From IMG/VR virus record IMGVR_UViG_3300013121_000022, positions 64,001-128,000 of that record: a DNA stretch of 64,000 bases; one strand, written 5' to 3'. A model generated the notes under the pieces. That model was given only the letters and a program-made list of their open reading frames with translations. It had not been told where the DNA came from and ran no database searches. This document shows positions 1 through 64,000 of the stretch, in pieces (positions within the stretch are counted from its first letter, which is position 1; each line of letters opens with the position of its first letter). The stretch is from a virus. Lineage: Duplodnaviria > Caudoviricetes. Both the position numbers and the translations under genes were made by a program.

Positions 1-139
1 GCACAATACCATGTATAACGCGAAAGTTGTTATCGGAATCAATGTTCAGCATGGTTTCGTAACCCGCTCGAACAATGATCGTTGGGTTGAGACGTAATAG
101 CTCTACAATAGTGTGTACGTTGCTCAAATCATTCGCCAT
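1..139 (-). CDS. hypothetical protein, truncated at window edge
   Basis: ATG at 139 overlaps the stop of the upstream ORF; the frame (MANDLSNVHTIVELL...) stays open to position 1. Confidence 0.5.
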   Translation of the reverse strand, partial: MANDLSNVHTIVELLRLNPTIIVRAGYETMLNIDSDNNFRVIHGIV

Positions 140-503
140 AAGCCGCCTCTATCGGTTGACTACACTCATCGCACGTCAGGCATTTATCTTCGTAATTAAT
201 CTCACAGCCAACGATCAAGAATTGATCGTCATCTCCACCAGCGCAACGCGAAATATTTTTATTGCAACATGCCGGACACAATATTCCATCGTCTTTTGTA
301 ATGTAATACAAAGGATACCCGCCCGGAAAAGCGTAGGCATCGTATTCCAGTCCAATCGGCCTCCACTCGCTATAATGCAAGTCCCATTCCTTAGCGTCGG
401 TCAGCGAGTCCCATTCTTGACCAATTTGTAAAATTTGATTTTTGAGAGACGCCTTTTCTCCAGCATACACAACAACGATATTGGGTTGAATAATTTTAGT
501 CAT
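129..503 (-). CDS. conserved phage hypothetical protein (YAFPGGYP motif, CxxC pairs)
   Basis: ORF track 129..554; likely start MTKII at 503 overlapping the upstream stop; CPAC and CDEC motifs. Confidence 0.65.
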   Translation of the reverse strand: MTKIIQPNIVVVYAGEKASLKNQILQIGQEWDSLTDAKEWDLHYSEWRPIGLEYDAYAFPGGYPLYYITKDDGILCPACCNKNISRCAGGDDDQFLIVGCEINYEDKCLTCDECSQPIEAAYGE

Positions 504-1506
504 CGTCATCCTCATAATCATTATGATCTTCATAATCGTAACCGTCAGCCGCATTCAATCGATCATCTGGCAAATTGATACCACCAGCATTGCGCCACAA
601 TTCTTTTGGAATATCAAAGCGATGCAAGTCTCTCGCCTTATCAAAAGCGGCAACCGCCGAACTTAGATTGTGATATTGATCAAAATGACTAACACAAAAA
701 CCAATCGATGTCACCCTCAGCGTCTTGGGATTGACCAGTGGAATTGTCCAATTTGCACCACGATAACGAAAGGTCACTTTGATTGCGTCTCGATTAACAT
801 TAGACCAGTCAACCAAATCTGCGCCCATAAAGCCTAATTGATTGCGGATTTTTTCTTCCAGAGTCAGCGTCTTGGCATTTGCTTCGGCCAATGCATTCTT
901 TCTAGACGCTTCTTTTTCTTCGGCCAAAATTCTTTCGCGTTCAAATCGAATGCGATCTGCCAAAATTCTAAATGGTTGCTGATAATGTCGTGGCGCATGT
1001 GTGATGTCAAAAGAATCGTTGCTCTGCTCGATCTGATACTGTAATTCTTGTGCCCATCGATCAACTGCCAAGCCATAGGCAATATCAACAAACAAAAAGA
1101 TACCGCCATACACTCCAACAACCACTCTATCTAGTGGCTGAATATTTTGATCGACCAAGTGAATGAGACGGGGTTCGCCCTCCCAATTCTTTTGACGAGC
1201 ATCTGAATAGTTATATGGCAAGCACAACCACGTTTGCTCCCCGACTGGACAAACGGCGATAACGGTAAATTTTTTAAGTCCGTCTAAGTAATATTGAATT
1301 TCCACAAAATTAGCTTCATCAACGATCTGCGCCGATCTACGATCTATTGGCTGAACATTAAACCATCCGCGTCTTGTATCGTTGACGTGAAAACGAAATG
1401 GAGTTCCGTCCTGAACAACCATGATGTCCACCGATCCAACACTTGGAATAGGCGCAACAAATGGTTCTGGTGTTTGATTGGCAATGCGACGAAAAGCGTT
1501 TAGCAT
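496..1506 (-). CDS. hypothetical protein of a type found next to TROVE/vWA-like genes
   Basis: 336-aa ORF with GGAGA SD, directly downstream of the Ro-like gene; family association is from recall only. Confidence 0.7.
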   Translation of the reverse strand: MLNAFRRIANQTPEPFVAPIPSVGSVDIMVVQDGTPFRFHVNDTRRGWFNVQPIDRRSAQIVDEANFVEIQYYLDGLKKFTVIAVCPVGEQTWLCLPYNYSDARQKNWEGEPRLIHLVDQNIQPLDRVVVGVYGGIFLFVDIAYGLAVDRWAQELQYQIEQSNDSFDITHAPRHYQQPFRILADRIRFERERILAEEKEASRKNALAEANAKTLTLEEKIRNQLGFMGADLVDWSNVNRDAIKVTFRYRGANWTIPLVNPKTLRVTSIGFCVSHFDQYHNLSSAVAAFDKARDLHRFDIPKELWRNAGGINLPDDRLNAADGYDYEDHNDYEDDDD

Positions 1507-1521
1507 GTTTATCTCTCCAAT

Positions 1522-1562
1522 AAAAAAAGCACTGACAAATTGTAACTCTGTCAGTGCTTTTT
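1522..1562 (-). terminator. intrinsic terminator after the Ro-like gene
   Basis: aaagcactgaca...tgtcagtgcttt inverted repeat with a U-tract on the minus strand. Confidence 0.8.
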
Positions 1563-1569
1563 GTCAACG

Positions 1570-3042
1570 CTAGAAGCTGTACCCGACAATCTTGGGTAAT
1601 TCGGTGTCCGCAATGATGTCTGCAATATTGCGTGTCTTATCCCCCGCAAACCAACCAACAATTGCATCACCAATGTACGGATCGAACGGTGTAGTTGTCA
1701 AATCATAATGAACAACTCGAATACCGGCATCTTCAAGAACCTGAATGTCGATGCTTGGATTTCCATGCTCCGAAGATGGCAGCTGAATGATTGACAAATT
1801 CTGAACACCAAGCTCCCTAAAAGTCTTGTAAGCTTCGGTTGTGTTTGATTCGTGTAAATCTCCGATCCAAACGACATTGGTCAAATCAACACCCTTGTCG
1901 TGTGCCTTTCGCAGTGCTACGTGAACTAACGTGCCGCCCGTTGCGCGAAGTTTCGAGAAATCACGTTGAACCTGCGTCAACGATTGGCTTGAGAATTCCA
2001 TTTGCGTAGCTGATGTGTTGTACATAAAGACATTGACAGGTTCATCAGAGGCCGCAACAATGATCGGGACAGTTTCGCGTGTCGTTGCAATGCTAACTTC
2101 CTGCGAACCCGATTGATCACCGATAATGACAGGCGGATGTGCAATTCGTTGACCCTGTTGAACTGCCTTTTCAGTCGTCTGTTGAATGGCGGCATTGATT
2201 TCGGCGTCCGATCCCTGAGTGCTTTTACGCTTTTGCAGTGTCGCCACTGACTTGGTTGCACTGGCAATCAACTTCAAGTAATGCGCCTTGACCTCTGGAA
2301 TAGCAAACAATCCAGAGCGTTCAATCCACGAACGACTATTCAAAGCCTCTTGCGGCGACATGCGCGACAACAAAGCCAAACCAATAGCGGCATCAACCTT
2401 TGGCAAAATCGAAACGGCAATGCGATAAGGAATCTTATGCTTCATTACCATCTCGGCCTTTTTGACTGGATCGGTTTCTGCGACGATCATCTTCAAGGCC
2501 GCGATCTTTGATCCTTCCGGTGGAGTATCACTAAATAACAAAGCACTAACGTATTGATTGGTAGGGACATAAAAATACTTGATCAACCACGTCAAAGACT
2601 TGCGGTTTTGAATTGATACAGCATCCAATAGCGCGGGATTTGCCATTAGGCTATTGACCCAATCAATGGCAATTTTTCGCGCCTGTCGAGTAATTGGCCT
2701 GTCACTCTTACGAATGTAATCCAAGACGCGAATCAACTGAAACGCCTCCAGACCATCGATCTCTTTGTGAAAATCAATTTGATAAACACGCTGACCCAAA
2801 GCCAAAGCCCGACCTGCTTCCCGAAACTCTGGATACTCTGGATCGGCCTGCAACAAAGTCACAATTGCGGCCATGACCTGATCGTTGATCTTACTGGTTG
2901 AGGCGATGTGAACCAGAGCGCGACTGATGAAGTTTGGATCGTTGTTCAGTAAATCGGCGTATGTGCCAACTAGCGGAGCAAGATCGCGATGGGTAACACG
3001 AGTCATCGTCTGATAAATCTGGTTGTTATTTAGTTCTGTCAT
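1570..3042 (-). CDS. Ro60/TROVE-like RNA-binding protein with C-terminal vWA domain
   Basis: Helical N-terminal region with KIPYRIAV..RMSPQEALN (TROVE-like); vWA MIDAS elements GDQSGS, ATGGT, WIGD; adjacent tRNA-like RNAs; likely start MTELNN at 3042. Confidence 0.7.
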   Translation of the reverse strand: MTELNNNQIYQTMTRVTHRDLAPLVGTYADLLNNDPNFISRALVHIASTSKINDQVMAAIVTLLQADPEYPEFREAGRALALGQRVYQIDFHKEIDGLEAFQLIRVLDYIRKSDRPITRQARKIAIDWVNSLMANPALLDAVSIQNRKSLTWLIKYFYVPTNQYVSALLFSDTPPEGSKIAALKMIVAETDPVKKAEMVMKHKIPYRIAVSILPKVDAAIGLALLSRMSPQEALNSRSWIERSGLFAIPEVKAHYLKLIASATKSVATLQKRKSTQGSDAEINAAIQQTTEKAVQQGQRIAHPPVIIGDQSGSQEVSIATTRETVPIIVAASDEPVNVFMYNTSATQMEFSSQSLTQVQRDFSKLRATGGTLVHVALRKAHDKGVDLTNVVWIGDLHESNTTEAYKTFRELGVQNLSIIQLPSSEHGNPSIDIQVLEDAGIRVVHYDLTTTPFDPYIGDAIVGWFAGDKTRNIADIIADTELPKIVGYSF

Positions 3043-3071
3043 TGTTCTCTCTCTTTCTGGATTCAAGAATT

Positions 3072-3099
3072 AAAAAAGCCCGTAACATGTACGGGCTTT
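3072..3099 (-). terminator. intrinsic terminator ending the ncRNA cluster
   Basis: Minus strand reads AAAGCCCGTA-catgt-TACGGGCTTTTTT. Confidence 0.8.
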
Positions 3100-3110
3100 A
3101 ATTTAAGTGT

Positions 3111-3225
3111 CCAGCGTATAAAGTCTCTGAGGGTGTTACATAGTGGGACTTGAACCCACAACTAATTCTTAAAAGGAATCTGCTTTTCCGGTCAGCTTTA
3201 TGTGTCTCAGAATGGAATACGCTAG
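3111..3225 (-). ncRNA. Y-RNA-like tRNA mimic 1 (Lys UUU anticodon arm; acceptor stem extended into the shared module)
   Basis: D arm, GATTC-CTTTTAA-GAATT, GTGGG-TTCAAGT-CCCAC; the ends pair as CTAGCGTAT.TCC..TCTGAG / CTCAGA.GACTTT.ATACGCTGG. Confidence 0.75.
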
Positions 3226-3229
3226 AAGG

Positions 3230-3359
3230 CGGCAGATGTAGGAATCGAACCCACTGTTCTTTTTTGGAAAAAAAGGATTTAACCATTGTGTGCGTTTATC
3301 AGAAATACGCTACCCGTTAGGAAACGTATACGTTGAAAAACATTCAACTTTTATCTGCC
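3230..3359 (-). ncRNA. Y-RNA-like tRNA mimic 2 (Gly UCC-like arm; module inserted in the D region)
   Basis: GGCAGAT/ATCTGCC acceptor, GTGGG-TTCGATT-CCTAC T arm, ~50-nt hairpin insert containing ATACGT/GCGTATTTC. Confidence 0.75.
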
Positions 3360-3466
3360 GTATTAAGTTTGAAAAGTACGGTTGACCTATACACCGAAAG
3401 GTTATTACTACAAAACACTCGTCACATTTGAGCATCTTTCGATTACGCTTGACGAGTCTGATTTCT

Positions 3467-3592
3467 TGGGGCGAAGCTAGGAATCGAACCTAGAGCGTCT
3501 ATTTACAAGATAGATTGTGTGAGTGTGTCTGAAATACGCCGGGTTATTCCGGCGTATAAAGCGAAACACTTTTTTGTCCATTACACTTCGCC
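3467..3592 (-). ncRNA. Y-RNA-like tRNA mimic 3 (Thr UGU arm; module inserted in the D region)
   Basis: GGCGAAG/CTTCGCC acceptor, TCTAT-CTTGTAA-ATAGA, CTAGG-TTCGATT-CCTAG; insert CTTTATACGCCGG-aataac-CCGGCGTATTTC. Confidence 0.8.
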
Positions 3593-3624
3593 ATGTGTCG
3601 GCGTTTTTACTGCCAACGTTTGCA

Positions 3625-3652
3625 ATTATATCCAGTTATTACTTCTTGTCAA
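3625..3652 (-). promoter_or_regulatory. sigma70-type promoter for the ncRNA cluster
   Basis: TTGACA-16 nt-TATAAT on the minus strand, ~30 nt upstream of RNA 3. Confidence 0.75.
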
Positions 3653-3929
3653 TAGGCAAATTTTTCTCTGTAAAACTTTGACGTTCTGCCTTTTTTTGCT
3701 CGTACTCGGCAATCAACTGGTCGTAATTTGTCGCTAAAAACGCATAACCAAAAACATTCCGACCACAGATATTGGTTAGCGCCGATTGAAATCGATCAAA
3801 CGGAACTGCTAAATATTCTTGATACAACTGAAAGTCACAAATTTGTTCGTCTGTCCAAGTGCTCCAATCAGTTGTGTTGCCCATGTGTATTGCTTCTTGT
3901 TTAGTCAGCTGGTGTTTAAGGTTGAACAT
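3639..3929 (-). CDS. hypothetical protein
   Basis: 96-aa ORF, tightly overlapping in the operon. Confidence 0.65.
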   Translation of the reverse strand: MFNLKHQLTKQEAIHMGNTTDWSTWTDEQICDFQLYQEYLAVPFDRFQSALTNICGRNVFGYAFLATNYDQLIAEYEQKKAERQSFTEKNLPIDKK

Positions 3930-4251
3930 AATTCATCTCCACATCACGCGCAAACCAAAAATCTTCTGTTTCTTCAAAGCCGCAATACGGACATCGAATC
4001 AATTCAATCAACTTCATGGTTTCAAATTCATTCGAATGATCGATGCGATAATTCCATAGACTCATAAACGTGTCTTCAGTTACTTCACATTTAGCGGCGT
4101 CCGAAAATAAATGTCCGTCTTGATCTGTAGCTGCGACAAAAAACACCCAAATTTGCGGTAGTTCACCTGCTGGAATTGACTTTCGACAATAACAATTCTT
4201 TCTACCGCAAACAGGGTGTTGAATTTTGCGACACTTCGGGCAATCAACCAT
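3916..4251 (-). CDS. Zn-finger protein
   Basis: CPKC, CGRKNCYC and CPYC motifs. Confidence 0.65.
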   Translation of the reverse strand: MVDCPKCRKIQHPVCGRKNCYCRKSIPAGELPQIWVFFVAATDQDGHLFSDAAKCEVTEDTFMSLWNYRIDHSNEFETMKLIELIRCPYCGFEETEDFWFARDVEMNYVQP

Positions 4252-4507
4252 ACTTGACTAAAGGCGCAATCAGGATCGATCCAGACTCTGGACGAGTAAC
4301 GGCGAAACGCTGTCCAGAAAGTGTGATTGGATTGTTCTGTGCCTGAGTTTCGTTCAGGAAATTCTGAACCAACGTCAACAGATGCGCGTCAGCAATCATT
4401 GGATCGGTTGTGACTTCATCCAAATAGAATCGCTCGAATTCACGATCTGGCGTATGTACCATAACCTGAACGTTTCCAAGTGTATTTGCAAGAATCAAGT
4501 CTGTCAT
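4244..4507 (-). CDS. small hypothetical protein ending in Gly (possibly ubiquitin-like)
   Basis: 87 aa, C-terminus RPESGSILIAPLVKYG. Confidence 0.6.
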   Translation of the reverse strand: MTDLILANTLGNVQVMVHTPDREFERFYLDEVTTDPMIADAHLLTLVQNFLNETQAQNNPITLSGQRFAVTRPESGSILIAPLVKYG

Positions 4508-4932
4508 TTTTTTCTCTCCCATCTAATTGCTAGTGTCGTTCCCGCCACTGGCTGAGTATCAAATTGAGCGTGGGCATAAAGCATCGAACAATATACAGCC
4601 GCGCCCAAATTTGTTTCTTCGTTTTTCAATACATGTGTTCCCCATTCCGATTTACGAATAATCATCTTTTGAAATTCGGAATAAGGATGTGGATAGACAA
4701 TGTTCAATAACGCGGCCTTGTTCCAAATGCGGGTTCTTACGATCAACTTATATCCATAGTGTTTTGCAACTAAACCGTGTATATAAGGTACAACCGCTGG
4801 ATCGGTGTAATCGTTTGTCTGTCCCTGAAAAGCTTTCTTGACCGTCAAATACAAAATCCAATCAAATTTATTTAGATTGATTTCGAGAACTCGACGGGCA
4901 TAATCTCTCATTGAATCGTATACACAGTTCAT
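4504..4932 (-). CDS. hypothetical protein
   Basis: 142-aa ORF with ATGA-type overlaps. Confidence 0.6.
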   Translation of the reverse strand: MNCVYDSMRDYARRVLEINLNKFDWILYLTVKKAFQGQTNDYTDPAVVPYIHGLVAKHYGYKLIVRTRIWNKAALLNIVYPHPYSEFQKMIIRKSEWGTHVLKNEETNLGAAVYCSMLYAHAQFDTQPVAGTTLAIRWERKK

Positions 4933-5073
4933 GAGAGGATTATATTTACAATATGAAATTTGTCAAGAGCCATGCACACCCCAAGCAACCACCACAGGCG
5001 CAAACTACAATTACGGCAACAGTTACACCCATAATGATATTGGTCTTGCGATCTCCGCCGACAACACAAGTGA

Positions 5074-5277
5074 TCATTTTGAAAGCAACTCGATAAGCTT
5101 TGCATTTCCTTCGTTGGCCTGTTCGAGACTGTCTTGAAGCTGCTTAATATCATCGCGCAACCAACCAACAAAAGTATCGTGTTGCTCAACTTCGGTTCGC
5201 AAATGCATGATTTCATGGCACATCATTTGCCATTCTTTGTGAGTCATAATCTTAAGTCCAAGTATTTCCATGATCAC
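5074..5277 (-). CDS. small coiled-coil protein
   Basis: 67-aa ORF overlapping the dcd stop. Confidence 0.5.
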
Positions 5278-5843
5278 ATCCTAGCTGGAACAACTTCTGA
5301 CGACTGACCTTGATATTTTCCCTTGCGGTCTGCATACGAAGTCAGACAAGGTTCGTCGGCCTCCAAAAACAAAATCTGACCAATACCTTCATTGGCATAT
5401 ACCTTTGCTGGTAAAGGCGTTGTGTTTGAAATTTCAATGGTTGCATAGCCTTCCCACTCTGGTTCAAAAGGCGTAACATTGATAATCAATCCACATCGAG
5501 CATATGTACTCTTGCCCAAGCAAACAGTCAAAACCGAACGCGGAATCTTGAAGCGTTCAATCGTCCGGCATAACACAAACGAATTCGGCGGGATGATGCA
5601 TTCATCACCGACAACATCAATAAACGCCTTCTCGTTGAATACCTTTGGATCGACTACTGCCGAGTGAGCGTTATGGAAAATTTTCCATTCAGGCGCAACC
5701 CGAAAATCATATCCGTAAGATGTCACGCCATAAGAAATGACTTTTCGTCCATCAACGTTGGATATTTGCGTTGGCTGAAACGGATTAATCAAGTTATACA
5801 AGGTCGCTTGTTCGATAATCCATCTATCGTTTTTTAGTCCCAT
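5274..5843 (-). CDS. dcd: dCTP deaminase
   Basis: [37 protein letters not shown] and KYQGQ motifs. Confidence 0.95.
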
Positions 5844-5855
5844 ATCTCTCTCCAA

Positions 5856-6833
5856 TTAAAAATCATGTATCTTGGCTGGTGAACCGACGTTAGGAGCGCT
5901 GACAGAAAATCCGGCCTGAACCAGTTCGCTGATAGCTCGCTGTTGATCAAAAACCTGTTCGTTCTCCGCAAAGTGAATTTCGCATTGAGTCTTGACTGGG
6001 CAATAGTTACATTTCCACCCAAATCCAAATCCATCCTCAGACCTTGCATTCGACATTGTTACCATTGGCCTGTCCATGTCAACGTAATGAGGCATTGTCT
6101 TTTTGATCCATGCCGATACATCTTCAATGTCGTCAAAATTGACGCGTTGATCTGCGCCGATCTGAACTCGTTTCACTGCCTCCATACTGCGATAAACCAC
6201 TTCGCCATAGCCTACATCAATCGGATCAACCTCAATCCAGTCGTCGGGCGTGGCCTGCCAAAACTCAATTCCATCGCGCAATTGAATGGGCTTACCGTCT
6301 ATGTCACTCAACATCCATCGATAGATGTTCAGTTGTTTTTTGTGCGTCGGCCAGGGCGAACCATACTTGGGAACGGACTTGGTTCGTTTGTAATCCCTAA
6401 TCAATGCCTGACCATTCTTATAGTCGAGCACGACCTCATCCATTCGCCCGGGGAGAATAAATTCCTTGCGATTGCTTCCGCGTCCCAAAACAACTCGTTT
6501 AGCAAATCGCTTTTCCCGAAATCCTTTGAATCCCTCTGGTTCAGGAGTCATTTCAACCATTGCATGAAAAAACGTACCGTCGATAGCGAATTGACCCTGT
6601 TCCAGTGAAAGCGTATAAGGACGATCTTGTTTCAGTCGAAATTCGCGGGGACATGTACCAGTAATGCTGGTTGCCGAAAATGCGTCATCACCCCGATAAC
6701 CCTTAACCATCAGGTATCCCATTGCATAAGTAAAGTCACTGGTGTTTGCGGGACTAGCTAACCATTGCAACAATTCATCTGCCGAAAAAACTCGTGTGGG
6801 TTGACTTTCAGTTGTGTAACCTAGTAATGTCAT
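5856..6833 (-). CDS. Cas4/RecB-like PD-(D/E)XK exonuclease
   Basis: TCPR...GRMD...DYK...QLNIY...CNYCPVKTQC (four-Cys Fe-S pattern). Confidence 0.85.
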   Translation of the reverse strand: MTLLGYTTESQPTRVFSADELLQWLASPANTSDFTYAMGYLMVKGYRGDDAFSATSITGTCPREFRLKQDRPYTLSLEQGQFAIDGTFFHAMVEMTPEPEGFKGFREKRFAKRVVLGRGSNRKEFILPGRMDEVVLDYKNGQALIRDYKRTKSVPKYGSPWPTHKKQLNIYRWMLSDIDGKPIQLRDGIEFWQATPDDWIEVDPIDVGYGEVVYRSMEAVKRVQIGADQRVNFDDIEDVSAWIKKTMPHYVDMDRPMVTMSNARSEDGFGFGWKCNYCPVKTQCEIHFAENEQVFDQQRAISELVQAGFSVSAPNVGSPAKIHDF

Positions 6834-6850
6834 TAGTTATTCCTTTCAAG

Positions 6851-7405
6851 TTAAAAGTTAGTGTGATTAATGTTTGCTAGATCAATGCGCCACATAGACG
6901 ACTCTTGGCTAACCGCCCATATCATGATAGATACAGAGTCAATGGCGTCTTGACTTGATTCGTTTTTTAGTTGAGGAAATAGACTTTTGATCTCTTTGGC
7001 GATCATTGCTTTACTGGCGTTTCCGTTTCCAGTCAAAACTCGCTTCGCGTCGTGTACCGCTACAGCTACCGGAATGGCGTGATATTCAAAACATGCGGCC
7101 TCTATTGCCATTTCAATTCGACCCAAAGCCCGTTGCACAACTCTGTTTTGCTTCTCTCGCATTTGACGCATCGGAAACGGTTCAGCCGGATAACCAGATC
7201 GATGCCAGTCGGTCATCTCGTAATAAACATGTTCAACGGGTTTCTTTGCAATCATTCGCTGGATTGCAATATATTTTCGAGTAAGCACCGATCCTTCTTT
7301 TTTAGTAGCGGTAGCCGGAAGATTGAATGTGCCACACTCAATAATTTTGAGTCCTTCAAAATAAGTAAAGCCCATTTTCTGTCCAAGATCAAGTGCTAGA
7401 TTCAT
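6851..7405 (-). CDS. ruvC: RuvC-like Holliday junction resolvase
   Basis: LALDLG, YYE, TGNGNASK and DAID motifs. Confidence 0.85.
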   Translation of the reverse strand: MNLALDLGQKMGFTYFEGLKIIECGTFNLPATATKKEGSVLTRKYIAIQRMIAKKPVEHVYYEMTDWHRSGYPAEPFPMRQMREKQNRVVQRALGRIEMAIEAACFEYHAIPVAVAVHDAKRVLTGNGNASKAMIAKEIKSLFPQLKNESSQDAIDSVSIMIWAVSQESSMWRIDLANINHTNF

Positions 7406-7767
7406 AGTATTGAAGTTAGCAATCCGCGTTTTTCGCGTGAGCGTTCATTGGCACATCTTGAACAATAGTCAGATCGCTTTGTAGGAACACCACATTGAAT
7501 ACAGAATCTCACAAGTTTTTCACGTGGTGTTTTGATCAACTTATGACACGAGAGTCCACATGGCAAATTCTCAAAAGGATAGAACATTCCTTTTTGGCAT
7601 TCCTCTCTAATCGTTCCAAGCGCTTCACAAATACAGTCGCGCCATGCGGCGGTTTCTTCACCCTCTACCGCTTTGGCTAACTTTATCGGCTTGAGTTGTT
7701 TGACCTGACCCGCTTTAGGGGATCGAGATTTCGGGATTCGTTTTTTACGTCGAACCATTTTGAACAC
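7402..7767 (-). CDS. Cys-rich putative Zn-binding protein
   Basis: CIQC...YCSRC motifs. Confidence 0.6.
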   Translation of the reverse strand: MFKMVRRKKRIPKSRSPKAGQVKQLKPIKLAKAVEGEETAAWRDCICEALGTIREECQKGMFYPFENLPCGLSCHKLIKTPREKLVRFCIQCGVPTKRSDYCSRCANERSREKRGLLTSIL

Positions 7768-7969
7768 GGTCTATAAGACTCAGAGCTTGTTCAAAACTTC
7801 GTTTGGCCTGCGTCAAGTGAATGAATGCACTTTGTAACGTTTGGTTGAGTTCCCGAACACTGTCGTCTGATTTATAAATCTCCCTAAGCAATTCAATCGC
7901 GTCTATATTGTCTGATAGATTTTTCAAGTGCTGGTTATAATCAACCGTTGCAATATCCAGTTCGTCCAT
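7745..7969 (-). CDS. hypothetical protein
   Basis: 74-aa ORF in the operon. Confidence 0.55.
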   Translation of the reverse strand: MDELDIATVDYNQHLKNLSDNIDAIELLREIYKSDDSVRELNQTLQSAFIHLTQAKRSFEQALSLIDRVQNGST

Positions 7970-7971
7970 AT

Positions 7972-8418
7972 TTATTTTGTCGCACCTAATGTATAAACGG
8001 CACGACGATCTCCGTTTTTAGTCTTGATCACTGCTGACTTGAAATCAGGCAAGTGTTGTTTCATCCATGTCAGATGTGGGCGCAACAAAGGTTCAGATAA
8101 AGAGTTGTTGTAGACCCATTGAGACATATCCCGCATATAAACTGTCTCGCCTTTACTTTGGGTGACAATGACATACTCCAGAACCTTCGCCCATGTTGGC
8201 CTGAGTTTAATAGTCTTACCCCGATACGTCAAGGTGTTATCCATAATGTTTAATACATACCCACCAAAGGCAACTTCATCGTTGTAACCGCGAAAAGTAA
8301 GCGTATCATACAAATATGTCAACGCTCGTTGGGGAGCAGTCATCAAAAGTTCATGATAAACTTTGCGCTCAAAGCTATTCAATTTTCTATAATCAGGATG
8401 CAAGTTTCTAGTGTCCAT
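7972..8418 (-). CDS. winged-helix (OmpR C-terminal-like) DNA-binding protein
   Basis: GKTIKLRPTWAKVLEY...VY...HL...IKT..G..Y pattern. Confidence 0.65.
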   Translation of the reverse strand: MDTRNLHPDYRKLNSFERKVYHELLMTAPQRALTYLYDTLTFRGYNDEVAFGGYVLNIMDNTLTYRGKTIKLRPTWAKVLEYVIVTQSKGETVYMRDMSQWVYNNSLSEPLLRPHLTWMKQHLPDFKSAVIKTKNGDRRAVYTLGATK

Positions 8419-8635
8419 GTTTGTCTGTGCCTTTTTTCGTGTCTTTTTTGTCTGTCTTAGAGTCCGACATTATCAGACCATCCTCAGACAATTCTCTCAA
8501 AACTGTCTGAACCTGTCCGACAGAGACATTCAATACCGAAGCTATGTCAGAAGTGAGTTCGTCGGAAATATCAAAATCATAAAAGAAGTATAGTTCATAT
8601 ACCTGAGAATGTAAGGGAGTGCGATACAATTTCAT
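8408..8635 (-). CDS. small HTH protein
   Basis: SDIASVLNVSVGQVQTVLRELSEDGLI winged-helix pattern. Confidence 0.65.
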   Translation of the reverse strand: MKLYRTPLHSQVYELYFFYDFDISDELTSDIASVLNVSVGQVQTVLRELSEDGLIMSDSKTDKKDTKKGTDKHGH

Positions 8636-9645
8636 GACAATATCGGCTTGACCCGTCCACTGAAAATGCCCTTACGTGCATTAGAGAGCATTTCCAAGAA
8701 CAAGTCGGCTGTGCCGCCTTCCTGATAGTAATCTGCAAAATCAAAACCTGATTTCACCTTTGGATCATACAATGTCCGCCAATCACACAAGATTACACGT
8801 GGTAAATGTCGTTTGATGTTCATTGTCCCAAGTTGGCCGGACTCGTCGGCGTCCAACCAGCAAAAGACTTCGCTAAATCGAGACAAATGACTATTGAAAG
8901 TTGAATCCCACGATCCTTCACCACTGGTTGCAGTGACAAAAGGCAGTTTAAGTTGATGTCCAAGAATAGTGTCTTTTTCTCCGCCTTTGATCACCACAAA
9001 TGGACTGTCTGATTTGACAAAGTGAATTCCATACAGATAATTGTGAGCACCGTCTTTATAATGCCATGTCTTGATTTCACCACGTGCGGCTTTAGGGCGA
9101 TACAATTTCAGATCAACAATAGTGTCATGGCGCAACGGATGTTGGATCGGAATTGAAAACACACCTTCACCAAACTTGCCAATCTTGTGACCGACAGCTG
9201 TCTCACGCTCGATTCCGGTCTTGGCAAGTAATTCGTCATAATCCGTATCCAGCATAGCATTGTGGAAAGCGTCTGGTTCATACGAATACTTGGGCGGATC
9301 GGGCGGAACAACATACGACTGACGATGAACAACATGCAAAGAATCAAACCCATGTTGCAAATGTGTGCAGGCAGTAATAAAATCCATGCCCTGAGTTTTC
9401 ATGACAAAAGAAATAATGTCACCTTGCTCAAGACAACCCCGACATAAATAACCATCCTTGTAAATCAGCATGGAGGGTTTGTGATCGCTGTGAAAGACAC
9501 ACAGATCAACCGAGTATGTCGGATAGTTGCGCCTCTTGACTTTTGGATACAAGTCTCGGAGATCGTAAGTCTCTTTGATGTACGCTTTTATTTCCGGTAT
9601 TGAATTGTAATCAAACGTATCGGCGTTACTGGTTTGGGTTTTCAT
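8632..9645 (-). CDS. dnaG: DNA primase (CHC2 zinc finger + TOPRIM)
   Basis: CVFHSDHKPS...CRGC...GD; GGEKD; WLDADESG; likely start MKTQ at 9645. Confidence 0.9.
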   Translation of the reverse strand: MKTQTSNADTFDYNSIPEIKAYIKETYDLRDLYPKVKRRNYPTYSVDLCVFHSDHKPSMLIYKDGYLCRGCLEQGDIISFVMKTQGMDFITACTHLQHGFDSLHVVHRQSYVVPPDPPKYSYEPDAFHNAMLDTDYDELLAKTGIERETAVGHKIGKFGEGVFSIPIQHPLRHDTIVDLKLYRPKAARGEIKTWHYKDGAHNYLYGIHFVKSDSPFVVIKGGEKDTILGHQLKLPFVTATSGEGSWDSTFNSHLSRFSEVFCWLDADESGQLGTMNIKRHLPRVILCDWRTLYDPKVKSGFDFADYYQEGGTADLFLEMLSNARKGIFSGRVKPILS

Positions 9646-10963
9646 ATAACAATCCACACGCTGGCACAATGTTGGTTTCGACTTTGAAATATGGACGACT
9701 TCGAGCGTACTTATATTCGAGTTGCAGGATCGATGGTGTCTCTTGCTGATTGTATTCCGTTCCGACAACCATTGATGCGCGACCTTCCGCACCACCACCA
9801 CCACGTAGCTTACCGTCACGCGAATATTGACTGATCGCAATTGTCAGAATCCCATATCGAGAGACAAGATTATCAACGGGCGGCACAACTCGATTCATCA
9901 CATCATAATCGCTTTCACCAGAAATCCGCCAACCTTGAAAGTTATCAATAATAACTTGCTCAACACCGTTGAACTCGATGTCTGCCGCAACCTTTGCCAT
10001 AACACCTTGAAACTCCAAAGAGTCTCCGTCATCCATTCCGGCAAAATACATGCGAATTGGAAGTGTTGTTATATATTCATAGGCGCGATCAATAATGTCG
10101 CCAATGCTTCCTGAGTAATCATTGGTCAGAACATCGTATCGCGAAAACGAAAACGGTACGAACTCACCATTATGACTTGTGCCGACTCGTTCAACAATAG
10201 CCAAACGACTGGCCTCCATTGCCCATAAGTCGCCCAATGCGTGAACACGATCTACCGAACCCTCATTGCACACCCATGCAAGCGCACCCTGATCGTGATT
10301 GCGAAGCATATTGATCATAAGGGTATTGGTGAAACTGGTCTTGCGTTGCTTTTCAAAACCAGAGACAATGACTAACTCGCCGGGGTTCTTTTGAACACCC
10401 CCGCCGAACGCAGTATCAATCGCCAAAATACCTGTGCTGATTCGGTGTCCGACCTTACCATCCTCTTTTTGTTTTTTGTATTTTTCGCCTGCGGCCTTGA
10501 TACTTGGATCGTAAGATTGACTGGTATCATGCGCTAATGCCGATACAGTTTCCTGAATGTTTCTAGCAATCTTGTCGATGTCGATCAAGTCGGCCTGAAC
10601 AACTCGCTTGACGCTGGTTGTTAGCGTATTGTGCAATTCTTTCTGCTTGGCAATTTGGCGCAAGCGTTCAACATTCTCCCAAAAAGAATTGCCTGCCTCA
10701 AACGACAGTTGATCGAAAATGGATTGCGGATTCCACTCGGTGTCCAGTAGACTCGGATTTTCGCGCAAGATATATGATGGCAAAACAACTCCATCTGTTC
10801 CAAAAGCAACACGCAAAATTTGATGTGCCTCTGAATCTGGAAAAATTTTCAAAACCTTTCCAGGAAATCGGCGGATCAATTCATTTCGTAAATGCGGCTC
10901 ATGAAGCAAAACCGACAATACGGTTTTTTCAATTTCGATTAGTGCTGAGTTATTGAAACTCAT
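9626..10963 (-). CDS. dnaB: DnaB-like replicative helicase
   Basis: STGILAID..GG...GELVIVSG; VIIDNFQ; AISQ; YARS; position between initiator and primase. Confidence 0.8.
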   Translation of the reverse strand: MSFNNSALIEIEKTVLSVLLHEPHLRNELIRRFPGKVLKIFPDSEAHQILRVAFGTDGVVLPSYILRENPSLLDTEWNPQSIFDQLSFEAGNSFWENVERLRQIAKQKELHNTLTTSVKRVVQADLIDIDKIARNIQETVSALAHDTSQSYDPSIKAAGEKYKKQKEDGKVGHRISTGILAIDTAFGGGVQKNPGELVIVSGFEKQRKTSFTNTLMINMLRNHDQGALAWVCNEGSVDRVHALGDLWAMEASRLAIVERVGTSHNGEFVPFSFSRYDVLTNDYSGSIGDIIDRAYEYITTLPIRMYFAGMDDGDSLEFQGVMAKVAADIEFNGVEQVIIDNFQGWRISGESDYDVMNRVVPPVDNLVSRYGILTIAISQYSRDGKLRGGGGAEGRASMVVGTEYNQQETPSILQLEYKYARSRPYFKVETNIVPACGLLYENPNQ

Positions 10964-12027
10964 TTCTTCACCTTGAATGCGTTAAGAGCTTCTTGTCTGG
11001 CTTTTTCTCGTGCCATATTCTCGGTTGAAATTCGCGTTGTGTCAATAGCAGGATTTGCTTTGACTTCTGGAATGTCTTTTGGTTCAAATACGCCATGACG
11101 ATCAATAGCCTTAAGAATCGAATTAACAATTCGACCTTTAGGAATTTTTGCTTTTACCGCCCAATCGATAGTTACCCTAAGTTTTGATGTGCCAATCTGT
11201 TTTTCAATATTCTCAAACTCATCACGCTGTTTTTCGGTGGCAAATTCTTTCCAGCGATAGTGGGGTGTGGGAATTTTTGCCGACTCGGTTTGAAGATATA
11301 AAGCGCCTGCCGTTCTAGGAGCAAATGTCTTGAAGCTAGCGGAAGTAAATCCGCCTCCAATCGCTGGTATCTTGAATTGAAGTTCCGCACCGCATTGACA
11401 ACAATAAGGTTGCTTCTCAAAGGACTGTCGTTCCAAGCAGTATGGACATTCAAATTGATCTTGATTTTTTGATTCAAGATAAATGACTTGAACAGGGATA
11501 ACAGAATCAACATCGGATGGTACGACGCCAGTCGAACCATTGGTTGTATTCTCTGTTTTTAATCTCTGCTTTAAGGACTTGCCGGAATCCGACATATGGG
11601 ACTTGTTGGATTCCGGCAAGTCGGAAATGCTGGATTCCGGCAAGTCGGAAATTGTCAAGTTCACGGATTTAGGGGTAAGGATTTCAATGATGTCACGTGT
11701 CAGAACATCAAGATCAACCCGATAATGGGTTTTAGGAGTTCCATACACTTTGGCTATTTTTGTGGTTACATATTTGCTGATGCATTTTAGAGCGGTTTCT
11801 AGTCCGCCTCTTGGCAAGCCCAACTCATCCTGCCAGTCTTGATCGGTTTTATAAAACCAACCATCATTGTCTTTGGTTTTATCACTCCAATAGACGCACT
11901 GACTTAAAAGTAATGCAGCTCGATGATTGTTATCAAGCAACGTCAGGTAAATACGTGGGATTGTCAGCACATTTGCCTGTCCGCTGATTGACTTGATAAG
12001 CGAGACGATTGATTTTTGATTACTCAT
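10960..12027 (-). CDS. replication initiator (lambda O-like)
   Basis: ALLLSQCVYW...DGWFYKT..W..ELGL winged-helix N-terminus; internal iterons; CxxC Zn ribbon. Confidence 0.8.
   Translation of the reverse strand: MSNQKSIVSLIKSISGQANVLTIPRIYLTLLDNNHRAALLLSQCVYWSDKTKDNDGWFYKTDQDWQDELGLPRGGLETALKCISKYVTTKIAKVYGTPKTHYRVDLDVLTRDIIEILTPKSVNLTISDLPESSISDLPESNKSHMSDSGKSLKQRLKTENTTNGSTGVVPSDVDSVIPVQVIYLESKNQDQFECPYCLERQSFEKQPYCCQCGAELQFKIPAIGGGFTSASFKTFAPRTAGALYLQTESAKIPTPHYRWKEFATEKQRDEFENIEKQIGTSKLRVTIDWAVKAKIPKGRIVNSILKAIDRHGVFEPKDIPEVKANPAIDTTRISTENMAREKARQEALNAFKVKK
11576..11652. repeat. iterons / putative replication origin
   Basis: TGGATTCCGGCAAGTCGGAAAT at 11607-11628 and 11631-11652; inverted 15-bp copy at 11576-11590. 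Confidence 0.75.
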
Positions 12028-12308
12028 TTATTCTCCCTTTTCTTGATCGGCGCAGATCGAAACTTGTCTGGCTGTAAATGCGCCATGATAGCTAATTCAT
12101 GTGAACACATATCATGTTGACAGTCTTCACATTCGTATATAAATCCATGCTTGGATACATTGGTTACTTTGACAAAATGAGATTTCCGTCCACCGGACAC
12201 AATAAAAATTCCAGATGGATCGGTGAGAACGAACGATAGTTTCCGTGAATATCGGCGTCTCTTTTTTGTTGCGGGGAGTTTATGGGAATGATGTTGTGTG
12301 GATCGCAT
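12024..12308 (-). CDS. SWIM-type Zn-finger protein
   Basis: CECEDC...CSHELA; GAGG SD. Confidence 0.7.
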   Translation of the reverse strand: MRSTQHHSHKLPATKKRRRYSRKLSFVLTDPSGIFIVSGGRKSHFVKVTNVSKHGFIYECEDCQHDMCSHELAIMAHLQPDKFRSAPIKKRENK

Positions 12309-12429
12309 ATTTCCTCAGACCAGATATAGGCTACATAAAACCTAAAGCACACTAGCAGATAAACATTATTGAGGAAATATGCTTGTGTCTTGGTAACACG
12401 AAATGCTTACCTGCTAGTGTGCTTTAGGT
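12305..12429 (-). promoter_or_regulatory. structured 5' leader (28-bp hairpin with anti-RBS loop)
   Basis: Arms 12340-12367 and 12402-12429; loop segment 12370-12382 is complementary to RBS+ATG at 12305-12317. Confidence 0.7.
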
Positions 12430-12436
12430 GACTGGC

Positions 12437-12464
12437 ATTATATGGCTAATCACCCGTTTGTCAA
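12437..12464 (-). promoter_or_regulatory. sigma70 promoter of the replication operon
   Basis: TTGACA-16 nt-TATAAT on the minus strand. Confidence 0.75.
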
Positions 12465-12562
12465 TGGATCGAAATTAAGGTCTTGTCATTTTAGATGAAA
12501 TGCTGTACACTTTTGCCTCACATACACTTTATCTGACATACAATTGATTTGAGGAAACATAC

Positions 12563-14323
12563 ATGTTACTAACTCTTGATCCTGATGAGCGTGAATTCTA
12601 TTTTGTTTTTTCGTTCAACGAAGACATCAAAAACGATCTAAAAGAATCGTTACCCGGTCGACAGTGGGAAGGTAATAGCACATGGTCAGTGCCAATTACA
12701 CCAACATCAATCCCGCTGGTGTTTGCATTTGCTGATAAGTGGGGATTCAAAATATCAGACGAAGCTAAACATGCATCGAGCATTTATGAAAATGCTGTTA
12801 CGAAACGCAAGGCCACATCTGGCGCAGTTGATGTGCCCGTTGAAATTACCATCAAGGGTATTCAGGGCGAACTCATGGGGCATCAAAAAGCGGCGGTTGC
12901 CTATGCTCGTCAAACAATCTCCAAAGGACGCGGCTTGATCATTGCGGATGAACCCGGTCTTGGCAAGACCTGCGAATCTCTGGCGATTGTGGAAGATCAA
13001 AACGCTTATCCAGTGCTTATTATTTGTCCTGCCAAACTCAAGCTCAACTGGAAAAACGAAATTGAACGCTGGCTACCCAATCGTTCTGTAATTGTAATCT
13101 CTGCTGGTAAGAAATCCAAAAAAGAAAACGACGAGTCGCTTATTACTCCTGCCGAATACATGGAACTTTGTCCGATGTCTGATTTTGTTGTAGTGAATTA
13201 TGACATTGTGCGCGATGTTGAAATCAATCCACATTCAACGTCAAACTTCGATAAGTACATTGTTCCAGAAGGAACGCTCAGTCATACACTCATCAACGCC
13301 TTCAACCCAACGTCAGTGATATTCGATGAGGGACACGTCATCTCAAACTATAAATCGGCGCAGACTCGTACCGCTAAAAAAATTGCCGCCAGACGAAAAG
13401 TTAGATTACTGTTGACTGGTACACCTGTGGTCAATAAACCTCAAGACTTGCTTTCGCAACTTACCGCCATTGGTCAATTAGAGGCGCTAGGCGGATTTAA
13501 TTTCTTTCGAGAAAAATATTGCGGTGTTACCGATTTCAATCCCAAAGGATCACCGTCGAATCTAATCGAGTTGCATGATCGACTTACCGAAACCTGTTAT
13601 ATCCGCCGAACCAAGAAAGACGTTTTGAAGTTCCTGCCCGAAAAAATGTATGCCGAAGTTGTGTTTGCCAATGACAACAAAAAAGGCTACACGATTGCGC
13701 TTGCCAATTTATTGGATGGCGGCGACCACAAACAAATGTCCAGCGGCATGACTGAGGTTGATGCCATGAAAGAACAGGCCGCACTCGGAAAGATGGATGG
13801 AGTTGTAGAGTGGGCAGAAAAGAACTTCATTGACTCCAATACCAAACTGGTTATCTTTGCATGGCACAAATCAATTCAAAAAGAATTGTTCACACGCCTT
13901 AGTGCCATAACCAGTTGCGCTCGACTGTCGGCGGACGATTCGGATGCACAGGTTGAAGCGTACAAGGAAAAGTTCAATAACGATCCGAACTGCCTGATTA
14001 TGATTGCCTCAATGAAGATGGGTTCGGTGGGACATACTATTCACGCTAATGGTCTGGCAACCAACGTAGCCTTCATGGAGTTTGGCTGGAATCCAAAAGA
14101 TCACATTCAATCCGAAGATCGTATTCACCGTATCGGGCAGACTGGACAGGTCACGGTTTGGAATTTGATTGCCGACGGAACAGTTGATAGAGACATCTTG
14201 GAATTGATTGCGGTCAAGCGAAAGATTGTCAATCAAATTGCCGATGGAAAAATCTCTAGCGATCAATCTGAGGACTTGAATATCTATCACGAACTCATGC
14301 AACGAATTGGACAAATGCGATGA
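12563..14323 (+). CDS. SNF2-family (SMARCAL1/HARP-like) helicase
   Basis: ADEPGLGKT, DEGH, LTGTP and QSEDRIHRIGQ motifs. Confidence 0.92.
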   Translation: MLLTLDPDEREFYFVFSFNEDIKNDLKESLPGRQWEGNSTWSVPITPTSIPLVFAFADKWGFKISDEAKHASSIYENAVTKRKATSGAVDVPVEITIKGIQGELMGHQKAAVAYARQTISKGRGLIIADEPGLGKTCESLAIVEDQNAYPVLIICPAKLKLNWKNEIERWLPNRSVIVISAGKKSKKENDESLITPAEYMELCPMSDFVVVNYDIVRDVEINPHSTSNFDKYIVPEGTLSHTLINAFNPTSVIFDEGHVISNYKSAQTRTAKKIAARRKVRLLLTGTPVVNKPQDLLSQLTAIGQLEALGGFNFFREKYCGVTDFNPKGSPSNLIELHDRLTETCYIRRTKKDVLKFLPEKMYAEVVFANDNKKGYTIALANLLDGGDHKQMSSGMTEVDAMKEQAALGKMDGVVEWAEKNFIDSNTKLVIFAWHKSIQKELFTRLSAITSCARLSADDSDAQVEAYKEKFNNDPNCLIMIASMKMGSVGHTIHANGLATNVAFMEFGWNPKDHIQSEDRIHRIGQTGQVTVWNLIADGTVDRDILELIAVKRKIVNQIADGKISSDQSEDLNIYHELMQRIGQMR

Positions 14324-14684
14324 CAAGACTACAACGATCTATCAATCGAGAGATCAGTCGTCTGGAGGGTTTTGTGGCGACTGGACTTCTCTCCAAGTTG
14401 ATACATGGAACGTACTGGAAGATGCAATCGAGCGGCGAGATTCGGCTAGTCTTGTTGCGAATGATTTGGTGAAACTAAACGATACTCTTGAAGTGTTTGC
14501 TGGCTTATCAAGCAGTGAAAGTCGGGAGTTAAAAGATTTGGCGCGAGAGTGGAAAAAGCGCCATACAGCCTCAAAGAAAATCTACGCCAGATCGCAAAAG
14601 GCTTTTGACGCAATCTCGAATCGTATTAGTAAAACGCTGGCACGTATCGATGAACTCAAAAAATTGGATATTCAGAAAGAATAG
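14307..14684 (+). CDS. hypothetical coiled-coil protein
   Basis: 125-aa ORF in the operon. Confidence 0.6.
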   Translation: MDKCDDKTTTIYQSRDQSSGGFCGDWTSLQVDTWNVLEDAIERRDSASLVANDLVKLNDTLEVFAGLSSSESRELKDLAREWKKRHTASKKIYARSQKAFDAISNRISKTLARIDELKKLDIQKE

Positions 14685-14689
14685 ACAAA

Positions 14690-15115
14690 ATGAATAATTT
14701 CTACATCATGAACAATCTACTCAAGTTCCTTGAAAATCACACGATGCGCGGCGATTGTTTATGCGGTCAGTGTATCGATACAGGAGATGGATCGCAACCA
14801 ATTGGACATACAGCCGACTTGATGTTTTTCAAAGTTGCCCTAAATGAAAGTGGATCATCCAAACAACAACTGAAAGACGATCTATTGGCGGCAATCAAGT
14901 CCGATTATCCTGATTTGCTGGACGGACAAGAACATTCATATATTGAAATTGGTTATTGGATTGGTGGTCAGGATTGGGCTTTGCGTTTAATGGGTGCATG
15001 TGACTTACTCGGATTGATGACTCTGTTGACTCCGCGCAAGATACTCTCCGGTGCTGACGAATCATTGCTGATGTCTGCCGCGCAATCTGGATTTATTACT
15101 GTACAGAAAAGATAA
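14690..15115 (+). CDS. hypothetical protein
   Basis: 141-aa ORF, CLCGQC motif. Confidence 0.65.
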   Translation: MNNFYIMNNLLKFLENHTMRGDCLCGQCIDTGDGSQPIGHTADLMFFKVALNESGSSKQQLKDDLLAAIKSDYPDLLDGQEHSYIEIGYWIGGQDWALRLMGACDLLGLMTLLTPRKILSGADESLLMSAAQSGFITVQKR

Positions 15116-15117
15116 TC

Positions 15118-15513
15118 ATGACTGACTACACACCGACACTAAAGCAATTTCCGTCCCTGTTACTGAGACAGCGATTCATAGATATTATCGTTGATCCGAT
15201 TTCAAAAACCGGAGTTCGATGTTTTTACATTTCCGAAGATGGCGAAGTCCGAATCATGAGTCCATTGGGATTTGAACTCAATAATCCAAAGGTAATTTCT
15301 GTAACGAACGAAGAAGCGACTCAACTTTTATCGGGTGGTTTAGCCGATCATTGCGCTCAGGCATTTACTTTTTTTGGATGGCCGCGTATACTAGACGATC
15401 TAACTGATGTCCGACAAACACTGTTGAATCACGCTTTTGTCGAAAAGGCAAATCGCTTAGAATGCTTGTCAATGTATGAATGTACAAGCAACTATGTTGC
15501 GTTTTTGATATGA
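15118..15513 (+). CDS. hypothetical protein
   Basis: 131-aa ORF. Confidence 0.6.
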   Translation: MTDYTPTLKQFPSLLLRQRFIDIIVDPISKTGVRCFYISEDGEVRIMSPLGFELNNPKVISVTNEEATQLLSGGLADHCAQAFTFFGWPRILDDLTDVRQTLLNHAFVEKANRLECLSMYECTSNYVAFLI

Positions 15514-15719
15514 ACACCGATTACTTGGGCGATCCGATGCCAGATGGTTACTCCCGATGGTTTTGTTCGGCTTGCGGAGCGGGTTGAACTTTTGAGGCCA
15601 TGAGTTGGTGTAGCCAACCCGATAATACTTGTCCGTTTGTGATCGAAAAACCGACAGTCAATTTTGAGTATTTTGCATTCATTCAAAGGATAGACGATGA
15701 ACATATTGAAACGACTTAA
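15510..15719 (+). CDS. small Cys-rich protein with in-frame TGA (candidate selenoprotein or pseudogene)
   Basis: ATG overlaps the previous stop; FCSACGAG-TGA(15585)-TFEAMSWC...; open to TAA at 15717, overlapping the next gene. Confidence 0.45.
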
Positions 15720-15996
15720 GTTTAGGTGGGACAATGGCCGCGATATATTACCCGGCGAAACTGAACCAGTTGTAATTGAAGGGCGATCAACTCGCGTGGT
15801 CTTGATGATTGACGATGGATTGGACGCCGAGAACCATATCATCCTGAGACGACTGCGGGGATTGTTGCTTGGCTATGGTTCAGGCTGGACATTTCAACAA
15901 GCGTTTGTTGACGCGGTTGTTCCGTACATTGCAGTATTATGCGCGATCTTGGTTATCATACTTTGTTTTGTATGGATGTTTTTCTATGCCTTCTAA
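15697..15996 (+). CDS. small membrane-anchored protein
   Basis: Hydrophobic C-terminal helix. Confidence 0.6.
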   Translation: MNILKRLKFRWDNGRDILPGETEPVVIEGRSTRVVLMIDDGLDAENHIILRRLRGLLLGYGSGWTFQQAFVDAVVPYIAVLCAILVIILCFVWMFFYAF

Positions 15997-16756
15997 ACCA
16001 AAAACTAATCAACCTCAAACACCAGACTCGATTCAAGTTCGCGACGATTTTCAGACGCCACTATATGCAATCACAGATGTACTCGTTCCGTTCTTGGGTT
16101 CTGTTCTGGACATGTCTCGTTCGACTAATCCATCTGAGTACGACATATGGGATGGTTGTGCTGGAAAACTTAGGCAATACCCAAAAGCATTTGCGCGAAG
16201 TGGCTACACCTGTAAGGCGACGGATTTACTTGATGGAGAGCAATACAACTTTCTAACCTATCAGCCGGACTTTGATTGGAAAATGTTTGCAAGCAATGTT
16301 CCGTTCAGCATCAAGGATTTGTTTGTCCAGAGGCTGATCAAGTATTTTGACAAGCCCTTTGGAGTTTTGATTCCAGCTGATTGGTCAAGTTGGATAATCG
16401 AGTCAATCAACGACTATGATTGTCAGTTGATTGTTCCCAATCGACGCATCAGTTACATCACGCCCAACATGTGCGATGTGGTTTTTAGAAACGAAACTCT
16501 CAAGAATTTTCTCAAGGCGCATCCTGAACTCAAAAAGCAAACGCCCAAAATCAAGTTCGCAGACCTAAGTGAAAGCGACATTCAAGCACACGCTGGAACT
16601 TTGTATCCAAACATTGAATCAATTCCCAATCCAGTTTTGTACGCCAATTCGCAAGCACAATTTCACTCAATGTACTTGACTCGAAAATTGAACTTGCCAG
16701 AACGACTAAACTTTGTCAATCTAAGCCTTGAAAGCATGAAGACCAATATTTTGTAG
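15986..16756 (+). CDS. DNA adenine methyltransferase-like protein
   Basis: FQTP, WDGCAG and SNVPFS (NPPF-like) motifs. Confidence 0.65.
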   Translation: MPSKPKTNQPQTPDSIQVRDDFQTPLYAITDVLVPFLGSVLDMSRSTNPSEYDIWDGCAGKLRQYPKAFARSGYTCKATDLLDGEQYNFLTYQPDFDWKMFASNVPFSIKDLFVQRLIKYFDKPFGVLIPADWSSWIIESINDYDCQLIVPNRRISYITPNMCDVVFRNETLKNFLKAHPELKKQTPKIKFADLSESDIQAHAGTLYPNIESIPNPVLYANSQAQFHSMYLTRKLNLPERLNFVNLSLESMKTNIL

Positions 16757-16764
16757 AGGTACAT

Positions 16765-17028
16765 ATGTCAAAAAAGAGTACAGATCAAACAACTTTATTC
16801 GATGAAACTCCTGAATGGCAGAAAGAGTGGCAAGGTATGCCTGAGTTTGTACAAGAGAAGAAAAAGGCATACGCTCAGATTATCGTCCGATTCGATTCGG
16901 AGGAATCGTTGCAAGAGTTTGCCAAACTGATCGATCAAAAACTGACTCGAAAAACCAAAAGCATCTGGCATCCGGCCAAGTCACATTGGGGCGGAGAAAA
17001 TACCAAGAAAGTATATGTCAAATCCTAA
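16765..17028 (+). CDS. hypothetical protein coupled to the GREB1/TAGT-like glycosyltransferase
   Basis: WQGMPEF...IVRF..TKSIWHP; overlaps the next gene. Confidence 0.7.
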   Translation: MSKKSTDQTTLFDETPEWQKEWQGMPEFVQEKKKAYAQIIVRFDSEESLQEFAKLIDQKLTRKTKSIWHPAKSHWGGENTKKVYVKS

Positions 17029-17866
17029 ATATCCAGTGTACATTATCTCGAAAGGTCGCTGGTCAACCCGCTTGACCAGTAAAGCCCTTGAAAAGATGAA
17101 TGTGCCATATCAGATTGTTGTCGAACCACAGGAATTTGACAACTACGCTGAACATATCAACGCAAGTAAAATTTTGGTCTTGCCATTCTCAAATCTTGGA
17201 GAGGGTTCAATTCCCGCTCGTAATTTTGTGTGGGAACATTCTCGACAGATCGGCGCAGATCGACATTGGATTTTGGACGACAACATCGAAGCTTTCAATC
17301 GACTGAATCGCAACATGAAGCCCGAAGTCAGGACGGGAGCGATCTTCAAGGCCGCAGAAGATTTCGTGGATCGATACTATAATGTGGCGCTGGCTGGATT
17401 CAACTACTATTCATTTTGCAAGACTACTGATCGAGTTCCACCGTATTATTTGAATACGCGCATCTACTCCTGTATTCTGATCAAGAACGACTTACCCTAT
17501 CGTTGGAGAGGCATATACAACGAAGATACCGATCTTTCTATTCGGGTACTGAAATTGGGTTTGTGTACCGTCCTGTTCAATGCCTTCCTTGCCGGAAAAG
17601 TAACCACCATGCGAATGAAAGGCGGAAACACCAAAGAATTGTACTCGGACGAAGATGGACGCAAAAAAATGGCCGAGTCATTGCGCGAACAACACCCTGA
17701 TGTAGTCAAGGTGGTTTGGAAGTTCAATCGCTGGCAACATCATGTTGACTATCGGCCATTCAAAAAGAACCGATTGATCCGCAAACATGGAATTGAAATT
17801 CCAAGCGGCATCAATAACTATGAAATGATCTTGAAGGAAAAGAATGAATCCCAACAAACAATGTAA
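17015..17866 (+). CDS. GREB1/TAGT-like glycosyltransferase (probable DNA-base modification)
   Basis: YPVYIISKGR, HWILDDNI, YNEDTDL and MKGGNT motifs. Confidence 0.8.
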   Translation: MSNPKYPVYIISKGRWSTRLTSKALEKMNVPYQIVVEPQEFDNYAEHINASKILVLPFSNLGEGSIPARNFVWEHSRQIGADRHWILDDNIEAFNRLNRNMKPEVRTGAIFKAAEDFVDRYYNVALAGFNYYSFCKTTDRVPPYYLNTRIYSCILIKNDLPYRWRGIYNEDTDLSIRVLKLGLCTVLFNAFLAGKVTTMRMKGGNTKELYSDEDGRKKMAESLREQHPDVVKVVWKFNRWQHHVDYRPFKKNRLIRKHGIEIPSGINNYEMILKEKNESQQTM

Positions 17867-18041
17867 AGGCAAAAAGAAATACAAAAGTTTGTCGGACGCA
17901 GAACACGCGGCTTATATGTTATGGCTACATAATCACAATATCAAAACGGGAGATGTACATGGGTATCAATGTCCAGAATGCAAAAAATACCATGTAGGTC
18001 ATGTTCCGGGCTTATACACCAAACAACTACAGGAGAAATAA
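17844..18041 (+). CDS. small Zn-finger protein
   Basis: CKGK..Y; YQCPECKKYHVGH. Confidence 0.7.
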   Translation: MNPNKQCKGKKKYKSLSDAEHAAYMLWLHNHNIKTGDVHGYQCPECKKYHVGHVPGLYTKQLQEK

Positions 18042-18868
18042 TGGAACAAGTATTGTGCGGGGACTGCCTTGATATTTTACCGTCCATCCCTAGTCAAAGT
18101 GTCGATCTTATTATCACATCCCCACCGTATGCCGAAAGTCGGAAAGACTCGTATGGAGGAATTTCGGCCAAAAAATACGTTGAGTGGTTTTTGCCAATTG
18201 CCAACGAACTCAAAAGAGTTCTTCATCCCAAAGGTAGTTTTTTTCTAAATATCAAACCGCACACCGAGCGCGGCGAAAGATCGATGTATGTCATGGATTT
18301 AATTTTGGCCTTGAAACGAACTACTGGTTTTCGCTTCATCGATGAATATTGCTGGACAAAAAACCCATTTCCTAATGGGGCGCATGGCAGATTCAAGAAT
18401 GGATTTGAGCCTGTGTATCATTTTACAGTGTCGCATCTGAGCAAAATCAACTTCAATCCGTTGGCTTGCGGAACTCCAGTCAAAACATCTAGTGCTCAAC
18501 GGGTTACTCGGAAGCAGGGCGGTAGTCCAGTGAACGGAAGTAAACTAAGTGCAATTCGGCACAGCAATATGAAAAAAATTTCAGTTGCCAGACCATCAAA
18601 TGTTATCCATGCCAACAACGTAAGCAATCAATTTACCGACACAAAAGATCATCCCGCTCCATTTCCAGAAAAGCTGGTCGAGTTTTTTGTTAGATCGTTT
18701 AGTAATGCCGGAATGACGGTGCTCGATCCATTTGCCGGAAGTGGAACGGTTGGCGCTGTATGTCAACGATATAATAGGCAATTCATTTTGATTGAAAAAA
18801 AGCAGGCATATTTAGACATTATTCACCAAAGACTTGAAACCAGCGATCAAATGCTGTTAGAGATATAA
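18041..18868 (+). CDS. N4-cytosine/N6-adenine DNA methyltransferase
   Basis: TSPPY, HPAPFP and LDPFAGSGT motifs. Confidence 0.92.
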   Translation: MEQVLCGDCLDILPSIPSQSVDLIITSPPYAESRKDSYGGISAKKYVEWFLPIANELKRVLHPKGSFFLNIKPHTERGERSMYVMDLILALKRTTGFRFIDEYCWTKNPFPNGAHGRFKNGFEPVYHFTVSHLSKINFNPLACGTPVKTSSAQRVTRKQGGSPVNGSKLSAIRHSNMKKISVARPSNVIHANNVSNQFTDTKDHPAPFPEKLVEFFVRSFSNAGMTVLDPFAGSGTVGAVCQRYNRQFILIEKKQAYLDIIHQRLETSDQMLLEI

Positions 18869-18875
18869 TAGTCGG

Positions 18876-19160
18876 ATGGACGAAAATACGGTAGCTTTTG
18901 ACTTGTGGAAACGCCTTAAGCGCGAACTTAAGATTGAAACCACTGCCGAGCAAGATGAGGCAGTGGTAATTGATATTGCAACCGCACTTGCCAAAGTATC
19001 CGGTTCAGATGTCTTGTCCCATACAACCGTGTATAATCCCATAAAAGTTTCGCAACAACTTTCTTCTCTGGCAACTCAAGTGGAAAATAAAACGCTGTCC
19101 ACTAAACGAGTTATAACCCGACTGAGAGCCATTGCCGAAAAAATAAAATCCATGCCCTAA
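18876..19160 (+). CDS. hypothetical protein
   Basis: 94-aa ORF. Confidence 0.55.
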   Translation: MDENTVAFDLWKRLKRELKIETTAEQDEAVVIDIATALAKVSGSDVLSHTTVYNPIKVSQQLSSLATQVENKTLSTKRVITRLRAIAEKIKSMP

Positions 19161-19180
19161 TCGGCGCAGATCGGAATATC

Positions 19181-20641
19181 ATGAACGTTTCAGTAGTGAT
19201 TACAACCTTCAATCGCAGTAGGCAACTCCATCGATCTCTGTGGAGTATCCTATCTTATGCAAGTCGCAAGCCCCAAGAGATCATTGTCGTAGATGACATG
19301 TCCACCGACAACACCGCAGAAACCGTTAGAGGTTATGCTGATTTATTTCCCGAAGTTCAAATCTCTTATATTCCATATCGCAGACCCAATGTAGGTTGGT
19401 CAAATCCAGCGATACCGCGCAACATGGGTATTCGCTTTACAAATCCCAATCATGAATTGATCGTGTTTTCCGAACCCGAAATGTTATGGACACAGGATGT
19501 TCTGAAAACATTTTGCGAATGGTTTGAAAATCCTCCCGCTACACTTCCTAAAGACCCCTACAAAGACTGGATTCCGCCAGAACCCATTCATGATCGATTC
19601 TTTTTGACTGCCTCTCATGTCGCGTACTGTCCAGACGATCAAGCACTTGGCAACAACGATGGACGTGATCCTATGTCAGTATTCGGGCATCATACCGTCG
19701 ATAGACGCTGGCCTGAAATAAACACGCGTGTTGCGGCAGTTCTTAGAAAAGACGTGTTCAATGTGCGTGGTTGGGATGAGCGATTTCAAGGATGGGGTTA
19801 TGACGATACAGATTTCATGAATCGACTTCAAATGTCGGGATGTAAGCACATTCCGTTGATGATTCCAGTCATTCATACCCATCATGAATATCCACCTGCT
19901 ACTGGATCGACAGCGCAACACAATCTTGAACTTATGCAAGAATCACATCGCAACGGAATTATTGCTCCGAATGGCGATGATTGGGGCGGAAAAGTTAAGC
20001 GTGAAAAATTCGGAACAGAAATCAGCCACGATCTTTGGAATCAAATTCAGAGTGAAGAACTAGCATCGTGGACAGATAAGGCATGGCCGAGTCGATCTGG
20101 CAAATTATTGCGCGAAAGAAAATACCTGACTCAAGCGGCAATTGATCTGGACTTGGACAATTTAGTTGATCCATCCATCGATGGTGTTGCCGTTGATTTT
20201 GGGTGTGGGCCATTGTCAATTCTGGAAGTCGTCAACAATAATCTTCAAAAAATTGCTATCGATCCTCTGCATGAAGGATATGAAGCGATTCGCAATTGGG
20301 AACATGAATCGGTAACGTATATGTATGGTCGGGGAGAGGATTATAAGTCTAAACTCCCTATTCGTCTTATCACTTCTATCAACGGCATCGATCACTACGA
20401 GAATCCATACAAGACACTTGTCAACATGGTTTCTCTGTTAACTAAGGGCGGATTCATTGCTTTGCATTACTGCATTAATAATGCCAGTGAAGGACATCCG
20501 CATCCGGCGCATCGCATCGATCTGGACTCGGAAACCATGCTTGCATGGGGCAAAGAACTTGGATTGACTGTTGTATCGGCCAAAGAAGTTCCTTATGGCT
20601 GGCGTCATCAATTGTCGGCGGCAATTGTATTTCAAAAATAG
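19181..20641 (+). CDS. GT2 glycosyltransferase fused to a SAM-dependent methyltransferase
   Basis: VVDDMSTD and GWDERFQGWGYDD; C-terminal VDFGCGP...NGIDH. Confidence 0.85.
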   Translation: MNVSVVITTFNRSRQLHRSLWSILSYASRKPQEIIVVDDMSTDNTAETVRGYADLFPEVQISYIPYRRPNVGWSNPAIPRNMGIRFTNPNHELIVFSEPEMLWTQDVLKTFCEWFENPPATLPKDPYKDWIPPEPIHDRFFLTASHVAYCPDDQALGNNDGRDPMSVFGHHTVDRRWPEINTRVAAVLRKDVFNVRGWDERFQGWGYDDTDFMNRLQMSGCKHIPLMIPVIHTHHEYPPATGSTAQHNLELMQESHRNGIIAPNGDDWGGKVKREKFGTEISHDLWNQIQSEELASWTDKAWPSRSGKLLRERKYLTQAAIDLDLDNLVDPSIDGVAVDFGCGPLSILEVVNNNLQKIAIDPLHEGYEAIRNWEHESVTYMYGRGEDYKSKLPIRLITSINGIDHYENPYKTLVNMVSLLTKGGFIALHYCINNASEGHPHPAHRIDLDSETMLAWGKELGLTVVSAKEVPYGWRHQLSAAIVFQK

Positions 20642-20654
20642 AAAGTGAACCGAA

Positions 20655-20810
20655 ATGATAAAAATAGAACTTGTCTGCGACGAGTGTTTATCCACCATTA
20701 CGTCTGGAGTTTTCGTTCAGACTGGCACAGGCCGAGCTTGGATTGATGGTATAGATAACAACTCGCAGGAAGTAGAGTTATGCAATGTCTGTTTTTCCAA
20801 ACTTGATTAG
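20655..20810 (+). CDS. small Zn-binding protein
   Basis: MIKIELVCDEC...ELCNVC, 51 aa (below the ORF-track cutoff). Confidence 0.5.
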   Translation: MIKIELVCDECLSTITSGVFVQTGTGRAWIDGIDNNSQEVELCNVCFSKLD

Positions 20811-21007
20811 TCACAGTGTAATTATCGTGGCGAATGGAAACCAGATGGCTTTAAGCGAGTATCATTCTATTACACACCCCGTCATGAATAGCAAAGATAG
20901 AACATCGCGATATAAACGAAAAAAACGTCTTCCTAAATACAAGCGGAGAGGACGCCGAACAATACCGCTTGATACCAAAAAAGTTTATCGAGTGAAAGAG
21001 GTTTTGA

Positions 21008-21484
21008 ATGACCTTGAATCAACTTAGGAACTATTTTTTGTATGTTGTGCGGCATAAATGGTTTGTGTTTCGACAAGGCCAAATGCTTGGTGCTCCGATT
21101 TGGAGATTGATCATTCATGATTGGTCGAAATTCTTGCCGGATGAATTTATAGCATATGCAAAGTGCTTTAACTCGCCACAGGGCGAACCCCGCTATTTGC
21201 CTACTTATGAATTTGCCGTTGCTTGGAATAAACATATTAACCGCAATGATCATCATTATCAACATTGGGTTCTTGAATGGGATAGTGGAAAAATTGAACC
21301 CTTAAAAATCCCAATAGACTGTGTTCTGGAAATGATTGCTGATTGGTCTGGAGCAAATTTAGCTCGCGGCGGAGATGGCAACCCAAAAACATGGCTGGAA
21401 AAAAAAGTAAAGGATAACAGTTTGTCTATGAATCCCGAAACTCTACAAGCAGTGCGGGATATTATAGACTTGCACTGGAACTAA
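21008..21484 (+). CDS. DUF5662-like HD-domain protein
   Basis: HKWFV, HDWSK, HINRNDHH and EMIADW motifs. Confidence 0.8.
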   Translation: MTLNQLRNYFLYVVRHKWFVFRQGQMLGAPIWRLIIHDWSKFLPDEFIAYAKCFNSPQGEPRYLPTYEFAVAWNKHINRNDHHYQHWVLEWDSGKIEPLKIPIDCVLEMIADWSGANLARGGDGNPKTWLEKKVKDNSLSMNPETLQAVRDIIDLHWN

Positions 21485-21485
21485 C

Positions 21486-22472
21486 ATGAATATTGTTGTA
21501 ACGGGCGGTTTAGGTTTTATTGGATCAAACTTAGTAAAGTCGTTCAAAGCAAGTCGTCACAATCAGATCGTGGTATTTGATAGTTTGAAGCGAGAAAATG
21601 TAGAGCGCAATTTCTCGGTAATTGAGAGTCCCAACGTCACAGTAGTTCGTGGCGATGTTCGTTTGAGATACGATTTTCAGTCGATACCATTTAGGCCGGA
21701 TGTCATTTTGCATTATGCTGGCAACGCTGGAATTCCCTGGTCGCTTGAAAATCCAGAATCTGACTTTGAAGAAAATGTAGTCGGGACATTCAATGTTCTG
21801 CAATATGCTCGACAGTTTCCAGATGTTCAAGTAATCATGGCTAGTACAAACCGAGTGTATGCTACCAATACGGGACATCCTTTGACGAGCGACGCCAAGA
21901 AGTTTATTCCCGCAAGCAGATTTGAATTTGGTATTGACGAAAACTATAGTAGTTTCGGGCAACTTTCTCCGTATGGCGCAAGCAAAAAATCCGCCGATCA
22001 ACTGTGTCAAGAATGGTTTTATTCGTTTGGCGTAAATGTTGTTATTAATCGCATGGGTGTTATTTACGGTGAGGGACAATGGGGCGCAACCGAACAAGGC
22101 TGGTTGGGATATTTTTGTAGAATGAAAACCCAAAATCAACCAATTACTATTTTTGGTAATGGTAAGCAGGTGCGCGATCCTTTGTACATCAGCGATTTAG
22201 TTCGACTGGTTCATAGACAAGTGGATAGCGGATCGTATGCGGCAGGGGAAGTCTTCAATGTCGGCGGAGGTATTTCCAATGCTGTATCTCTCAACGAAGT
22301 GGTTGATTATTTAGGTGTTGTTCCAACATACGACGAAATTCGTCCAGCTGATATGTTATGGTATGTAAGCGACATTCGGAAAGTTCAAAAACTTTTCCAG
22401 TGGAGTCCGGCAACGAATATATGGGATGGTATTGACTTGACTTTGGAATGGCTCAAACATGAAATATCGTGA
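21486..22472 (+). CDS. NAD-dependent sugar epimerase/dehydratase
   Basis: TGGLGFIG, YGASK and GKQVRDPL motifs. Confidence 0.92.
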   Translation: MNIVVTGGLGFIGSNLVKSFKASRHNQIVVFDSLKRENVERNFSVIESPNVTVVRGDVRLRYDFQSIPFRPDVILHYAGNAGIPWSLENPESDFEENVVGTFNVLQYARQFPDVQVIMASTNRVYATNTGHPLTSDAKKFIPASRFEFGIDENYSSFGQLSPYGASKKSADQLCQEWFYSFGVNVVINRMGVIYGEGQWGATEQGWLGYFCRMKTQNQPITIFGNGKQVRDPLYISDLVRLVHRQVDSGSYAAGEVFNVGGGISNAVSLNEVVDYLGVVPTYDEIRPADMLWYVSDIRKVQKLFQWSPATNIWDGIDLTLEWLKHEIS

Positions 22473-22962
22473 ACTCTGGCAACATAGTTTCGATAGATGG
22501 TCACAAGCTACTCGCGAAAAGGCAGTCAGTCAATGGGCGGCAGATTGTCGCGCCGACGATCCGAAATTCAGTGCACGCATGTTGTTTTTGAAAAACATCC
22601 TAAACATAAAGGGTGATAGATATTCTGATGGTGGATTGTTGTTGATAAGCCCTACTACAGACAAAATCATAGTGGCCGGAAATTGGTTTATTCAAAATGA
22701 TGCAATGCATCTTCAACGCCTCTGTGTTTCTCCCGAAATTTTCAACTCTGGAGTAAAGGGGTGGGGAACAATATTCATGCGGCGGATAGGAAGTTACGTT
22801 CTAACCAAAGCAGGTATCAAGGAAGGAATGTATGTTCAGGCGTTTCAGGATAATTTTAGATTTTATCTGTCGTTGGGATTTTTCATAGACTACCAACAAG
22901 ACAATATGGTGTTTATGTATTGGGATCGAAAAGCTATCGAAAAGTTTTTGAAGCGAAAATGA
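22459..22962 (+). CDS. GNAT-like acetyltransferase
   Basis: LQRLCVSP...KGWGT...FYLSLGF. Confidence 0.65.
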   Translation: MKYRELWQHSFDRWSQATREKAVSQWAADCRADDPKFSARMLFLKNILNIKGDRYSDGGLLLISPTTDKIIVAGNWFIQNDAMHLQRLCVSPEIFNSGVKGWGTIFMRRIGSYVLTKAGIKEGMYVQAFQDNFRFYLSLGFFIDYQQDNMVFMYWDRKAIEKFLKRK

Positions 22963-23076
22963 TAGTGTGCTATGATCTGCCTAACAAGGTCAGTCCATTT
23001 TCTTGTTTGACCTTCCCCTCTTTCTCTTTCTCTCTCTTGAATGGGCTGACCTTGCAACCTATTACGCGAAAGTCTC

Positions 23077-24201
23077 GTGATGAATTACGAAATAGTCAAC
23101 GATAACATCTACAATTGGATAAAAACATACTCAGGCGCAAAATTTCATGCGCTTTTTTCTGATCCTCCATACGAAATGAAATTTATGGGAAATCTATGGG
23201 ACGGAACGGGAGTTTCATTCGATCCAGAGATGTGGGCGGGACTATTGAATCATCTACACGATGGTGCTTTTGGACTGGTGTATGGTGGTTCGCGCAGCTA
23301 TCACCGTTTGGCGGCGGCTATTGAAGACGCCGGAGCAATCATTCATCCGTCTATTTTTTTATGGGCTAGAGGTCAGGGAATGCCTCATGCTGTGCCAGTC
23401 AAAAACGAAAAGATTTTCAAAAACCATCGTTATGGCAGGCAGGTGATGAAACCCAATGTTGAACCTGTTGTATTGTTTCAAAAGCCATACAACGAAGATT
23501 ACACTCTAGTAGAAAACATAAAATTGACAGGCGCAGGAACTCTCAATATCGATAATCCGTTTGGTGGCTGGCCGGGTAATTTTATGATGGTTCATAACCC
23601 CGACTGTGAGATTGTTGGTAAAACAAACCGCACTTATGTTTTGAATCGCTGGTCGGAAGGGGCAAGGCCATTTGGTGGAGCGGCAGGCCAAAAATTCCAC
23701 TCTGTGCCAGTTCAACGCGTAGTTGACATCTGGCGATGTTCGGATGGATGTCCGGTTGCCAATATTGGAAGTCAACATGCGGGTGCTGAACAATACTTTG
23801 AGGCGTTTGATTGGGCATATGAACAATTTGAGGGTGATAAAGTCGTTTATGCTTCTAAGCCCAATAAAAAAGAACGCGATTCTGGACTTGAGGATTCTGC
23901 TAATACAGTCAATGCATTTGGTGTTGCTGAATGGGCTTATGGTGAAAAGAGAAAGACAAAGAGAAAAAACTTTCACGCCACAGTCAAGCCGATCAGCGCA
24001 GATCGGCGGTTCGCCTATCTGTTACTTCCCCCCAAAGAATATACTCCCCGTAGGATTTTGAATCCTTTCAGCGGCAGTGGTAGCGAGATGATTGGATCGT
24101 TCTTGGCCGGATGGGATGAATGTGTGGGAATTGAAAACGAATCTCCATATGTCGAGATCGCGCAGGCGCGACTCAAGCATTGGGTAGAAAGTGGAATTTA
24201 G
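23077..24201 (+). CDS. N6-adenine DNA methyltransferase
   Basis: SDPPY, HATVKP and NPFSGSGS motifs. Confidence 0.88.
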   Translation: MMNYEIVNDNIYNWIKTYSGAKFHALFSDPPYEMKFMGNLWDGTGVSFDPEMWAGLLNHLHDGAFGLVYGGSRSYHRLAAAIEDAGAIIHPSIFLWARGQGMPHAVPVKNEKIFKNHRYGRQVMKPNVEPVVLFQKPYNEDYTLVENIKLTGAGTLNIDNPFGGWPGNFMMVHNPDCEIVGKTNRTYVLNRWSEGARPFGGAAGQKFHSVPVQRVVDIWRCSDGCPVANIGSQHAGAEQYFEAFDWAYEQFEGDKVVYASKPNKKERDSGLEDSANTVNAFGVAEWAYGEKRKTKRKNFHATVKPISADRRFAYLLLPPKEYTPRRILNPFSGSGSEMIGSFLAGWDECVGIENESPYVEIAQARLKHWVESGI

Positions 24202-24934
24202 TATGCACGATCACTCGATTGTAGCCTTTGAAATTAGATCGCCGTTTCCGCCCAAGAAAAAAGGCGAATATCACGATTCGTGGTTCACGATTTGGCACGA
24301 CGATCCAGAAATAAATAACTACGAAGATTCATGCGGCTGGTCAACGCCACAGATGTCTGATGCGGACAAAAAAATCGTTGAATACATGATTGAGTGGGAT
24401 AAGGCGTTTCCGTATTACACTTCACCTTATTTAGATTCGATTTCCGTCATTGTCAATCACCAATACAAATTTAGGTCGTTACCCGCTGGAGAATGTCTAG
24501 CGTTGGTGTCTGCTGTTTGGTCTGAAATCGTATGGCAACGCGAACATCGCTCGATATTAACCAACCGCGAGATTTCGACTATCTTTTCTATTTCTAGTAG
24601 TCCAATCGACAATCTTCGATCCTCTTTGGTGCAAGGCCAAAGTCGAGAAGAAAGAATGCGTAATTTTATTGTATGCATTTTTAGGGCTTATCTACGTACA
24701 AATCGCAAATGGTATCAACATCCTAAATGGCATATTCATCATTGGCGAATCCAGTGGCATTGGTTGCAAAAACTGGACAGATTCTTGTTCCAGCGATGTG
24801 CGGTATGTGGAAAACGATTTACTAAATGGGGAACAGGAAATGTGTACGGGAGTTGGGATGGCAAAGAAATTTGGCATCCTGAATGTCAAGCCCAACGAGA
24901 GATTGATAATGCCAAGCGGATTGACTCATACTAG
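24191..24934 (+). CDS. hypothetical protein (Trp/His-rich)
   Basis: TIWHDDP, HPKWHIHHW and CAVC motifs. Confidence 0.7.
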   Translation: MEFSMHDHSIVAFEIRSPFPPKKKGEYHDSWFTIWHDDPEINNYEDSCGWSTPQMSDADKKIVEYMIEWDKAFPYYTSPYLDSISVIVNHQYKFRSLPAGECLALVSAVWSEIVWQREHRSILTNREISTIFSISSSPIDNLRSSLVQGQSREERMRNFIVCIFRAYLRTNRKWYQHPKWHIHHWRIQWHWLQKLDRFLFQRCAVCGKRFTKWGTGNVYGSWDGKEIWHPECQAQREIDNAKRIDSY

Positions 24935-25349
24935 AGTGTCGGTTATCGCAACGACAGCCTTGTTTCCCTCATTGGCATATGCCGGAGTATCGCCACTCAA
25001 TATTGTGCTGTGTTGCTTTGGGTGTCTGTGCGGAATTGTCATTAGTCCCGATCTGGATGTTGATGCGGGTTTTTATGGACTCTATATTTTGAGGCGTATT
25101 TTTGGGCGGACTTTTTCAATCATTTGGCAGTTTTATTGGATGCCTTACTCTAAGTTTGTGCCACACAGATCGTTTTGGTCGCATAGTATTTTTGGAACGG
25201 TGTTTCGACTGATATACCTGTTTGCGACTCCGGCGATTGTTTTATACTTAATGGGTTGGTCGTTTCCGCTCAATTGGGAACTTGGTTGGTGGTGCTTGGG
25301 CTTGTTTATCAGCGATCTGTGTCACATTACAATGGATCGATTATTATGA
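24909..25349 (+). CDS. DUF2227-like membrane metal-binding protein
   Basis: MPSG.TH, SPDLD, HRSFWSH and H..MD motifs. Confidence 0.8.
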   Translation: MPSGLTHTRVSVIATTALFPSLAYAGVSPLNIVLCCFGCLCGIVISPDLDVDAGFYGLYILRRIFGRTFSIIWQFYWMPYSKFVPHRSFWSHSIFGTVFRLIYLFATPAIVLYLMGWSFPLNWELGWWCLGLFISDLCHITMDRLL

Positions 25350-25672
25350 AATCCATTAAACAGCACTTACACATTGTGACTGATGGCGGAGTAAATTGTG
25401 AGCTAAACGAATCGACGCAGATTGAAAATGGCCTTTACGACTGTACGATTGAATTTAAGTACATTGGTCTAAGCTCGTTGGATATTTACGTTCATATGTT
25501 TGATATTTTTGTAATGCAAAAATTTTTTTCGTCTGATGATCGACAGAAATTCGTTGTGGATTTTAGATCATTTGTGTCTATGCAGAAAAACTACCGCATT
25601 AGACTTGTTTCTAACGATGCATCTGACATTGAAATATACTCAATTACTTTTGAAAGAAGGATTACCGAATGA
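25346..25672 (+). CDS. hypothetical protein
   Basis: ATGA overlaps on both sides. Confidence 0.55.
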   Translation: MKSIKQHLHIVTDGGVNCELNESTQIENGLYDCTIEFKYIGLSSLDIYVHMFDIFVMQKFFSSDDRQKFVVDFRSFVSMQKNYRIRLVSNDASDIEIYSITFERRITE

Positions 25673-26478
25673 CTGATTTTGCAACTTTAGTAGTGCTTTC
25701 GTATAGGCGTCCTGAAAGTACACGAGACTCTTTAGAATCGTTACTCAATAACACCTATGGAATACAGTACGAACTCATTGTGGTTGACGATGGATCGCGT
25801 GATCCGAACTGGCCGATGCTAATGCAATGTGCGCGGCGAGAAGAACTGTCCTCATTCATTTTGAATGCAGGCAAAAACATGGGAGTTGGACACGGCATTC
25901 GACGCGGCTTTGAAGTTGGTCGCGGAAAATGGCTGGTCAAATTGGATGCCGATCTCGAATATACACCCGGATGGCTAGATGCTGGTGTGGCAATTCTGGA
26001 AAACTTTCCAAAAGTTGGCGTGGTCGGGTTTTTCGACTATCGCAACTACAATCCAATTGACGAACGTTTTACCAAGAAGGAAGAACTCAAGATTGCTGGT
26101 CAGGTCGTTGGAGCAACAGTCACGGATTTTGTGGGTTCAGCCTTTATGATTCGTCGGGACGATTATTTGAAGTTGGGGGTTGAAGGTGTCGAGTGGAAAT
26201 TTGAAGATGGGAAGCTTGTCGCGACTGCAATGAGTGAATCTCCGAAGTGGCGCGGTTTTGACGAATTTTCTGAGGCATTCGCGGAAGATGTTATGTGGAA
26301 ACAACGTATGCAAGCACTTGGTTATGAATTGGCAATCACCGTTCCAGACATGATGCGAAATCATGGATTTGGACTAGGAAAGTCTACCGTTGTTGAAATG
26401 GACGAGAATAAACAACCGCGTGTTCATGCTATTCATACCGAACCATTGTTGTTTGGTCGTAAACGACAGGCAAAATAA
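25669..26478 (+). CDS. GT2 glycosyltransferase
   Basis: VVDDGS, KLDAD and ED motifs. Confidence 0.88.
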   Translation: MTDFATLVVLSYRRPESTRDSLESLLNNTYGIQYELIVVDDGSRDPNWPMLMQCARREELSSFILNAGKNMGVGHGIRRGFEVGRGKWLVKLDADLEYTPGWLDAGVAILENFPKVGVVGFFDYRNYNPIDERFTKKEELKIAGQVVGATVTDFVGSAFMIRRDDYLKLGVEGVEWKFEDGKLVATAMSESPKWRGFDEFSEAFAEDVMWKQRMQALGYELAITVPDMMRNHGFGLGKSTVVEMDENKQPRVHAIHTEPLLFGRKRQAK

Positions 26479-26480
26479 GT

Positions 26481-27626
26481 ATGACTAAAAAACGTATTCT
26501 ATATTTTTCGGATTTGCGTCCAGTAAAAGACGGATATGCAGGCGGCTATTCCGTTATTACCGAAGGCATGTGCACTGCCCTATCTCGACTTGGACATGAT
26601 GTTAAGTGCGTGGCAATGTCATACAATGCTCAACAGCACAATTTACCGTTTTCGGTTATTCCAATGCTCGACCCGCGCTATTTATCGGTTCAACTGACTG
26701 ATATTATCGAAGGCTGGAATCCTGATGCCGTTGTAGTGGCTATGGATATTCCCTGGCAGTGCGATATTTTCCCATCTTTACGATCTCCTGTTAAGTATAT
26801 TGCCATTACGCCAGTTGAAGGAACTCCATTGCTCAAGAAATGGTCAGATGGCTTGTCGAGCATTGATCACATTTTTGTATTGTCTGAATTTGGCAAAAAA
26901 GTCTTGAAGGATGTTGGACTTCGATCTAAGGTCTTGCCTGTGTCTCACACAATGGGTAGCGTAATTGCTAAACCCGAACATGTTCAAGAGGTTAGGGAAA
27001 AAATCGGTATCAGTGACAAGTTTGCTATTGTCAAAATTGCAGATAATCATTCTCGAAAAAATTGGGCGCATACCATTGAGTTTTGGGTAAAGTGGACAGC
27101 GGACAAACCCAAGAACGTGCTATATGCAGTCACGCGAGATGCTGGCATTGGATGGGATTTGCCGGAGCTCATGGAAGAATTCGGTGCAATTCGTAAAACT
27201 GGAGTTAATATTTGGGAGTGGCCGGATGGTCGCGAAATTCGTATCCTAGAAAATATTGGAAGACAAGATTTATTGTGGGTTGAAAATTTTTGTGACGTTC
27301 TTTTGATGGATACAGGTAATGAAGGATTGGGTATGCCGATTTTGGACGCTTTTTCTGTTGGCCTACCAGTAATCGCCATGAATCACACATCCATGACTGA
27401 ACTCGTGTCACCCAATCGCGGCATTTTATTTGCTCCCGGGTATGAATATCGAGATGTATTTGGCAACGTCAAGCGTTATTACCCTGATTACGATTCATGG
27501 TCAGACGCAATGACTTTTGCTTACACTAATCGAGACAAGATGGATCAACTCGCCTTGAATGCTTATGAATGGTTACGTGGGCGAACATGGGAAAATGCCG
27601 CACAAATTTTGGCGGAGGAAATCTAA
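26481..27626 (+). CDS. GT4 glycosyltransferase
   Basis: RKN and EGLGMPILDAFSVGLPVI motifs. Confidence 0.88.
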   Translation: MTKKRILYFSDLRPVKDGYAGGYSVITEGMCTALSRLGHDVKCVAMSYNAQQHNLPFSVIPMLDPRYLSVQLTDIIEGWNPDAVVVAMDIPWQCDIFPSLRSPVKYIAITPVEGTPLLKKWSDGLSSIDHIFVLSEFGKKVLKDVGLRSKVLPVSHTMGSVIAKPEHVQEVREKIGISDKFAIVKIADNHSRKNWAHTIEFWVKWTADKPKNVLYAVTRDAGIGWDLPELMEEFGAIRKTGVNIWEWPDGREIRILENIGRQDLLWVENFCDVLLMDTGNEGLGMPILDAFSVGLPVIAMNHTSMTELVSPNRGILFAPGYEYRDVFGNVKRYYPDYDSWSDAMTFAYTNRDKMDQLALNAYEWLRGRTWENAAQILAEEI

Positions 27627-28438
27627 TGGCTATACAGCAAAAAAACTTAGTAGATATAATCGTTCCGGTCTATGGCGGATACGATCACTTAGAACGACTG
27701 ATTCCGGCTTTGGTTGACACACTGGCGAGTTTCAAAGATGACGTGAAAGTGTTTTTTGTTGATGATTGTACGCCGGAAGAACTAGGTCGCGATGCGATTG
27801 AAAAGCTGATCACGTCATCGATTTTGCCGCACTGGAAGTTTATCAAAGCTCCGGCCAATGGTGGATTTTCAGCAACCAACAATCTTGGGGCAAGTCACGG
27901 CAACGGTCAGTATATTTGTATGCTGAACTCTGATACCGTTCCTCATCCATTGTGGCTGGATCATTTGGTTGCGACACTGGATAAATACCCACAGGCAGGT
28001 GGAGTGGGATCGAAATTGTTGTTTCCAGCATGGTCAAAAGACCCAACTCGACCTGCTGGCAAAATTCAACATGCAGGCGTAGCTTTTAATGCGGCTCGAA
28101 TGCCCTACCATTTGTTTTTGGGATGGGACGCTGACAATCCAAGAGTCAATCGCCATTTAATGATGCAAGCGGTTACTGGAGCGTGTTTTTTGACTCGGCG
28201 CAGATTGTGGGATCAAATCGGCGGACTGGATATTGCTTATGGAATCGGCAACTTTGAAGACATCGATCTATGCTTACAGATTGGCGAACGCGGCTATGAT
28301 ATTGCCTACAACCCCGATTCCGTTTTATACCATTGGGGGAGTGGATCGAATAACACCGAATCGTCTGATCGTAATGCTATGATCTTTCTGTCGCGATGGG
28401 CAGATAAAGTAGTGTCGGACGACTGGAAATTCTGGTAA
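27626..28438 (+). CDS. GT2 glycosyltransferase
   Basis: VDDC, GFSATNN, LNSD, AVTGAC and EDIDLC motifs. Confidence 0.9.
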   Translation: MAIQQKNLVDIIVPVYGGYDHLERLIPALVDTLASFKDDVKVFFVDDCTPEELGRDAIEKLITSSILPHWKFIKAPANGGFSATNNLGASHGNGQYICMLNSDTVPHPLWLDHLVATLDKYPQAGGVGSKLLFPAWSKDPTRPAGKIQHAGVAFNAARMPYHLFLGWDADNPRVNRHLMMQAVTGACFLTRRRLWDQIGGLDIAYGIGNFEDIDLCLQIGERGYDIAYNPDSVLYHWGSGSNNTESSDRNAMIFLSRWADKVVSDDWKFW

Positions 28439-28938
28439 TGATAAAATTTATACTTCCATTCATTATTTTGTTTTCGACATCTGTTGAAACCGTCAAGGCG
28501 AATGAACCGCATCCAGAAAAACTGGTGTTTGGCGATCATAGTTTTGTGGTGTACGATCTACCAGAAAATAGCCTCAACATTGGACGCAAACAAAATCAGG
28601 TTACTCTCCACTACAAAACTTTCGATGATGAGCCATTGTTGTTTATGGCTCATAATTTTTTGTCCGGCAAATGGTTTTATGAACTCGGTAACGATTCTCA
28701 AGTCGATGTTGTGTATGACGATGGATCGATTAGATCGTTCGTAATTGTCAAGGTTATTCGGTATCAAGTCAAAGGATCAAACTGGATCGATTTGGATACC
28801 GGAGAATCGTTCAACGAGTCTGTGGTGGCTGGCGAAATTAGATTTGGTAAACACGATATTGCATTGATGACTTGTATTCAGAAAGGCCGCAATCTGTCGT
28901 GGGGCAGAGCGTTTTGGATCGGCGCAGATCGTCCGTGA
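28438..28938 (+). CDS. secreted sortase-like protein
   Basis: Signal peptide; AHNFLSG...LMTC...WGR gives an H-C-R triad. Confidence 0.6.
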   Translation: MIKFILPFIILFSTSVETVKANEPHPEKLVFGDHSFVVYDLPENSLNIGRKQNQVTLHYKTFDDEPLLFMAHNFLSGKWFYELGNDSQVDVVYDDGSIRSFVIVKVIRYQVKGSNWIDLDTGESFNESVVAGEIRFGKHDIALMTCIQKGRNLSWGRAFWIGADRP

Positions 28939-28968
28939 TAGAATCAGTTGGTTGATTCTAGGAGAACT

Positions 28969-29712
28969 ATGCCATATAACGTTAGTGCTATTAGGAATAA
29001 AAATTTTATAGTTGGTACTCCCTATAGTGGTTTGTTGGATTCCGTACCAAGCGCAGTCGCGGCTTACTCTGTGGGTAGAAAACTTCGTGCGGGTTATCTT
29101 GGCAATGCTTTGCAATTACGGGAAGACGCCGGAAATACCTTGATGGATTTCGGATTCAATGGAAGCGGAGCGGTGGACGATGCAGCTATTGCCGCATGGA
29201 AAACTAGCGTTGGAGCTAGTAATTTGTATGTGGCACGAGTGTACGATCAATCAGGCGGCGGATACGATTTTGTTCAAGCCGTTGATGGTGCACAGCCACT
29301 CTATAATACTCGCGAAGTAATTCTTGACGGCACAGATGACAAATTAACTGCTAGTTATTCCGGTGGTACAGCCAGTGCTTTTGCTTTAGTGGCAAAGTCT
29401 GGCGCAACGGGCGCACAATATGTATTTTCCGTTCCGCTTGATACTAACGCTATTATTCAAGGATTTACTTCTGGTAAATGGGAATGGTACGACACACCAA
29501 GAACGGTAATTGGTGATGTTAGTACATCTGTATATCAAACCATAAAATTTGGTGGTGCTTCTTTGACTAACGGAACGTGGAAAATAGGTCAAGCCGAATC
29601 TGGAGGAAGTCATTGGCCCGGACGTTGGAGTGAATTTATTGTATGGTTAACATTGTCAAATCCAAACTTGACAACGGTGGCCTCTAATCAAGCTGCATTT
29701 TATGGATACTAA
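28969..29712 (+). CDS. ConA/LamG-like virion-associated protein
   Basis: AAYSVGRKLR..Y.G, YDQSG and W.GRWSEFIVW motifs. Confidence 0.7.
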   Translation: MPYNVSAIRNKNFIVGTPYSGLLDSVPSAVAAYSVGRKLRAGYLGNALQLREDAGNTLMDFGFNGSGAVDDAAIAAWKTSVGASNLYVARVYDQSGGGYDFVQAVDGAQPLYNTREVILDGTDDKLTASYSGGTASAFALVAKSGATGAQYVFSVPLDTNAIIQGFTSGKWEWYDTPRTVIGDVSTSVYQTIKFGGASLTNGTWKIGQAESGGSHWPGRWSEFIVWLTLSNPNLTTVASNQAAFYGY

Positions 29713-29748
29713 GCTCAGAATTCTTACTAGGTCAGTAGCACACTAATT

Positions 29749-30483
29749 ATGCCATACCCCGTCGCCAGTGTTAGAAATAAAAATTTCGGAATTTCTGCCA
29801 GTGCATTATTGACTAGCTTAGTTAGTTATTGGAAGATTGATGAAACCAGTGGTGTCAGAAATGACAGCTACGGAACTAATCACTTAACCGATAATAATAC
29901 CGTTACATATAACCCCGGAGTAGTTAGTAATGCTGGTCAGTTTACAGCGGCTAACAATGAAACTTTATCCATAGCAAACAATGCCACACTTAGTGTTCAG
30001 GGCTTGGATTTTACGATAAGCTTATGGACTTATTTGGATTCAATGCCCACCTTGAATAGCAATAGATACTTGATAGGAAAAAATGTTGGAAACACAGACT
30101 ATTCGATTTACTTAAATATGACTGCGGGTGGTACAGAACGATTTGCGTTTTTGATGGGAAACACTGCCAGTGGTAGTCCAACCCTTTTGGCAAACACATT
30201 TGGAACTCCATCTAATTCTGTGTGGTATCATGTTTTATGCGAATACAATACTTCAACCAAGAAGATGAAAATCATTATCAATAATACCTACAGCGATGAG
30301 GGTAATAACATAAACGGATCGACCACTGGTAGCGGAACTTTTAGAGTTGGCGGAGTTAGTGGGGGTGGATCGGTTTGGGATGGAAGAATTGATGAAATAG
30401 GATTCTGGAAAAGATTGTTGACTGATTCAGAAAAATCTGCCTTGTACAATAACGGAGCTGGATTGACCTATCCATTTAGTTGA
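29749..30483 (+). CDS. LamG-domain protein
   Basis: LVSYWKIDE, FTISLW, WYHV and GRIDEIGFW motifs. Confidence 0.85.
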   Translation: MPYPVASVRNKNFGISASALLTSLVSYWKIDETSGVRNDSYGTNHLTDNNTVTYNPGVVSNAGQFTAANNETLSIANNATLSVQGLDFTISLWTYLDSMPTLNSNRYLIGKNVGNTDYSIYLNMTAGGTERFAFLMGNTASGSPTLLANTFGTPSNSVWYHVLCEYNTSTKKMKIIINNTYSDEGNNINGSTTGSGTFRVGGVSGGGSVWDGRIDEIGFWKRLLTDSEKSALYNNGAGLTYPFS

Positions 30484-30485
30484 TT

Positions 30486-30917
30486 ATGTCCTTACTTGAT
30501 CCCTTGTTCAATTTGATTGGTGTTGTTACGTGGCCTTTAGCTGGCCGGAAATACATTGACGATACACACAATATAGTGGTCGCGGATACCGCCCTTCTTC
30601 AAGACGAGTATTTTCAAAAGTACGGTAAATATTGGCAGGGCATTGAAACGCCAAGTATTCTGCCTTCTAATGGCGCAAAACAAAATTCCGATCTCAATCT
30701 CAAGCCCACAGATCAGGAACAAAGTTGGGATACTTTTTATAAACTTGATACTCAACTTCCATGCTCAGTACGCATTGATACTTATACCTGTTTGCAGGGG
30801 CATGGCTATACTGTCACAACTACCGCCAGTTATGGTGGAAAATTATTTCAGAAGTGCACGAATTTTGGATTTGAATCAGAACGAGAGTTTGACTGGATTG
30901 AAATCAAGACAGATTGA
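30486..30917 (+). CDS. hypothetical protein
   Basis: 143-aa ORF. Confidence 0.6.
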   Translation: MSLLDPLFNLIGVVTWPLAGRKYIDDTHNIVVADTALLQDEYFQKYGKYWQGIETPSILPSNGAKQNSDLNLKPTDQEQSWDTFYKLDTQLPCSVRIDTYTCLQGHGYTVTTTASYGGKLFQKCTNFGFESEREFDWIEIKTD

Positions 30918-30955
30918 TAACAAGTGGTAAAATACACCTAATCAATAACACCCTT

Positions 30956-31003
30956 AGCGGGTTGATCCAAAAAACGTATTGGATCAACCCGCTTTTTTTT
31001 TTT
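30956..31003 (+). terminator. intrinsic terminator
   Basis: AGCGGGTTGATCCAA / TTGGATCAACCCGCT followed by a long T run. Confidence 0.85.
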
Positions 31004-31014
31004 GGAGAATTAGT

Positions 31015-31470
31015 ATGCCTCTATTCACAGATTACGATCTGCAAACTGGCCTTAAACCCGCAGATTGGCCGAAAATTTTTGTTGGTTTGGTAAATGCTTT
31101 ATTGAGTCCATCGGGAAGCAACACAAGTGCAATCAACACTCGCGATGGTGGGCCTCAACAAACTCTGACTCGCACATACACAACATCTTCTGATATGACT
31201 ACTGCGGCGGCTATTTCTGCCGCTCCCGAAGCAGGCAAAAAAGTTGTGGCAATGGATATTGTAATCAGCACAGATACCGCCATGAACTTTATCGTTCAAA
31301 TGGAAACATCGACAAACGGCTTATTGAAAGTGTTTTTGCCTGCCAATGGAGCTGTTCAAATTACGTTGCGCGGTTATCTCAAGGGCGATGCCGCCGACAA
31401 ACGACTGTTTGGAAAAGCAAGTGTTGCCGGAAACGTAGCTATTACAGTTGTTCAATTTAGCGAAGCGTAA
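31015..31470 (+). CDS. putative virion structural protein
   Basis: GGAG SD; beta-rich; first gene before the neck cluster. Confidence 0.65.
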   Translation: MPLFTDYDLQTGLKPADWPKIFVGLVNALLSPSGSNTSAINTRDGGPQQTLTRTYTTSSDMTTAAAISAAPEAGKKVVAMDIVISTDTAMNFIVQMETSTNGLLKVFLPANGAVQITLRGYLKGDAADKRLFGKASVAGNVAITVVQFSEA

Positions 31471-32090
31471 TGACAAATTTATGTACACTCGCAGAAGTGC
31501 GAGACACACTTCAACTAACAGACTCGGAAACCGATCAAGACGCTTTGATTACGCGTCTAATTGGATCGGTGACTGATTTCATTTCCAAGCGAACCCGTCG
31601 CGTATTTGGAACGGGTGTTGAAACTCGTCTATTTGATGGTAATGACAAAGGCTATTTGATCTTAGACGACTATCAAGAAATCACATCTGTTCGACTATTG
31701 AACTTGGATAATACTGCGTGGAAAACATTCAATGTGTCCACAGAGTTGAAGTCTTATCCGCTGAACACAAGTCCAAAGACAAAACTGCAAATCGTAAACG
31801 TTACTAGCGAAAATCCGTATCGCGTCATTGGTCGTTCGCCATTTATTTTTCCTAAAGGCTATGGCAATGTTGAGGTTGTTGCAAATTGGGGAAGTTGGGC
31901 AACTCCGCCAAGTTCGCTTACGGAATTGGCGATTAATATGGTTGTATCCAAAACACAAAAAGCCAAAGTTCGCGGAATAAAATCTGTGTCTATCGGCGGC
32001 GAATCGATGTCGTTTAGCGATAAAGATTTGGACGAATCAATGACTGAGGTTTTGAACGACTTCAAAAAAGATTTTACGGAAGTGTGGTAA
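31470..32090 (+). CDS. head-tail connector/adaptor
   Basis: LCTLAEVR..L, D.LI..LI, NVEV...WG and SVSIGGESMSF motifs. Confidence 0.8.
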   Translation: MTNLCTLAEVRDTLQLTDSETDQDALITRLIGSVTDFISKRTRRVFGTGVETRLFDGNDKGYLILDDYQEITSVRLLNLDNTAWKTFNVSTELKSYPLNTSPKTKLQIVNVTSENPYRVIGRSPFIFPKGYGNVEVVANWGSWATPPSSLTELAINMVVSKTQKAKVRGIKSVSIGGESMSFSDKDLDESMTEVLNDFKKDFTEVW

Positions 32091-32435
32091 ATGTCGCGAA
32101 ATGCCGTTGGGTTTATGTACAATGCAGAAGCGTATACTCTTTCGTTTAGAGATTCGGGCGGACGACTTCTATCTACAGGTGTCTCGGAATTTAGATGCCA
32201 TTTTTTGCCGATCTCAAATTCGGTATCTCGAACTCCATTTGGCGGCGCAAGTTCATATCAGGCTTATTGCGATGGGCGTTTAGGAATTCGAGCGGGAGAT
32301 TTTTTTGTTCTTACTAAGTGGTACGGATCGGGAATCAATCCTCCCCGTCGATTTAGAGTGGATGGTATGGGCGAGTATCCGCATCCCATTCTCAGTCATT
32401 TGACACTAGCTCTTTCGGAACACGTTCAAGAATAA
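32091..32435 (+). CDS. head closure protein (putative)
   Basis: Size and synteny after the connector. Confidence 0.55.
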   Translation: MSRNAVGFMYNAEAYTLSFRDSGGRLLSTGVSEFRCHFLPISNSVSRTPFGGASSYQAYCDGRLGIRAGDFFVLTKWYGSGINPPRRFRVDGMGEYPHPILSHLTLALSEHVQE

Positions 32436-32875
32436 TGATTACTCTATCGTTAACCGTAGATGGTATTGAATCGACCATTGAAAAAGCAAAGAAGTTCAAT
32501 ACGTTCTTTCAGACCTATGAATTTGTAGAGGATTTATCTCAAGCATCTGTAAGAGTATTCGAGTCAAACTTCAAGCCTAATGGTATTGGTCGAATTGATT
32601 ACCGACTTAAGTCGGACGATAAAGGTGTATCATCCGAAATATTTGTCAAGTCGGAATTTAAGTATCTGTTCTTTGTTGACAGGGGAACTCCGGCGCACGT
32701 CATCAACGGTAAACCCATTCTGACGTGGATTGATAAACAAAGCGAAAAAAGACTGTTTGCAACAAAAGTAAATCACCCGGGAATTCAAGCAACTCACTGG
32801 ATCGATAAGGGTGGTCAGAGAATTGCACAAACATTTGTAGCAATGACTCAGGAAGCGCTATCTGAACTCAGATGA
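32435..32875 (+). CDS. HK97 gp10-like neck protein
   Basis: Y..FVDRGT.AH.I...VNHPG motif. Confidence 0.75.
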   Translation: MITLSLTVDGIESTIEKAKKFNTFFQTYEFVEDLSQASVRVFESNFKPNGIGRIDYRLKSDDKGVSSEIFVKSEFKYLFFVDRGTPAHVINGKPILTWIDKQSEKRLFATKVNHPGIQATHWIDKGGQRIAQTFVAMTQEALSELR

Positions 32876-33333
32876 ATCAATACAAAAATGTCAAAGTAGC
32901 TTTGCGAAACTTTCTGATGGAAAAGTTGAGCTTGACTGGCGAACAAGTTTTTCGTGCTCCACCTAAGCCTACCAGTATCACTCACTATCCGGCAATTATT
33001 ATTAGATCGGCGCAGACTCAAAAAATAAACGAAGACGGGCCAATCAAGAACGATCATCGAATTTTGCTTGGAATCATGACTCGCGGACGTGATCCCACTG
33101 TCGTATCAGATGAATTAGATGACCTACTTCAATCGTTGGATAATGCTGTTTCTCAATATGGGGCTAGGGGACTGGACGCAAATTTGGCCGAAAACAGTCG
33201 TTGGACAGAGTTCACACGCGCCAATGAACCCACTGACTTCAACAATGTGGTTCAGGACGATGTGGGATATGTCGTGTATGGTGTCACAGCCGGAATTCGC
33301 ATTCGAGAGGTGCTTCCAACCGATCTTGGATAA
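32872..33333 (+). CDS. tail terminator (putative)
   Basis: YPAI motif; synteny before the major tail gene. Confidence 0.6.
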   Translation: MNQYKNVKVALRNFLMEKLSLTGEQVFRAPPKPTSITHYPAIIIRSAQTQKINEDGPIKNDHRILLGIMTRGRDPTVVSDELDDLLQSLDNAVSQYGARGLDANLAENSRWTEFTRANEPTDFNNVVQDDVGYVVYGVTAGIRIREVLPTDLG

Positions 33334-33372
33334 CATCATGGTACAATCATTACATCTATAACCCGTAACGCC

Positions 33373-33421
33373 GAATGCCCGGTGAGGGAGAATATCTATT
33401 CTCTTTCATTGGGCATTTTTT
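33373..33421 (+). terminator. terminator-like hairpin upstream of the major tail gene
   Basis: GAATGCCCGGTGAGGGAGAATA / TATTCTCTTTCATTGGGCATTT followed by a U-tract. Confidence 0.7.
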
Positions 33422-33438
33422 CTTAAGGAGATTCAATA

Positions 33439-33936
33439 ATGGCAACAGTAACAGTAGCCAACATCATAATTGGAGCGGCAACCCTTAAACTTGACGGTGT
33501 GGACGTTGGCGCAATTTCGGGAGGTCTTTCTATTACAAAATCGACTGACGTTTACAACGTCGAAGTTGATAATGTTCGTGCGGCAGTTAAGTACGTTCCT
33601 GTAAAAGAAAACTTCTCAATCAAGACCAACTTGGCCGAAGCAACCCTCAATAACATTCGTTTGGTCTGGAACATTCCATCGAATAAATTGACCACAGGTG
33701 TTTTGCAACTAGGCTTGTCAACCGGATTGGTTGAACACACGCTGGAAGTTACAGGTATTGCTCCAAACGGTTTGACTCGTGTCTATCGAGCATTCCGCGC
33801 AATTTCTGTTCGTCCATCTGAACACGCATATTTGCGAACAAAGGAAACATTGATTCCGGTTGAATTCGACATTTTGCCAGATTTGACTCAGGCAATTGGA
33901 ACTGAACTCGGAACAATCACAGATTACAACTTCTAA
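33439..33936 (+). CDS. major tail (tube) protein
   Basis: I.IGA.......DVG...GG and L.E.TL.N pattern; strong SD; synteny. Confidence 0.8.
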   Translation: MATVTVANIIIGAATLKLDGVDVGAISGGLSITKSTDVYNVEVDNVRAAVKYVPVKENFSIKTNLAEATLNNIRLVWNIPSNKLTTGVLQLGLSTGLVEHTLEVTGIAPNGLTRVYRAFRAISVRPSEHAYLRTKETLIPVEFDILPDLTQAIGTELGTITDYNF

Positions 33937-33992
33937 AGTCACCATCTGAATAATTCCGGTGACACCTTAAAGACAGGAGAAACGCCGAACAC

Positions 33993-34463
33993 ATGAGTAC
34001 AAAAAGAGATCGATCAAGATTTATCCCTGAACCAGTATCAGTTTGGTTGGGACAGGGAGAATACGTCAAAGAATATAAAGTCGTACCAGCGGCATGGTCG
34101 TCGCTGTATTCTTTGAAGTCTGTTTTACGATCATTACTAGAGGACGTTACCGCACTTTGGAATTCCGAAATTCTAACGAGTGTCAAGGCGGCGGTATCTG
34201 ATTCGAGTGACGAAAACGGATCGAAAATGCTTCAATCCATTTTGGTCAATGATGGATTGTGGGCTTTGGTGGATAAGATCATTGAAAAGCCATACGAGAT
34301 TTTTTCGTTGGCTATTCCTGATTTGGACTCCAATTTATTTTCTCAAGACAATCCTAATGGGGCAACCATTCCGCAAGTTTGGGAAACCTTCAAGGTTATT
34401 GCCGAAGTCAATCAGTTGGAGATAGCAAAAAACCTGCTAACGGGCAAGGGTCTGACGAACTAG
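33993..34463 (+). CDS. tail assembly chaperone (gpG-like)
   Basis: Between tail tube and tape measure; slippery heptamer near the 3' end. Confidence 0.75.
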   Translation: MSTKRDRSRFIPEPVSVWLGQGEYVKEYKVVPAAWSSLYSLKSVLRSLLEDVTALWNSEILTSVKAAVSDSSDENGSKMLQSILVNDGLWALVDKIIEKPYEIFSLAIPDLDSNLFSQDNPNGATIPQVWETFKVIAEVNQLEIAKNLLTGKGLTN

Positions 34464-34708
34464 AGATAGATAGTCTCATTGCCCGTTTGATCCTAATTAC
34501 TCATCTCTCTCCAGAGATCGTCTTGAAGATGACACCTGCACAAAGTGAAATCATCATTCAAGAGTATGTGCAAATGAATAGTTCAGAAAATGATGTACGC
34601 GAAGTTCCGCTTTCTGACATCACTAGCACTCCAGTTCAAACAGCAACGCTGGACGCCGAATCTACAGCACGATTAAAGGCTGAGATGGCTAAACTCAAGA
34701 ATCCATGA
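34427..34708 (+). CDS. tail assembly chaperone -1 frameshift extension (gpGT-like)
   Basis: A AAA AAC at 34427-34433; the -1 frame is open to 34708. Confidence 0.75.
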   Translation, partial: KKPANGQGSDELEIDSLIARLILITHLSPEIVLKMTPAQSEIIIQEYVQMNSSENDVREVPLSDITSTPVQTATLDAESTARLKAEMAKLKNP

Positions 34709-37700
34709 ACACAACTGTAGGCGACATCATCCTTAAGATTGGCGCAACATTCGACTCATCCGGTACGAAGTCTTTGCAAAGCGAGATTGCAAAGACTCGT
34801 ACTGGTATCGACAGCTTGCGTCAGTCTTTAGCGCAACTCAACCAAATAAAACTTGATAATGCTCAAATCATTCAACGCCTACAATCGATTGTAAATGGCG
34901 TAATTCGATTCCGAGAGGTCATGGAATCAGTGATTGGTGTTGCATCTCGATTTGGAGCGGGTGTTGCAAATTCGCTTGGGGGGGGTATCAACAACTTTAT
35001 TGCGCGTGTCTCGCAAGCCATTAATCCAGTCAACGCTTTGCGCGGAGCGATTAGCGGTTTGCGTCGCGTATTTGATATTGCACTAGGAATTGCTCTATTC
35101 AATTCACTTCAACAGTTGACCAGTCAAGCTTTGTCAATGATCAATCAGTTGTCGCCATTGACAACGGGTGTATTGGCGGGACAAATTGATACATCGTTCA
35201 AAGCCCTGTCGATTACAGCGGCAAACGCAGGAATCACATTTGACTCTGTTCGCGATTCAGTAAATGTTCTAAGGGCATCTGGCATCAAGGCAGAGGAAGC
35301 GATTAAAGCCTTAACTCAGGGCTTGCAGATCGGACTTAAGCCCGATCAAATCAAGCAGTTGGCAGGCGCGGCTCAGAATCTTGCCGTTGTCATTGGAACG
35401 GATTCATCCGAAGCGTTCAATCGACTGTTTCAGGCGGTGGTGCGCGGCGATTCGCAAATGTTGCGATTTGCTGGCATCATGAAAACAACCGATCAAATTA
35501 TTCAAGAGTTTGCTCGTTCACATGGAAAGACAGCGGCAGAAGTTCGCGCTAATACCCTATTAATGCGTCAGGCATTTGTGGAGGGTATTCTTGGAGAGGC
35601 ATCTAAGTTTGCGGGTGTATACGAAGCATCTCTAACCGAACTTCAAAAACGTATCGGTTCATTTAGTCGAACCTTTCAAGATTTACAAATCGGCATTGGT
35701 GGAATTTTTACCCCATTACTGGCAGGTGGATTGGGTGGAGTTGAAGAACTTACCGAACGTATTTCGCGACTGTTTTTTGTTACAAAGAAACAGGCCGGAG
35801 AAAATTACGGCAAGATTCTAGCCGATCAACTCAATCAAGCCACTGCCGAACAAATCAAACTAACTGGTAGCACCGAAAGTTACACACAGGTTCAAGCCCT
35901 TACGCAAAAACAAGTATTCTCGCTTGGGGCGGCATTTGACGCTTATCGTACCGCATCAACTACAGGTGGGGACAAAGCAGTTAAAGCGCAAGAGGAATTG
36001 AATGCAGTTTTGATCAAAGTCTCGAAATCCACTGGAGCGAGTATTGATCAACTCAAGAAGCTTGGTGAAACCGGAAAATTATCCTTTGACACCATTGTAA
36101 AGGAAGGTAAGGCGTTTGATCCGTCCAATTTGGCTGTAGGTCTATATTCTCTCAATAAAGCCCTTGCAGGCTTGTTTGAGGACGGTATGAAGGCAGCTCT
36201 TGGAAATGCCTTCAAACAAGTCAAATTGGATTCGCCAGAGGGTATTGAACAAGCCATTGACTGGGGCATCAACTTGGTCGCTGGATTCTCCAATGGTTTA
36301 TTACAGGGTATCAACAATACGCTTGTTCCCGCGCTCGTTTCGGTAGCACAAACCGTTGTTAGTTTCTTGGGTATATTTAGTCCGGCAGAGCAAGGGCCAC
36401 TTGCTCAGGATATGTCCAAGTGGGGATCAAATCTTGGTGAGTCGTTTGCCGATGGTATTACAGAGGGAACTCCAGCGGTTGCTAATGCATCCGAAGAAAT
36501 GGCGCAAACAGTTGCCGACAACCTGAATCCAGAGGAATCGCCAATTCTATCTGCAATTCAAGAGTATGGTCGTACAATATCTCGTGCTCTTTTGACTGGT
36601 CTTAAAATTCAAGATTTCAGTGAACTCAATTTCTTGGGCGGAATCGCTCAAAGTTTACTTGGTGGAGGCCAACAGGACTCGCAGGGACTTCAAAATTCAG
36701 AACGCGCCAGAGAATTAATTGCTCAGGCGTTGAATGATATTCGCTCAGGCGGATCGGTAGCACAAGGTACATTGTCGAGTTTACAAGGCTTGCTTGGCAA
36801 CGCCTTTCAGGATTACGCCAAATACTTTGATTTACTAAGTCAAGTTACAGATGAGGAAGAATTTCAAGCCGAAAGCGAAAAGAAGTTGGCGCAAGCGAAA
36901 GATGAAATTGCATCCGCCACAGATCGTGTTCGTGAAGCAACTGAACGACTTCGCCAATTTGAGCAGGATACCGCCGATATTCCAGAACGTTACACTCGTG
37001 GGCGCAGACGCCAGTTGCAGGAAGAATTAGATGCCGCTCGTCAAGAGGAAGAAAAGCGACGACTGGCCGCACAGCAACTATCTGAGGATATTCAAAAGAA
37101 AGAAGACGCCAACAAAAAGATTCGGGAACAAATCGCGCTTCAACGTGCTTTGATTCAAGAACTTGCCAGACAAGCGGCGGCACAAGCGCAGATCAACAAA
37201 CTGACTCAGCAAACACCACAACCCAATCCAGTGGACGTGGCCGCAGTTACCAGTCGTTTAGAAGAATTGGCCGGAAAATTACCGGACAAGATTCGAGAGA
37301 AGTTGATTAGGGCATTTGCGCCAGTACGCGAAGAATTCGACAAGCTGCTTGCTTTTATTAATGGTGCTCTTGGTAAAGAGTTGAACTTACCATCTAACTT
37401 TGCTAATTTATCTCAAGAAGAACAACGAGATATTTTGCAGAGTCTTACTCCATCTTATGCGGCTGGAAAAGATTTTGCCAAAGCGTTAGGTGGAATTGGC
37501 GGATCGCTCAAAGGTGCGTTTGATGGCGTCTTGGCGTTTTTCAATAGTCCAAACGTTCAAAGCGGACTCAAACTAATCAAAGATATTTTGAGCACCGACA
37601 CTGGTAAAAGTGTAATCACCTTTGCTATTGGTGGTTTGTTGTTGAACAGTTTGTCGGGCGGATTGTTAAGTGGAATTGCTCGATTCTTGTTTAGCACAAC

Positions 37701-39111
37701 CGTTGGTCAGGCCGCGTTACTTGGAGTCCCAATTACTGCCGCGATTTTGTTTACACTGAATGCAATCACCGAAGGCGATCTTGCTAGGGATTTCATGAAG
37801 TGGTTTGAACCCGGAACAATTGAACAAGCAAAAATCTTGCTGTCGGTTTTACTGACTGATGATTCGATTTCGGCAACTGATAAGGTTGCGTTAGTCTTCA
37901 AGGAAATCTTGGGATATTTGTCTACCACTAACGATAAACTCGTTGGATTTTTGACAACCATCAATATCCCATTGGTTATTGCAAAATCAATTGCCTCTGA
38001 AACCTACAGACTCATTACGAGTGTTGAAGTAGTTTTAGGCAGAGTGTTGGGAGTAAAAATTCCACAGCCATTGATTGACTTTGCAGAATTGATCCGACAA
38101 TATGCCAATATCGGACTTGATTTTGCTCCAACAAAGCCCAACCAACAGGTTGCCGATGAATCTCAGACTCCGCCTAACCAAAAGCCATTACTGGATCAAG
38201 TAACCGATTCGGCGGCGGCGACTTTGACGGAAGTCTTTAGAATTATCAGTGAAAAGGGATCGGCAATTTCTCAGTCAGTCTATGACTTGATTACCGCTCC
38301 ATCTTTGCAACACTTTATTGATTTGGCAAACGAACTTGTCTGGAACTCCGTTGTACCGGATATGATTGACGAGATTATCGGTCAGTTCTCAAGAGGCGCA
38401 TCGTCCATTGGAACTATATCGTCAATTATTACCAGACTGGTGTTGAGTGCATTTGGAGCAATGGCGTCGGGCGTTGCCCGTATTGTTCAGGGCTTATTGA
38501 ACTTCGCGGTTGGCGCGTTTACGGCATTGTTACGAACAATCTCGAATTTTACATTTTCATCGTCATCGCTGATCAACTTGTTCGTTTCAAACTTGAGTCG
38601 ATCTGTAACAAGTATTTCAAGCATCTTGATTCGTATTCAAGGACTATTCTTTAGTGCTTCCAGTGTCATTACGCAAACTTGGACTCAGATGATTTTGACG
38701 TTGAATTTCTTGAACAATATGATGGTTACAAACGTTACCAACATGATCACTAGAGTCATCAATGGATTTAAGGCGCTATACGATACATTGGTTGGAAATT
38801 CAATTGTTCCAGATTTGGCGGATGAAATTGTTGCCAACTTCGCCGGATTGACTCCGCGCACTGGCCGAGAAGTCTCTGGATTTAAGTCGATGGTTGAAGA
38901 TCAATTAAGCGCAATTGATGGTCAAATGAACATCAAGACACCTGCTAGAGTCGCTGGCGCAAGTCAATCAACCAAGATTGTAGTCGATCAATCGGGTTGG
39001 GTGTTCCCCGCCAACATGGACGCGGCGCAACAAGCAACCATCAAGCGTATTGCTCGTGAAGAATCCTACAACGGAATCATTTCTGTATTTGAAAAGGCAA
39101 AACCAGTCTAA
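34705..39111 (+). CDS. tape measure protein
   Basis: 1468 aa, helical and Ala/Gly/Leu-rich, LVGNSIVPD repeats, synteny. Confidence 0.9.
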   Translation: MNTTVGDIILKIGATFDSSGTKSLQSEIAKTRTGIDSLRQSLAQLNQIKLDNAQIIQRLQSIVNGVIRFREVMESVIGVASRFGAGVANSLGGGINNFIARVSQAINPVNALRGAISGLRRVFDIALGIALFNSLQQLTSQALSMINQLSPLTTGVLAGQIDTSFKALSITAANAGITFDSVRDSVNVLRASGIKAEEAIKALTQGLQIGLKPDQIKQLAGAAQNLAVVIGTDSSEAFNRLFQAVVRGDSQMLRFAGIMKTTDQIIQEFARSHGKTAAEVRANTLLMRQAFVEGILGEASKFAGVYEASLTELQKRIGSFSRTFQDLQIGIGGIFTPLLAGGLGGVEELTERISRLFFVTKKQAGENYGKILADQLNQATAEQIKLTGSTESYTQVQALTQKQVFSLGAAFDAYRTASTTGGDKAVKAQEELNAVLIKVSKSTGASIDQLKKLGETGKLSFDTIVKEGKAFDPSNLAVGLYSLNKALAGLFEDGMKAALGNAFKQVKLDSPEGIEQAIDWGINLVAGFSNGLLQGINNTLVPALVSVAQTVVSFLGIFSPAEQGPLAQDMSKWGSNLGESFADGITEGTPAVANASEEMAQTVADNLNPEESPILSAIQEYGRTISRALLTGLKIQDFSELNFLGGIAQSLLGGGQQDSQGLQNSERARELIAQALNDIRSGGSVAQGTLSSLQGLLGNAFQDYAKYFDLLSQVTDEEEFQAESEKKLAQAKDEIASATDRVREATERLRQFEQDTADIPERYTRGRRRQLQEELDAARQEEEKRRLAAQQLSEDIQKKEDANKKIREQIALQRALIQELARQAAAQAQINKLTQQTPQPNPVDVAAVTSRLEELAGKLPDKIREKLIRAFAPVREEFDKLLAFINGALGKELNLPSNFANLSQEEQRDILQSLTPSYAAGKDFAKALGGIGGSLKGAFDGVLAFFNSPNVQSGLKLIKDILSTDTGKSVITFAIGGLLLNSLSGGLLSGIARFLFSTTVGQAALLGVPITAAILFTLNAITEGDLARDFMKWFEPGTIEQAKILLSVLLTDDSISATDKVALVFKEILGYLSTTNDKLVGFLTTINIPLVIAKSIASETYRLITSVEVVLGRVLGVKIPQPLIDFAELIRQYANIGLDFAPTKPNQQVADESQTPPNQKPLLDQVTDSAAATLTEVFRIISEKGSAISQSVYDLITAPSLQHFIDLANELVWNSVVPDMIDEIIGQFSRGASSIGTISSIITRLVLSAFGAMASGVARIVQGLLNFAVGAFTALLRTISNFTFSSSSLINLFVSNLSRSVTSISSILIRIQGLFFSASSVITQTWTQMILTLNFLNNMMVTNVTNMITRVINGFKALYDTLVGNSIVPDLADEIVANFAGLTPRTGREVSGFKSMVEDQLSAIDGQMNIKTPARVAGASQSTKIVVDQSGWVFPANMDAAQQATIKRIAREESYNGIISVFEKAKPV

Positions 39112-39512
39112 TGGCTAATCAACAGGGTTTAGGCGGAAATTATGCACTTGGATTTACTAATCCTCCAACTCCACTTGAGTCGGTTGGTATTGTCGATCCA
39201 TTTCCGGGAGAGCTTCAACCGTTCTCCGAAGTTTTGGGCGTAGCCGGATCGGGTAAGCAAGTCCGTTTGGGATTACCAATTGCTAAATGGACTTGGGGAA
39301 TGCTTGATCAAACACAATTTGGTTATTTTATGCAGTTCATCTCTGGAGGGGATTCGCGGGTGTATATTAAAACTCGCGTTCCGTCTGGAACGGTTATGAC
39401 ATATCATACGTTTCAGGCAACTATGCATTACCCTTCTAAGGCAACTCCTGTAGCGGGTGGATTATGGCGAGATGTTGAAATAGTGTTTACTCACTTAGTC
39501 AACGCTCCATAA
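39111..39512 (+). CDS. distal tail protein (putative)
   Basis: Small ORF directly after the tape measure gene. Confidence 0.6.
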   Translation: MANQQGLGGNYALGFTNPPTPLESVGIVDPFPGELQPFSEVLGVAGSGKQVRLGLPIAKWTWGMLDQTQFGYFMQFISGGDSRVYIKTRVPSGTVMTYHTFQATMHYPSKATPVAGGLWRDVEIVFTHLVNAP

Positions 39513-39531
39513 TAGATCGGCGCAGATCAAT

Positions 39532-42500
39532 ATGGCGTTTACAGCTTCACAACTTGAAATTCTTCGCAGAAAGCTTCAATACCAGCAAGTTTATCTTGCT
39601 ATCGAATCTCCTATTACCGTTTGGACAGGTCGAGTTGCGGGTTCTCCCAATCCCGGTGCAAACGTCATTACTTTTTCAAACGAAAATGTCATTGCCACTC
39701 CGGTCAACTCATACACTTTACTGGTAGGTTCGACTGCCGGAGCGAGAGATAAGGGTGTTGTTCGTTTTCGATCCAAGTCGGGCAGTACATTAACTCTTGG
39801 CTACAACCATATTGATTGGGATAATGGCGATTACTTGACTATTGTTCGTCAGGTACGACCCTGGGCTTTATTTCCATCGGTGGATGGATCAAAAGAAGAT
39901 CAAGACATTACCTATTCAAACCAAAATAGTCAGGTCGATCCAATCGCGAGAATCGGATCAAGTGCGGCCTGTGCTTTTCGAGATCAAGATGGCTATGCGC
40001 GAGTCAAGTTTTATAGCAACTCTGAAGCAGTATCCGGTAGCTTATCGTCTCATGCATGGACATTTGAAGGCGGACTTCCCGCATCATCAAGTTCGGCGGG
40101 ATCGGTTGGGACTCCCATTGAGGTTTTATTCTCAGGACTTGGACAACATTGGGTGACATATACCGTCACGGATACCAATGGAAAATCCAGCACACGCTAC
40201 TGTATCGTATATGTGTTTGATCGCGACGGAGTGGGTGCGCCACTGGTTCAAGACAATACCAACTATGGACTATCTGCCTTTGAAGTTACGAGCTTGACTG
40301 GAAATTACGAAGATGGTGGTTGGTCACTGGAGTTCAACTCTGAATATCTAAGATCGAATTGGTTGGAGGGTTCTCAGGTAGTTGTATTCGCAGATCAATA
40401 CTGGACAGGCGAACAAACCAATATTGGACTTGGCTGGAGTTATCGAGAAAACATTTTGTTTTCGGGTTGGATCAAAAGCAGTCGAACCAACGAAACTGCC
40501 GACAAATCGTACACCACGTTTTCCTGCTATGGGCCTGTAGGCTGGCTGAAAGAAGCAGAAGCATGGCCTGCTAATTTGACATACGCAAGTAGCGGCTGGC
40601 ATGGACTTGGGGCGAGTATGACTCCAGATCGGGCATCCCTACATTTATTGCGCGAACATTCAAATTTAGACTTGCTATGTGACATTACCCTAACGGGTGT
40701 TTCGTCGTCATTGTTGTACGTAGATTGTGCAGAGGACAGACTTTATAACCAAATCAACAATCAAATTTTGTCGAGTATTAGTGCCCGTCTCTTATCAGAT
40801 CGTCTTGGTCGCTTGATTGCTGAACAAAATCAGCAACTTATTCCTGTAGCGTCTCGATCCGCAGATACGCTTATGATCTTTACATCAGAGGATTGGCGAG
40901 ATGAAATAAGTTTGGGTGATGAATTTGACTTCACCCAAGTCAGTCAAATTGACTTTGCAGGTTTCTATTACTCTGGTGCTGATCCTAAAAAATACTATTC
41001 ACTTGCTCCTGGACGCGAGCTTTCCACTGGATCAATCGAGCAAATTACCGGAGTTCGCGCTGATACGCAAGAAGCTACTAATATTTTGGCAGGCTTGTAT
41101 TTGGCATGGCGCAATAACAAATTTCAGGATGTCCGTTTACCCCTTGCCGGATTTATGCCTATGGATATTGTTCCGCAACAACGAATATCGATTACCTTAG
41201 CGGCAAGCGATACAACGCGTCAATTGGTTTGGTCGGCTAAATCGTTCTGGATTCGATCCGTTGTTCATGATTTGACACGCGGATCGATTGCGACTGACAT
41301 AACTGCTGAGGCCGAATCGGACGGGCCACCCGGAGTAACCAATATTATTCCTGATGACGCTCCGCCTGCATATCCAGATTATGCGGGATCGTTTGATATA
41401 CCCGAAATTACTCCTACTGATGTACCCGAAGCTACTGTAGAAGCGGGTGATGGAAATACGATGTTCGGAATTAGTTATAACAATTCCTACATTGTTCGCA
41501 CGTTTGACTTTTTGGCGGTATCTCCGACATGGACAGATATTACAGGTGCGTGTACCGGAACAAAGTATGTCTTTCGCCTTGATCCGTTTGATCCTGCAAA
41601 TAAAGCCACTTGTTTGACTTCAACGGGAGTCTGGTATTCAACAAACATTCGCGATACTTCGCCAACGTGGACACAAAGTATTTCTAATACCCAACTGGCA
41701 ACCTTATGCGGAAAAACACTGTCTTATGATTTTCAGCTGTGCCACATGAGTCATACAATTGTGTCGGAAGGAAAATTGTATGTCATGATTTTGAATGCCA
41801 CTGATTCGGCTGGCAACTATTATGAGTCGGTGTTATTCAAGACATCCAATTATGCATCTGGATCGTCGGGATGGTCTGCCATTGTCAATAAAATTTGGGG
41901 ATATAAGGCTTTATCTCCGAACGCAGAAGCATTGGCGATTAGCCAACGCAATCCTGGTTATATATTTGCATCAGTTGGAATGTATAGTTACCCAAACGTA
42001 GCTGGGCAACTATGCAAATCAACGGACGATGGAGTAACATGGACTTATCATGTCATTAGCGGAACTGATCCGCAAAACGGATGTCATTTGTTTATTCCAT
42101 ATACTGGCAACAACGATCAAATCATTTATGCTGGTCATCCTACACACTCAGGAAGTCATTCTGGCAAATTTGTTAAATCGACTAATGGTGGAGCTTCATG
42201 GTCTGGTATAACGACAGGCGGATTGATGTGGACTCCCGAATCCATGACGGAATCGCCTATTGTTACAGGCGGAACAGCGACATGGGTCATTATTGATGAT
42301 ACACTGTATATTTATGACGGTACAACTCTTACGGGCATAGGAGCAAGTCCCGGATCAACTAGCTTGGCAGGTAATGCGGCCAAAGGTGGTTTCGGCGGAT
42401 GGCCTTTTGATAACAACATTATTCGTTTGTCGTATCGTGACGGATCGGGTTACTGTCGGGTGTATCGATCTACAGATGGCGGATTGAATTGGACAGACTG

Positions 42501-42576
42501 CACTGGTAACATATCATCTATTTTCACAGGTACACACTTGGTTTATCTTGTTCCAATTTGGGTTGCATATTCATGA
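39532..42576 (+). CDS. tail hub/tip protein with PKD-like and BNR beta-propeller domains
   Basis: VTDTNGKSS; repeated KSTDDGVTW / KSTNGGASW / RSTDGGLNW Asp-boxes. Confidence 0.75.
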   Translation: MAFTASQLEILRRKLQYQQVYLAIESPITVWTGRVAGSPNPGANVITFSNENVIATPVNSYTLLVGSTAGARDKGVVRFRSKSGSTLTLGYNHIDWDNGDYLTIVRQVRPWALFPSVDGSKEDQDITYSNQNSQVDPIARIGSSAACAFRDQDGYARVKFYSNSEAVSGSLSSHAWTFEGGLPASSSSAGSVGTPIEVLFSGLGQHWVTYTVTDTNGKSSTRYCIVYVFDRDGVGAPLVQDNTNYGLSAFEVTSLTGNYEDGGWSLEFNSEYLRSNWLEGSQVVVFADQYWTGEQTNIGLGWSYRENILFSGWIKSSRTNETADKSYTTFSCYGPVGWLKEAEAWPANLTYASSGWHGLGASMTPDRASLHLLREHSNLDLLCDITLTGVSSSLLYVDCAEDRLYNQINNQILSSISARLLSDRLGRLIAEQNQQLIPVASRSADTLMIFTSEDWRDEISLGDEFDFTQVSQIDFAGFYYSGADPKKYYSLAPGRELSTGSIEQITGVRADTQEATNILAGLYLAWRNNKFQDVRLPLAGFMPMDIVPQQRISITLAASDTTRQLVWSAKSFWIRSVVHDLTRGSIATDITAEAESDGPPGVTNIIPDDAPPAYPDYAGSFDIPEITPTDVPEATVEAGDGNTMFGISYNNSYIVRTFDFLAVSPTWTDITGACTGTKYVFRLDPFDPANKATCLTSTGVWYSTNIRDTSPTWTQSISNTQLATLCGKTLSYDFQLCHMSHTIVSEGKLYVMILNATDSAGNYYESVLFKTSNYASGSSGWSAIVNKIWGYKALSPNAEALAISQRNPGYIFASVGMYSYPNVAGQLCKSTDDGVTWTYHVISGTDPQNGCHLFIPYTGNNDQIIYAGHPTHSGSHSGKFVKSTNGGASWSGITTGGLMWTPESMTESPIVTGGTATWVIIDDTLYIYDGTTLTGIGASPGSTSLAGNAAKGGFGGWPFDNNIIRLSYRDGSGYCRVYRSTDGGLNWTDCTGNISSIFTGTHLVYLVPIWVAYS

Positions 42577-43922
42577 CTACTTTAGATGAGGCACGAGCTG
42601 TAATTGATCGTTTTTCTGGACGATTCAAACCTAAGCAAACTCAACTGTTTGGCGTGTTGGGCAATGGTTCTGGAATTGTTACTGGAACACGATCTAATAA
42701 CGTTTTTGTCAGAATTGGATCATCTCCGCCTGTAGAAATATTCAACATGCGTGTGCCTCCTATCAACGACTTGCCCGTTGCGATTGGCTACGATCAAAAC
42801 CCAAGCTTGATGGAAGTTTTGGATGTTGATAAGACCAGAGTTACTGATTGGTTGAATTATGCTTATGTTCCGCCACACGCACACTCGCATACATATGGAG
42901 ATGAGGCGAGTGGATACCCTGACATTATCTATTTACAAAAGCGTCAATTTATTCCGTTGATGTGTATTCCGACAACCCCGCCAAGTATGGTTGTCAAAGT
43001 CTTGTCGGATTATTATCCATATGGAGTGTCTTGGAAATACTTTTCCGGTGCAAACTCTGCCAATCTTTCGTCATATCGACCCGGAACTGGCAATGCTCGA
43101 TTTGTGACAATTTACATTGATGCAACTTCAAACACACTCGGATATATTTCAGGATCGGCGTATTCATTGGCATTCCCGCCAGATGAAGTTAGAGATTACA
43201 TTCCTGTTCCGCCAGAGGGATCAATTCCGGTTGCGGCCATTTTGCTAACCGGATCGGGCGAGTCTCGTATTGTTGAAAGCGACATTTATGATGTTCGACT
43301 GATTTATAACTCTCTTGGTGGAACGTCAACTCCAACGTATGCCAGTTCGTCACTTAATCCCGAAACACTTGATCCAACTCGGAGTGCTCAACCGGGAACG
43401 TCTAGTTATCCAGCTCGCTTAGATCATCGTCATGCGATCAATCTGTATGGATCGGGTATTCCATCCGGTATTGCTTATGGGCCTCGTAAAGGTATCTCGC
43501 CCTGGGCGGCTCGTGAAGATCATACTCATCATTTAACATCGGGTATTATTCCGACATGGGCGATTGCCGATCAAGCTATCACATCGGCAAAAATTGCTAC
43601 CGAAGCGATCTATCCCTATCACATTGGTTCGGGTGTGATCAAGCAATATCATCTAGACTCATCGATTAGTCTTGGATCGTCCTCTGGAACATCATCGGCA
43701 GGCGGACACTTACATGGTCTGGCTCGATGGAGTGTATATTCTGGTTTGGCAACTGTTGATTTGCCAGATTATGCAGAATATCTGGAAAGCATATCAAACT
43801 TGGGGTATGAACTTGATCCGATTAATTTCGTTTTAACTGCATCCGGTGATAAAATTCAGTTTAATCCACCGTTTTCTGGAAGTGGTATTGTTGTTGCACA
43901 TTACGTAATAGCTCAACTATGA
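42573..43922 (+). CDS. minor tail/fibre protein
   Basis: ARLDHRH / AREDHTH fibre-type motifs; synteny. Confidence 0.65.
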   Translation: MTTLDEARAVIDRFSGRFKPKQTQLFGVLGNGSGIVTGTRSNNVFVRIGSSPPVEIFNMRVPPINDLPVAIGYDQNPSLMEVLDVDKTRVTDWLNYAYVPPHAHSHTYGDEASGYPDIIYLQKRQFIPLMCIPTTPPSMVVKVLSDYYPYGVSWKYFSGANSANLSSYRPGTGNARFVTIYIDATSNTLGYISGSAYSLAFPPDEVRDYIPVPPEGSIPVAAILLTGSGESRIVESDIYDVRLIYNSLGGTSTPTYASSSLNPETLDPTRSAQPGTSSYPARLDHRHAINLYGSGIPSGIAYGPRKGISPWAAREDHTHHLTSGIIPTWAIADQAITSAKIATEAIYPYHIGSGVIKQYHLDSSISLGSSSGTSSAGGHLHGLARWSVYSGLATVDLPDYAEYLESISNLGYELDPINFVLTASGDKIQFNPPFSGSGIVVAHYVIAQL

Positions 43923-44626
43923 CATTTTATCTTTTTAATCCGACTACTAATAGCCCAATTGCCGTTGTAGATTTGACGTTAGTCAATGGTCAAATTGTAT
44001 TACGCCCAAATGAACTGGTACTGAATTCATCGGTAACTCCAAGCGCCTATTCAAGTAATCAAGACAACTTATCTATTACTGGATTGAATACGGCAACAAC
44101 TATTCGAATGTCATCAACTGGTACAATCAACATTACAGGATTGGCGAATGGGAGTGATGGAAAAACACTGTTTATTCATAATGTTGGCGTAAATAACATT
44201 TTGTTTTTGTCAGAAGACAGCGGTAGTTTAGCGGCTAATAGATTTGCCTTACCAGATACAGTCACCCTGAGCGCCAATTCAATTATCATTGTTCAATATG
44301 ATGGTACAAGTCAACGTTGGAGAATTTTGTATGCAGGTTCTGGAGGGGTTGGATCGCCCGGAACGTGGTATGAAACTGAAATCGATTTTGGCTCAACCCC
44401 GGTGTTTGATGCTCAATTTACAATAGTCGATGTTACTGTTGGGGCAACTGACAAAATTATTGTTGTTTCAAGCGGTAATGCTCCAACTGGACTGGCAGTC
44501 GGAGAAGGTCAATTCGACAATATTGGATATACCGCAAAAGCGGCATCAGGCAGTTTTACACTATGGGCAATTGCTGTCCCTGGGCCAGTTATGGGTAAGC
44601 GAAAAATCTTTTATCAAATAGGTTAA
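43919..44626 (+). CDS. minor tail protein
   Basis: ITGLANG.DG...S.AANRF...YDGTSQRW motif. Confidence 0.65.
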   Translation: MTFYLFNPTTNSPIAVVDLTLVNGQIVLRPNELVLNSSVTPSAYSSNQDNLSITGLNTATTIRMSSTGTINITGLANGSDGKTLFIHNVGVNNILFLSEDSGSLAANRFALPDTVTLSANSIIIVQYDGTSQRWRILYAGSGGVGSPGTWYETEIDFGSTPVFDAQFTIVDVTVGATDKIIVVSSGNAPTGLAVGEGQFDNIGYTAKAASGSFTLWAIAVPGPVMGKRKIFYQIG

Positions 44627-44632
44627 AACATT

Positions 44633-46156
44633 ATGGCAAACATTCAAGGTGGTTCAGATACCGCCAATATTCAAAACGTAGATGCAAATTACAATGGACA
44701 GGTCAATCTTCCATATACAACTCCAGCGGGTGTCGATCAGGGTGGAGGATTATCAAAGGCGGGTTTTGCGTCTGTGGCCGCCGAATCCGATCCGGGTGAA
44801 ATCACTGGTACGCGACTGATTCGGCAAATTGAGGCATCCGAAGACTTTAGAGTCCGCGCAGGACTTGATTCTTTATTGTTCCATCATTCATTTGAAGGAA
44901 CAAACATCGCAAGAGATCGTATTCAGCAAAACGATACCACAGCAACTGCGGCTCAGGCTACTGGAATTTTGACTATCAATAGCGGTGCAAGCGTCACCTC
45001 TGGTCAGGGTTGTAACATTCGCACCTATAGAACATTTCCGGTTTTCGGATCATATCCGACTTATATTGATATGTGGTTGCGTGAAACTAATCCATCAGCA
45101 ACCAATGCGGTTAGCGAATGGGGGCTTGGTTATGTTTCTGGTGTTACCGTTCAAGTAGTGGACGGTATATTTTTCCGACGATTGTCGGGAGGTCAGTTAC
45201 GAGCAGTCATGGTGTTCAACAGCGTAGATGTGGCTACTGTTGATATTAACACTGCGAACGTACCTTCCCGTGATGGTTCAGGATCGTTTGACGAGGCTGA
45301 AATCAATCATTATCTAATCACTTTCCATGCCGATGTTGCTAATTTCTGGATCAATGATGTTCTGGTCGCGTCCATTAAATCTTTGTCTACTCAGGGATCG
45401 CCAACCTATGCAGTAACCCAACCAATTTTTGCTCGTGTTTACAATTCAGCTGGAGCGTCGGCGGCTCGACAACTTGGTATTGCGCTTTTGTCGGCATCGC
45501 TTGGCGACATGCATTCTGGTAAGCCCTATGGTCATCAAGTGGCAGGTTTTGGTGGTGGTTCATATCAGATTCAACCCGGAACTGCATCAGGGCCAACTGT
45601 TACACGTGGTACAGGCGCAAACGGATGGCCTACTTCTGCAACCGCTCGTGCCGCTGGTACATGGACAGCAACTTCAGCTCCGGCGCTAAATTCACTTGGT
45701 GGAAACTGGCTAAGTCCGGCAATATCTACACTAACATCCGAAGCAGATTATCCGGTTTTTGCTTATCTTAATCCAGCGGGTGCTGTAGGTGTACCCGGAA
45801 AGACCTTGTATATTACTCAAGTCAAATGGGGTAAAACAATTGCAACCGTTGCAGCTGCAACCAACTCCATTATTTTGAACTACATATTGGGAGTGGGATC
45901 GACTGGTTCTGGTACGGCAGTGGCAGAAGCGGCGGCAGCTGTTGCAGCTCGCGGAATTGTATTGGATAACATTCCATTCAAATCAACTGCCGCTATTGGT
46001 GATTATGTTGAAGGTGGTCAAATGGATTTCTCGCAAGCTCCATTGGTTGTTCCTCCGGGATGCTATCTTCACTTTATTGTTCGTCCATTCGGAACTGTCG
46101 CGTCTAATACTTTGGTTGTCGCAAGTTCAGTTGCGTTTGCTGGATATTTTGAATAA
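44633..46156 (+). CDS. tail-associated structural protein
   Basis: 507 aa, beta-rich, Ala/Gly/Thr-rich. Confidence 0.65.
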   Translation: MANIQGGSDTANIQNVDANYNGQVNLPYTTPAGVDQGGGLSKAGFASVAAESDPGEITGTRLIRQIEASEDFRVRAGLDSLLFHHSFEGTNIARDRIQQNDTTATAAQATGILTINSGASVTSGQGCNIRTYRTFPVFGSYPTYIDMWLRETNPSATNAVSEWGLGYVSGVTVQVVDGIFFRRLSGGQLRAVMVFNSVDVATVDINTANVPSRDGSGSFDEAEINHYLITFHADVANFWINDVLVASIKSLSTQGSPTYAVTQPIFARVYNSAGASAARQLGIALLSASLGDMHSGKPYGHQVAGFGGGSYQIQPGTASGPTVTRGTGANGWPTSATARAAGTWTATSAPALNSLGGNWLSPAISTLTSEADYPVFAYLNPAGAVGVPGKTLYITQVKWGKTIATVAAATNSIILNYILGVGSTGSGTAVAEAAAAVAARGIVLDNIPFKSTAAIGDYVEGGQMDFSQAPLVVPPGCYLHFIVRPFGTVASNTLVVASSVAFAGYFE

Positions 46157-46168
46157 GACATATATCTA

Positions 46169-47005
46169 ATGCCAAATACAGCACTCAATAGAACAATTGC
46201 ATTGGTATTGACAAATAAAAGCGGCGGCAGTGTCGTACAGGGCGATGTCGTGATTGTTGGGTCGGCTACTGCTTCATCTTTTGTTACCAACTCTACTTTA
46301 GCTTTAGTGACAGACGTAATTGGGGTTGTTATTGAACCCAATGGAATTGCGAATAATTACGATGGACTGATTGCGATTCAAGGTTATGTTCCAAAAATAA
46401 ACTTGTCGTCATCCGCTTCTTTGGGTGATACATTTCATTTGGATTCAGTCGCCAAACAAGCCGTTCCACACTCGGATCGGAGATCGTCTGATTTTGGTCA
46501 GGTTTTGACTACCGGATCGACTCCACGAGCTTATTTGTTTGGGCAAAATAAAATTCCATCATACGCAAAACTCAGCGACGTTAAATCGGCTGGAACAAAT
46601 GGTGGAACATTCACATCTGGATCGTGGCAAACTAGAACACTGAATACGGAAGACACAGATGACGATGGTATCGTGTCTTTGTCATCAAATCAGTTTACTT
46701 TACAGGCCGGAACATATCGAATTTGTGCATCAACTCCTGCTTATTATATTGCGGCTCATAAAGCCAAACTATACAATATTACTGCGGCGGTTGATGTAAT
46801 TCTCGGAACAACCGAGATGTCGTATACGGACGGATCAATTACTACCAGATCGATGGTCGTTGGACAATTTACAATATCGTCTGCCAGTGTTTTTGAAATA
46901 CAACATCGATGCGAAATCACTAGAGCAACCGATGGACTTGGATACCGATCAAACTTCGGAGTTGCAGAAGTCTATACCGTTGTTGAACTCTGGAAATTGT
47001 ACTAA
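46169..47005 (+). CDS. fibre/decoration protein paralog 1
   Basis: TNKSG..V..GDVV N-domain plus SGSWQTRTLNT...LQAGTY C-domain. Confidence 0.7.
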   Translation: MPNTALNRTIALVLTNKSGGSVVQGDVVIVGSATASSFVTNSTLALVTDVIGVVIEPNGIANNYDGLIAIQGYVPKINLSSSASLGDTFHLDSVAKQAVPHSDRRSSDFGQVLTTGSTPRAYLFGQNKIPSYAKLSDVKSAGTNGGTFTSGSWQTRTLNTEDTDDDGIVSLSSNQFTLQAGTYRICASTPAYYIAAHKAKLYNITAAVDVILGTTEMSYTDGSITTRSMVVGQFTISSASVFEIQHRCEITRATDGLGYRSNFGVAEVYTVVELWKLY

Positions 47006-47007
47006 CT

Positions 47008-47835
47008 ATGCCAACAGCTCTTAATCGATCTATTGTTGTTTTTTTGACCAATAAAAGCGGATTGCAAGTTAGTTATGGATCGGTGGTTGTCCTAAATGCT
47101 GTTTCGAGTAGCTTTACCTTGAATACTACCGAAGGCTTGATCAACAATTCGGTGGGTGTCGTGGCCGAACCTACAGGCATTTCTAACGACGCTCAAGGTG
47201 CGGTAATTATTGGCGGTTATGTTCCTCAGATCAACTTGGATTCCGGATGTACGATTCTTGATTTTATTAAGACATCCAGCACAAGCGGAAAAGGAAAACC
47301 ATTTACCCCTAAAGGCAGGGGCGCATTTGGACAAGCTCTTACCGCATCTGTCAATCCAGAAGCAATCCTGTTTGGATCGATTTTATCGGTTGAATCGTAT
47401 GCACTGTTTGTTGATCAAAAATCGGCTGGAACGGGTGGCGGGACATCTACATCTGGATCGTGGCAAACTAGAACACTGAATACGGTAATTAGCAATAGCG
47501 ATAATATTGCATCGTTATCGTCAAACCAACTTACATTACAAGCAGGAACATATCGACTTAGAGCTAGAGCGCCTGCCTACTTTACCGATAGAACTCAAGC
47601 ACGTTGGCGCAATGTGACTGATGGCACAACAACACTGGTTGGTAGCACAATTTACCTAACGGCTGGCGCTTACGATGGCGCGAATTGGGTTGAAGGGGAA
47701 TTTACGATTATCGCAGCTAAAACTTTTGAATTACAGCAACGCGTCACTGTAACGTCGGCTACATATGGATTCGGCGTTAACCCAAGTTTCGATGAAAACG
47801 CGATATATGCTACGGTTGAACTCTGGAAATTATGA
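47008..47835 (+). CDS. fibre/decoration protein paralog 2
   Basis: Same two-domain architecture as paralog 1. Confidence 0.7.
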   Translation: MPTALNRSIVVFLTNKSGLQVSYGSVVVLNAVSSSFTLNTTEGLINNSVGVVAEPTGISNDAQGAVIIGGYVPQINLDSGCTILDFIKTSSTSGKGKPFTPKGRGAFGQALTASVNPEAILFGSILSVESYALFVDQKSAGTGGGTSTSGSWQTRTLNTVISNSDNIASLSSNQLTLQAGTYRLRARAPAYFTDRTQARWRNVTDGTTTLVGSTIYLTAGAYDGANWVEGEFTIIAAKTFELQQRVTVTSATYGFGVNPSFDENAIYATVELWKL

Positions 47836-48665
47836 CAAACACAGCTTTACAACGCACAATTGCAAGTCTTCTTTTGAACTCATCAGGCGGAAATGTAAGT
47901 AAGGGCGATGTAGTGATAGTCGGATCGTCGGTTGCGTCTTCCTTTACTACAACAACGACAGTTGGTTTACAAAGCGATCTGATTGGTGTTGCACTTGAAG
48001 ATATTCCTTCTGGATCGCAAGGCATGGTTGCGGTTCAGGGCTATGTGCCGAAAATCAATTTGTCAGCGTCCGCGTCGTTGGGCGATACATTTTGTACGCA
48101 TTCGGTTGCCAAACAAGCCGTTCCTCATTCATTGAGGCAAATTGGTGACTTTGGTCAGGTTTTGACTACCGGATCAACCCCCGAAGCAATTTTATTTACA
48201 GTTGTTGATCGACCAGCAATAGCTGTTCTTAGAGACGAAAAAGCTGCTAACACACAAGGTGGAGCAAGTACAAGCGGATCGTGGTTGACTCGTGATTTGA
48301 ATACCGAAGTATACGATCCATATGGCATTGTATCGCTTTCGGCCAATCAATTTACTCTACAAGCCGGAACTTACAAAATCAGAGTCACATCTCCATTTAT
48401 GACAGCTTCTGGCGCACGAATTAGACTAAGGAACATAACCGATTCAACTACAACTTGCGTGGGTACAAGTGCTTACAATCAGACTCCCGATCTTGTAGAA
48501 TGTATTAGCACGATTGACGATGTGTTTACAATTTCGGCGGCGAAAGTGTTTGAAATTCAATATCGAGTTGTATTGTCCAGAGCAACCAACGGATTGGGTG
48601 TAAGCGGTGGCGATTTAGGCGAAGTCGAAGTATATACCAGAGTCTTTATTGAGAAGATCGACTAA
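47832..48665 (+). CDS. fibre/decoration protein paralog 3
   Basis: Same two-domain architecture as paralog 1. Confidence 0.7.
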   Translation: MTNTALQRTIASLLLNSSGGNVSKGDVVIVGSSVASSFTTTTTVGLQSDLIGVALEDIPSGSQGMVAVQGYVPKINLSASASLGDTFCTHSVAKQAVPHSLRQIGDFGQVLTTGSTPEAILFTVVDRPAIAVLRDEKAANTQGGASTSGSWLTRDLNTEVYDPYGIVSLSANQFTLQAGTYKIRVTSPFMTASGARIRLRNITDSTTTCVGTSAYNQTPDLVECISTIDDVFTISAAKVFEIQYRVVLSRATNGLGVSGGDLGEVEVYTRVFIEKID

Positions 48666-48741
48666 AATTTTAATATTGACGGATTAGCAATCTTGCCTTA
48701 CCATTTATCATCCGCAATTGTAGAGAAAGGCTTGACAAATT

Positions 48742-49515
48742 ATGCTGGTTTATGTTTCTGGAAAATACTCCGCCGATCCAGATTCGACGGATGACGCAGA
48801 TTCTCAGGTTCTTGAAAATATCAAATTGGCCGGACGAGTTGCCGGAGAATTATGGGACAAAGGACATGCTGTTTTGTGTCCACACACCAACACTAATCAT
48901 TTCCTTGTGCCAGTCAAAAATACCACATGGGAAGATTACATGCGCGGCGATTACATGATGATCGCTCGATGTGATGCTGTGGTAATGCTTCCGAATTGGG
49001 AAACCAGTCGGGGGGCGCGAGCTGAATTGGCTTATGCGGAAGGCTTAAAAATTCCGATCTACTATTATCCACAACTACCTGAATTGCATCCTACCGAAGT
49101 GTTATCACCAGTGCAATGCAAGCGTTTTGCAGAAACACTTGGACAAATGTATCGAACACATCTTTCCAAGAATCACGATTATAGTCCGGCCAATATTCTT
49201 GGCATGGGTGAAGTTGGAGGCGTGGTTCGCTTGTGGGATAAAGCAATTCGACTGGCAAATTTGAATGGTATTCAACTTCATCTTAATGACGTATATTTCA
49301 GTAATCAGTCGGATGAATTCAAGCCTTTGATTTGGTCGTTGCTGGTCAATACTTTAAGTCTAGTAAACAAGCTGGGCTTTAGATTCAAAATCACAAAAAT
49401 TATGGTTGGTAAAACAAAATCCGCAAAGAACGAATCGATTGATGATACCTTGATCGATTTATCGGTTTATGCGATTATTCAGCGCCTGCTAATGGCGGGA
49501 GAGTGGGGTAGATAA
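48742..49515 (+). CDS. nucleoside deoxyribosyltransferase-like (DUF4406-type) domain fused to an Nmad1/DUF1599-like domain
   Basis: VYVSG..CPH..CDAVVMLPNWETSRGARAE; KNHDY..VRLWDK..ESIDDTLIDL..YA. Confidence 0.75.
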   Translation: MLVYVSGKYSADPDSTDDADSQVLENIKLAGRVAGELWDKGHAVLCPHTNTNHFLVPVKNTTWEDYMRGDYMMIARCDAVVMLPNWETSRGARAELAYAEGLKIPIYYYPQLPELHPTEVLSPVQCKRFAETLGQMYRTHLSKNHDYSPANILGMGEVGGVVRLWDKAIRLANLNGIQLHLNDVYFSNQSDEFKPLIWSLLVNTLSLVNKLGFRFKITKIMVGKTKSAKNESIDDTLIDLSVYAIIQRLLMAGEWGR

Positions 49516-49516
49516 C

Positions 49517-50266
49517 ATGAGAGGTTTAGAATTTGAAAAGAAATCGGGAGGGGCGGCAATTTTCTTGGCGTTGCTTGGTTTGGTTACAATTATGATTGCG
49601 TTGTTCTTTTTGTATCTGAACAATCAGTTTTCGGCTTTTGGATTTGTTGAAGCGACGGGTGGAGAAGTATTGTCAGTCAAAAACAACATCTGGACAATCG
49701 GAGTTGATGTGAAGTCGGGCGGTTCGTTTGGTATGTTGGCGGGATGGGCTGGTTCAATTTTAGTCACTGTTATTCAATTGATCTTTTGGGTTCACGATCC
49801 TAACGTAATTTTCAGGACAACAGATAAGTTGTTTCGACAGCTTATGTACTTGCTGATTGTCTATGATTTCTTATCAACCGTCTATTACTTGACAAGTTTG
49901 GGCATCGAGACTTTTCCACTCGAATTGCCTTTTGCAATGGCGACGTGGCATGTCTTTACGCTGAATGGACTTATTCAGTTTGGACTGATCTTGTTTATTT
50001 CGTTTGCCTTTTTGTCGGTAGGATCGGAGTTCTGGTTGGCTCTTGGATGGACTTTATTCTCGTTGCACATTGTCGAAGCAATATCAGTAGTTCAAAACTG
50101 GCTTGACAATGCTCAGGAATCTTTTGAGCGTTCGAGATTAAATAAAGTTGATAGGCGCATCGATCAAATGAAACAGCAATCCCAAACCAATCAGGCGCGG
50201 CCTGCTCAAAACTTCAATCGGCCAAATCAGCCACAGCGCACATATCAGCCACAATCACAAACTTAA
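49517..50266 (+). CDS. multi-pass membrane protein
   Basis: Four to five hydrophobic segments and a Gln-rich tail. Confidence 0.7.
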   Translation: MRGLEFEKKSGGAAIFLALLGLVTIMIALFFLYLNNQFSAFGFVEATGGEVLSVKNNIWTIGVDVKSGGSFGMLAGWAGSILVTVIQLIFWVHDPNVIFRTTDKLFRQLMYLLIVYDFLSTVYYLTSLGIETFPLELPFAMATWHVFTLNGLIQFGLILFISFAFLSVGSEFWLALGWTLFSLHIVEAISVVQNWLDNAQESFERSRLNKVDRRIDQMKQQSQTNQARPAQNFNRPNQPQRTYQPQSQT

Positions 50267-50268
50267 AC

Positions 50269-50306
50269 AAAAAAAGAGACATCATCGCAATGATGTCTCT
50301 TTTTTT
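50269..50306. terminator. bidirectional terminator
   Basis: AAAAAAAGAGACATCA-tcgcaa-TGATGTCTCTTTTTTT between convergent genes. Confidence 0.85.
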
Positions 50307-50313
50307 ATTCAAC

Positions 50314-50829
50314 CTACAACTCAATGTACTTGCGCCATTCTTCCTTGATCTCTCCACCAAACCGAGAAATTACAAAGGTGTTGCCTCTTGGCGTCTTTGG
50401 TTCACTCAGCAACTTCATGCCTGCCTCATTGGGCGTCCTGCTTCCCTTTTTGGTATTGCATTTCTTGCAGGAGCAAACCGTGTTACCCCAAGTGTTTAAT
50501 CCCCCTTTGGACTTGGGAATAATGTGATCAACAGTGGGAGCTTTCCATTTGTTACTCTTGTCGGTTGTGATACCGCAGTATTGACAAATGTGGTTGTCAC
50601 GCTTGAACACGCCTTGACCACTCCACACAGCGCCACGTCGGGGTACATTGATGTATCGCTTCAACACAATTACACTTGGAATTTCAAATACAATCGACTG
50701 AGATCGAACGTGCTTGCCAGTTCCCTCTACAAAATTGGCGCGTTCATTCAAAATCAAATTGATTGCTCGTTTGTCGCTCATAGTTGCATGAGGCGATCCG
50801 TCTGCGTTCAATACCAGAACTTGAGTCAT
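50314..50829 (-). CDS. HNH endonuclease (McrA-like)
   Basis: RD..CQYCG...TVDHIIPKSKGG..W.N.V..C..CN..K. Confidence 0.9.
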   Translation of the reverse strand: MTQVLVLNADGSPHATMSDKRAINLILNERANFVEGTGKHVRSQSIVFEIPSVIVLKRYINVPRRGAVWSGQGVFKRDNHICQYCGITTDKSNKWKAPTVDHIIPKSKGGLNTWGNTVCSCKKCNTKKGSRTPNEAGMKLLSEPKTPRGNTFVISRFGGEIKEEWRKYIEL

Positions 50830-50853
50830 GTTTGTAATTCCTTTCTTGAAGTG

Positions 50854-50927
50854 TACTCCCGACAGGACTTGAACCTGCAACCTTGAGATTAAAAGTCTCT
50901 TGCTCTACTCTATTGAGCTACGGGAGC
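50854..50927 (-). tRNA. tRNA-Lys(UUU)
   Basis: Cloverleaf, anticodon loop CTTTTAA. Confidence 0.9.
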
Positions 50928-50932
50928 ATAGG

Positions 50933-51005
50933 TGCATCCGGTGGGACTTGAACCCACAACCTTGAAATTAAGAGTTTCCTGCTCTGCCAATTGAGCTACG
51001 GATAC
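50933..51005 (-). tRNA. tRNA-Lys(CUU)
   Basis: Cloverleaf, anticodon loop CTCTTAA. Confidence 0.9.
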
Positions 51006-51153
51006 ATCGATCTGCGCCGATCATAACACATTGGTCGGTTAGTTGTCAATCAACAACTGGAGTGGAATACACTAACACAACGCCCAAAGTTGGTTGAACT
51101 TCTTTGCAATACACTGCCGAGATCGACAGTTACGATAAACAACACTTCCTGAT

Positions 51154-51651
51154 TCATGTTTCATCCTCCATTTCGATTTCACCACTTTCCAGTGTTGTAA
51201 ATTTTACACCTTGCGCGTAATACTTTACAACTCCCGCATGGCGTTGTAGTTGAACCATGCCGCCATACTCTTTGTAATAGAATGCAACCAGTTCGGTTGC
51301 TAACTGATTGTGTTCTTGGAATTTACATTCATAAAATTTTCCGTCCGGCATCATCCAACCATTAACTTCTTTTTTGAATGGTGTTGGCGTGGGCGGAAAA
51401 TCATTGTAAAACTGAACATACACCGACTCGTATTCATTATTGTACATTGTGTATGTATTAAGAACCTGCAAAGTCGCAGGTTTGATTGTGTAACTCGATC
51501 CAACTCCCCAATACATTCGAGATGGAAACATGGACTTGAAATGAACCAAGTATGGGCCAACTTCACAAGGTGGACATTCTGGATTGGCGTATGTTTCGAT
51601 AAACTTCACAGCATAAATGGTTTCTGTTTTCATGCGGTTATCATAGATCAA
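51154..51651 (-). CDS. hypothetical protein
   Basis: GWMMPDGKFYEC..H motif. Confidence 0.6.
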   Translation of the reverse strand: MIYDNRMKTETIYAVKFIETYANPECPPCEVGPYLVHFKSMFPSRMYWGVGSSYTIKPATLQVLNTYTMYNNEYESVYVQFYNDFPPTPTPFKKEVNGWMMPDGKFYECKFQEHNQLATELVAFYYKEYGGMVQLQRHAGVVKYYAQGVKFTTLESGEIEMEDET

Positions 51652-51708
51652 AAAAGTATTTGTGTCAAGTGTTTGACAAACCCAAAAAATTCAAGTATCA
51701 TTGCCGCC

Positions 51709-52017
51709 ATGAGACAAGTGAGCATCGTATTTATCAAGACGGGAGATCAAAACTCTGACATCCGCCGACTCAAATTGATTTTGGCACAGTCCAAAAAGGG
51801 GCAAGGCGCTGATGGACTGTCTATTGATTTTCGAGAATCGTTCAACGACACATCGGGTGTTGTGGTTGATTTTGAAAATGTTTCGATTGGTGTAGACACA
51901 ATCGATGTATGGCGCAAACGCGGATACTCGGTTTCAGAAGATCAGGTACAAGAAATTCAACCAGAAATATTGACGGACGCGAAACCTGAAACACGAATAG
52001 ATTATAATGATTTTTAG
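51709..52017 (+). CDS. hypothetical protein
   Basis: MRQVS start just after TTGACA...TATCAT promoter (possibly leaderless). Confidence 0.5.
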   Translation: MRQVSIVFIKTGDQNSDIRRLKLILAQSKKGQGADGLSIDFRESFNDTSGVVVDFENVSIGVDTIDVWRKRGYSVSEDQVQEIQPEILTDAKPETRIDYNDF

Positions 52018-52021
52018 AAAT

Positions 52022-52094
52022 GCGCCTGTGGTGTAATGGTCAACATGACACTCTTATAAGGTGTGGATTGAAGGTTCGAGTCCTTTCGGGCGTA
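52022..52094 (+). tRNA. tRNA-Ile(UAU)
   Basis: ACACT-CTTATAA-GGTGT anticodon arm, full cloverleaf. Confidence 0.85.
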
Positions 52095-52098
52095 CAAT

Positions 52099-52170
52099 GG
52101 CGAGGTAGCTAAGCGGTTAAGGCAACTGTCTGCAAAACAGTGATGAAGGGTTCGACTCCCTTTCTCGCCT
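52099..52170 (+). tRNA. tRNA-Cys(GCA)
   Basis: Anticodon loop CTGCAAA, U73. Confidence 0.9.
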
Positions 52171-52172
52171 CT

Positions 52173-52244
52173 GCTTCCGTAGTTCAAAGGATAGAATACC
52201 AGTTTCCTAAACTGCCAATCTCGGTTCGAGTCCGAGCGGAAGCA
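52173..52244 (+). tRNA. tRNA-Arg(CCU)
   Basis: Anticodon loop TTCCTAA. Confidence 0.88.
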
Positions 52245-52262
52245 CAAGAAAGAGAACTATTA

Positions 52263-53357
52263 ATGAAAATCAAAACCGATGTATTACTCTCCGCACTATC
52301 TGATACACTCAAAGCAACAAAAGAAAACGCAACAAACCCAACGCTGGCCTACATCAAAATAGAAAAAGACACAGACTCAAATCGCTGTTCGTTAGTTGGA
52401 ACGAACATGGAGTTTACCGTTGGCCGAACTATCGATGTTGAGGGAAATGAATCTGTTTCGCTGTTGATTGATGGCAGAAAAATTCACGACATCATTTCAT
52501 CTGTGCCTGACGAGTACATCACCGTTACTATTCTATCTCAAAAAATTAAAGTGTCGAGTTCGATTAGCGAACTTACTCTATCAACTTTGGTTGCTGATGA
52601 TTTTCCAAAAGTTGACAACGGTGGAGAACGTGCCGCACTGGTAAGCTCAGATTCTTTGGCGCTTTGGAGAGAGGCGATGTGGTGTACATCTTCTGATGTC
52701 CATGATACCTTTAAGAATGGTGTCAACCTAACGTTTGATAAGTCGGGTAAATCCATTCATGTTGAAACAGGGAATGGATTTAGATGCTCTATTCTGAAAT
52801 GTCCGGCGCAAGAGGTTTATGGCAACTTCAATGCTCTTGTTCCAGTAAACAACTTGATCAAAATGATGTCATTGGCAGTTGAAGACGTATTTGGCATTTT
52901 TGTCTCTAGCTCTTATATTGTCTTTCAATCCAAAAATGGTTTTACTCGATCTGCGCTGATCGAAGCAAAGTTTCCAGAATGGTTGTCAAAAATCAAAAAG
53001 ACTACTTTGGTCGGAATCAAAGTTGACCGAGATTCAACCCTGCAATCTCTCAAGTCGGCCTTGATTGTTGCTAAGGATTCAGCGAACAAGGTGATCTTGA
53101 CGTGGGACAATACTCAAATTCATATTCACGCCGAATCGGAAACCGGAAACGTAGATTTGCATGTTCCGCACAAAGGCTTGATTGGAGATCAGAAAGTCTC
53201 TTTCAAGATTGGTTTTGACTGTATATCGTTGCGCGATGCGCTGACGTTCGGCGGAGATGTTACTATGTGGTTGACTTCTAGTGATCTGTATGCTCGTTTT
53301 AGTCGAGAAAAAGATGATTGGATTGGAGTAGTTATGCCACGAAAGGTGTCACAATGA
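52263..53357 (+). CDS. dnaN: DNA polymerase III beta sliding clamp
   Basis: P.LAYIKI..GTNME, DDFP, TGNGFR, LIEAKFP, C-terminal VMPR. Confidence 0.88.
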   Translation: MKIKTDVLLSALSDTLKATKENATNPTLAYIKIEKDTDSNRCSLVGTNMEFTVGRTIDVEGNESVSLLIDGRKIHDIISSVPDEYITVTILSQKIKVSSSISELTLSTLVADDFPKVDNGGERAALVSSDSLALWREAMWCTSSDVHDTFKNGVNLTFDKSGKSIHVETGNGFRCSILKCPAQEVYGNFNALVPVNNLIKMMSLAVEDVFGIFVSSSYIVFQSKNGFTRSALIEAKFPEWLSKIKKTTLVGIKVDRDSTLQSLKSALIVAKDSANKVILTWDNTQIHIHAESETGNVDLHVPHKGLIGDQKVSFKIGFDCISLRDALTFGGDVTMWLTSSDLYARFSREKDDWIGVVMPRKVSQ

Positions 53358-53971
53358 ACAATACTACTTTGGTTGTTACTTTGCTGGATGAATCTGGATC
53401 GATGCTTGAACAAGACAAATCAGAAGTGGCAGTTCTAGCCTTCAATCAATTTGTCAAGGATCAAAACAATATTCCCGGATGCTATTTTTCGTTACATGTG
53501 TTTTCAGATCGCCAGAAGATCGCGGGTACTCCGCGCACCATTCCCCATCTTCGGACTATATTTGAAAATGTTCCGTCAAATATAGTCAAATTCACACGCG
53601 ATCAGTATGATCCAGAGGGTTCTACTCCATTGTACGATGCGTTATCGGATTTGATTGATTTGATTGGTATGCGATTGTCTCTGTTGCCAGAATATGATCG
53701 TCCTTCTAAAGTTATTTTTGTGGTTATCACAGACGGTCAGGAAAATTCCAGTAAGCATACAAAGTATGCGGACTTGATGGAAAAAATTAAACATCAACAA
53801 GAAAAGTATTCTTGGGAGTTTGTTTTTGCGATGTCTGGTGTTACATATAACGAATTTCAAAGCGTCGCTAATTTCTCGACAACATTTTCTGCGTCTGACT
53901 CCAAAACGGTTGAAGCGAGTTATGCGAGTTCATCGCGATATGTCACCAGTTCAAGAACCGATAAACACTAA
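53354..53971 (+). CDS. vWA domain protein
   Basis: LLDESGSM, GSTPLYDA and ITDGQENSS motifs. Confidence 0.88.
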   Translation: MNNTTLVVTLLDESGSMLEQDKSEVAVLAFNQFVKDQNNIPGCYFSLHVFSDRQKIAGTPRTIPHLRTIFENVPSNIVKFTRDQYDPEGSTPLYDALSDLIDLIGMRLSLLPEYDRPSKVIFVVITDGQENSSKHTKYADLMEKIKHQQEKYSWEFVFAMSGVTYNEFQSVANFSTTFSASDSKTVEASYASSSRYVTSSRTDKH

Positions 53972-53972
53972 A

Positions 53973-54554
53973 ATGCGATCTCGGCGAATTGTTTTTACGT
54001 CCGATCAACATTTCGGGCACGCGAATATCATCAAGTATCAACATCGTCCATATAAAAATGTGGACGAGATGGATTCTGCCTTAATTGAATCGTGGAACGC
54101 AAAAGTCGATCACGATGATATTGTGTTTCATCTTGGAGATTTTACACTTGGCGATGAACGACAGGCCGCAAGATATTTCTCTCGACTGAACGGGGCGATT
54201 GGCGTTGTACGCGGCTCGCACGATGACAGATGGTATAAAAATTCGGTTTACTATCGATCTCGATCTGGAATTCCAGTAAAGTTACTCGGAGATCGTTTCG
54301 ACTATTCATCTGCGATGATCGGTGAGGACGGGCGTAATCTGTTGATCGTGATGTCTCATTATGCAATGGCGCGATGGCCGATTTCGCATTATGGATCGCT
54401 ACATGTATTTGGACACTCACATGGAAACTTTGAAGGCATCGGAAAATCAGTTGATGTTGGGGTTGACGTTTATCCAAACCTATTGTATATTGAGGAAGTA
54501 GTCGAAATCTTGGCGAAAAAATCATCACCTGAGAACCATCTGAGAAAGAGTTGA
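53973..54554 (+). CDS. calcineurin-like metallophosphoesterase
   Basis: SDQHFGH, HLGD, GSHD and GHSH motifs. Confidence 0.9.
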   Translation: MRSRRIVFTSDQHFGHANIIKYQHRPYKNVDEMDSALIESWNAKVDHDDIVFHLGDFTLGDERQAARYFSRLNGAIGVVRGSHDDRWYKNSVYYRSRSGIPVKLLGDRFDYSSAMIGEDGRNLLIVMSHYAMARWPISHYGSLHVFGHSHGNFEGIGKSVDVGVDVYPNLLYIEEVVEILAKKSSPENHLRKS

Positions 54555-55126
54555 AAATGGGACAGCGATATTACTTTCCGAACGTCAAAAACTGGCAAGA
54601 TGCCTTGAATAGCTTGGATTTGGGGTTACAACATTTTGGGTTTACCATGAAGTTGTCCGGCGTCATGTTTCAGGGTATGGGCAAGACGGTTGTGCTTGTG
54701 TTGCCTTCCTCTGAACTTCCTCATGCCGCAGTTGAAGTTGTCGAACTTGATGCCGAGCAAGCGGCGGCATTGGTCAAGCAAACCGATCAACCCGAAGTGT
54801 TGGCTGGACACGATGGACAAGACAAGGTATGGGTTCGTAAACTTCAATATGAAGTGTCGGGTCATACACAACAACAAGTTTGGTGGGCGGATCACTTTAC
54901 CTGCCAGTATTGTGGACGTGGATTGCCGGAAGTTCAGTTGACCATCGATCATTTTCATCCGCTGGACTTGGGCGGAGTAAACGATTCGAGCAACTATCTG
55001 ACAGCTTGCAAGAAATGCAATAAGAATAAGGGCAATACGCCTGCTTTGAAGTGGTGCGCCGACAATCATCTGGATTACAATTTGCTGGTTGATTATTTGC
55101 GCCAGAGAAAATTAACTCGTAAGTGA
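54551..55126 (+). CDS. protein with C-terminal HNH domain
   Basis: CQYCG...TIDHFHP...N..TAC..CN..K. Confidence 0.8.
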   Translation: MKMGQRYYFPNVKNWQDALNSLDLGLQHFGFTMKLSGVMFQGMGKTVVLVLPSSELPHAAVEVVELDAEQAAALVKQTDQPEVLAGHDGQDKVWVRKLQYEVSGHTQQQVWWADHFTCQYCGRGLPEVQLTIDHFHPLDLGGVNDSSNYLTACKKCNKNKGNTPALKWCADNHLDYNLLVDYLRQRKLTRK

Positions 55127-55140
55127 TACAATAGCGAGAT

Positions 55141-55213
55141 GCCGCTATAGTTCAGTTGGCAGAACGTCATCTTGGTAAGATGAAGGTGGTGGGTTCGATC
55201 CCCACTGGCGGCT
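55141..55213 (+). tRNA. tRNA-Thr(GGU)
   Basis: Anticodon loop TTGGTAA. Confidence 0.9.
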
Positions 55214-55227
55214 CTTTGGAGTATCTA

Positions 55228-55440
55228 ATGGACGTTATCAATTTAGCAACCGGACAATGTGTAAGCTATAGTTTATCCGAAAAACAGGCTTTGATTGCGG
55301 CAGTTCAACAGTTTGATCGTAAAAACTGGCAGACTTGGAACTATCCAACTCCAGATCAAGTTGTATTTATTGAGGGACAACATACAATCGCATTGGGCGA
55401 TTGGTGTGTACTCAAAACAGAAAGAGAGACAGCATGTTAG
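55228..55440 (+). CDS. hypothetical protein
   Basis: GGAG SD and MDVINL start after the tRNA. Confidence 0.55.
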   Translation: MDVINLATGQCVSYSLSEKQALIAAVQQFDRKNWQTWNYPTPDQVVFIEGQHTIALGDWCVLKTERETAC

Positions 55441-55682
55441 TTTATCGAGTATCAGTCAAGGCAGTGGTCACAGAAGAAAACGAAAAGAATACCGATCAGG
55501 TCAAGATAAAATTTGTGGACATCGGCATTTACGATGTTCAGGCCAACGACTATAATGCGGCGGCTGAAAAAGCTTATGAGGTTGCGAAAGACAATCCAAC
55601 TTACAAAGAAATTACAGCTGACGTTGAAGTTGAAGTGGTCGCAACCAATATCAAACTTCTGTCAAAGCCAGATGAATTGTAG
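55434..55682 (+). CDS. hypothetical protein
   Basis: MLVYRV start overlapping the upstream ORF. Confidence 0.55.
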   Translation: MLVYRVSVKAVVTEENEKNTDQVKIKFVDIGIYDVQANDYNAAAEKAYEVAKDNPTYKEITADVEVEVVATNIKLLSKPDEL

Positions 55683-55811
55683 TTCTTGACAGATTGAATT
55701 TTTGAGATTAGAATGTAAATATCTTTGCTATCAACGTTTCTAGGTCATCAGGACTTAGCGCATAAACGAAACGGACGAGTGATAGTGAGCGTACTCACTC
55801 AAAACTTGAAC

Positions 55812-56231
55812 ATGAAAAATAACTTGAAAACTCCATGCAGATACTGTCCGTTTAGATCGTCGTCTTTACCGAGATGGTTGGGCGGTATTGAACCCGAACA
55901 ATTTATCAATGATGCATTGAGCGAGTCTGGAAATGCATGTCACATTGATCTCGAACATCAACGTGAATTTTGGCAGAACGAGCAGGACAGTGGTCAACTT
56001 AACAATGTGGATGACAGTATTATCGATGAGTTGATCGAATCTGATGTTGAACAATGCGCTGGAGCACTAGCTTTTGGTTCGATTATGGGCAAGGTATATC
56101 GAAATAAAAACAAAGAAGCGCAACGCAGGATGGTCGGAAACGTTGACGGTATAATGAACTATAAAGAATTTTTAGTTCATCATGCCAGTACAGATAATTT
56201 CAGGCGCAAGTCTGATGGAAAAAGATTTTGA
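55812..56231 (+). CDS. Cys-rich hypothetical protein
   Basis: PCRYCPFR...ACH...QCAGAL motif. Confidence 0.65.
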   Translation: MKNNLKTPCRYCPFRSSSLPRWLGGIEPEQFINDALSESGNACHIDLEHQREFWQNEQDSGQLNNVDDSIIDELIESDVEQCAGALAFGSIMGKVYRNKNKEAQRRMVGNVDGIMNYKEFLVHHASTDNFRRKSDGKRF

Positions 56232-56264
56232 CAAAAACCATCCGTAAAATATTGCGATGGTTAT

Positions 56265-56351
56265 GCAATCGTGGTGGAACTGGTATACACGCAAGCCTAA
56301 GAAGCTTGTTCCCGTTATAAAGGATTGGAGGTTCAAATCCTCTCGATTGCA
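56265..56351 (+). tRNA. tRNA-Leu(AAG)
   Basis: CAAGC-CTAAGAA-GCTTG, long variable arm, A73. Confidence 0.85.
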
Positions 56352-56429
56352 CAAAGGTGTTGACTAGATATATATAGTCGCCTTGCTGTTGAGGCCAGAT
56401 TCCGAAAACACTGGAACAACAGTATACCC

Positions 56430-56515
56430 GCATGAGTGGCGAAATGGTAGACGCGCAATGCTCAGAACGTTGTGACCTTAAATAAGTCGTAAGGGTTCGA
56501 GTCCCTTTTCATGCA
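56430..56515 (+). tRNA. tRNA-Leu(CAG)
   Basis: Anticodon loop CTCAGAA, long variable arm. Confidence 0.88.
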
Positions 56516-56572
56516 CAGACTTATGTACCACGCGTACAAAAAGTTACAGAGTCCCGCAATGGACTCCGGTTA

Positions 56573-56655
56573 GCCGATATGGTGGAATGCAGACACACTA
56601 CGTTTAGAGCGTAGCGATCTAAAAAATCGTGCAGGTTCAAATCCTGTTATCGGCA
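56573..56655 (+). tRNA. tRNA-Leu(UAG)
   Basis: CTACG-TTTAGAG-CGTAG. Confidence 0.88.
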
Positions 56656-56738
56656 CAAGACTGATGTTCAAATAATCCGTATCCAGATTCTTTTGAACTG
56701 AGTCACCGATGCAATCGGCGGATAACGGTTGCATCAAC

Positions 56739-56822
56739 GCCTGATTGGTGGAATGGTAGACACACGACACTTAAAATGTCGCGATCTCAACAATCGTAAG
56801 AGTTCGAGTCTCTTATCAGGCA
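56739..56822 (+). tRNA. tRNA-Leu(UAA)
   Basis: CGACA-CTTAAAA-TGTCG. Confidence 0.88.
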
Positions 56823-56840
56823 CACGAAAGGTTTATAAAT

Positions 56841-57434
56841 ATGACAATCAAAGCAATCGTCTTTGATCTTGATGGGGTTTTGGTGGATACGCCTGAACTT
56901 CACTATGAAGCTCTCAACCAAGCGTTGGGGCTTTTTGGTTTTAATATCTCTCGACAAGATCACGATTCAAAATTCAATGGCCTGCCAACTCGGACTAAAC
57001 TGGAAATGCTAAACGTTGATCCGGCGATTCGCGGATTGGTAATGGAACTAAAACAACAATATACTCGGCAGGCAATTTCCAAAATTCAACCAAACTATCA
57101 AAAGATTATGATGCTGAGAAGTCTATCGTGGCGCTATCATCTTGGAGTTGCTTCTAACGCACTCCAAGACACCTGTTATTCGATATTGGAAGCAGCTCGA
57201 CTGGATTCGTATTTTACAACTGTGTGGGGCGGAGATGGGGTGAAAAAAACAAAGCCCGATCCAGAGATATATAGGAAGATTATCAAAAAACTTGAAGTAC
57301 AACCAGATCAATGCTTGGTTCTGGAAGACACTCAATACGGTGTTCAGGCCGCACTAGGTGCTGGTGCTCAATGCATTCAAGTAACCTATCCTCAAGTTCA
57401 TAGTGGATTATTCGTGCGAAAGGGCTTATTATGA
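56841..57434 (+). CDS. HAD-family phosphatase
   Basis: FDLDGVLVD, ASN, KPDPEIY and LED motifs. Confidence 0.92.
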   Translation: MTIKAIVFDLDGVLVDTPELHYEALNQALGLFGFNISRQDHDSKFNGLPTRTKLEMLNVDPAIRGLVMELKQQYTRQAISKIQPNYQKIMMLRSLSWRYHLGVASNALQDTCYSILEAARLDSYFTTVWGGDGVKKTKPDPEIYRKIIKKLEVQPDQCLVLEDTQYGVQAALGAGAQCIQVTYPQVHSGLFVRKGLL

Positions 57435-58183
57435 ATATAGTGATTCCCATGTCGGGCGCGGGAAAAAGATTTTTGGATGCAGGCTATACCGATCCAAAAC
57501 CATTCATTTTAGTCGATGGTCAACCCATGATTATGCGTGTGACCAACAACGTCTCGGTTAGATCATCCAAAAATCATAACAACATAGTTTGGCTGGTTAG
57601 AACTGAACACCTTGATCGCGCTCAAGATATTCAGCAGGAAATGCGAGATCGCAATATCATTCCCAATGCAACCTACAACATCATAAAAGTTTCCGGCCTC
57701 ACACAAGGCGCGGCGTGTACTGTATTAATGGCCTCTGGTATTATCAATAACGATCAACCTTTAATTATTGCTAACTCCGATCAACTGACCGATTCTTCGG
57801 TTGATGGATTTGTTGAGTATTGTCAAAAGAACAACGCGGATGGCGGTATTATCACGTTTCGATCAAGCGCCGACAAATGGAGTTATGTTCGTTTGGATAA
57901 GCAAGGAATATTGGTTGATGAAGTTGCTGAAAAAGTTGTCATTTCAAATCTTGCCACTCTTGGAATTTACTATTTTCGGCGTGGTTCTGATTTTTGTTCA
58001 GCGGCTGTGAAATCTATCAGGTATAACATGCGGCATCGCAATGAATTCTATGTTGCACCTGTATTCAATGAAATGATTTTGCTTGGCAAGCGAATTTATC
58101 ACTACGAAATTCCAGATTATTGTGCACATGGACTTGGAACTCCCGAAGACCTTGAAAGGTATTTACTGCATGGACGCCAATAA
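57431..58183 (+). CDS. sugar nucleotidyltransferase-like protein
   Basis: IPMSGAGKRF...PKP, NSDQ, AEK, EFYVAP and LGTPEDL motifs. Confidence 0.88.
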   Translation: MNIVIPMSGAGKRFLDAGYTDPKPFILVDGQPMIMRVTNNVSVRSSKNHNNIVWLVRTEHLDRAQDIQQEMRDRNIIPNATYNIIKVSGLTQGAACTVLMASGIINNDQPLIIANSDQLTDSSVDGFVEYCQKNNADGGIITFRSSADKWSYVRLDKQGILVDEVAEKVVISNLATLGIYYFRRGSDFCSAAVKSIRYNMRHRNEFYVAPVFNEMILLGKRIYHYEIPDYCAHGLGTPEDLERYLLHGRQ

Positions 58184-58898
58184 CTCATATACACAAATGC
58201 AGAAAAAATATTACGAAGAAAACGCGACGATAATGGCAGTGGAGGATCATCGCGGCCACAATAACAATCCAGATTATTACGGAATTCTATTATCAGACAT
58301 CACAACCAATCCAGAATACTGGACTGGTAAAACCGCCCTAGACTTTGGTTGTGGAACTGGACGAAATATTGCCAATCTGTATCGTTTAGCAAAGTGGAAA
58401 TTTGTCGATGGTTGCGACATTGCGCGAAACAACTTGTATGAAGCACATCGTTTATTGACGGAACGTGGTGTTTCCGGTTTTACACTTTACCCCGTCTCAG
58501 GCGTTGATCTTGGTGGTATCCCAAGTAAAAAATATGACTTTGTAATGTCAACCATTGTTCTTCAACACATCGCCGTGTGGTCAATTCGACTGAGTATTTT
58601 AACTGACATCTTTCGAGTGATGAAATCGGGCGGATTATTCTCGTTTCAAGTTGTTAAATATCCGTTGCCGCGAGATCGATATAATATCGCTGACTATCAT
58701 GAAGACAAATGGGATGCGCCAAATACAAATGGAGGGTACGATTTTAGCGTAGATAACGAACAAGATTTGATAAATGACTTGACACGCATTGGGTTTGAAG
58801 TGATTGAAACAATAAGCAGACCTGAATGGGAATATATCAATCAAGAATACGCTCACAATAACAATCGTTGGGTATTTGTTAAGGCGCGTAAACCATGA
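58170..58898 (+). CDS. class I SAM-dependent methyltransferase
   Basis: ALDFGCGTGRN and YDFVMSTIVLQH motifs. Confidence 0.88.
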   Translation: MDANNSYTQMQKKYYEENATIMAVEDHRGHNNNPDYYGILLSDITTNPEYWTGKTALDFGCGTGRNIANLYRLAKWKFVDGCDIARNNLYEAHRLLTERGVSGFTLYPVSGVDLGGIPSKKYDFVMSTIVLQHIAVWSIRLSILTDIFRVMKSGGLFSFQVVKYPLPRDRYNIADYHEDKWDAPNTNGGYDFSVDNEQDLINDLTRIGFEVIETISRPEWEYINQEYAHNNNRWVFVKARKP

Positions 58899-59653
58899 TA
58901 AATGGTACGTATATCTTTCATGTTTTTGAAACACTCACGATTTCAAATTTGTATTCGGCTATCGATAGCATAGTAAGTCAGACGTTCGATAGCAATCAGT
59001 TTGACTTCGTGTTGTACAATTCGTCGCGTTATTGGGAAAATTCCGAGAGATTGCTCGATGGAATTCAGTCTCGGTTGCATGGCATGTTTCGGAGTTTTAG
59101 ATTTATCAATCCAGACGTTCCTACCGACTCGACTCTAGCTGATTTACAGTGGCAAATCAGCAACATTGATGGATCGGACTTCTATTTCACACATAAGGCC
59201 GATTTTGTGTTAGGAGATAAAACTATCCAGAGAGTTGCGAATTTATTTGAGAACGTACATCAGCCTCTTTATGTTAGTTTTTGCAAGTTCGATGTCAGAG
59301 AAGATGTCAACGATCTTGAAACTTATATACTCTCAGGTAGATCGTTTGACAGAATTTTAGATCGTGCGGATGCGTGGGATGTAACTGCTTGCCTTCCAAA
59401 AGATTGGGAAACCCACGACTACAGGTTTCTTGGCTATCGGGGATGGGATGGAACAATGCATTGCTACAACGAACAAGCTAGACGAAATATACAACTTACT
59501 GACTTTTGCAGCTTGGACACTGTGCAATCAAATCGAACAAACGGCATCGACTGGATTTTTGGTGATACTCGATTTTGGGCGCTTCATAAGTTTCATGCCT
59601 TACCTAACGGCAGGGGCGATGCCCGTAAAGATTTAGATGGAAAACGATTCTAA
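58895..59653 (+). CDS. glycosyltransferase-like hypothetical protein
   Basis: SAIDSIVSQT and HKAD (DxD-like) motifs; context. Confidence 0.5.
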   Translation: MINGTYIFHVFETLTISNLYSAIDSIVSQTFDSNQFDFVLYNSSRYWENSERLLDGIQSRLHGMFRSFRFINPDVPTDSTLADLQWQISNIDGSDFYFTHKADFVLGDKTIQRVANLFENVHQPLYVSFCKFDVREDVNDLETYILSGRSFDRILDRADAWDVTACLPKDWETHDYRFLGYRGWDGTMHCYNEQARRNIQLTDFCSLDTVQSNRTNGIDWIFGDTRFWALHKFHALPNGRGDARKDLDGKRF

Positions 59654-60282
59654 TGAACACCCTCATTGTCATCGCGCATCACAATGGATCGCGGTACATT
59701 CCGGCTTTGCTGGATAGCTTGAAGTGGCATGATCGGAAAGATATTGTCGTTATAGATACTGGCTCAACGTCCAACGAACTCGATCTATTGCCACAAGATA
59801 TACAGGTCGATGAAATTTATGGTGGATATTGTGTTGGCGCATATAAATGGGCATATCGATGGTATCCTGATTACGACTCGTATTTTTTTATGCACGACTC
59901 CATGAGGGCAAAAACAAATTTTCTTCCGGCCTTTCAGTCAAAAGGCGATGTTGTTGCATGGATCGATTTTCCAATGGATTATGGTGAACAAGAACGCGAG
60001 TACATTGAATCGCAGTACGGGAAGGATAATCATTCGCCCAACGCAATCTTTGGGCCAATTTTTTACGCCACTCATCAGGCAATGCAGGGTCTGGCGAACA
60101 ACAATAAATTTCCGCGCAACCCTAAAAATCGAGCGGAACTTTGCGCCTCTGAACGTGCTTTTGCCATAGCTTTTCATCAGTGTGGATTTCGAGTCGATCA
60201 TCTTGAAGAATATGACAACCAGCGTTTGGACATTAGTCGAGATTACGTGTTGTTTGATAAGTTCAGACCAAATCGAGTATAA
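59653..60282 (+). CDS. GT2-like glycosyltransferase
   Basis: VVIDTGS, FMHDS and ERAF motifs. Confidence 0.7.
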   Translation: MNTLIVIAHHNGSRYIPALLDSLKWHDRKDIVVIDTGSTSNELDLLPQDIQVDEIYGGYCVGAYKWAYRWYPDYDSYFFMHDSMRAKTNFLPAFQSKGDVVAWIDFPMDYGEQEREYIESQYGKDNHSPNAIFGPIFYATHQAMQGLANNNKFPRNPKNRAELCASERAFAIAFHQCGFRVDHLEEYDNQRLDISRDYVLFDKFRPNRV

Positions 60283-60284
60283 AT

Positions 60285-60527
60285 ATGTTCAATAAGTATG
60301 TGTATGAAATTTTGAAGACAAGCATTGTGTGGTATCCGATCATTGGCTTGGTTTTTGCGACAGGAGTAATGATTCGGATGATTCTAGATGATCCGCTATG
60401 GTTTATTAGGCACATAAATCAACAGCGTGAACGACATATGTGGTTTGCGATGATATTGATGTCTGCCTGCCTTTGGCCTTATTTTCTTGGTAGACTGATT
60501 TGGAGTAGTGTTCAAAAACTTTTATAG
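60285..60527 (+). CDS. small membrane protein
   Basis: Two hydrophobic helices. Confidence 0.55.
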   Translation: MFNKYVYEILKTSIVWYPIIGLVFATGVMIRMILDDPLWFIRHINQQRERHMWFAMILMSACLWPYFLGRLIWSSVQKLL

Positions 60528-60537
60528 GACAACTAAC

Positions 60538-60747
60538 ATGCCATACCGAAATGTTCGTAATGATGCAAGAAATTCCGATCCAAACGTTACTTTGCAAGAA
60601 TTAATGCAAATGTTGAGCACTGTAATAAGTTGTGGAGGATGTGCCAACTTGACATCTGTTGCCTCACAACATACTTGCAAGACATGTGGCCGGACTCTGT
60701 GTGGCGAATGCGGTAATCTCTGTAAAGATCATCGAAAGGTTTCGTGA
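60538..60747 (+). CDS. small Zn-finger protein
   Basis: CGGC, CKTC, CGEC and CKDH motifs. Confidence 0.55.
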   Translation: MPYRNVRNDARNSDPNVTLQELMQMLSTVISCGGCANLTSVASQHTCKTCGRTLCGECGNLCKDHRKVS

Positions 60748-60816
60748 TGTTCATGAATGAAACTGGTATTTCCATAGGATTTGATACGGTAATTCCACCA
60801 AACGATTTTTGCGTTT

Positions 60817-61182
60817 TTGTTGTACCCATATTTGATATCAAGTAGTCATTCGTTTTCACCGAGCAAACCGCCTGAACTTAGATGCTGTAGAGTTGCTAAC
60901 ACAGACCTGAGTGTTGTAGTTGAATCAATTAATTTCCGCTCACGTAACGAAAATTTTTTTGGAGCTGTTTTTGCTCTGTATGCTCTAACCGCAGGATCGT
61001 TATCCAAAATTATTACATTGGAAAAACCTCAAGTCTGCTTCTCTGTTCTATCACAATCTAATTCAGGTCGTTCAAATCACCGATTGGCGGTTGAGGCATT
61101 ATACTGCGACAAACCCATTGTGTTTGCATATGTAGATCGACATCGAAAGACATTCCTTGACTTAGTTGCTGAACTAGGGTAA
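60817..61182 (+). CDS. hypothetical protein (start uncertain)
   Basis: 121-aa ORF with a TTG start and no clear SD. Confidence 0.35.
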   Translation: MLYPYLISSSHSFSPSKPPELRCCRVANTDLSVVVESINFRSRNENFFGAVFALYALTAGSLSKIITLEKPQVCFSVLSQSNSGRSNHRLAVEALYCDKPIVFAYVDRHRKTFLDLVAELG

Positions 61183-61196
61183 TATCAACGTGATCG

Positions 61197-61569
61197 GCGC
61201 AGATCAAGTTGTCGAGCTCGAAAGAGTTAGGAACTTCCCGACGATACAGGAGCAATCCTGAAAACCCTCCACATGAAAACAGCAAGTGTGGACAGTTCGA
61301 CTGAACTGATGTCAACGGCAACAGAGAACATTCCGCTCGAAAGAGTAACGGGTGAAAAGGACGGTGATACCCGTCCGGCATGTCAAGGTAACTTGCTTGC
61401 ATAGGCGACAGGACAGGGGATCGCAAGGTGGCGCAAGATAGGCTACGGTTTATCTTGTAGAACCGCAGTATAAACGGTACGACAGAATAACACTCAGTCG
61501 CACTAGGATATACCATCAACCCGATGAGAAAGATGACAACCTAAACAGAATCGGGGGTATGATCGGCGC
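61197..61569 (+). ncRNA. rnpB: RNase P RNA (divergent)
   Basis: P1 GCGCAGATCA/TGATCGGCGC; P2 GTTGTC/GACAAC; P3 GAAA hairpin; P4 AGGAACTTCCCGA pairs with ACAGAATCGGGGGTA (bulged U); GCAACAGAGAA, GGGTGAAAAGG and GCAAG conserved regions. Confidence 0.8.
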
Positions 61570-61649
61570 AGATTGGTTCTTGACAAAAAAATATAACCGA
61601 TCCATAATAATCTCAACTTCCACTATCTCACAGAAAGAGGATACCGAAC

Positions 61650-61826
61650 ATGGAACTCAAAATTGTTTCTGCAAAAGCTGGTGATCAGTACGTGAATCTG
61701 GTGGGTCAAACATTTCCGGTGGTTCGTGAACTGGAAACAATCTACGTGATTGAAGTTGAGGGCAAAAGCGTCTATGTTCGTGAGGACGACTGCGAAGTAA
61801 AAATCATTGAACCAGTTGCGGCCTAA
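61650..61826 (+). CDS. small beta-rich protein (58 aa)
   Basis: TTGACA...CATAAT promoter, GAGG SD, MELKIVSAKAG... Confidence 0.65.
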   Translation: MELKIVSAKAGDQYVNLVGQTFPVVRELETIYVIEVEGKSVYVREDDCEVKIIEPVAA

Positions 61827-61886
61827 ATAATTATTCTACTTGACAGGCTTTATCAAGTCAGGTAGAATAATTTGCGTGAGGGTCAT

Positions 61887-62120
61887 ATGAAATATACCGA
61901 TAAGTTTGAAGTGGACACTAACGGTAAAATCATTGGTGCTGAAACGCATCCGAATGCGCCCGTAATTGTAAATTTTTATCGTGTTGTCAACGGCAAGAAG
62001 CGATACAATAAACTTGCGAAGCGGTTACATTTTTTTACCGAACAACACTTTCAGAGCAACACCGATTTCTTGAATCGAATGAGCGCACGTAAAGATCGGG
62101 TATATTATCGGGCAAACTAA
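61887..62120 (+). CDS. hypothetical protein
   Basis: TTGACA...TAGAAT promoter, GAGG SD, MKYTDK start. Confidence 0.6.
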   Translation: MKYTDKFEVDTNGKIIGAETHPNAPVIVNFYRVVNGKKRYNKLAKRLHFFTEQHFQSNTDFLNRMSARKDRVYYRAN

Positions 62121-62127
62121 ATAACAA

Positions 62128-62198
62128 GCGGGTATAGTATAACGGTATTATAAAAGCCTTCCAAGTTTAAGACGCGGGTTCGACTCCCGCTATCCGCT
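62128..62198 (+). tRNA. tRNA-Gly(UCC)
   Basis: Anticodon loop CTTCCAA, GCG acceptor. Confidence 0.88.
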
Positions 62199-62339
62199 CA
62201 GAGAATAGCACGAGTGACTAACGTTGCGAAATGGTTGAATACAGAGTCCTGACGTTGATCTATACTGCTTAGGCACACATGGATCATGAGGTCAAAAAAC
62301 TAATCCTCAACACATCCGGCATTATGCTAATTTTGCCAT

Positions 62340-62412
62340 GCGGTTGTAATTCAGTTGGTAGAATATCTCTTTGCCAAAGAGAATGTCGTGGGTTCGAGTC
62401 CCATCAGCCGCT
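62340..62412 (+). tRNA. tRNA-Gly(GCC)
   Basis: Anticodon loop TTGCCAA. Confidence 0.9.
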
Positions 62413-62483
62413 CTTGTTATAAAGTCCTAAACTGAAATAGACCATAGTTCCGACAACATGTATCAACCTTACGCCACGATTAA

Positions 62484-62555
62484 GCCGATGTAGCTCAATG
62501 GTAGAGCAACTTCCTTGTAAGAAGAAGGTTAAGGGTTCAAGTCCCTTCATTGGCT
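62484..62555 (+). tRNA. tRNA-Thr(UGU)
   Basis: Anticodon loop CTTGTAA. Confidence 0.9.
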
Positions 62556-62622
62556 CAGTGTCCCATCAACAATTTATAGCAGGAGTCTTATCCTACTATG
62601 GACAGGGAATATGGGACAATCT

Positions 62623-62695
62623 GCCGGATTAGCTCAGTTGGTAGAGTATCTTTTTCGTAAAAAGAGGGTCACGAGTTCGATTCTCGTATCCGGCT
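62623..62695 (+). tRNA. tRNA-Thr(CGU)
   Basis: Anticodon loop TTCGTAA. Confidence 0.9.
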
Positions 62696-62732
62696 CAGGT
62701 TCGTTTCATTGTGTCTCATTTAGGAATGAGAC

Positions 62733-62759
62733 AAAGCCTCTTGACAAAGAGGCTTTTTT
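62733..62759 (+). terminator. terminator after the tRNA cluster; its loop holds a TTGACA box
   Basis: AAGCCTC-ttgacaaa-GAGGCTTTTTT. Confidence 0.65.
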
Positions 62760-62775
62760 GATCTATATTTGTCTC

Positions 62776-62982
62776 ATGACATCTAAAACCGATAAGCCAA
62801 AGAAAATTGAAGCAGGACGCTATTTGTATCGTGGTGTAATTATTCGTCGCAATCCATCAGTCGCGTCGGGTTGGTATGGATCGTGGTTATTCAACGACAG
62901 CGGAGCAGATAGTTTGAATGATGCCTGCCAACAAATCGATTCTCGAATTGAGGCCAGAAAAAATGAAACTATCAATCGCTAA
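62776..62982 (+). CDS. hypothetical protein
   Basis: MTSKTD start after the tRNA terminator. Confidence 0.55.
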   Translation: MTSKTDKPKKIEAGRYLYRGVIIRRNPSVASGWYGSWLFNDSGADSLNDACQQIDSRIEARKNETINR

Positions 62983-63310
62983 TCTCCGAAAAAGCGAAAT
63001 TCCTTCCGAAGTAAAGAATCGTGTTTTAGATTTGATCAAAACCCATCGTACTCGTGCTTTGTCTTTGGAATATCGAGACAATCTTTATCTTGACGAAGGA
63101 TCGGACTATACGTTTTATTTGAACGGTGAACAAAAATCTGTTTCCATGATGTCCGCCGAAGGGTTTCATGCTGGTGGTCAGCCGATTGAATATAAGGTTG
63201 GCGCAACCCTGCCTCTGCCATTTGGTGTGTGGGTCGTGGAAAGGAAATTGTTTTTGGGTAAATATCTTATTCGCATTATTCACAACAACGGACAAAAGGA
63301 GCTGAAATGA
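62963..63310 (+). CDS. hypothetical protein
   Basis: MKLSIA start overlapping the upstream ORF. Confidence 0.55.
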   Translation: MKLSIANLRKSEIPSEVKNRVLDLIKTHRTRALSLEYRDNLYLDEGSDYTFYLNGEQKSVSMMSAEGFHAGGQPIEYKVGATLPLPFGVWVVERKLFLGKYLIRIIHNNGQKELK

Positions 63311-63507
63311 AGTTCTATTATGTGGCCTATACATGGGTAGATAACACATCAAACGGAGTCGGTAATGCATACATTACTTCTACAGGGCTAGACAACAAAA
63401 CCGCAATTGAACTCGTCAAACAAAACATTATCGATTTGCTGGCTAAAGAAAGAGATAATCCTAACGTTGTGATTACAAACTTGATTGAATTAAGGAGTCT
63501 CGACTAA
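63307..63507 (+). CDS. hypothetical protein
   Basis: GGAG SD, ATGA overlap. Confidence 0.55.
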   Translation: MKFYYVAYTWVDNTSNGVGNAYITSTGLDNKTAIELVKQNIIDLLAKERDNPNVVITNLIELRSLD

Positions 63508-63508
63508 T

Positions 63509-63745
63509 ATGAAACGCCAATACTATCTCACTTACGTTAAGCTCCCGCCCGAAGACGAATTTGATGAATGGACGCAAATCGCCAAAACAAAAACTTTATC
63601 ACAAGCGTCTCAGGCAGCTGTCGATGCAGGTGCTGAGGCAGTGATTTATTTCGTTACTGATACGCTGGCAGGTCGTCATTGGTATCGCAATTCTGTTTGC
63701 ATCAATGACTTGGTTCACTACAACAAAATTGTTTTTGCGGCATAA
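63509..63745 (+). CDS. hypothetical protein
   Basis: AAGGAG SD, 78 aa. Confidence 0.55.
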   Translation: MKRQYYLTYVKLPPEDEFDEWTQIAKTKTLSQASQAAVDAGAEAVIYFVTDTLAGRHWYRNSVCINDLVHYNKIVFAA

Positions 63746-63757
63746 AGGATTCATAAC

Positions 63758-64000
63758 ATGGGATACGCACACATCGAAAATCTTTACAAGCCACATGTAA
63801 AAGAACTTCTCTTTATGTTTCGGGAAGTCTATGCACTCGAAAAGATACATGGATGCTCCGCCGAAATTAAGTTTACCGCCGAGATTGGAACTGGCAAAGT
63901 TGATGTTAGTTTTGACGGTGGGCTATTGTCGCCAGAACAATTCTCAAACATTATCGACAAGTCTATTGTAGAAAAGTTCGTGGAACTGAACAAGCAATAC
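63758..64000 (+). CDS. RNA ligase (Rnl2-like), truncated at window edge
   Basis: MGYAHIENLY...VYALEKIHG: nucleotidyltransferase motif I KxHG. Confidence 0.75.
   Translation, partial: MGYAHIENLYKPHVKELLFMFREVYALEKIHGCSAEIKFTAEIGTGKVDVSFDGGLLSPEQFSNIIDKSIVEKFVELNKQY

What the first reader, a model, noticed from the sequence alone, without database searches (positions are those of the whole stretch)
1570..3652. Ro60/TROVE-like protein preceded by three tRNA-mimic RNAs that share a grafted module: a candidate new Y-RNA class
Seen: a consensus promoter (3625-3652) drives three RNAs (3592-3467, 3359-3230, 3225-3111). Each has an acceptor stem, a T arm and an intact anticodon arm (UGU, UCC, UUU). 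All three carry the same extra module: a GCGUAU/AUACGY helix next to an asymmetric loop (UYC opposite an (A/G)C..U strand). In RNAs 2 and 3 the module is a hairpin inserted in the D region. In RNA 1 it is formed by the 5' and 3' ends and extends the acceptor stem, keeping the same orientation relative to the tRNA body. A terminator and a TROVE/vWA-like gene follow. Known: bacterial Ro60 (Rsr) genes lie beside Y RNAs, and YrlA RNAs mimic tRNA with the Ro-binding stem in place of the anticodon arm. Inference: this is a distinct family with its own binding motif and retained anticodons. The RNAs could be Ro-tethered decoys for anticodon nucleases or adaptors for RNA repair. I do not recognise it as a described family.
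Basis: partly seen in the sequence, partly recalled or inferred. Interest (0 to 1): 0.92.

Follow-up and report, generated by a model that had tools for sequence, protein, structure and literature searches.

The report
Phage Ro60-like protein, handle-tagged tRNA mimics
A 172-kb uncultured phage encodes a very diverged relative of the RNA-binding ring protein Ro60 and, just upstream, three small RNAs that are almost complete tRNAs carrying one shared "handle". Related phages keep the same arrangement, so this is probably an uncatalogued branch of the Ro60/Y-RNA particles, with function still unknown.

Summary
A perfect sigma-70 promoter (3652-3625) precedes three structured RNAs on the minus strand (3592-3467, 3359-3228, 3226-3110). 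A terminator (3099-3075) and a 490-aa ORF (3042-1570) follow. All three RNAs have canonical T arms and 7-nt anticodon loops (UGU, UCC, UUU), and all carry one module: a GCGUAU/AUACGC helix, an internal loop, a second helix and an ACACA(A/U) tail. The module is a hairpin between the D and anticodon arms in the first two RNAs, and it forms the 5'/3' ends of the third.

The ORF has no Pfam TROVE or DUF2828 hit, but its model matches Ro60 over its full length (Z 18.6, 421-433 residues), and its vWA MIDAS residues are invariant. Seven other phage or metagenome loci (26-40% identical proteins) carry the same RNA arrays. Their helices covary and their loop sequences are locus-specific. No Rfam Y RNA or YrlA model matches.

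A 336-aa protein containing an OB fold is conserved directly downstream.

Verdict: a new variant of the Ro60-Y RNA particle. I found no paper describing it. This scan has met sister systems on other DNA. Binding, RNA processing, charging and biological role are untested.

The parts
3625..3652 (-). sigma-70-type promoter of the RNA array (TTGACA, 16 nt, TATAAT)
   Evidence: 12 of 12 matches, the best site in 400-4400
3467..3592 (-). RNA 1: tRNA mimic. It has a 7-bp acceptor stem (GGCGAAG/CUUCGCC), a 3-bp D arm, the internal handle, an anticodon arm (UGU), a canonical T arm and the tail C-CA
   Evidence: tRNA 35.2 bits with a 68-nt insert; z -4.9
3515..3569 (-). Handle of RNA 1 in hairpin form: helix H2 (GUGUUUC/GACACAC), internal loop (GCUUU / UUCA), helix H1 (AUACGCCGG/CCGGCGUAU) and the tail UCACACAA
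3418..3457 (-). Spacer hairpin followed by a U-rich run, between RNA 1 and RNA 2. Role unknown
   Evidence: weak abiF-like match, E 0.29
3228..3359 (-). RNA 2: tRNA mimic. It has a 7-bp acceptor stem (GGCAGAU/AUCUGCC), a D-position hairpin (3348-3332), the internal handle helix H1 (3329-3305), the tail ACACAA, an anticodon arm (UCC), a canonical T arm and the tail G-CC
   Evidence: tRNA 20.6 bits, below gathering; z -3.3
3110..3226 (-). RNA 3: a complete cloverleaf (3203-3138, anticodon UUU) with a 5-bp acceptor stem. The stem is extended by the handle, which the RNA's own ends form: H1 3226-3217 with 3119-3110, H2 3212-3206 with 3131-3125
   Evidence: (tRNA 45.2 bits)
3075..3099 (-). Intrinsic terminator closing the RNA array
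1570..3042 (-). 490-aa Ro60-like protein: a helical TROVE-like ring plus a vWA domain with MIDAS residues D309, S311, S313, T371 and D395
   Evidence: Pfam, PHROGs and the TROVE and DUF2828 models are silent
1523..1567 (-). Terminator-like hairpin with a U7 tail after the Ro60-like gene, overlapping a promoter-like site (TTGACA, 17 nt, TACAAT) for the next gene
496..1506 (-). 336-aa conserved partner protein: N-terminal beta-barrels including an OB fold (residues 76-144), a long helix, a C-terminal beta domain and an acidic tail
   Evidence: (found downstream of the Ro60-like gene in 11 loci)

Best explanation
The locus most likely encodes a phage ribonucleoprotein of the Ro60/Y-RNA kind.

**Shown by computation**
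- The three RNAs are made as one transcript from a strong promoter.
- They have tRNA-like ends of the kind found between tRNA genes in phage arrays.
- They share one handle: helix H1 with a CGU/ACG core, an internal loop, helix H2, and a single-stranded ACA-rich tail.
- The 490-aa protein has the Ro60 fold.
- Gene order and handle are conserved and covary across distant phages.

**Inferred**
- tRNA-maturation enzymes cut the transcript apart. The phage carries its own RNase P RNA (per earlier scan notes).
- The Ro60-like ring binds the handle, as Ro60 binds the conserved stem of Y RNAs.
- The OB-fold partner encoded next door probably joins the particle.
- Each RNA then displays an almost complete L-shaped tRNA, anticodon loop included, to some tRNA-recognising factor.

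My preferred role, at lower confidence, is in the phage-host conflict over tRNA: bait, sensor or tether for a tRNA-directed nuclease or repair or decay enzyme.
For: **Protein**
- The model (pLDDT 81) gives only Ro60 entries as its top 10-12 matches. Foldseek E is 1.8e-9 to 1.9e-6 with TM 0.55-0.62 over 520-557 columns.
- VIA-align gives Z 16.9-18.6 with 408-433 residues aligned across model residues 1-484. Chains that hold only a vWA domain come next, at Z 15.5 or below.
- A sequence profile finds phage phiLo Ro60 (6e-7) and human Ro60 (3e-6) as its best PDB hits.
- The MIDAS residues are invariant.

**RNAs**
- Evidence.

**Conservation**
- Loci L001, L002, L004, L006, L011, L012/13 and L137 have 2-6 handle-bearing RNAs. 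These loci encode proteins 26-40% identical to the window's. Their layout is promoter, RNA array, terminator, Ro60-like ORF.
- H1 flanks covary, with 4-5 double changes per pair, around an invariant CGU/ACG core.
- Hairpin-form handles: 79% of cells are paired, against 24-37% when the partner is slid. The covariation score is 0.44 against 0.18, reached by 0 of 500 shuffles.
- H2: cognate duplex energy is -9.05 against -4.81 kcal/mol for non-cognate pairs, reached by 0 of 5000 permutations.
- Loop sequences are uniform within a locus and differ between loci, as expected for a site read by the locus's own protein.

**Partner**
- The 336-aa gene follows the Ro60-like gene in 11 loci.

**Precedent**
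- Ro60 genes sit beside their Y RNAs in bacteria and phages (PMC4201824, PMC12135203).
Against: - No binding, transcript, processing or phenotype datum exists.
- Pfam TROVE and DUF2828 models do not detect the protein, so homology to Ro60 rests on fold and a weak profile hit.
- A terminator separates the RNAs from the ORF, so co-expression is not guaranteed.
- Loci L003 and L010 have no RNA directly upstream. L005 and L007-L009 have a different single stem-bounded RNA.
- The handle could be read by the OB-fold partner or by a host protein instead.
- An RNA-first motif scan of viral contigs returned only loci without the protein, which I take to be chance matches.
Confidence: 0.72

Rival explanations
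1. RNAs 1 and 2, and their internal-handle counterparts elsewhere, are working tRNAs that carry an extra arm. [quoted passage not shown] The handle would be a tag that lets the Ro60-like ring escort, protect or regulate phage-made tRNAs.
For: - Acceptor stems are 7 bp and G-C rich.
- T arms are canonical.
- Anticodon loops are 7 nt with U33 and R37.
- The 3' tails read N73-CC. Six of nine internal-handle RNAs end ACCU, the same junction seen after a genuine phage tRNA-Lys(CUU).
- M. smegmatis YrlA is cleaved by RNase P and receives CCA (PMC4201824).
Against: - Acceptor stems all begin GG regardless of anticodon, and they lack the identity pairs of the phage's own tRNA-Thr and tRNA-Gly (both GC-start, U73).
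- Related loci carry anticodons unusable or odd in bacteria (UUA twice, AAG, AGU, AUU, AAC).
- The phage already has normal tRNAs with UGU, UCC and UUU.
- Terminal-handle RNAs such as RNA 3 have no free acceptor end.
Confidence: 0.15
2. The handle is the binding site of another protein, either the conserved OB-fold partner or a host factor. The Ro60-like ring would act on other (misfolded or damaged) RNAs, and the gene neighbourhood would reflect a shared pathway only.
For: - The 336-aa gene is as tightly linked as the RNAs and contains an OB fold, though the support is only middling (Z about 7).
- The conserved single-stranded ACA-rich tail would suit an OB fold.
- Ro60 also binds misfolded RNAs through its central hole (PDB 2i91 title).
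Against: - In every characterised Ro60 system the adjacent small RNAs are the ring's own ligands (PMC4201824, PMC12135203).
- L011 has an extra small ORF between array and gene, and L137 has a roughly 350-nt gap, yet both keep the array next to the Ro60-like gene.
Confidence: 0.1
3. The RNAs are tRNA genes interrupted by an intron or insertion, or decaying tRNA pseudogenes, with no dedicated function.
For: tRNA models hit all three, and the phage has many tRNA genes.
Against: - The roughly 55-nt insert is far too small for a group I intron and lies at position 26, not in the anticodon loop.
- The same module forms the termini of RNA 3.
- The module is conserved with compensatory changes in eight loci whose proteins are only 26-40% identical.
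- The array has a dedicated consensus promoter and terminator.
Confidence: 0.03

Closest known systems
Bacterial and mycobacteriophage Rsr (Ro60) with YrlA/YrlB Y RNAs (Chen et al. 2014, PMC4201824; Wang et al. 2018, 10.1101/312249)
   Same: - A Ro60-fold ring protein is encoded beside one or more small RNAs.
- The RNAs combine a protein-binding stem with a tRNA-like domain that has a canonical T arm.
- Several RNAs occur per locus.
   Different: - YrlA is circularly permuted (T arm, closed acceptor-like stem, D arm), and the Ro60-binding stem replaces the anticodon arm. Here the arm order is normal and the anticodon arm is kept.
- The handle is attached at the acceptor end or at position 26. 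One relative, in L006, has it at the variable region.
- The GNCGAAN0-1G motif is absent from the handle.
- No Rfam hit.
- The protein is not detected by Pfam TROVE.
Thermus phage phiLo Ro60 with Yrl1/Yrl2 (PDB 9KOP, 9L5Y; PMC12135203)
   Same: - A phage-encoded Ro60 with two partner RNAs directly upstream.
- It is the best sequence-profile and Foldseek hit of the present protein.
   Different: - Yrl1 and Yrl2 were defined by a CGAA motif in a stem-bulge-stem and are not described as tRNA-shaped.
- phiLo Ro60 is annotated as a TROVE domain protein.
- Identity in the structural alignment is 13-14%.
Deinococcus radiodurans Rsr-Yrn1-PNPase (RYPER)
   Same: The working model is the same: the ring binds the RNA's terminal stem, and the other end of the RNA tethers an effector. 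Yrn1 can be drawn with an anticodon-like arm (PMC4201824).
   Different: - The Yrn1 loop has 6 nt and there is no full cloverleaf.
- No PNPase link has been tested here.
- The conserved OB-fold partner is not part of RYPER.
Phage Bas63 gp130, a Ro60-like protein that counters the Ppl defence (PhageMaP preprint, 10.1101/2024.10.10.617714)
   Same: - A phage protein recognised as Ro60-like only by structure.
- It lies next to tRNA genes, and the authors suggest some of those may be Y RNAs.
- It gives a counter-defence phenotype.
   Different: - tblastn of the 490-aa protein against the 50,697 phage records found only two records, both uncultured or enrichment viruses, so no Bas63 match.
- No RNA family was defined in that work.
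Dictyostelium Class I RNAs (PMC7919456)
   Same: [quoted passage not shown] In most related loci that motif reads YUACAAAC. The Class I motif as I recall it, CCUUACAGCAA, shares the CUUACA stretch, but I could not confirm its letters in the paper.
   Different: - Class I RNAs are eukaryotic, 42-65 nt, with no tRNA part and no known Ro60 link.
- The motif match is only partial.
- This is a lead taken from earlier scan notes, not tested here.

Membership tests
Ro60 / TROVE family | Ring of HEAT-like helical repeats closed by a C-terminal vWA domain | tested here: met
   Full-length matches to Ro60 from frog, human, D. radiodurans and phage phiLo: Z 16.9-18.6, rmsd 4.3-5.9 A, 408-433 residues aligned.
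Ro60 / TROVE family | vWA MIDAS motif (DxSxS ... T ... D) | tested here: met
   D309, S311, S313, T371 and D395 are invariant in 8 sequences.
Ro60 / TROVE family | Detected by the Pfam TROVE model (PF05731) or its relative DUF2828 (PF11443) | tested here: not met
   One search gives no Pfam family at E 0.1. Searches give no hit in the whole phage at E 1. The only sequence link is a profile-to-PDB hit at 6e-7 covering the last TROVE helices plus vWA.
Ro60 / TROVE family | Binds adjacent small RNAs through a conserved stem | not testable with these tools
   Needs RIP or EMSA. Indirect support only: conserved synteny and locus-specific handle loops.
YrlA (Rfam RF02553) | Match to the covariance model | tested here: not met
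   cmscan found no Y RNA or YrlA match in 3000-3700 at E up to 10, in L001 at E up to 1, or in L002-L016 at E up to 0.1.
YrlA (Rfam RF02553) | Permuted tRNA-like domain (T arm, acceptor-like stem-loop, D arm) with the Ro60-binding stem in place of the anticodon arm | tested here: not met
   normal arm order and intact 5-bp anticodon stems with 7-nt loops in all three RNAs. One RNA in L006 (2644-2779) is permuted but still keeps an anticodon-like arm.
YrlA (Rfam RF02553) | GNCGAAN0-1G motif in the Ro60-binding strand | tested here: not met
   The handle strands read CGUAUUYC and YUUUAUACG. GGCGAAG occurs once, but as the acceptor strand of RNA 1, and the other loci do not share it.
YrlA (Rfam RF02553) | Encoded next to a Ro60 gene | tested here: met
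tRNA (RF00005) | Cloverleaf with a 7-bp acceptor stem, free NCCA end, D, anticodon and T arms of standard size | tested here: inconclusive
   - RNA 1 scores 35.2 bits, but only by skipping 68 nt.
- RNA 2 scores 20.6 bits, below the gathering score.
- The RNA 3 core scores 45.2 bits but has a 5-bp acceptor stem buried in a longer stem.
- ARAGORN calls none.
tRNA (RF00005) | Aminoacylation and decoding | not testable with these tools
   Needs charging assays. Acceptor identity pairs differ from the phage's own tRNA-Thr and tRNA-Gly.

The most novel reading that the evidence does not exclude
The internal-handle RNAs are matured like tRNAs (RNase P cut, CCA end) and are charged, or at least enter tRNA pathways. 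The Ro60-like ring and its OB-fold partner hold them by the handle. The phage would thus field a private set of protein-escorted tRNA look-alikes. These would soak up, sense or survive host anticodon-loop nucleases, which makes the anticodon loop itself the displayed, selected part.
Probability: 0.15. Interest if true: 0.85.

Novelty: new variant of a known kind. Interest (0 to 1): 0.62.

Why it matters
- Ro60 and Y RNAs are conserved from bacteria to humans, yet the job of the tRNA-like part of bacterial Y RNAs is still unknown.
- This system offers a cleaner natural experiment. One handle is attached to nearly whole tRNAs at two or three different points. Anticodon loops keep their architecture while the triplets drift. 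A second conserved protein sits next door.
- The protein family is large (about 2,200 clusters at E 1e-3 or better, 432 at 1e-30 or better), is invisible to Pfam, and is carried by phages.
- One structure-only Ro60-like phage protein has already been linked to escape from a defence system.
- Defining the handle gives a sequence signature for finding these particles. It also gives an obvious set of mutants for binding and counter-defence tests.

Tried and rejected
- **Phage record searches.** Megablast of 1000-5000 against phage records found no match. tblastn of the protein against phage records found two weak hits only.
- **Family libraries.** Pfam and PHROGs give nothing for the Ro60-like protein or the 336-aa partner.
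- **Partner identity.** phmmer and a profile against PDB gave nothing meaningful for the partner. A word-based homologue search for the partner found only itself. ESM Atlas gave no usable hit.
- **Cellular genomes.** The genome-contig scan found no relative in cellular genomes.
- **RNA-first scan.** I scanned viral contigs with CGTGACC, a 6-20 nt gap, then YTTACAAAC. The 120 loci held after that scan contained neither the Ro60-like nor the partner gene. By my estimate a 16-base pattern is swamped by chance matches in a collection of that size, so this says nothing either way.
- **Sequencing runs.** No RNA holder was listed, and no run at all was listed. Expression and RNA ends could not be examined.
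- **Extra handle copies.** A crude regex scan of the whole 172.5-kb genome found no convincing additional copy.
- **Complex prediction.** The Ro60-like protein with the 336-aa partner scored ipSAE 0.60 (runs 0.60, 0.60, 0.55). The best of three controls scored 0.00. Partner pLDDT was at least 72, and the runs agreed in at least 54% of contacts. The tool's verdict was "weak support". In its calibration, 58 of 80 solved complexes and 2 of 110 mismatched pairs reached the mark. Only 7 of those 80 solved complexes scored 0.60 or under, as did both mismatches that passed.
- **Intron or pseudogene reading.** Rejected for the reasons given under rival explanations.
- **Derivation from the phage's own tRNAs.** Read by eye, the RNA 3 core is not closely similar to the phage tRNA-Lys(UUU).
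Full report
**What is in the sequence.**
On the minus strand a perfect sigma-70 consensus promoter (3652-3625, 12 of 12) is followed by about 540 nt without a credible ORF. An intrinsic terminator follows (3099-3075), then a ribosome-binding site and a 490-codon ORF (ATG 3042 to stop 1570). The non-coding stretch holds three structured RNAs.

Rfam's tRNA model hits 3592-3469 at 35.2 bits, but only by skipping 68 nt where the D arm lies. It hits 3358-3231 at 20.6 bits, below the gathering score, and 3203-3138 at 45.2 bits for a complete cloverleaf core. ARAGORN calls none of them, although it finds 14 ordinary tRNAs elsewhere in the window. Each RNA folds better than shuffled controls (z -4.9, -3.3, -2.9).

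Reading directly:
- All three have canonical T arms (GGUUCGAUUCC or GGUUCAAGUCC).
- All three have 5-bp anticodon stems.
- Their 7-nt loops are CUUGUAA, UUUCCAA and CUUUUAA, with U33 and A37. The anticodons are UGU, UCC and UUU.

**The shared module.**
The word GCGTATTYC occurs three times in the 64-kb window, all within these 330 nt on this strand. Each copy pairs with an AUACG strand. I call the whole module a handle. It has four parts:
- Helix H1, with a CGU/ACG core.
- An internal loop, UUCA or UCCA opposite GCUUU or ACUUU.
- A second helix, H2.
- A single-stranded ACACAA or ACACAU tail.

The handle sits differently in each RNA:
- **RNA 1:** a hairpin (3569-3515) inserted between a 3-bp D arm and the anticodon arm.
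- **RNA 2:** the H1 hairpin lies at the same place, but H2 is replaced by a neighbouring local hairpin (3348-3332).
- **RNA 3:** the RNA's own ends form the handle (H1 3226-3217 with 3119-3110; H2 3212-3206 with 3131-3125). The handle continues through an A/C-rich internal loop into a 5-bp acceptor stem.

So the handle is the same object in two circular permutations, in the same orientation relative to the tRNA body.

**The protein.**
Pfam, PHROGs and direct PDB sequence search are silent. The Pfam TROVE and DUF2828 models find nothing anywhere in the phage. A profile of eight homologues gives phage phiLo Ro60 (6e-7) and human Ro60 (3e-6) as best PDB hits. That alignment runs from the last TROVE helices into the vWA domain.

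The AlphaFold model (pLDDT 81) matches only Ro60 entries in its top ranks:
- Foldseek: TM 0.55-0.62 over 520-557 columns.
- VIA-align: Z 16.9-18.6, rmsd 4.3-5.9 A, 408-433 residues aligned.
- vWA-only chains follow at Z 15.5 or below.

The MIDAS residues D309, S311, S313, T371 and D395 are invariant. An exhaustive profile search finds 2,207 cluster representatives at E 1e-3 or better and 432 at 1e-30 or better. Sampled members show at most vWA-type Pfam hits. This is therefore a large, uncatalogued, Ro60-fold family. It meets the structural definition of Ro60 but not the sequence-model definition.

**Related loci.**
Protein-based scans returned two viral and fifteen metagenomic loci. Seven distinct loci (L001, L002, L004, L006, L011, L012/13, L137) encode proteins 26-40% identical to the window's. 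They share the layout promoter, 2-6 small RNAs, terminator, Ro60-like gene. Their RNAs carry the same handle in both permutations.

An anchored alignment of 24 instances shows:
- An invariant CGU core opposite ACG. In L012/13 the opposite strand is GCG, so the U pairs with G.
- A loop that is uniform within each locus but differs between loci: window CGU-AUUYC; L006 CGU-RMCCC; L011 CGU-RACAC; L001 CGU-GCCCG; L013 CGU-GGCUC.
- A tail reading YUACAAAC in most loci.

Covariation is strong:
- H1 flanks have 4-5 compensatory double changes per pair.
- In nine hairpin-form handles, 79% of cells pair, against 24-37% in slid controls. The covariation score is 0.44 against 0.18, reached by 0 of 500 shuffles.
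- H2 strands pair with their own partners far better than with partners from other loci (-9.05 against -4.81 kcal/mol; 0 of 5000 permutations).

Other features of the arrays:
- Internal-handle RNAs have GG-starting 7-bp acceptor stems and N73-CC tails, mostly ACCU. The next RNA starts within a few nucleotides.
- The same ACCUAU junction follows a genuine tRNA-Lys(CUU) in this phage. The RNAs therefore look built for release by tRNA-processing enzymes. Earlier scan notes report a phage-encoded RNase P RNA at 61157-61574.
- Anticodon loops in the relatives keep C32/U33 and R37/A38, but their triplets are odd: UUA twice, AAG, AGU, AUU, AAC, UAU.
- One L006 RNA is a fully permuted tRNA (T arm, closed acceptor, D arm, anticodon-like arm) set in the same handle.
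- L005 and L007-L009 have a different single stem-bounded RNA upstream. L003 and L010 have none immediately upstream.

**A second conserved protein.**
The 336-aa ORF at 1506-496 follows the Ro60-like gene in 11 loci (27-33% identity). It matches no family. Its model (pLDDT 79) has N-terminal beta-barrels, a long helix and a C-terminal beta domain. Residues 76-144 resemble OB folds such as ribosomal S17, IF1/eIF1A and the S1 or cold-shock domains of RNase II/R, at Z about 7. That is only middling support.

**How it most likely works.**
The computational results establish a dedicated transcription unit of handle-tagged tRNA look-alikes, a Ro60-fold protein and an OB-fold partner. They also show conservation of all three with covariation, and loop sequences that are locus-specific.

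The following steps are inferred:
- The ring protein binds the handle, as Ro60 binds the terminal stem of Y RNAs.
- The partner joins the particle.
- The tRNA-shaped part engages a tRNA-recognising factor.

The kept anticodon-loop architecture, together with drifting and partly unusable triplets, argues that the loop shape matters and decoding does not. That fits a bait, sensor or tether in the conflict over tRNA better than it fits working tRNAs. This last step is a guess. Precedents are RYPER in Deinococcus, phiLo Ro60 with host PNPase (PMC12135203), and Bas63 gp130, a structure-only Ro60-like protein that counters the Ppl defence (10.1101/2024.10.10.617714).

**Comparison and novelty.**
It works like a Ro60-Y RNA particle. 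It is not a YrlA, for three reasons:
- No covariance-model match.
- No permuted arm order and no loss of the anticodon arm.
- No GNCGAA motif in the handle (PMC4201824 for the definitions).

Full-text searches found no description of this protein family, handle or array. Earlier notes of this scan describe sister systems on other DNA: DUF2828-type Ro60-like proteins with a stem-plus-ACAGCAA handle in Felix O1-like, crAss-like, huge and giant viruses. So the general theme has been met before within the scan. The present family differs in its protein (no DUF2828 hit) and in its longer two-helix handle. I rate it a new variant of a known kind.

Noticed in passing
window 496-1506 (-): A 336-aa protein of no known family is conserved immediately downstream of the Ro60-like gene in 11 loci. 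Its model shows beta-barrels, including an OB fold at residues 76-144, a long helix and an acidic tail.
   Followed up: yes
window 3418-3457 (-): In the 107-nt spacer between RNA 1 and RNA 2 there is a hairpin (ACUCGUCA ... UGACGAGU) followed by GUUUUGU. It gives only a weak abiF-like Rfam match (E 0.29). It could be a partial terminator or a fourth small RNA.
   Followed up: no
window 1523-1567 (-): A terminator-like hairpin with a U7 tail lies right after the Ro60-like stop codon. It overlaps an 11/12 promoter-like site, so the partner gene may have its own start.
   Followed up: partly
window 4504-4932 (-) and 4244-4522 (-): The 142-aa ORF has weak relatives near the Ro60-like gene in L005, L006, L008 and L013 (tblastn 7e-7 to 3e-3). 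The 92-aa ORF ends in Tyr-Gly. Other readers suggest a ubiquitin-like cassette here. Pfam finds nothing for either ORF.
   Followed up: partly
L006 2644-2779: This handle-bounded RNA has an interior that is a circularly permuted tRNA: T arm, acceptor stem closed by UUCG, D arm, anticodon-like arm. That gives a third attachment point for the same handle.
   Followed up: partly
L005 2830-2925; L007, L008, L009 about 2815-2915: These Ro60-like genes are preceded by a single RNA of about 95 nt, closed by a long terminal stem. It has a T-arm-like hairpin but no cloverleaf. This is a different RNA partner type within the same protein family.
   Followed up: no
L001 3800-3915: A fourth RNA in the L001 array has a terminal stem with UGUG/CACA in place of CGUG/CACG and has no tRNA part.
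   Followed up: no
window 50853-62696: The phage also has ordinary tRNAs with the same three anticodons as the mimics: Lys UUU at 50853-50927, Gly UCC at 62128-62199 and Thr UGU at 62484-62556. Their acceptor stems are unrelated to those of the mimics.
   Followed up: partly

Follow-up and report, generated by a model that had tools for sequence, protein, structure and literature searches.

The window analysed here, a stretch of 64,000 nucleotides corresponding to bases 64001-128000 of the viral record IMGVR_UViG_3300013121_000022, carries at positions 61192-61574 of its plus strand a gene whose sequence is that of a full-length homologue of bacterial class-A RNase P RNA. The gene was modelled from a match to Rfam family RF00010, a helix-by-helix reconstruction of the fold and an alignment with 15 Anaerolineae homologues. 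The RF00010 match spans 61196-61574 (plus strand) and model positions 1-367 of 367 at 58.9 bits (E = 2.5e-17 for the 801 nt searched and 1.3e-18 for the whole genome), so that the covariance-model search suggested in an initial annotation, which had called the locus a phage-encoded RNase P RNA from its letters, supports it over its full length with E near 1e-18. However, the Rfam gathering cut-off for this family is 100 bits, an operational threshold and not a biological feature, and at the gathering thresholds the window yields tRNAs only and no RNase P, just as that annotation had anticipated in expecting standard searches to fail. The strand has a minimum-free-energy z-score of -3.78 relative to shuffles, and the conserved regions CR-I to CR-V, said earlier to occur in the correct order, were all located in that order (AGGAACUUCC for CR-I, followed by ACAGAGAAC, GGGUGAAAAGG, AGAUGAC and ACAGAAUCGGGGGUA), and A67 and G68 of CR-I (E. 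coli numbering), which as a rule do not vary, are altered here as they are across the donor clade described below. A 153-aa open reading frame at 61058-61519 on the minus strand runs antisense through the gene; having no match in a Pfam search, it was rejected as a real gene and is most likely spurious, although automated gene calling would probably report it and so hide the RNase P RNA. The features of the locus, all on the plus strand, are as follows.

61157-61185, plus: predicted sigma-70-type promoter, TTGACT-17-TAATAT, 9/12 match
61192-61574, plus: RNase P RNA gene of 383 nt with P1 complete; class A, Anaerolineae variant-P4 type
61192-61205, plus: P1 5' strand, exact copy of the dispersed motif GATCGGCGCAGATC
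61208-61214, plus: P2 5' strand, pairing with 61534-61540 (7/7)
61215-61228, plus: short P3 hairpin with a GAAA loop, 5/5 pairs
61229-61242, plus: CR-I with the P4 5' strand, AGGAACUUCCCGAC, including bulged U61236; identical in all 16 aligned sequences
61230-61241, plus: P4 5' strand, GGAACUUCCCGA, read directly from the sequence
61242-61259, plus: P5 5' strand and an extra 4-bp hairpin with a GCAA loop; P5 pairs with 61419-61423 (5/5)
61265-61418, plus: specificity domain, comprising P7, P8, P9, P10, P11, P12, P13 and P14
61424-61464, plus: J5/15 (GCAAGG), P15 and a remodelled, continuous 11-bp P16/17 hairpin
61468-61513, plus: long P18-like hairpin with a UAACAC loop, alike in bacterial relatives
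61514-61526, plus: further 4-bp hairpin, alike in bacterial relatives
61527-61559, plus: CR-IV (AGAUGAC), P2 3' strand, and CR-V with the P4 3' strand
61545-61559, plus: CR-V with the P4 3' strand, ACAGAAUCGGGGGUA, read directly from the sequence
61561-61574, plus: P1 3' strand, motif copy with one mismatch (...GATT), GATCGGCGCAGATT

Every pair of the model was verified by script, and 115 of 119 pairs in 22 helices or helix segments are standard; the manual secondary-structure model that had been proposed as a check thus returns a catalytic core that folds. All eight pairs of P4 are standard (A-U, C-G, U-G, then bulged U61236, then C-G, C-G, C-G, G-C and A-U), the helix and its bulged U are invariant across the 16 aligned sequences, and the P4 sequence, compensatory changes and bulged U given in the initial annotation proved exact. 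Relative to the canonical helix in E. coli numbering, we take the changes to be A67-U359 to C-G, G68-C358 to U-G, G72-C355 to C-G and G74-C353 to A-U. A67 and G68 of P4, a metal-binding site, are held to be universal. The other class-A helices are present as well (P13 6/6, P14 8/9, P16/17 11/11 and P18 15/15), and the specificity domain has a short P12 closed by a GAAA loop, a P14 closed by GUAA, and the conserved J11/12 ACAGAGAAC and J12/13 GGGUGAAAAGG. The RNA therefore resembles E. coli M1 RNA (rnpB, RF00010) in its five conserved regions, in P1-P5 and P7-P18, in the P4 pseudoknot with its bulged U, in the GNRA loop on P14 and the J5/15 GCAAGG, and in matching the covariance model from end to end, whereas it differs in being phage-encoded, in scoring below the cut-off, in lacking the GGU/CCA-binding loop, and in having additional hairpins, one behind P5 and another behind P18. 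The hairpin after P5, with its GCAA loop, sits where bacterial relatives carry a longer one. At the periphery, the P15/16 UGG bulge that is invariant in the 15 bacterial relatives is replaced in the phage RNA by paired CAA, L18 (AUAACAC) is not of the GNRA type, and L9 is GACU, likewise not GNRA, unlike that of most relatives, which fits the replacement of P1.

The initial annotation read the rewritten P4 as a feature of the phage and as a hint of altered specificity, and neither part of that reading withstood a wider survey. When both P4 strands were joined by a gap and scanned as one pattern, matches were found on five contigs in JGI metagenomes, whose genes are cellular (AspRS, DegV, TldD/PmbA and peptidases), and, in exact form, in 12 records among 185,579 GTDB species genomes (one genome per species), all of them Chloroflexota/Anaerolineae (labelled Chloroflexi, Anaerolineae or Anaerolineales); every such locus is an RF00010 match, at 52-134 bits. 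No other viral contig in IMG/VR matched the two-strand pattern, and IMG/VR scans with each P4 strand as a single 14- or 15-mer gave chance matches only, blastn of the RNA to those loci being empty. In an even sample of 61 Anaerolineae genomes, 53 have one RF00010 match each, with bimodal scores: 31 of the 53 lie at or above 194 bits and 22 at 52-129 bits. The canonical P4 (AGGAAAGUCC...) is present in the 27 readable high scorers, and the variant, AGGAACUUCCCGAC with ACAGAAUCGGG(G/A)GUA, in 18 of 19 fetched low scorers; the phage RNA matches the variant strands exactly. The variant subclade, 22 of the 53 matched genomes, thus has C and U in place of A67 and G68, with partners that compensate. 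Since variant-clade genomes have one RF00010 match each, and since RnpA is encoded in all five of those tested (91-103 bits; no PIN_5, HARP-like, protein was found in the same five), the variant-P4 RNA is, on this genomic evidence, the working housekeeping enzyme of a large bacterial clade, and a P4 shared with it offers no argument for altered specificity of the phage RNA. The low Rfam score has its explanation in the divergence of this clade as well, as the sole RNase P RNAs of variant-P4 Anaerolineae genomes score 52.4-99.9 bits in many cases; rnpB genes of the clade are consequently under-annotated, and many, lying below the cut-off, would go unannotated. What stands of the initial annotation is therefore the phage-encoded RNase P RNA itself, and what falls is P4 as a phage trait pointing to a changed specificity.

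The bacterial loci of this type (L235-L251 and L318-L336) lie inside tRNA clusters, where rnpB directly abuts the tmRNA gene (L236:2673-3415 and L248:483-1250) or is separated by no more than about 250 nt from the 6S RNA gene (L237:7786-8598 and L244:2801-3613), an unusual grouping of housekeeping RNA genes in the variant-clade Anaerolineae. One contig, L242, on which a 52-bit RNase P RNA stands among 23 tRNAs, was considered as another phage and rejected: it carries cellular genes, namely VWA, Kelch, O-antigen ligase and DsbA, and the RNA is the sole RNase P RNA of that genome.

In a FastTree phylogeny of 41 aligned sequences rooted on six canonical-P4 Anaerolineae, the phage RNA nests among the variant-clade sequences at local supports of 0.81-0.89, and it is 49-59% identical to clade members against 42-47% to canonical-P4 ones. 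The donor, and by extension the host, was probably an Anaerolineae of the variant clade, although the exact sister lineage is uncertain because the terminal branch is long (1.47 substitutions per site, where the median is 0.25). The phage RNA has in common with the rnpB of this clade both P4 strands, letter for letter, the extra hairpins, a P3 that is short in part of the clade too, the score range (52-129 bits in the clade) and a position among tRNA genes; it differs in its G+C content (49% against 51-69%), its shorter P9 and P12, its remodelled P16/17 without the UGG bulge, its P1 made of a phage motif, and the lack of rnpA in the genome. With bacterial rnpB lying among tRNA genes, capture along with such genes is easy to imagine, and it may then be asked whether the phage copy is a mere passenger, a decaying pseudogene taken up with host tRNA genes and put to no use. 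The ease of co-capture would suit such an origin, as would the position of the phage RNA as the most divergent of its clade and the failure to see it conserved in phage relatives in IMG/VR. However, the pattern of substitution speaks otherwise. In the family alignment of 16 sequences, 95.4% of cells pair, compared with 78.6% in shuffles and about 40% in slid controls, and 70 pairs show double-sided changes, compared with 44 in shuffles, none of 500 of which reaches 70. Of 117 positions that never vary among the 15 bacteria, the phage copy retains 96, and where it departs, both partners of a pair have mostly changed. Counted on a plain sequence alignment (MAFFT), 27 pairs are double-sided compensations relative to the bacterial majority, 11 of them of pair types absent from every bacterium. 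They include changes in P2 (CCGUC/GACGG to UUGUC/GACAA, with two double changes), P5 (CUCC/GGAG to CGAU/AUCG), P10 (GAC/GUC to GUC/GAC), P13 (GGUGGG/CCCACC to GGACGG/CCGUCC) and the last hairpin (CAGG/CCUG to CAUC/GAUG). The 33 pairs that appear broken on the same alignment fall mainly in helices that are out of register there, including P12, P13, P14, P16/17 and P18, and that are paired within the phage's own fold. An unconstrained copy at such divergence would not retain 115 of 119 pairs, so that selection on the fold most likely maintains the phage copy. A relaxed constraint could likewise produce the long branch, but the compensatory pattern speaks against it. With 27 double-sided compensations despite only 54-58% identity to bacterial copies, a predicted promoter of its own placed exactly at P1, and a P1 that consists of phage sequence, an idle passenger appears quite improbable.

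The construction of P1 ties the gene to the genome in which it lies. The 14-mer GATCGGCGCAGATC is a near-palindrome with 29 sites in the genome, and at up to two mismatches the window holds 23 matches where 0.4 would be expected; it is absent from about 280 foreign loci. The earlier proposal that P1 is formed by two copies of a dispersed motif holds, with an exact copy at 61192-61205 and a copy with one mismatch at 61561-61574; since the motif is almost its own complement, direct copies of it can pair with one another, here through 12 of 14 antiparallel pairs interrupted by two purine-purine mismatches (G-A and A-G). At a density of about 8e-5 sites per base and strand, the chance of two copies falling within 2 nt of both P1 positions is estimated at about 1e-7, so that either the motif supplied the material for a rebuilt P1, or some mechanism caused the gene to lie between motif copies. 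The motif sites of the window are at 1324, 6149, 12045, 17248, 19159, 23991, 28917, 39515, 51009, 52948, 61192 and 61561. In genome coordinates, the motif is found on the minus strand towards both ends (1-17 kb and 160-171 kb) and on the plus strand in between (26-146 kb), apart from two blocks of minus-strand genes, one near 65-70 kb and one near 115-117 kb. Because it occurs in coding sequence in all reading frames and in non-coding spacers, with this strand polarity along the genome, the distribution suggests a polar signal acting at the level of DNA and not of RNA. The start predicted for the upstream promoter, at about 61192, coincides with the first base of P1, and the -10 hexamer of that promoter overlaps the stop codon of the upstream open reading frame (60817-61182). 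No intrinsic terminator was found 3' of the gene, and the next promoter downstream lies at 61580-61608.

The same motif bears on whether the record itself is to be trusted at this point. An assembly chimera or host contamination would make the RNA gene simply bacterial, and its G+C content of 49%, above the 43% of the genome, and the bacterial nature of its relatives could be read in this way. However, the gene sits in the middle of a complete 172,504-bp contig (about 172.5 kb) with direct terminal repeats, is flanked on both sides by phage open reading frames and phage-type promoters, ends on both sides in a motif that has 29 genomic copies and is missing from the foreign loci, and is only about 58% identical to the closest bacterial sequence, so that a chimeric origin deserves next to no credence. 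The 172.5-kb genome encodes a large terminase (TerL), a portal protein and a 1468-aa tape-measure protein. It has no near cultured relative and a single distant one in IMG/VR: the locus is without a blastn match among 50,697 GenBank phages, TerL has a single moderately close relative in IMG/VR (58% identity, on a 12-kb fragment), no close cultured relative was found for the helicase, a flanking 121-aa open reading frame has zero relatives in IMG/VR, and IMG/VR searches with TerL, the flanking open reading frame and the two-strand P4 pattern found no close phage relative with an RNase P RNA gene. Elsewhere in the genome, a TET-associated glycosyltransferase (PF20691, 167 bits) adjoins several DNA methyltransferases, including a ParB-methylase fusion (window positions 17015-17866, 17969-18868 and 23077-24201; L152:8036-9361), which suggests from gene content that the phage DNA may be hypermodified.

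A substrate for the RNA may be sought in the phage's own tRNA complement. The genome carries 46 tRNA genes and a tmRNA gene, 14 of the 46 tRNA genes falling within the window (50853-62696), tRNA-Gly at 62128-62199 among them. An encoded CCA is absent from 44 of the 46, and a CCA-adding enzyme is encoded by the phage (L153:2292-3989). The base at -1 is U (T) in 38 of the 46, often as AT directly before the first base, and bacterial RNase P, from established work on the E. coli enzyme, prefers U at this position. Loss of the UGG bulge in P15/16 fits substrates without CCA. The tmRNA gene (RF00023, 56 bits) lies outside the window at genome positions 163325-163640 (L154:15325-15640) and has an unusually long predicted tag, DNTSKEVAQFEAMFAQFASQGAVIAA, which does not resemble GEPQLALAA, the tag of Anaerolineae tmRNAs adjoining rnpB; a further protein has a weak match to RNA 2'-phosphotransferase (L153:13262-15829). 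Maturation of tRNAs by the phage RNA is plausible in this setting, and the RNA is most likely a working subunit that would use host RnpA to mature the CCA-less tRNAs of the phage. It could alternatively fold and bind host RnpA or pre-tRNAs without cutting, as a decoy or regulator that titrates RnpA off the host RNase P, for example, or shields the tRNA-like RNAs of the phage. The remodelled substrate-contacting periphery, with the P15/16 UGG bulge lost and an L9 that is not GNRA, would accommodate such a non-catalytic mimic, as would the long branch and the fact that no rnpA was found in the phage genome, so that the host protein must be shared. However, a decoy would have no need of a catalytic core that is identical throughout to the core of the donor clade's housekeeping enzymes (P4, the bulged U, and the CR-I, CR-IV, CR-V, J5/15, J11/12 and J12/13 motifs), and the lost candidate contact to CCA agrees with tRNA genes that lack it; a mimic of this kind is accordingly a distinctly unlikely account.

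Another scenario, tentative and on balance doubtful, grants the RNA catalysis and adds a specialization. The phage ribozyme may have been retooled, through loss of the P15/16 UGG bulge and of the L9-P1 contact and through a P1 rebuilt from the polar 14-mer, to favour the phage's own RNAs with a borrowed host RnpA; its targets would be CCA-less pre-tRNAs with U at -1, the tmRNA, and tRNA-like RNAs beside a Ro60-like gene. If true, phage translation could go on being supplied once the host is shut off, or in the face of host defences aimed at tRNA maturation.

To our knowledge, RNase P has been treated as a strictly cellular housekeeping ribozyme, and a literature search turned up neither a phage RNase P RNA nor the Anaerolineae P4 variant. 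The statement in the initial annotation that such genes are seldom reported in phages is thus borne out by the literature searched, which has none, yet the genes themselves recur in public viral contigs. The canonical-P4 pattern is found in 33 IMG/VR contigs, and RF00010 matches of 181-280 bits lie inside tRNA arrays in seven of eight large IMG/VR viral contigs scanned (L274, L260, L283, L286, L285, L255 and L259; 114-497 kb), of which L274 belongs to a 369-kb genome that is complete, bears direct terminal repeats and has a Terminase_6N gene. Searches of these large contigs gave no match to Terminase_6C and, to Terminase_6N, a match in G009 alone. These viral RNAs are like the present one in that a ribozyme gene lies among many phage tRNA genes, but they have a canonical P4, score 181-280 bits and go with terminases unrelated to that of the present phage, which points to their having been acquired independently, from hosts of other lineages. 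As a precedent, the diverged RNase P RNAs of CPR bacteria come nearest; these are picked up solely at scores under the Rfam cut-offs (Lui et al., 2021; PMC8172020). The likeness lies in a lineage-wide divergence under the curated threshold and in the frequent absence of the CCA-binding motif; the CPR RNAs, however, are cellular and lose P12-P14 and P16/17, whereas the phage RNA keeps all helices and is changed inside P4. The phage RNA is thus an unusually divergent member of an unpublished, recurrent class, and contributes to that class an example whose donor lineage is clear and whose P1 comes from the phage.

Homology, completeness of the fold, compensatory maintenance, donor lineage and phage context are what the analysis shows. 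Together they support a model, held here with a joint probability of roughly 0.7, of a genuine phage RNase P RNA gene, derived from Anaerolineae and selected, that is expressed and assembles with host RnpA to mature phage tRNAs; the figure covers donor, selection, expression, RnpA assembly and tRNA cutting together, and it is expression, assembly with host RnpA, catalysis and benefit to the phage that we infer. This model proposes that the RNA descends from the housekeeping rnpB of a variant-P4 subclade of Anaerolineae (Chloroflexota), which was probably captured together with, or beside, tRNA genes. Transcription would begin at the first base of P1 from the predicted sigma-70-type promoter, and, the phage having no rnpA of its own, the RNA would most likely assemble with the RnpA protein of the host. 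The resulting enzyme could then remove the 5' leaders of the 46 phage tRNAs, nearly all without an encoded CCA and mostly with U at -1, and would probably process the phage tmRNA and tRNA-like RNAs too, adding to or replacing the RNase P capacity of the host during infection.

A catalytic RNA alongside 46 tRNAs, a tmRNA and a CCA-adding enzyme extends the share of the tRNA supply chain that is carried by a phage. The rare P4 signature permits a clean assignment of the donor, probably the host, to a poorly cultured clade of Anaerolineae, and the long branch with its many compensatory changes argues that the RNA was kept working for a long time. In the cellular relatives, the supposedly universal P4 bases A67 and G68 are replaced across a whole bacterial clade. 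Donor, long maintenance and replacement within P4 are all testable by standard ribozyme assays.
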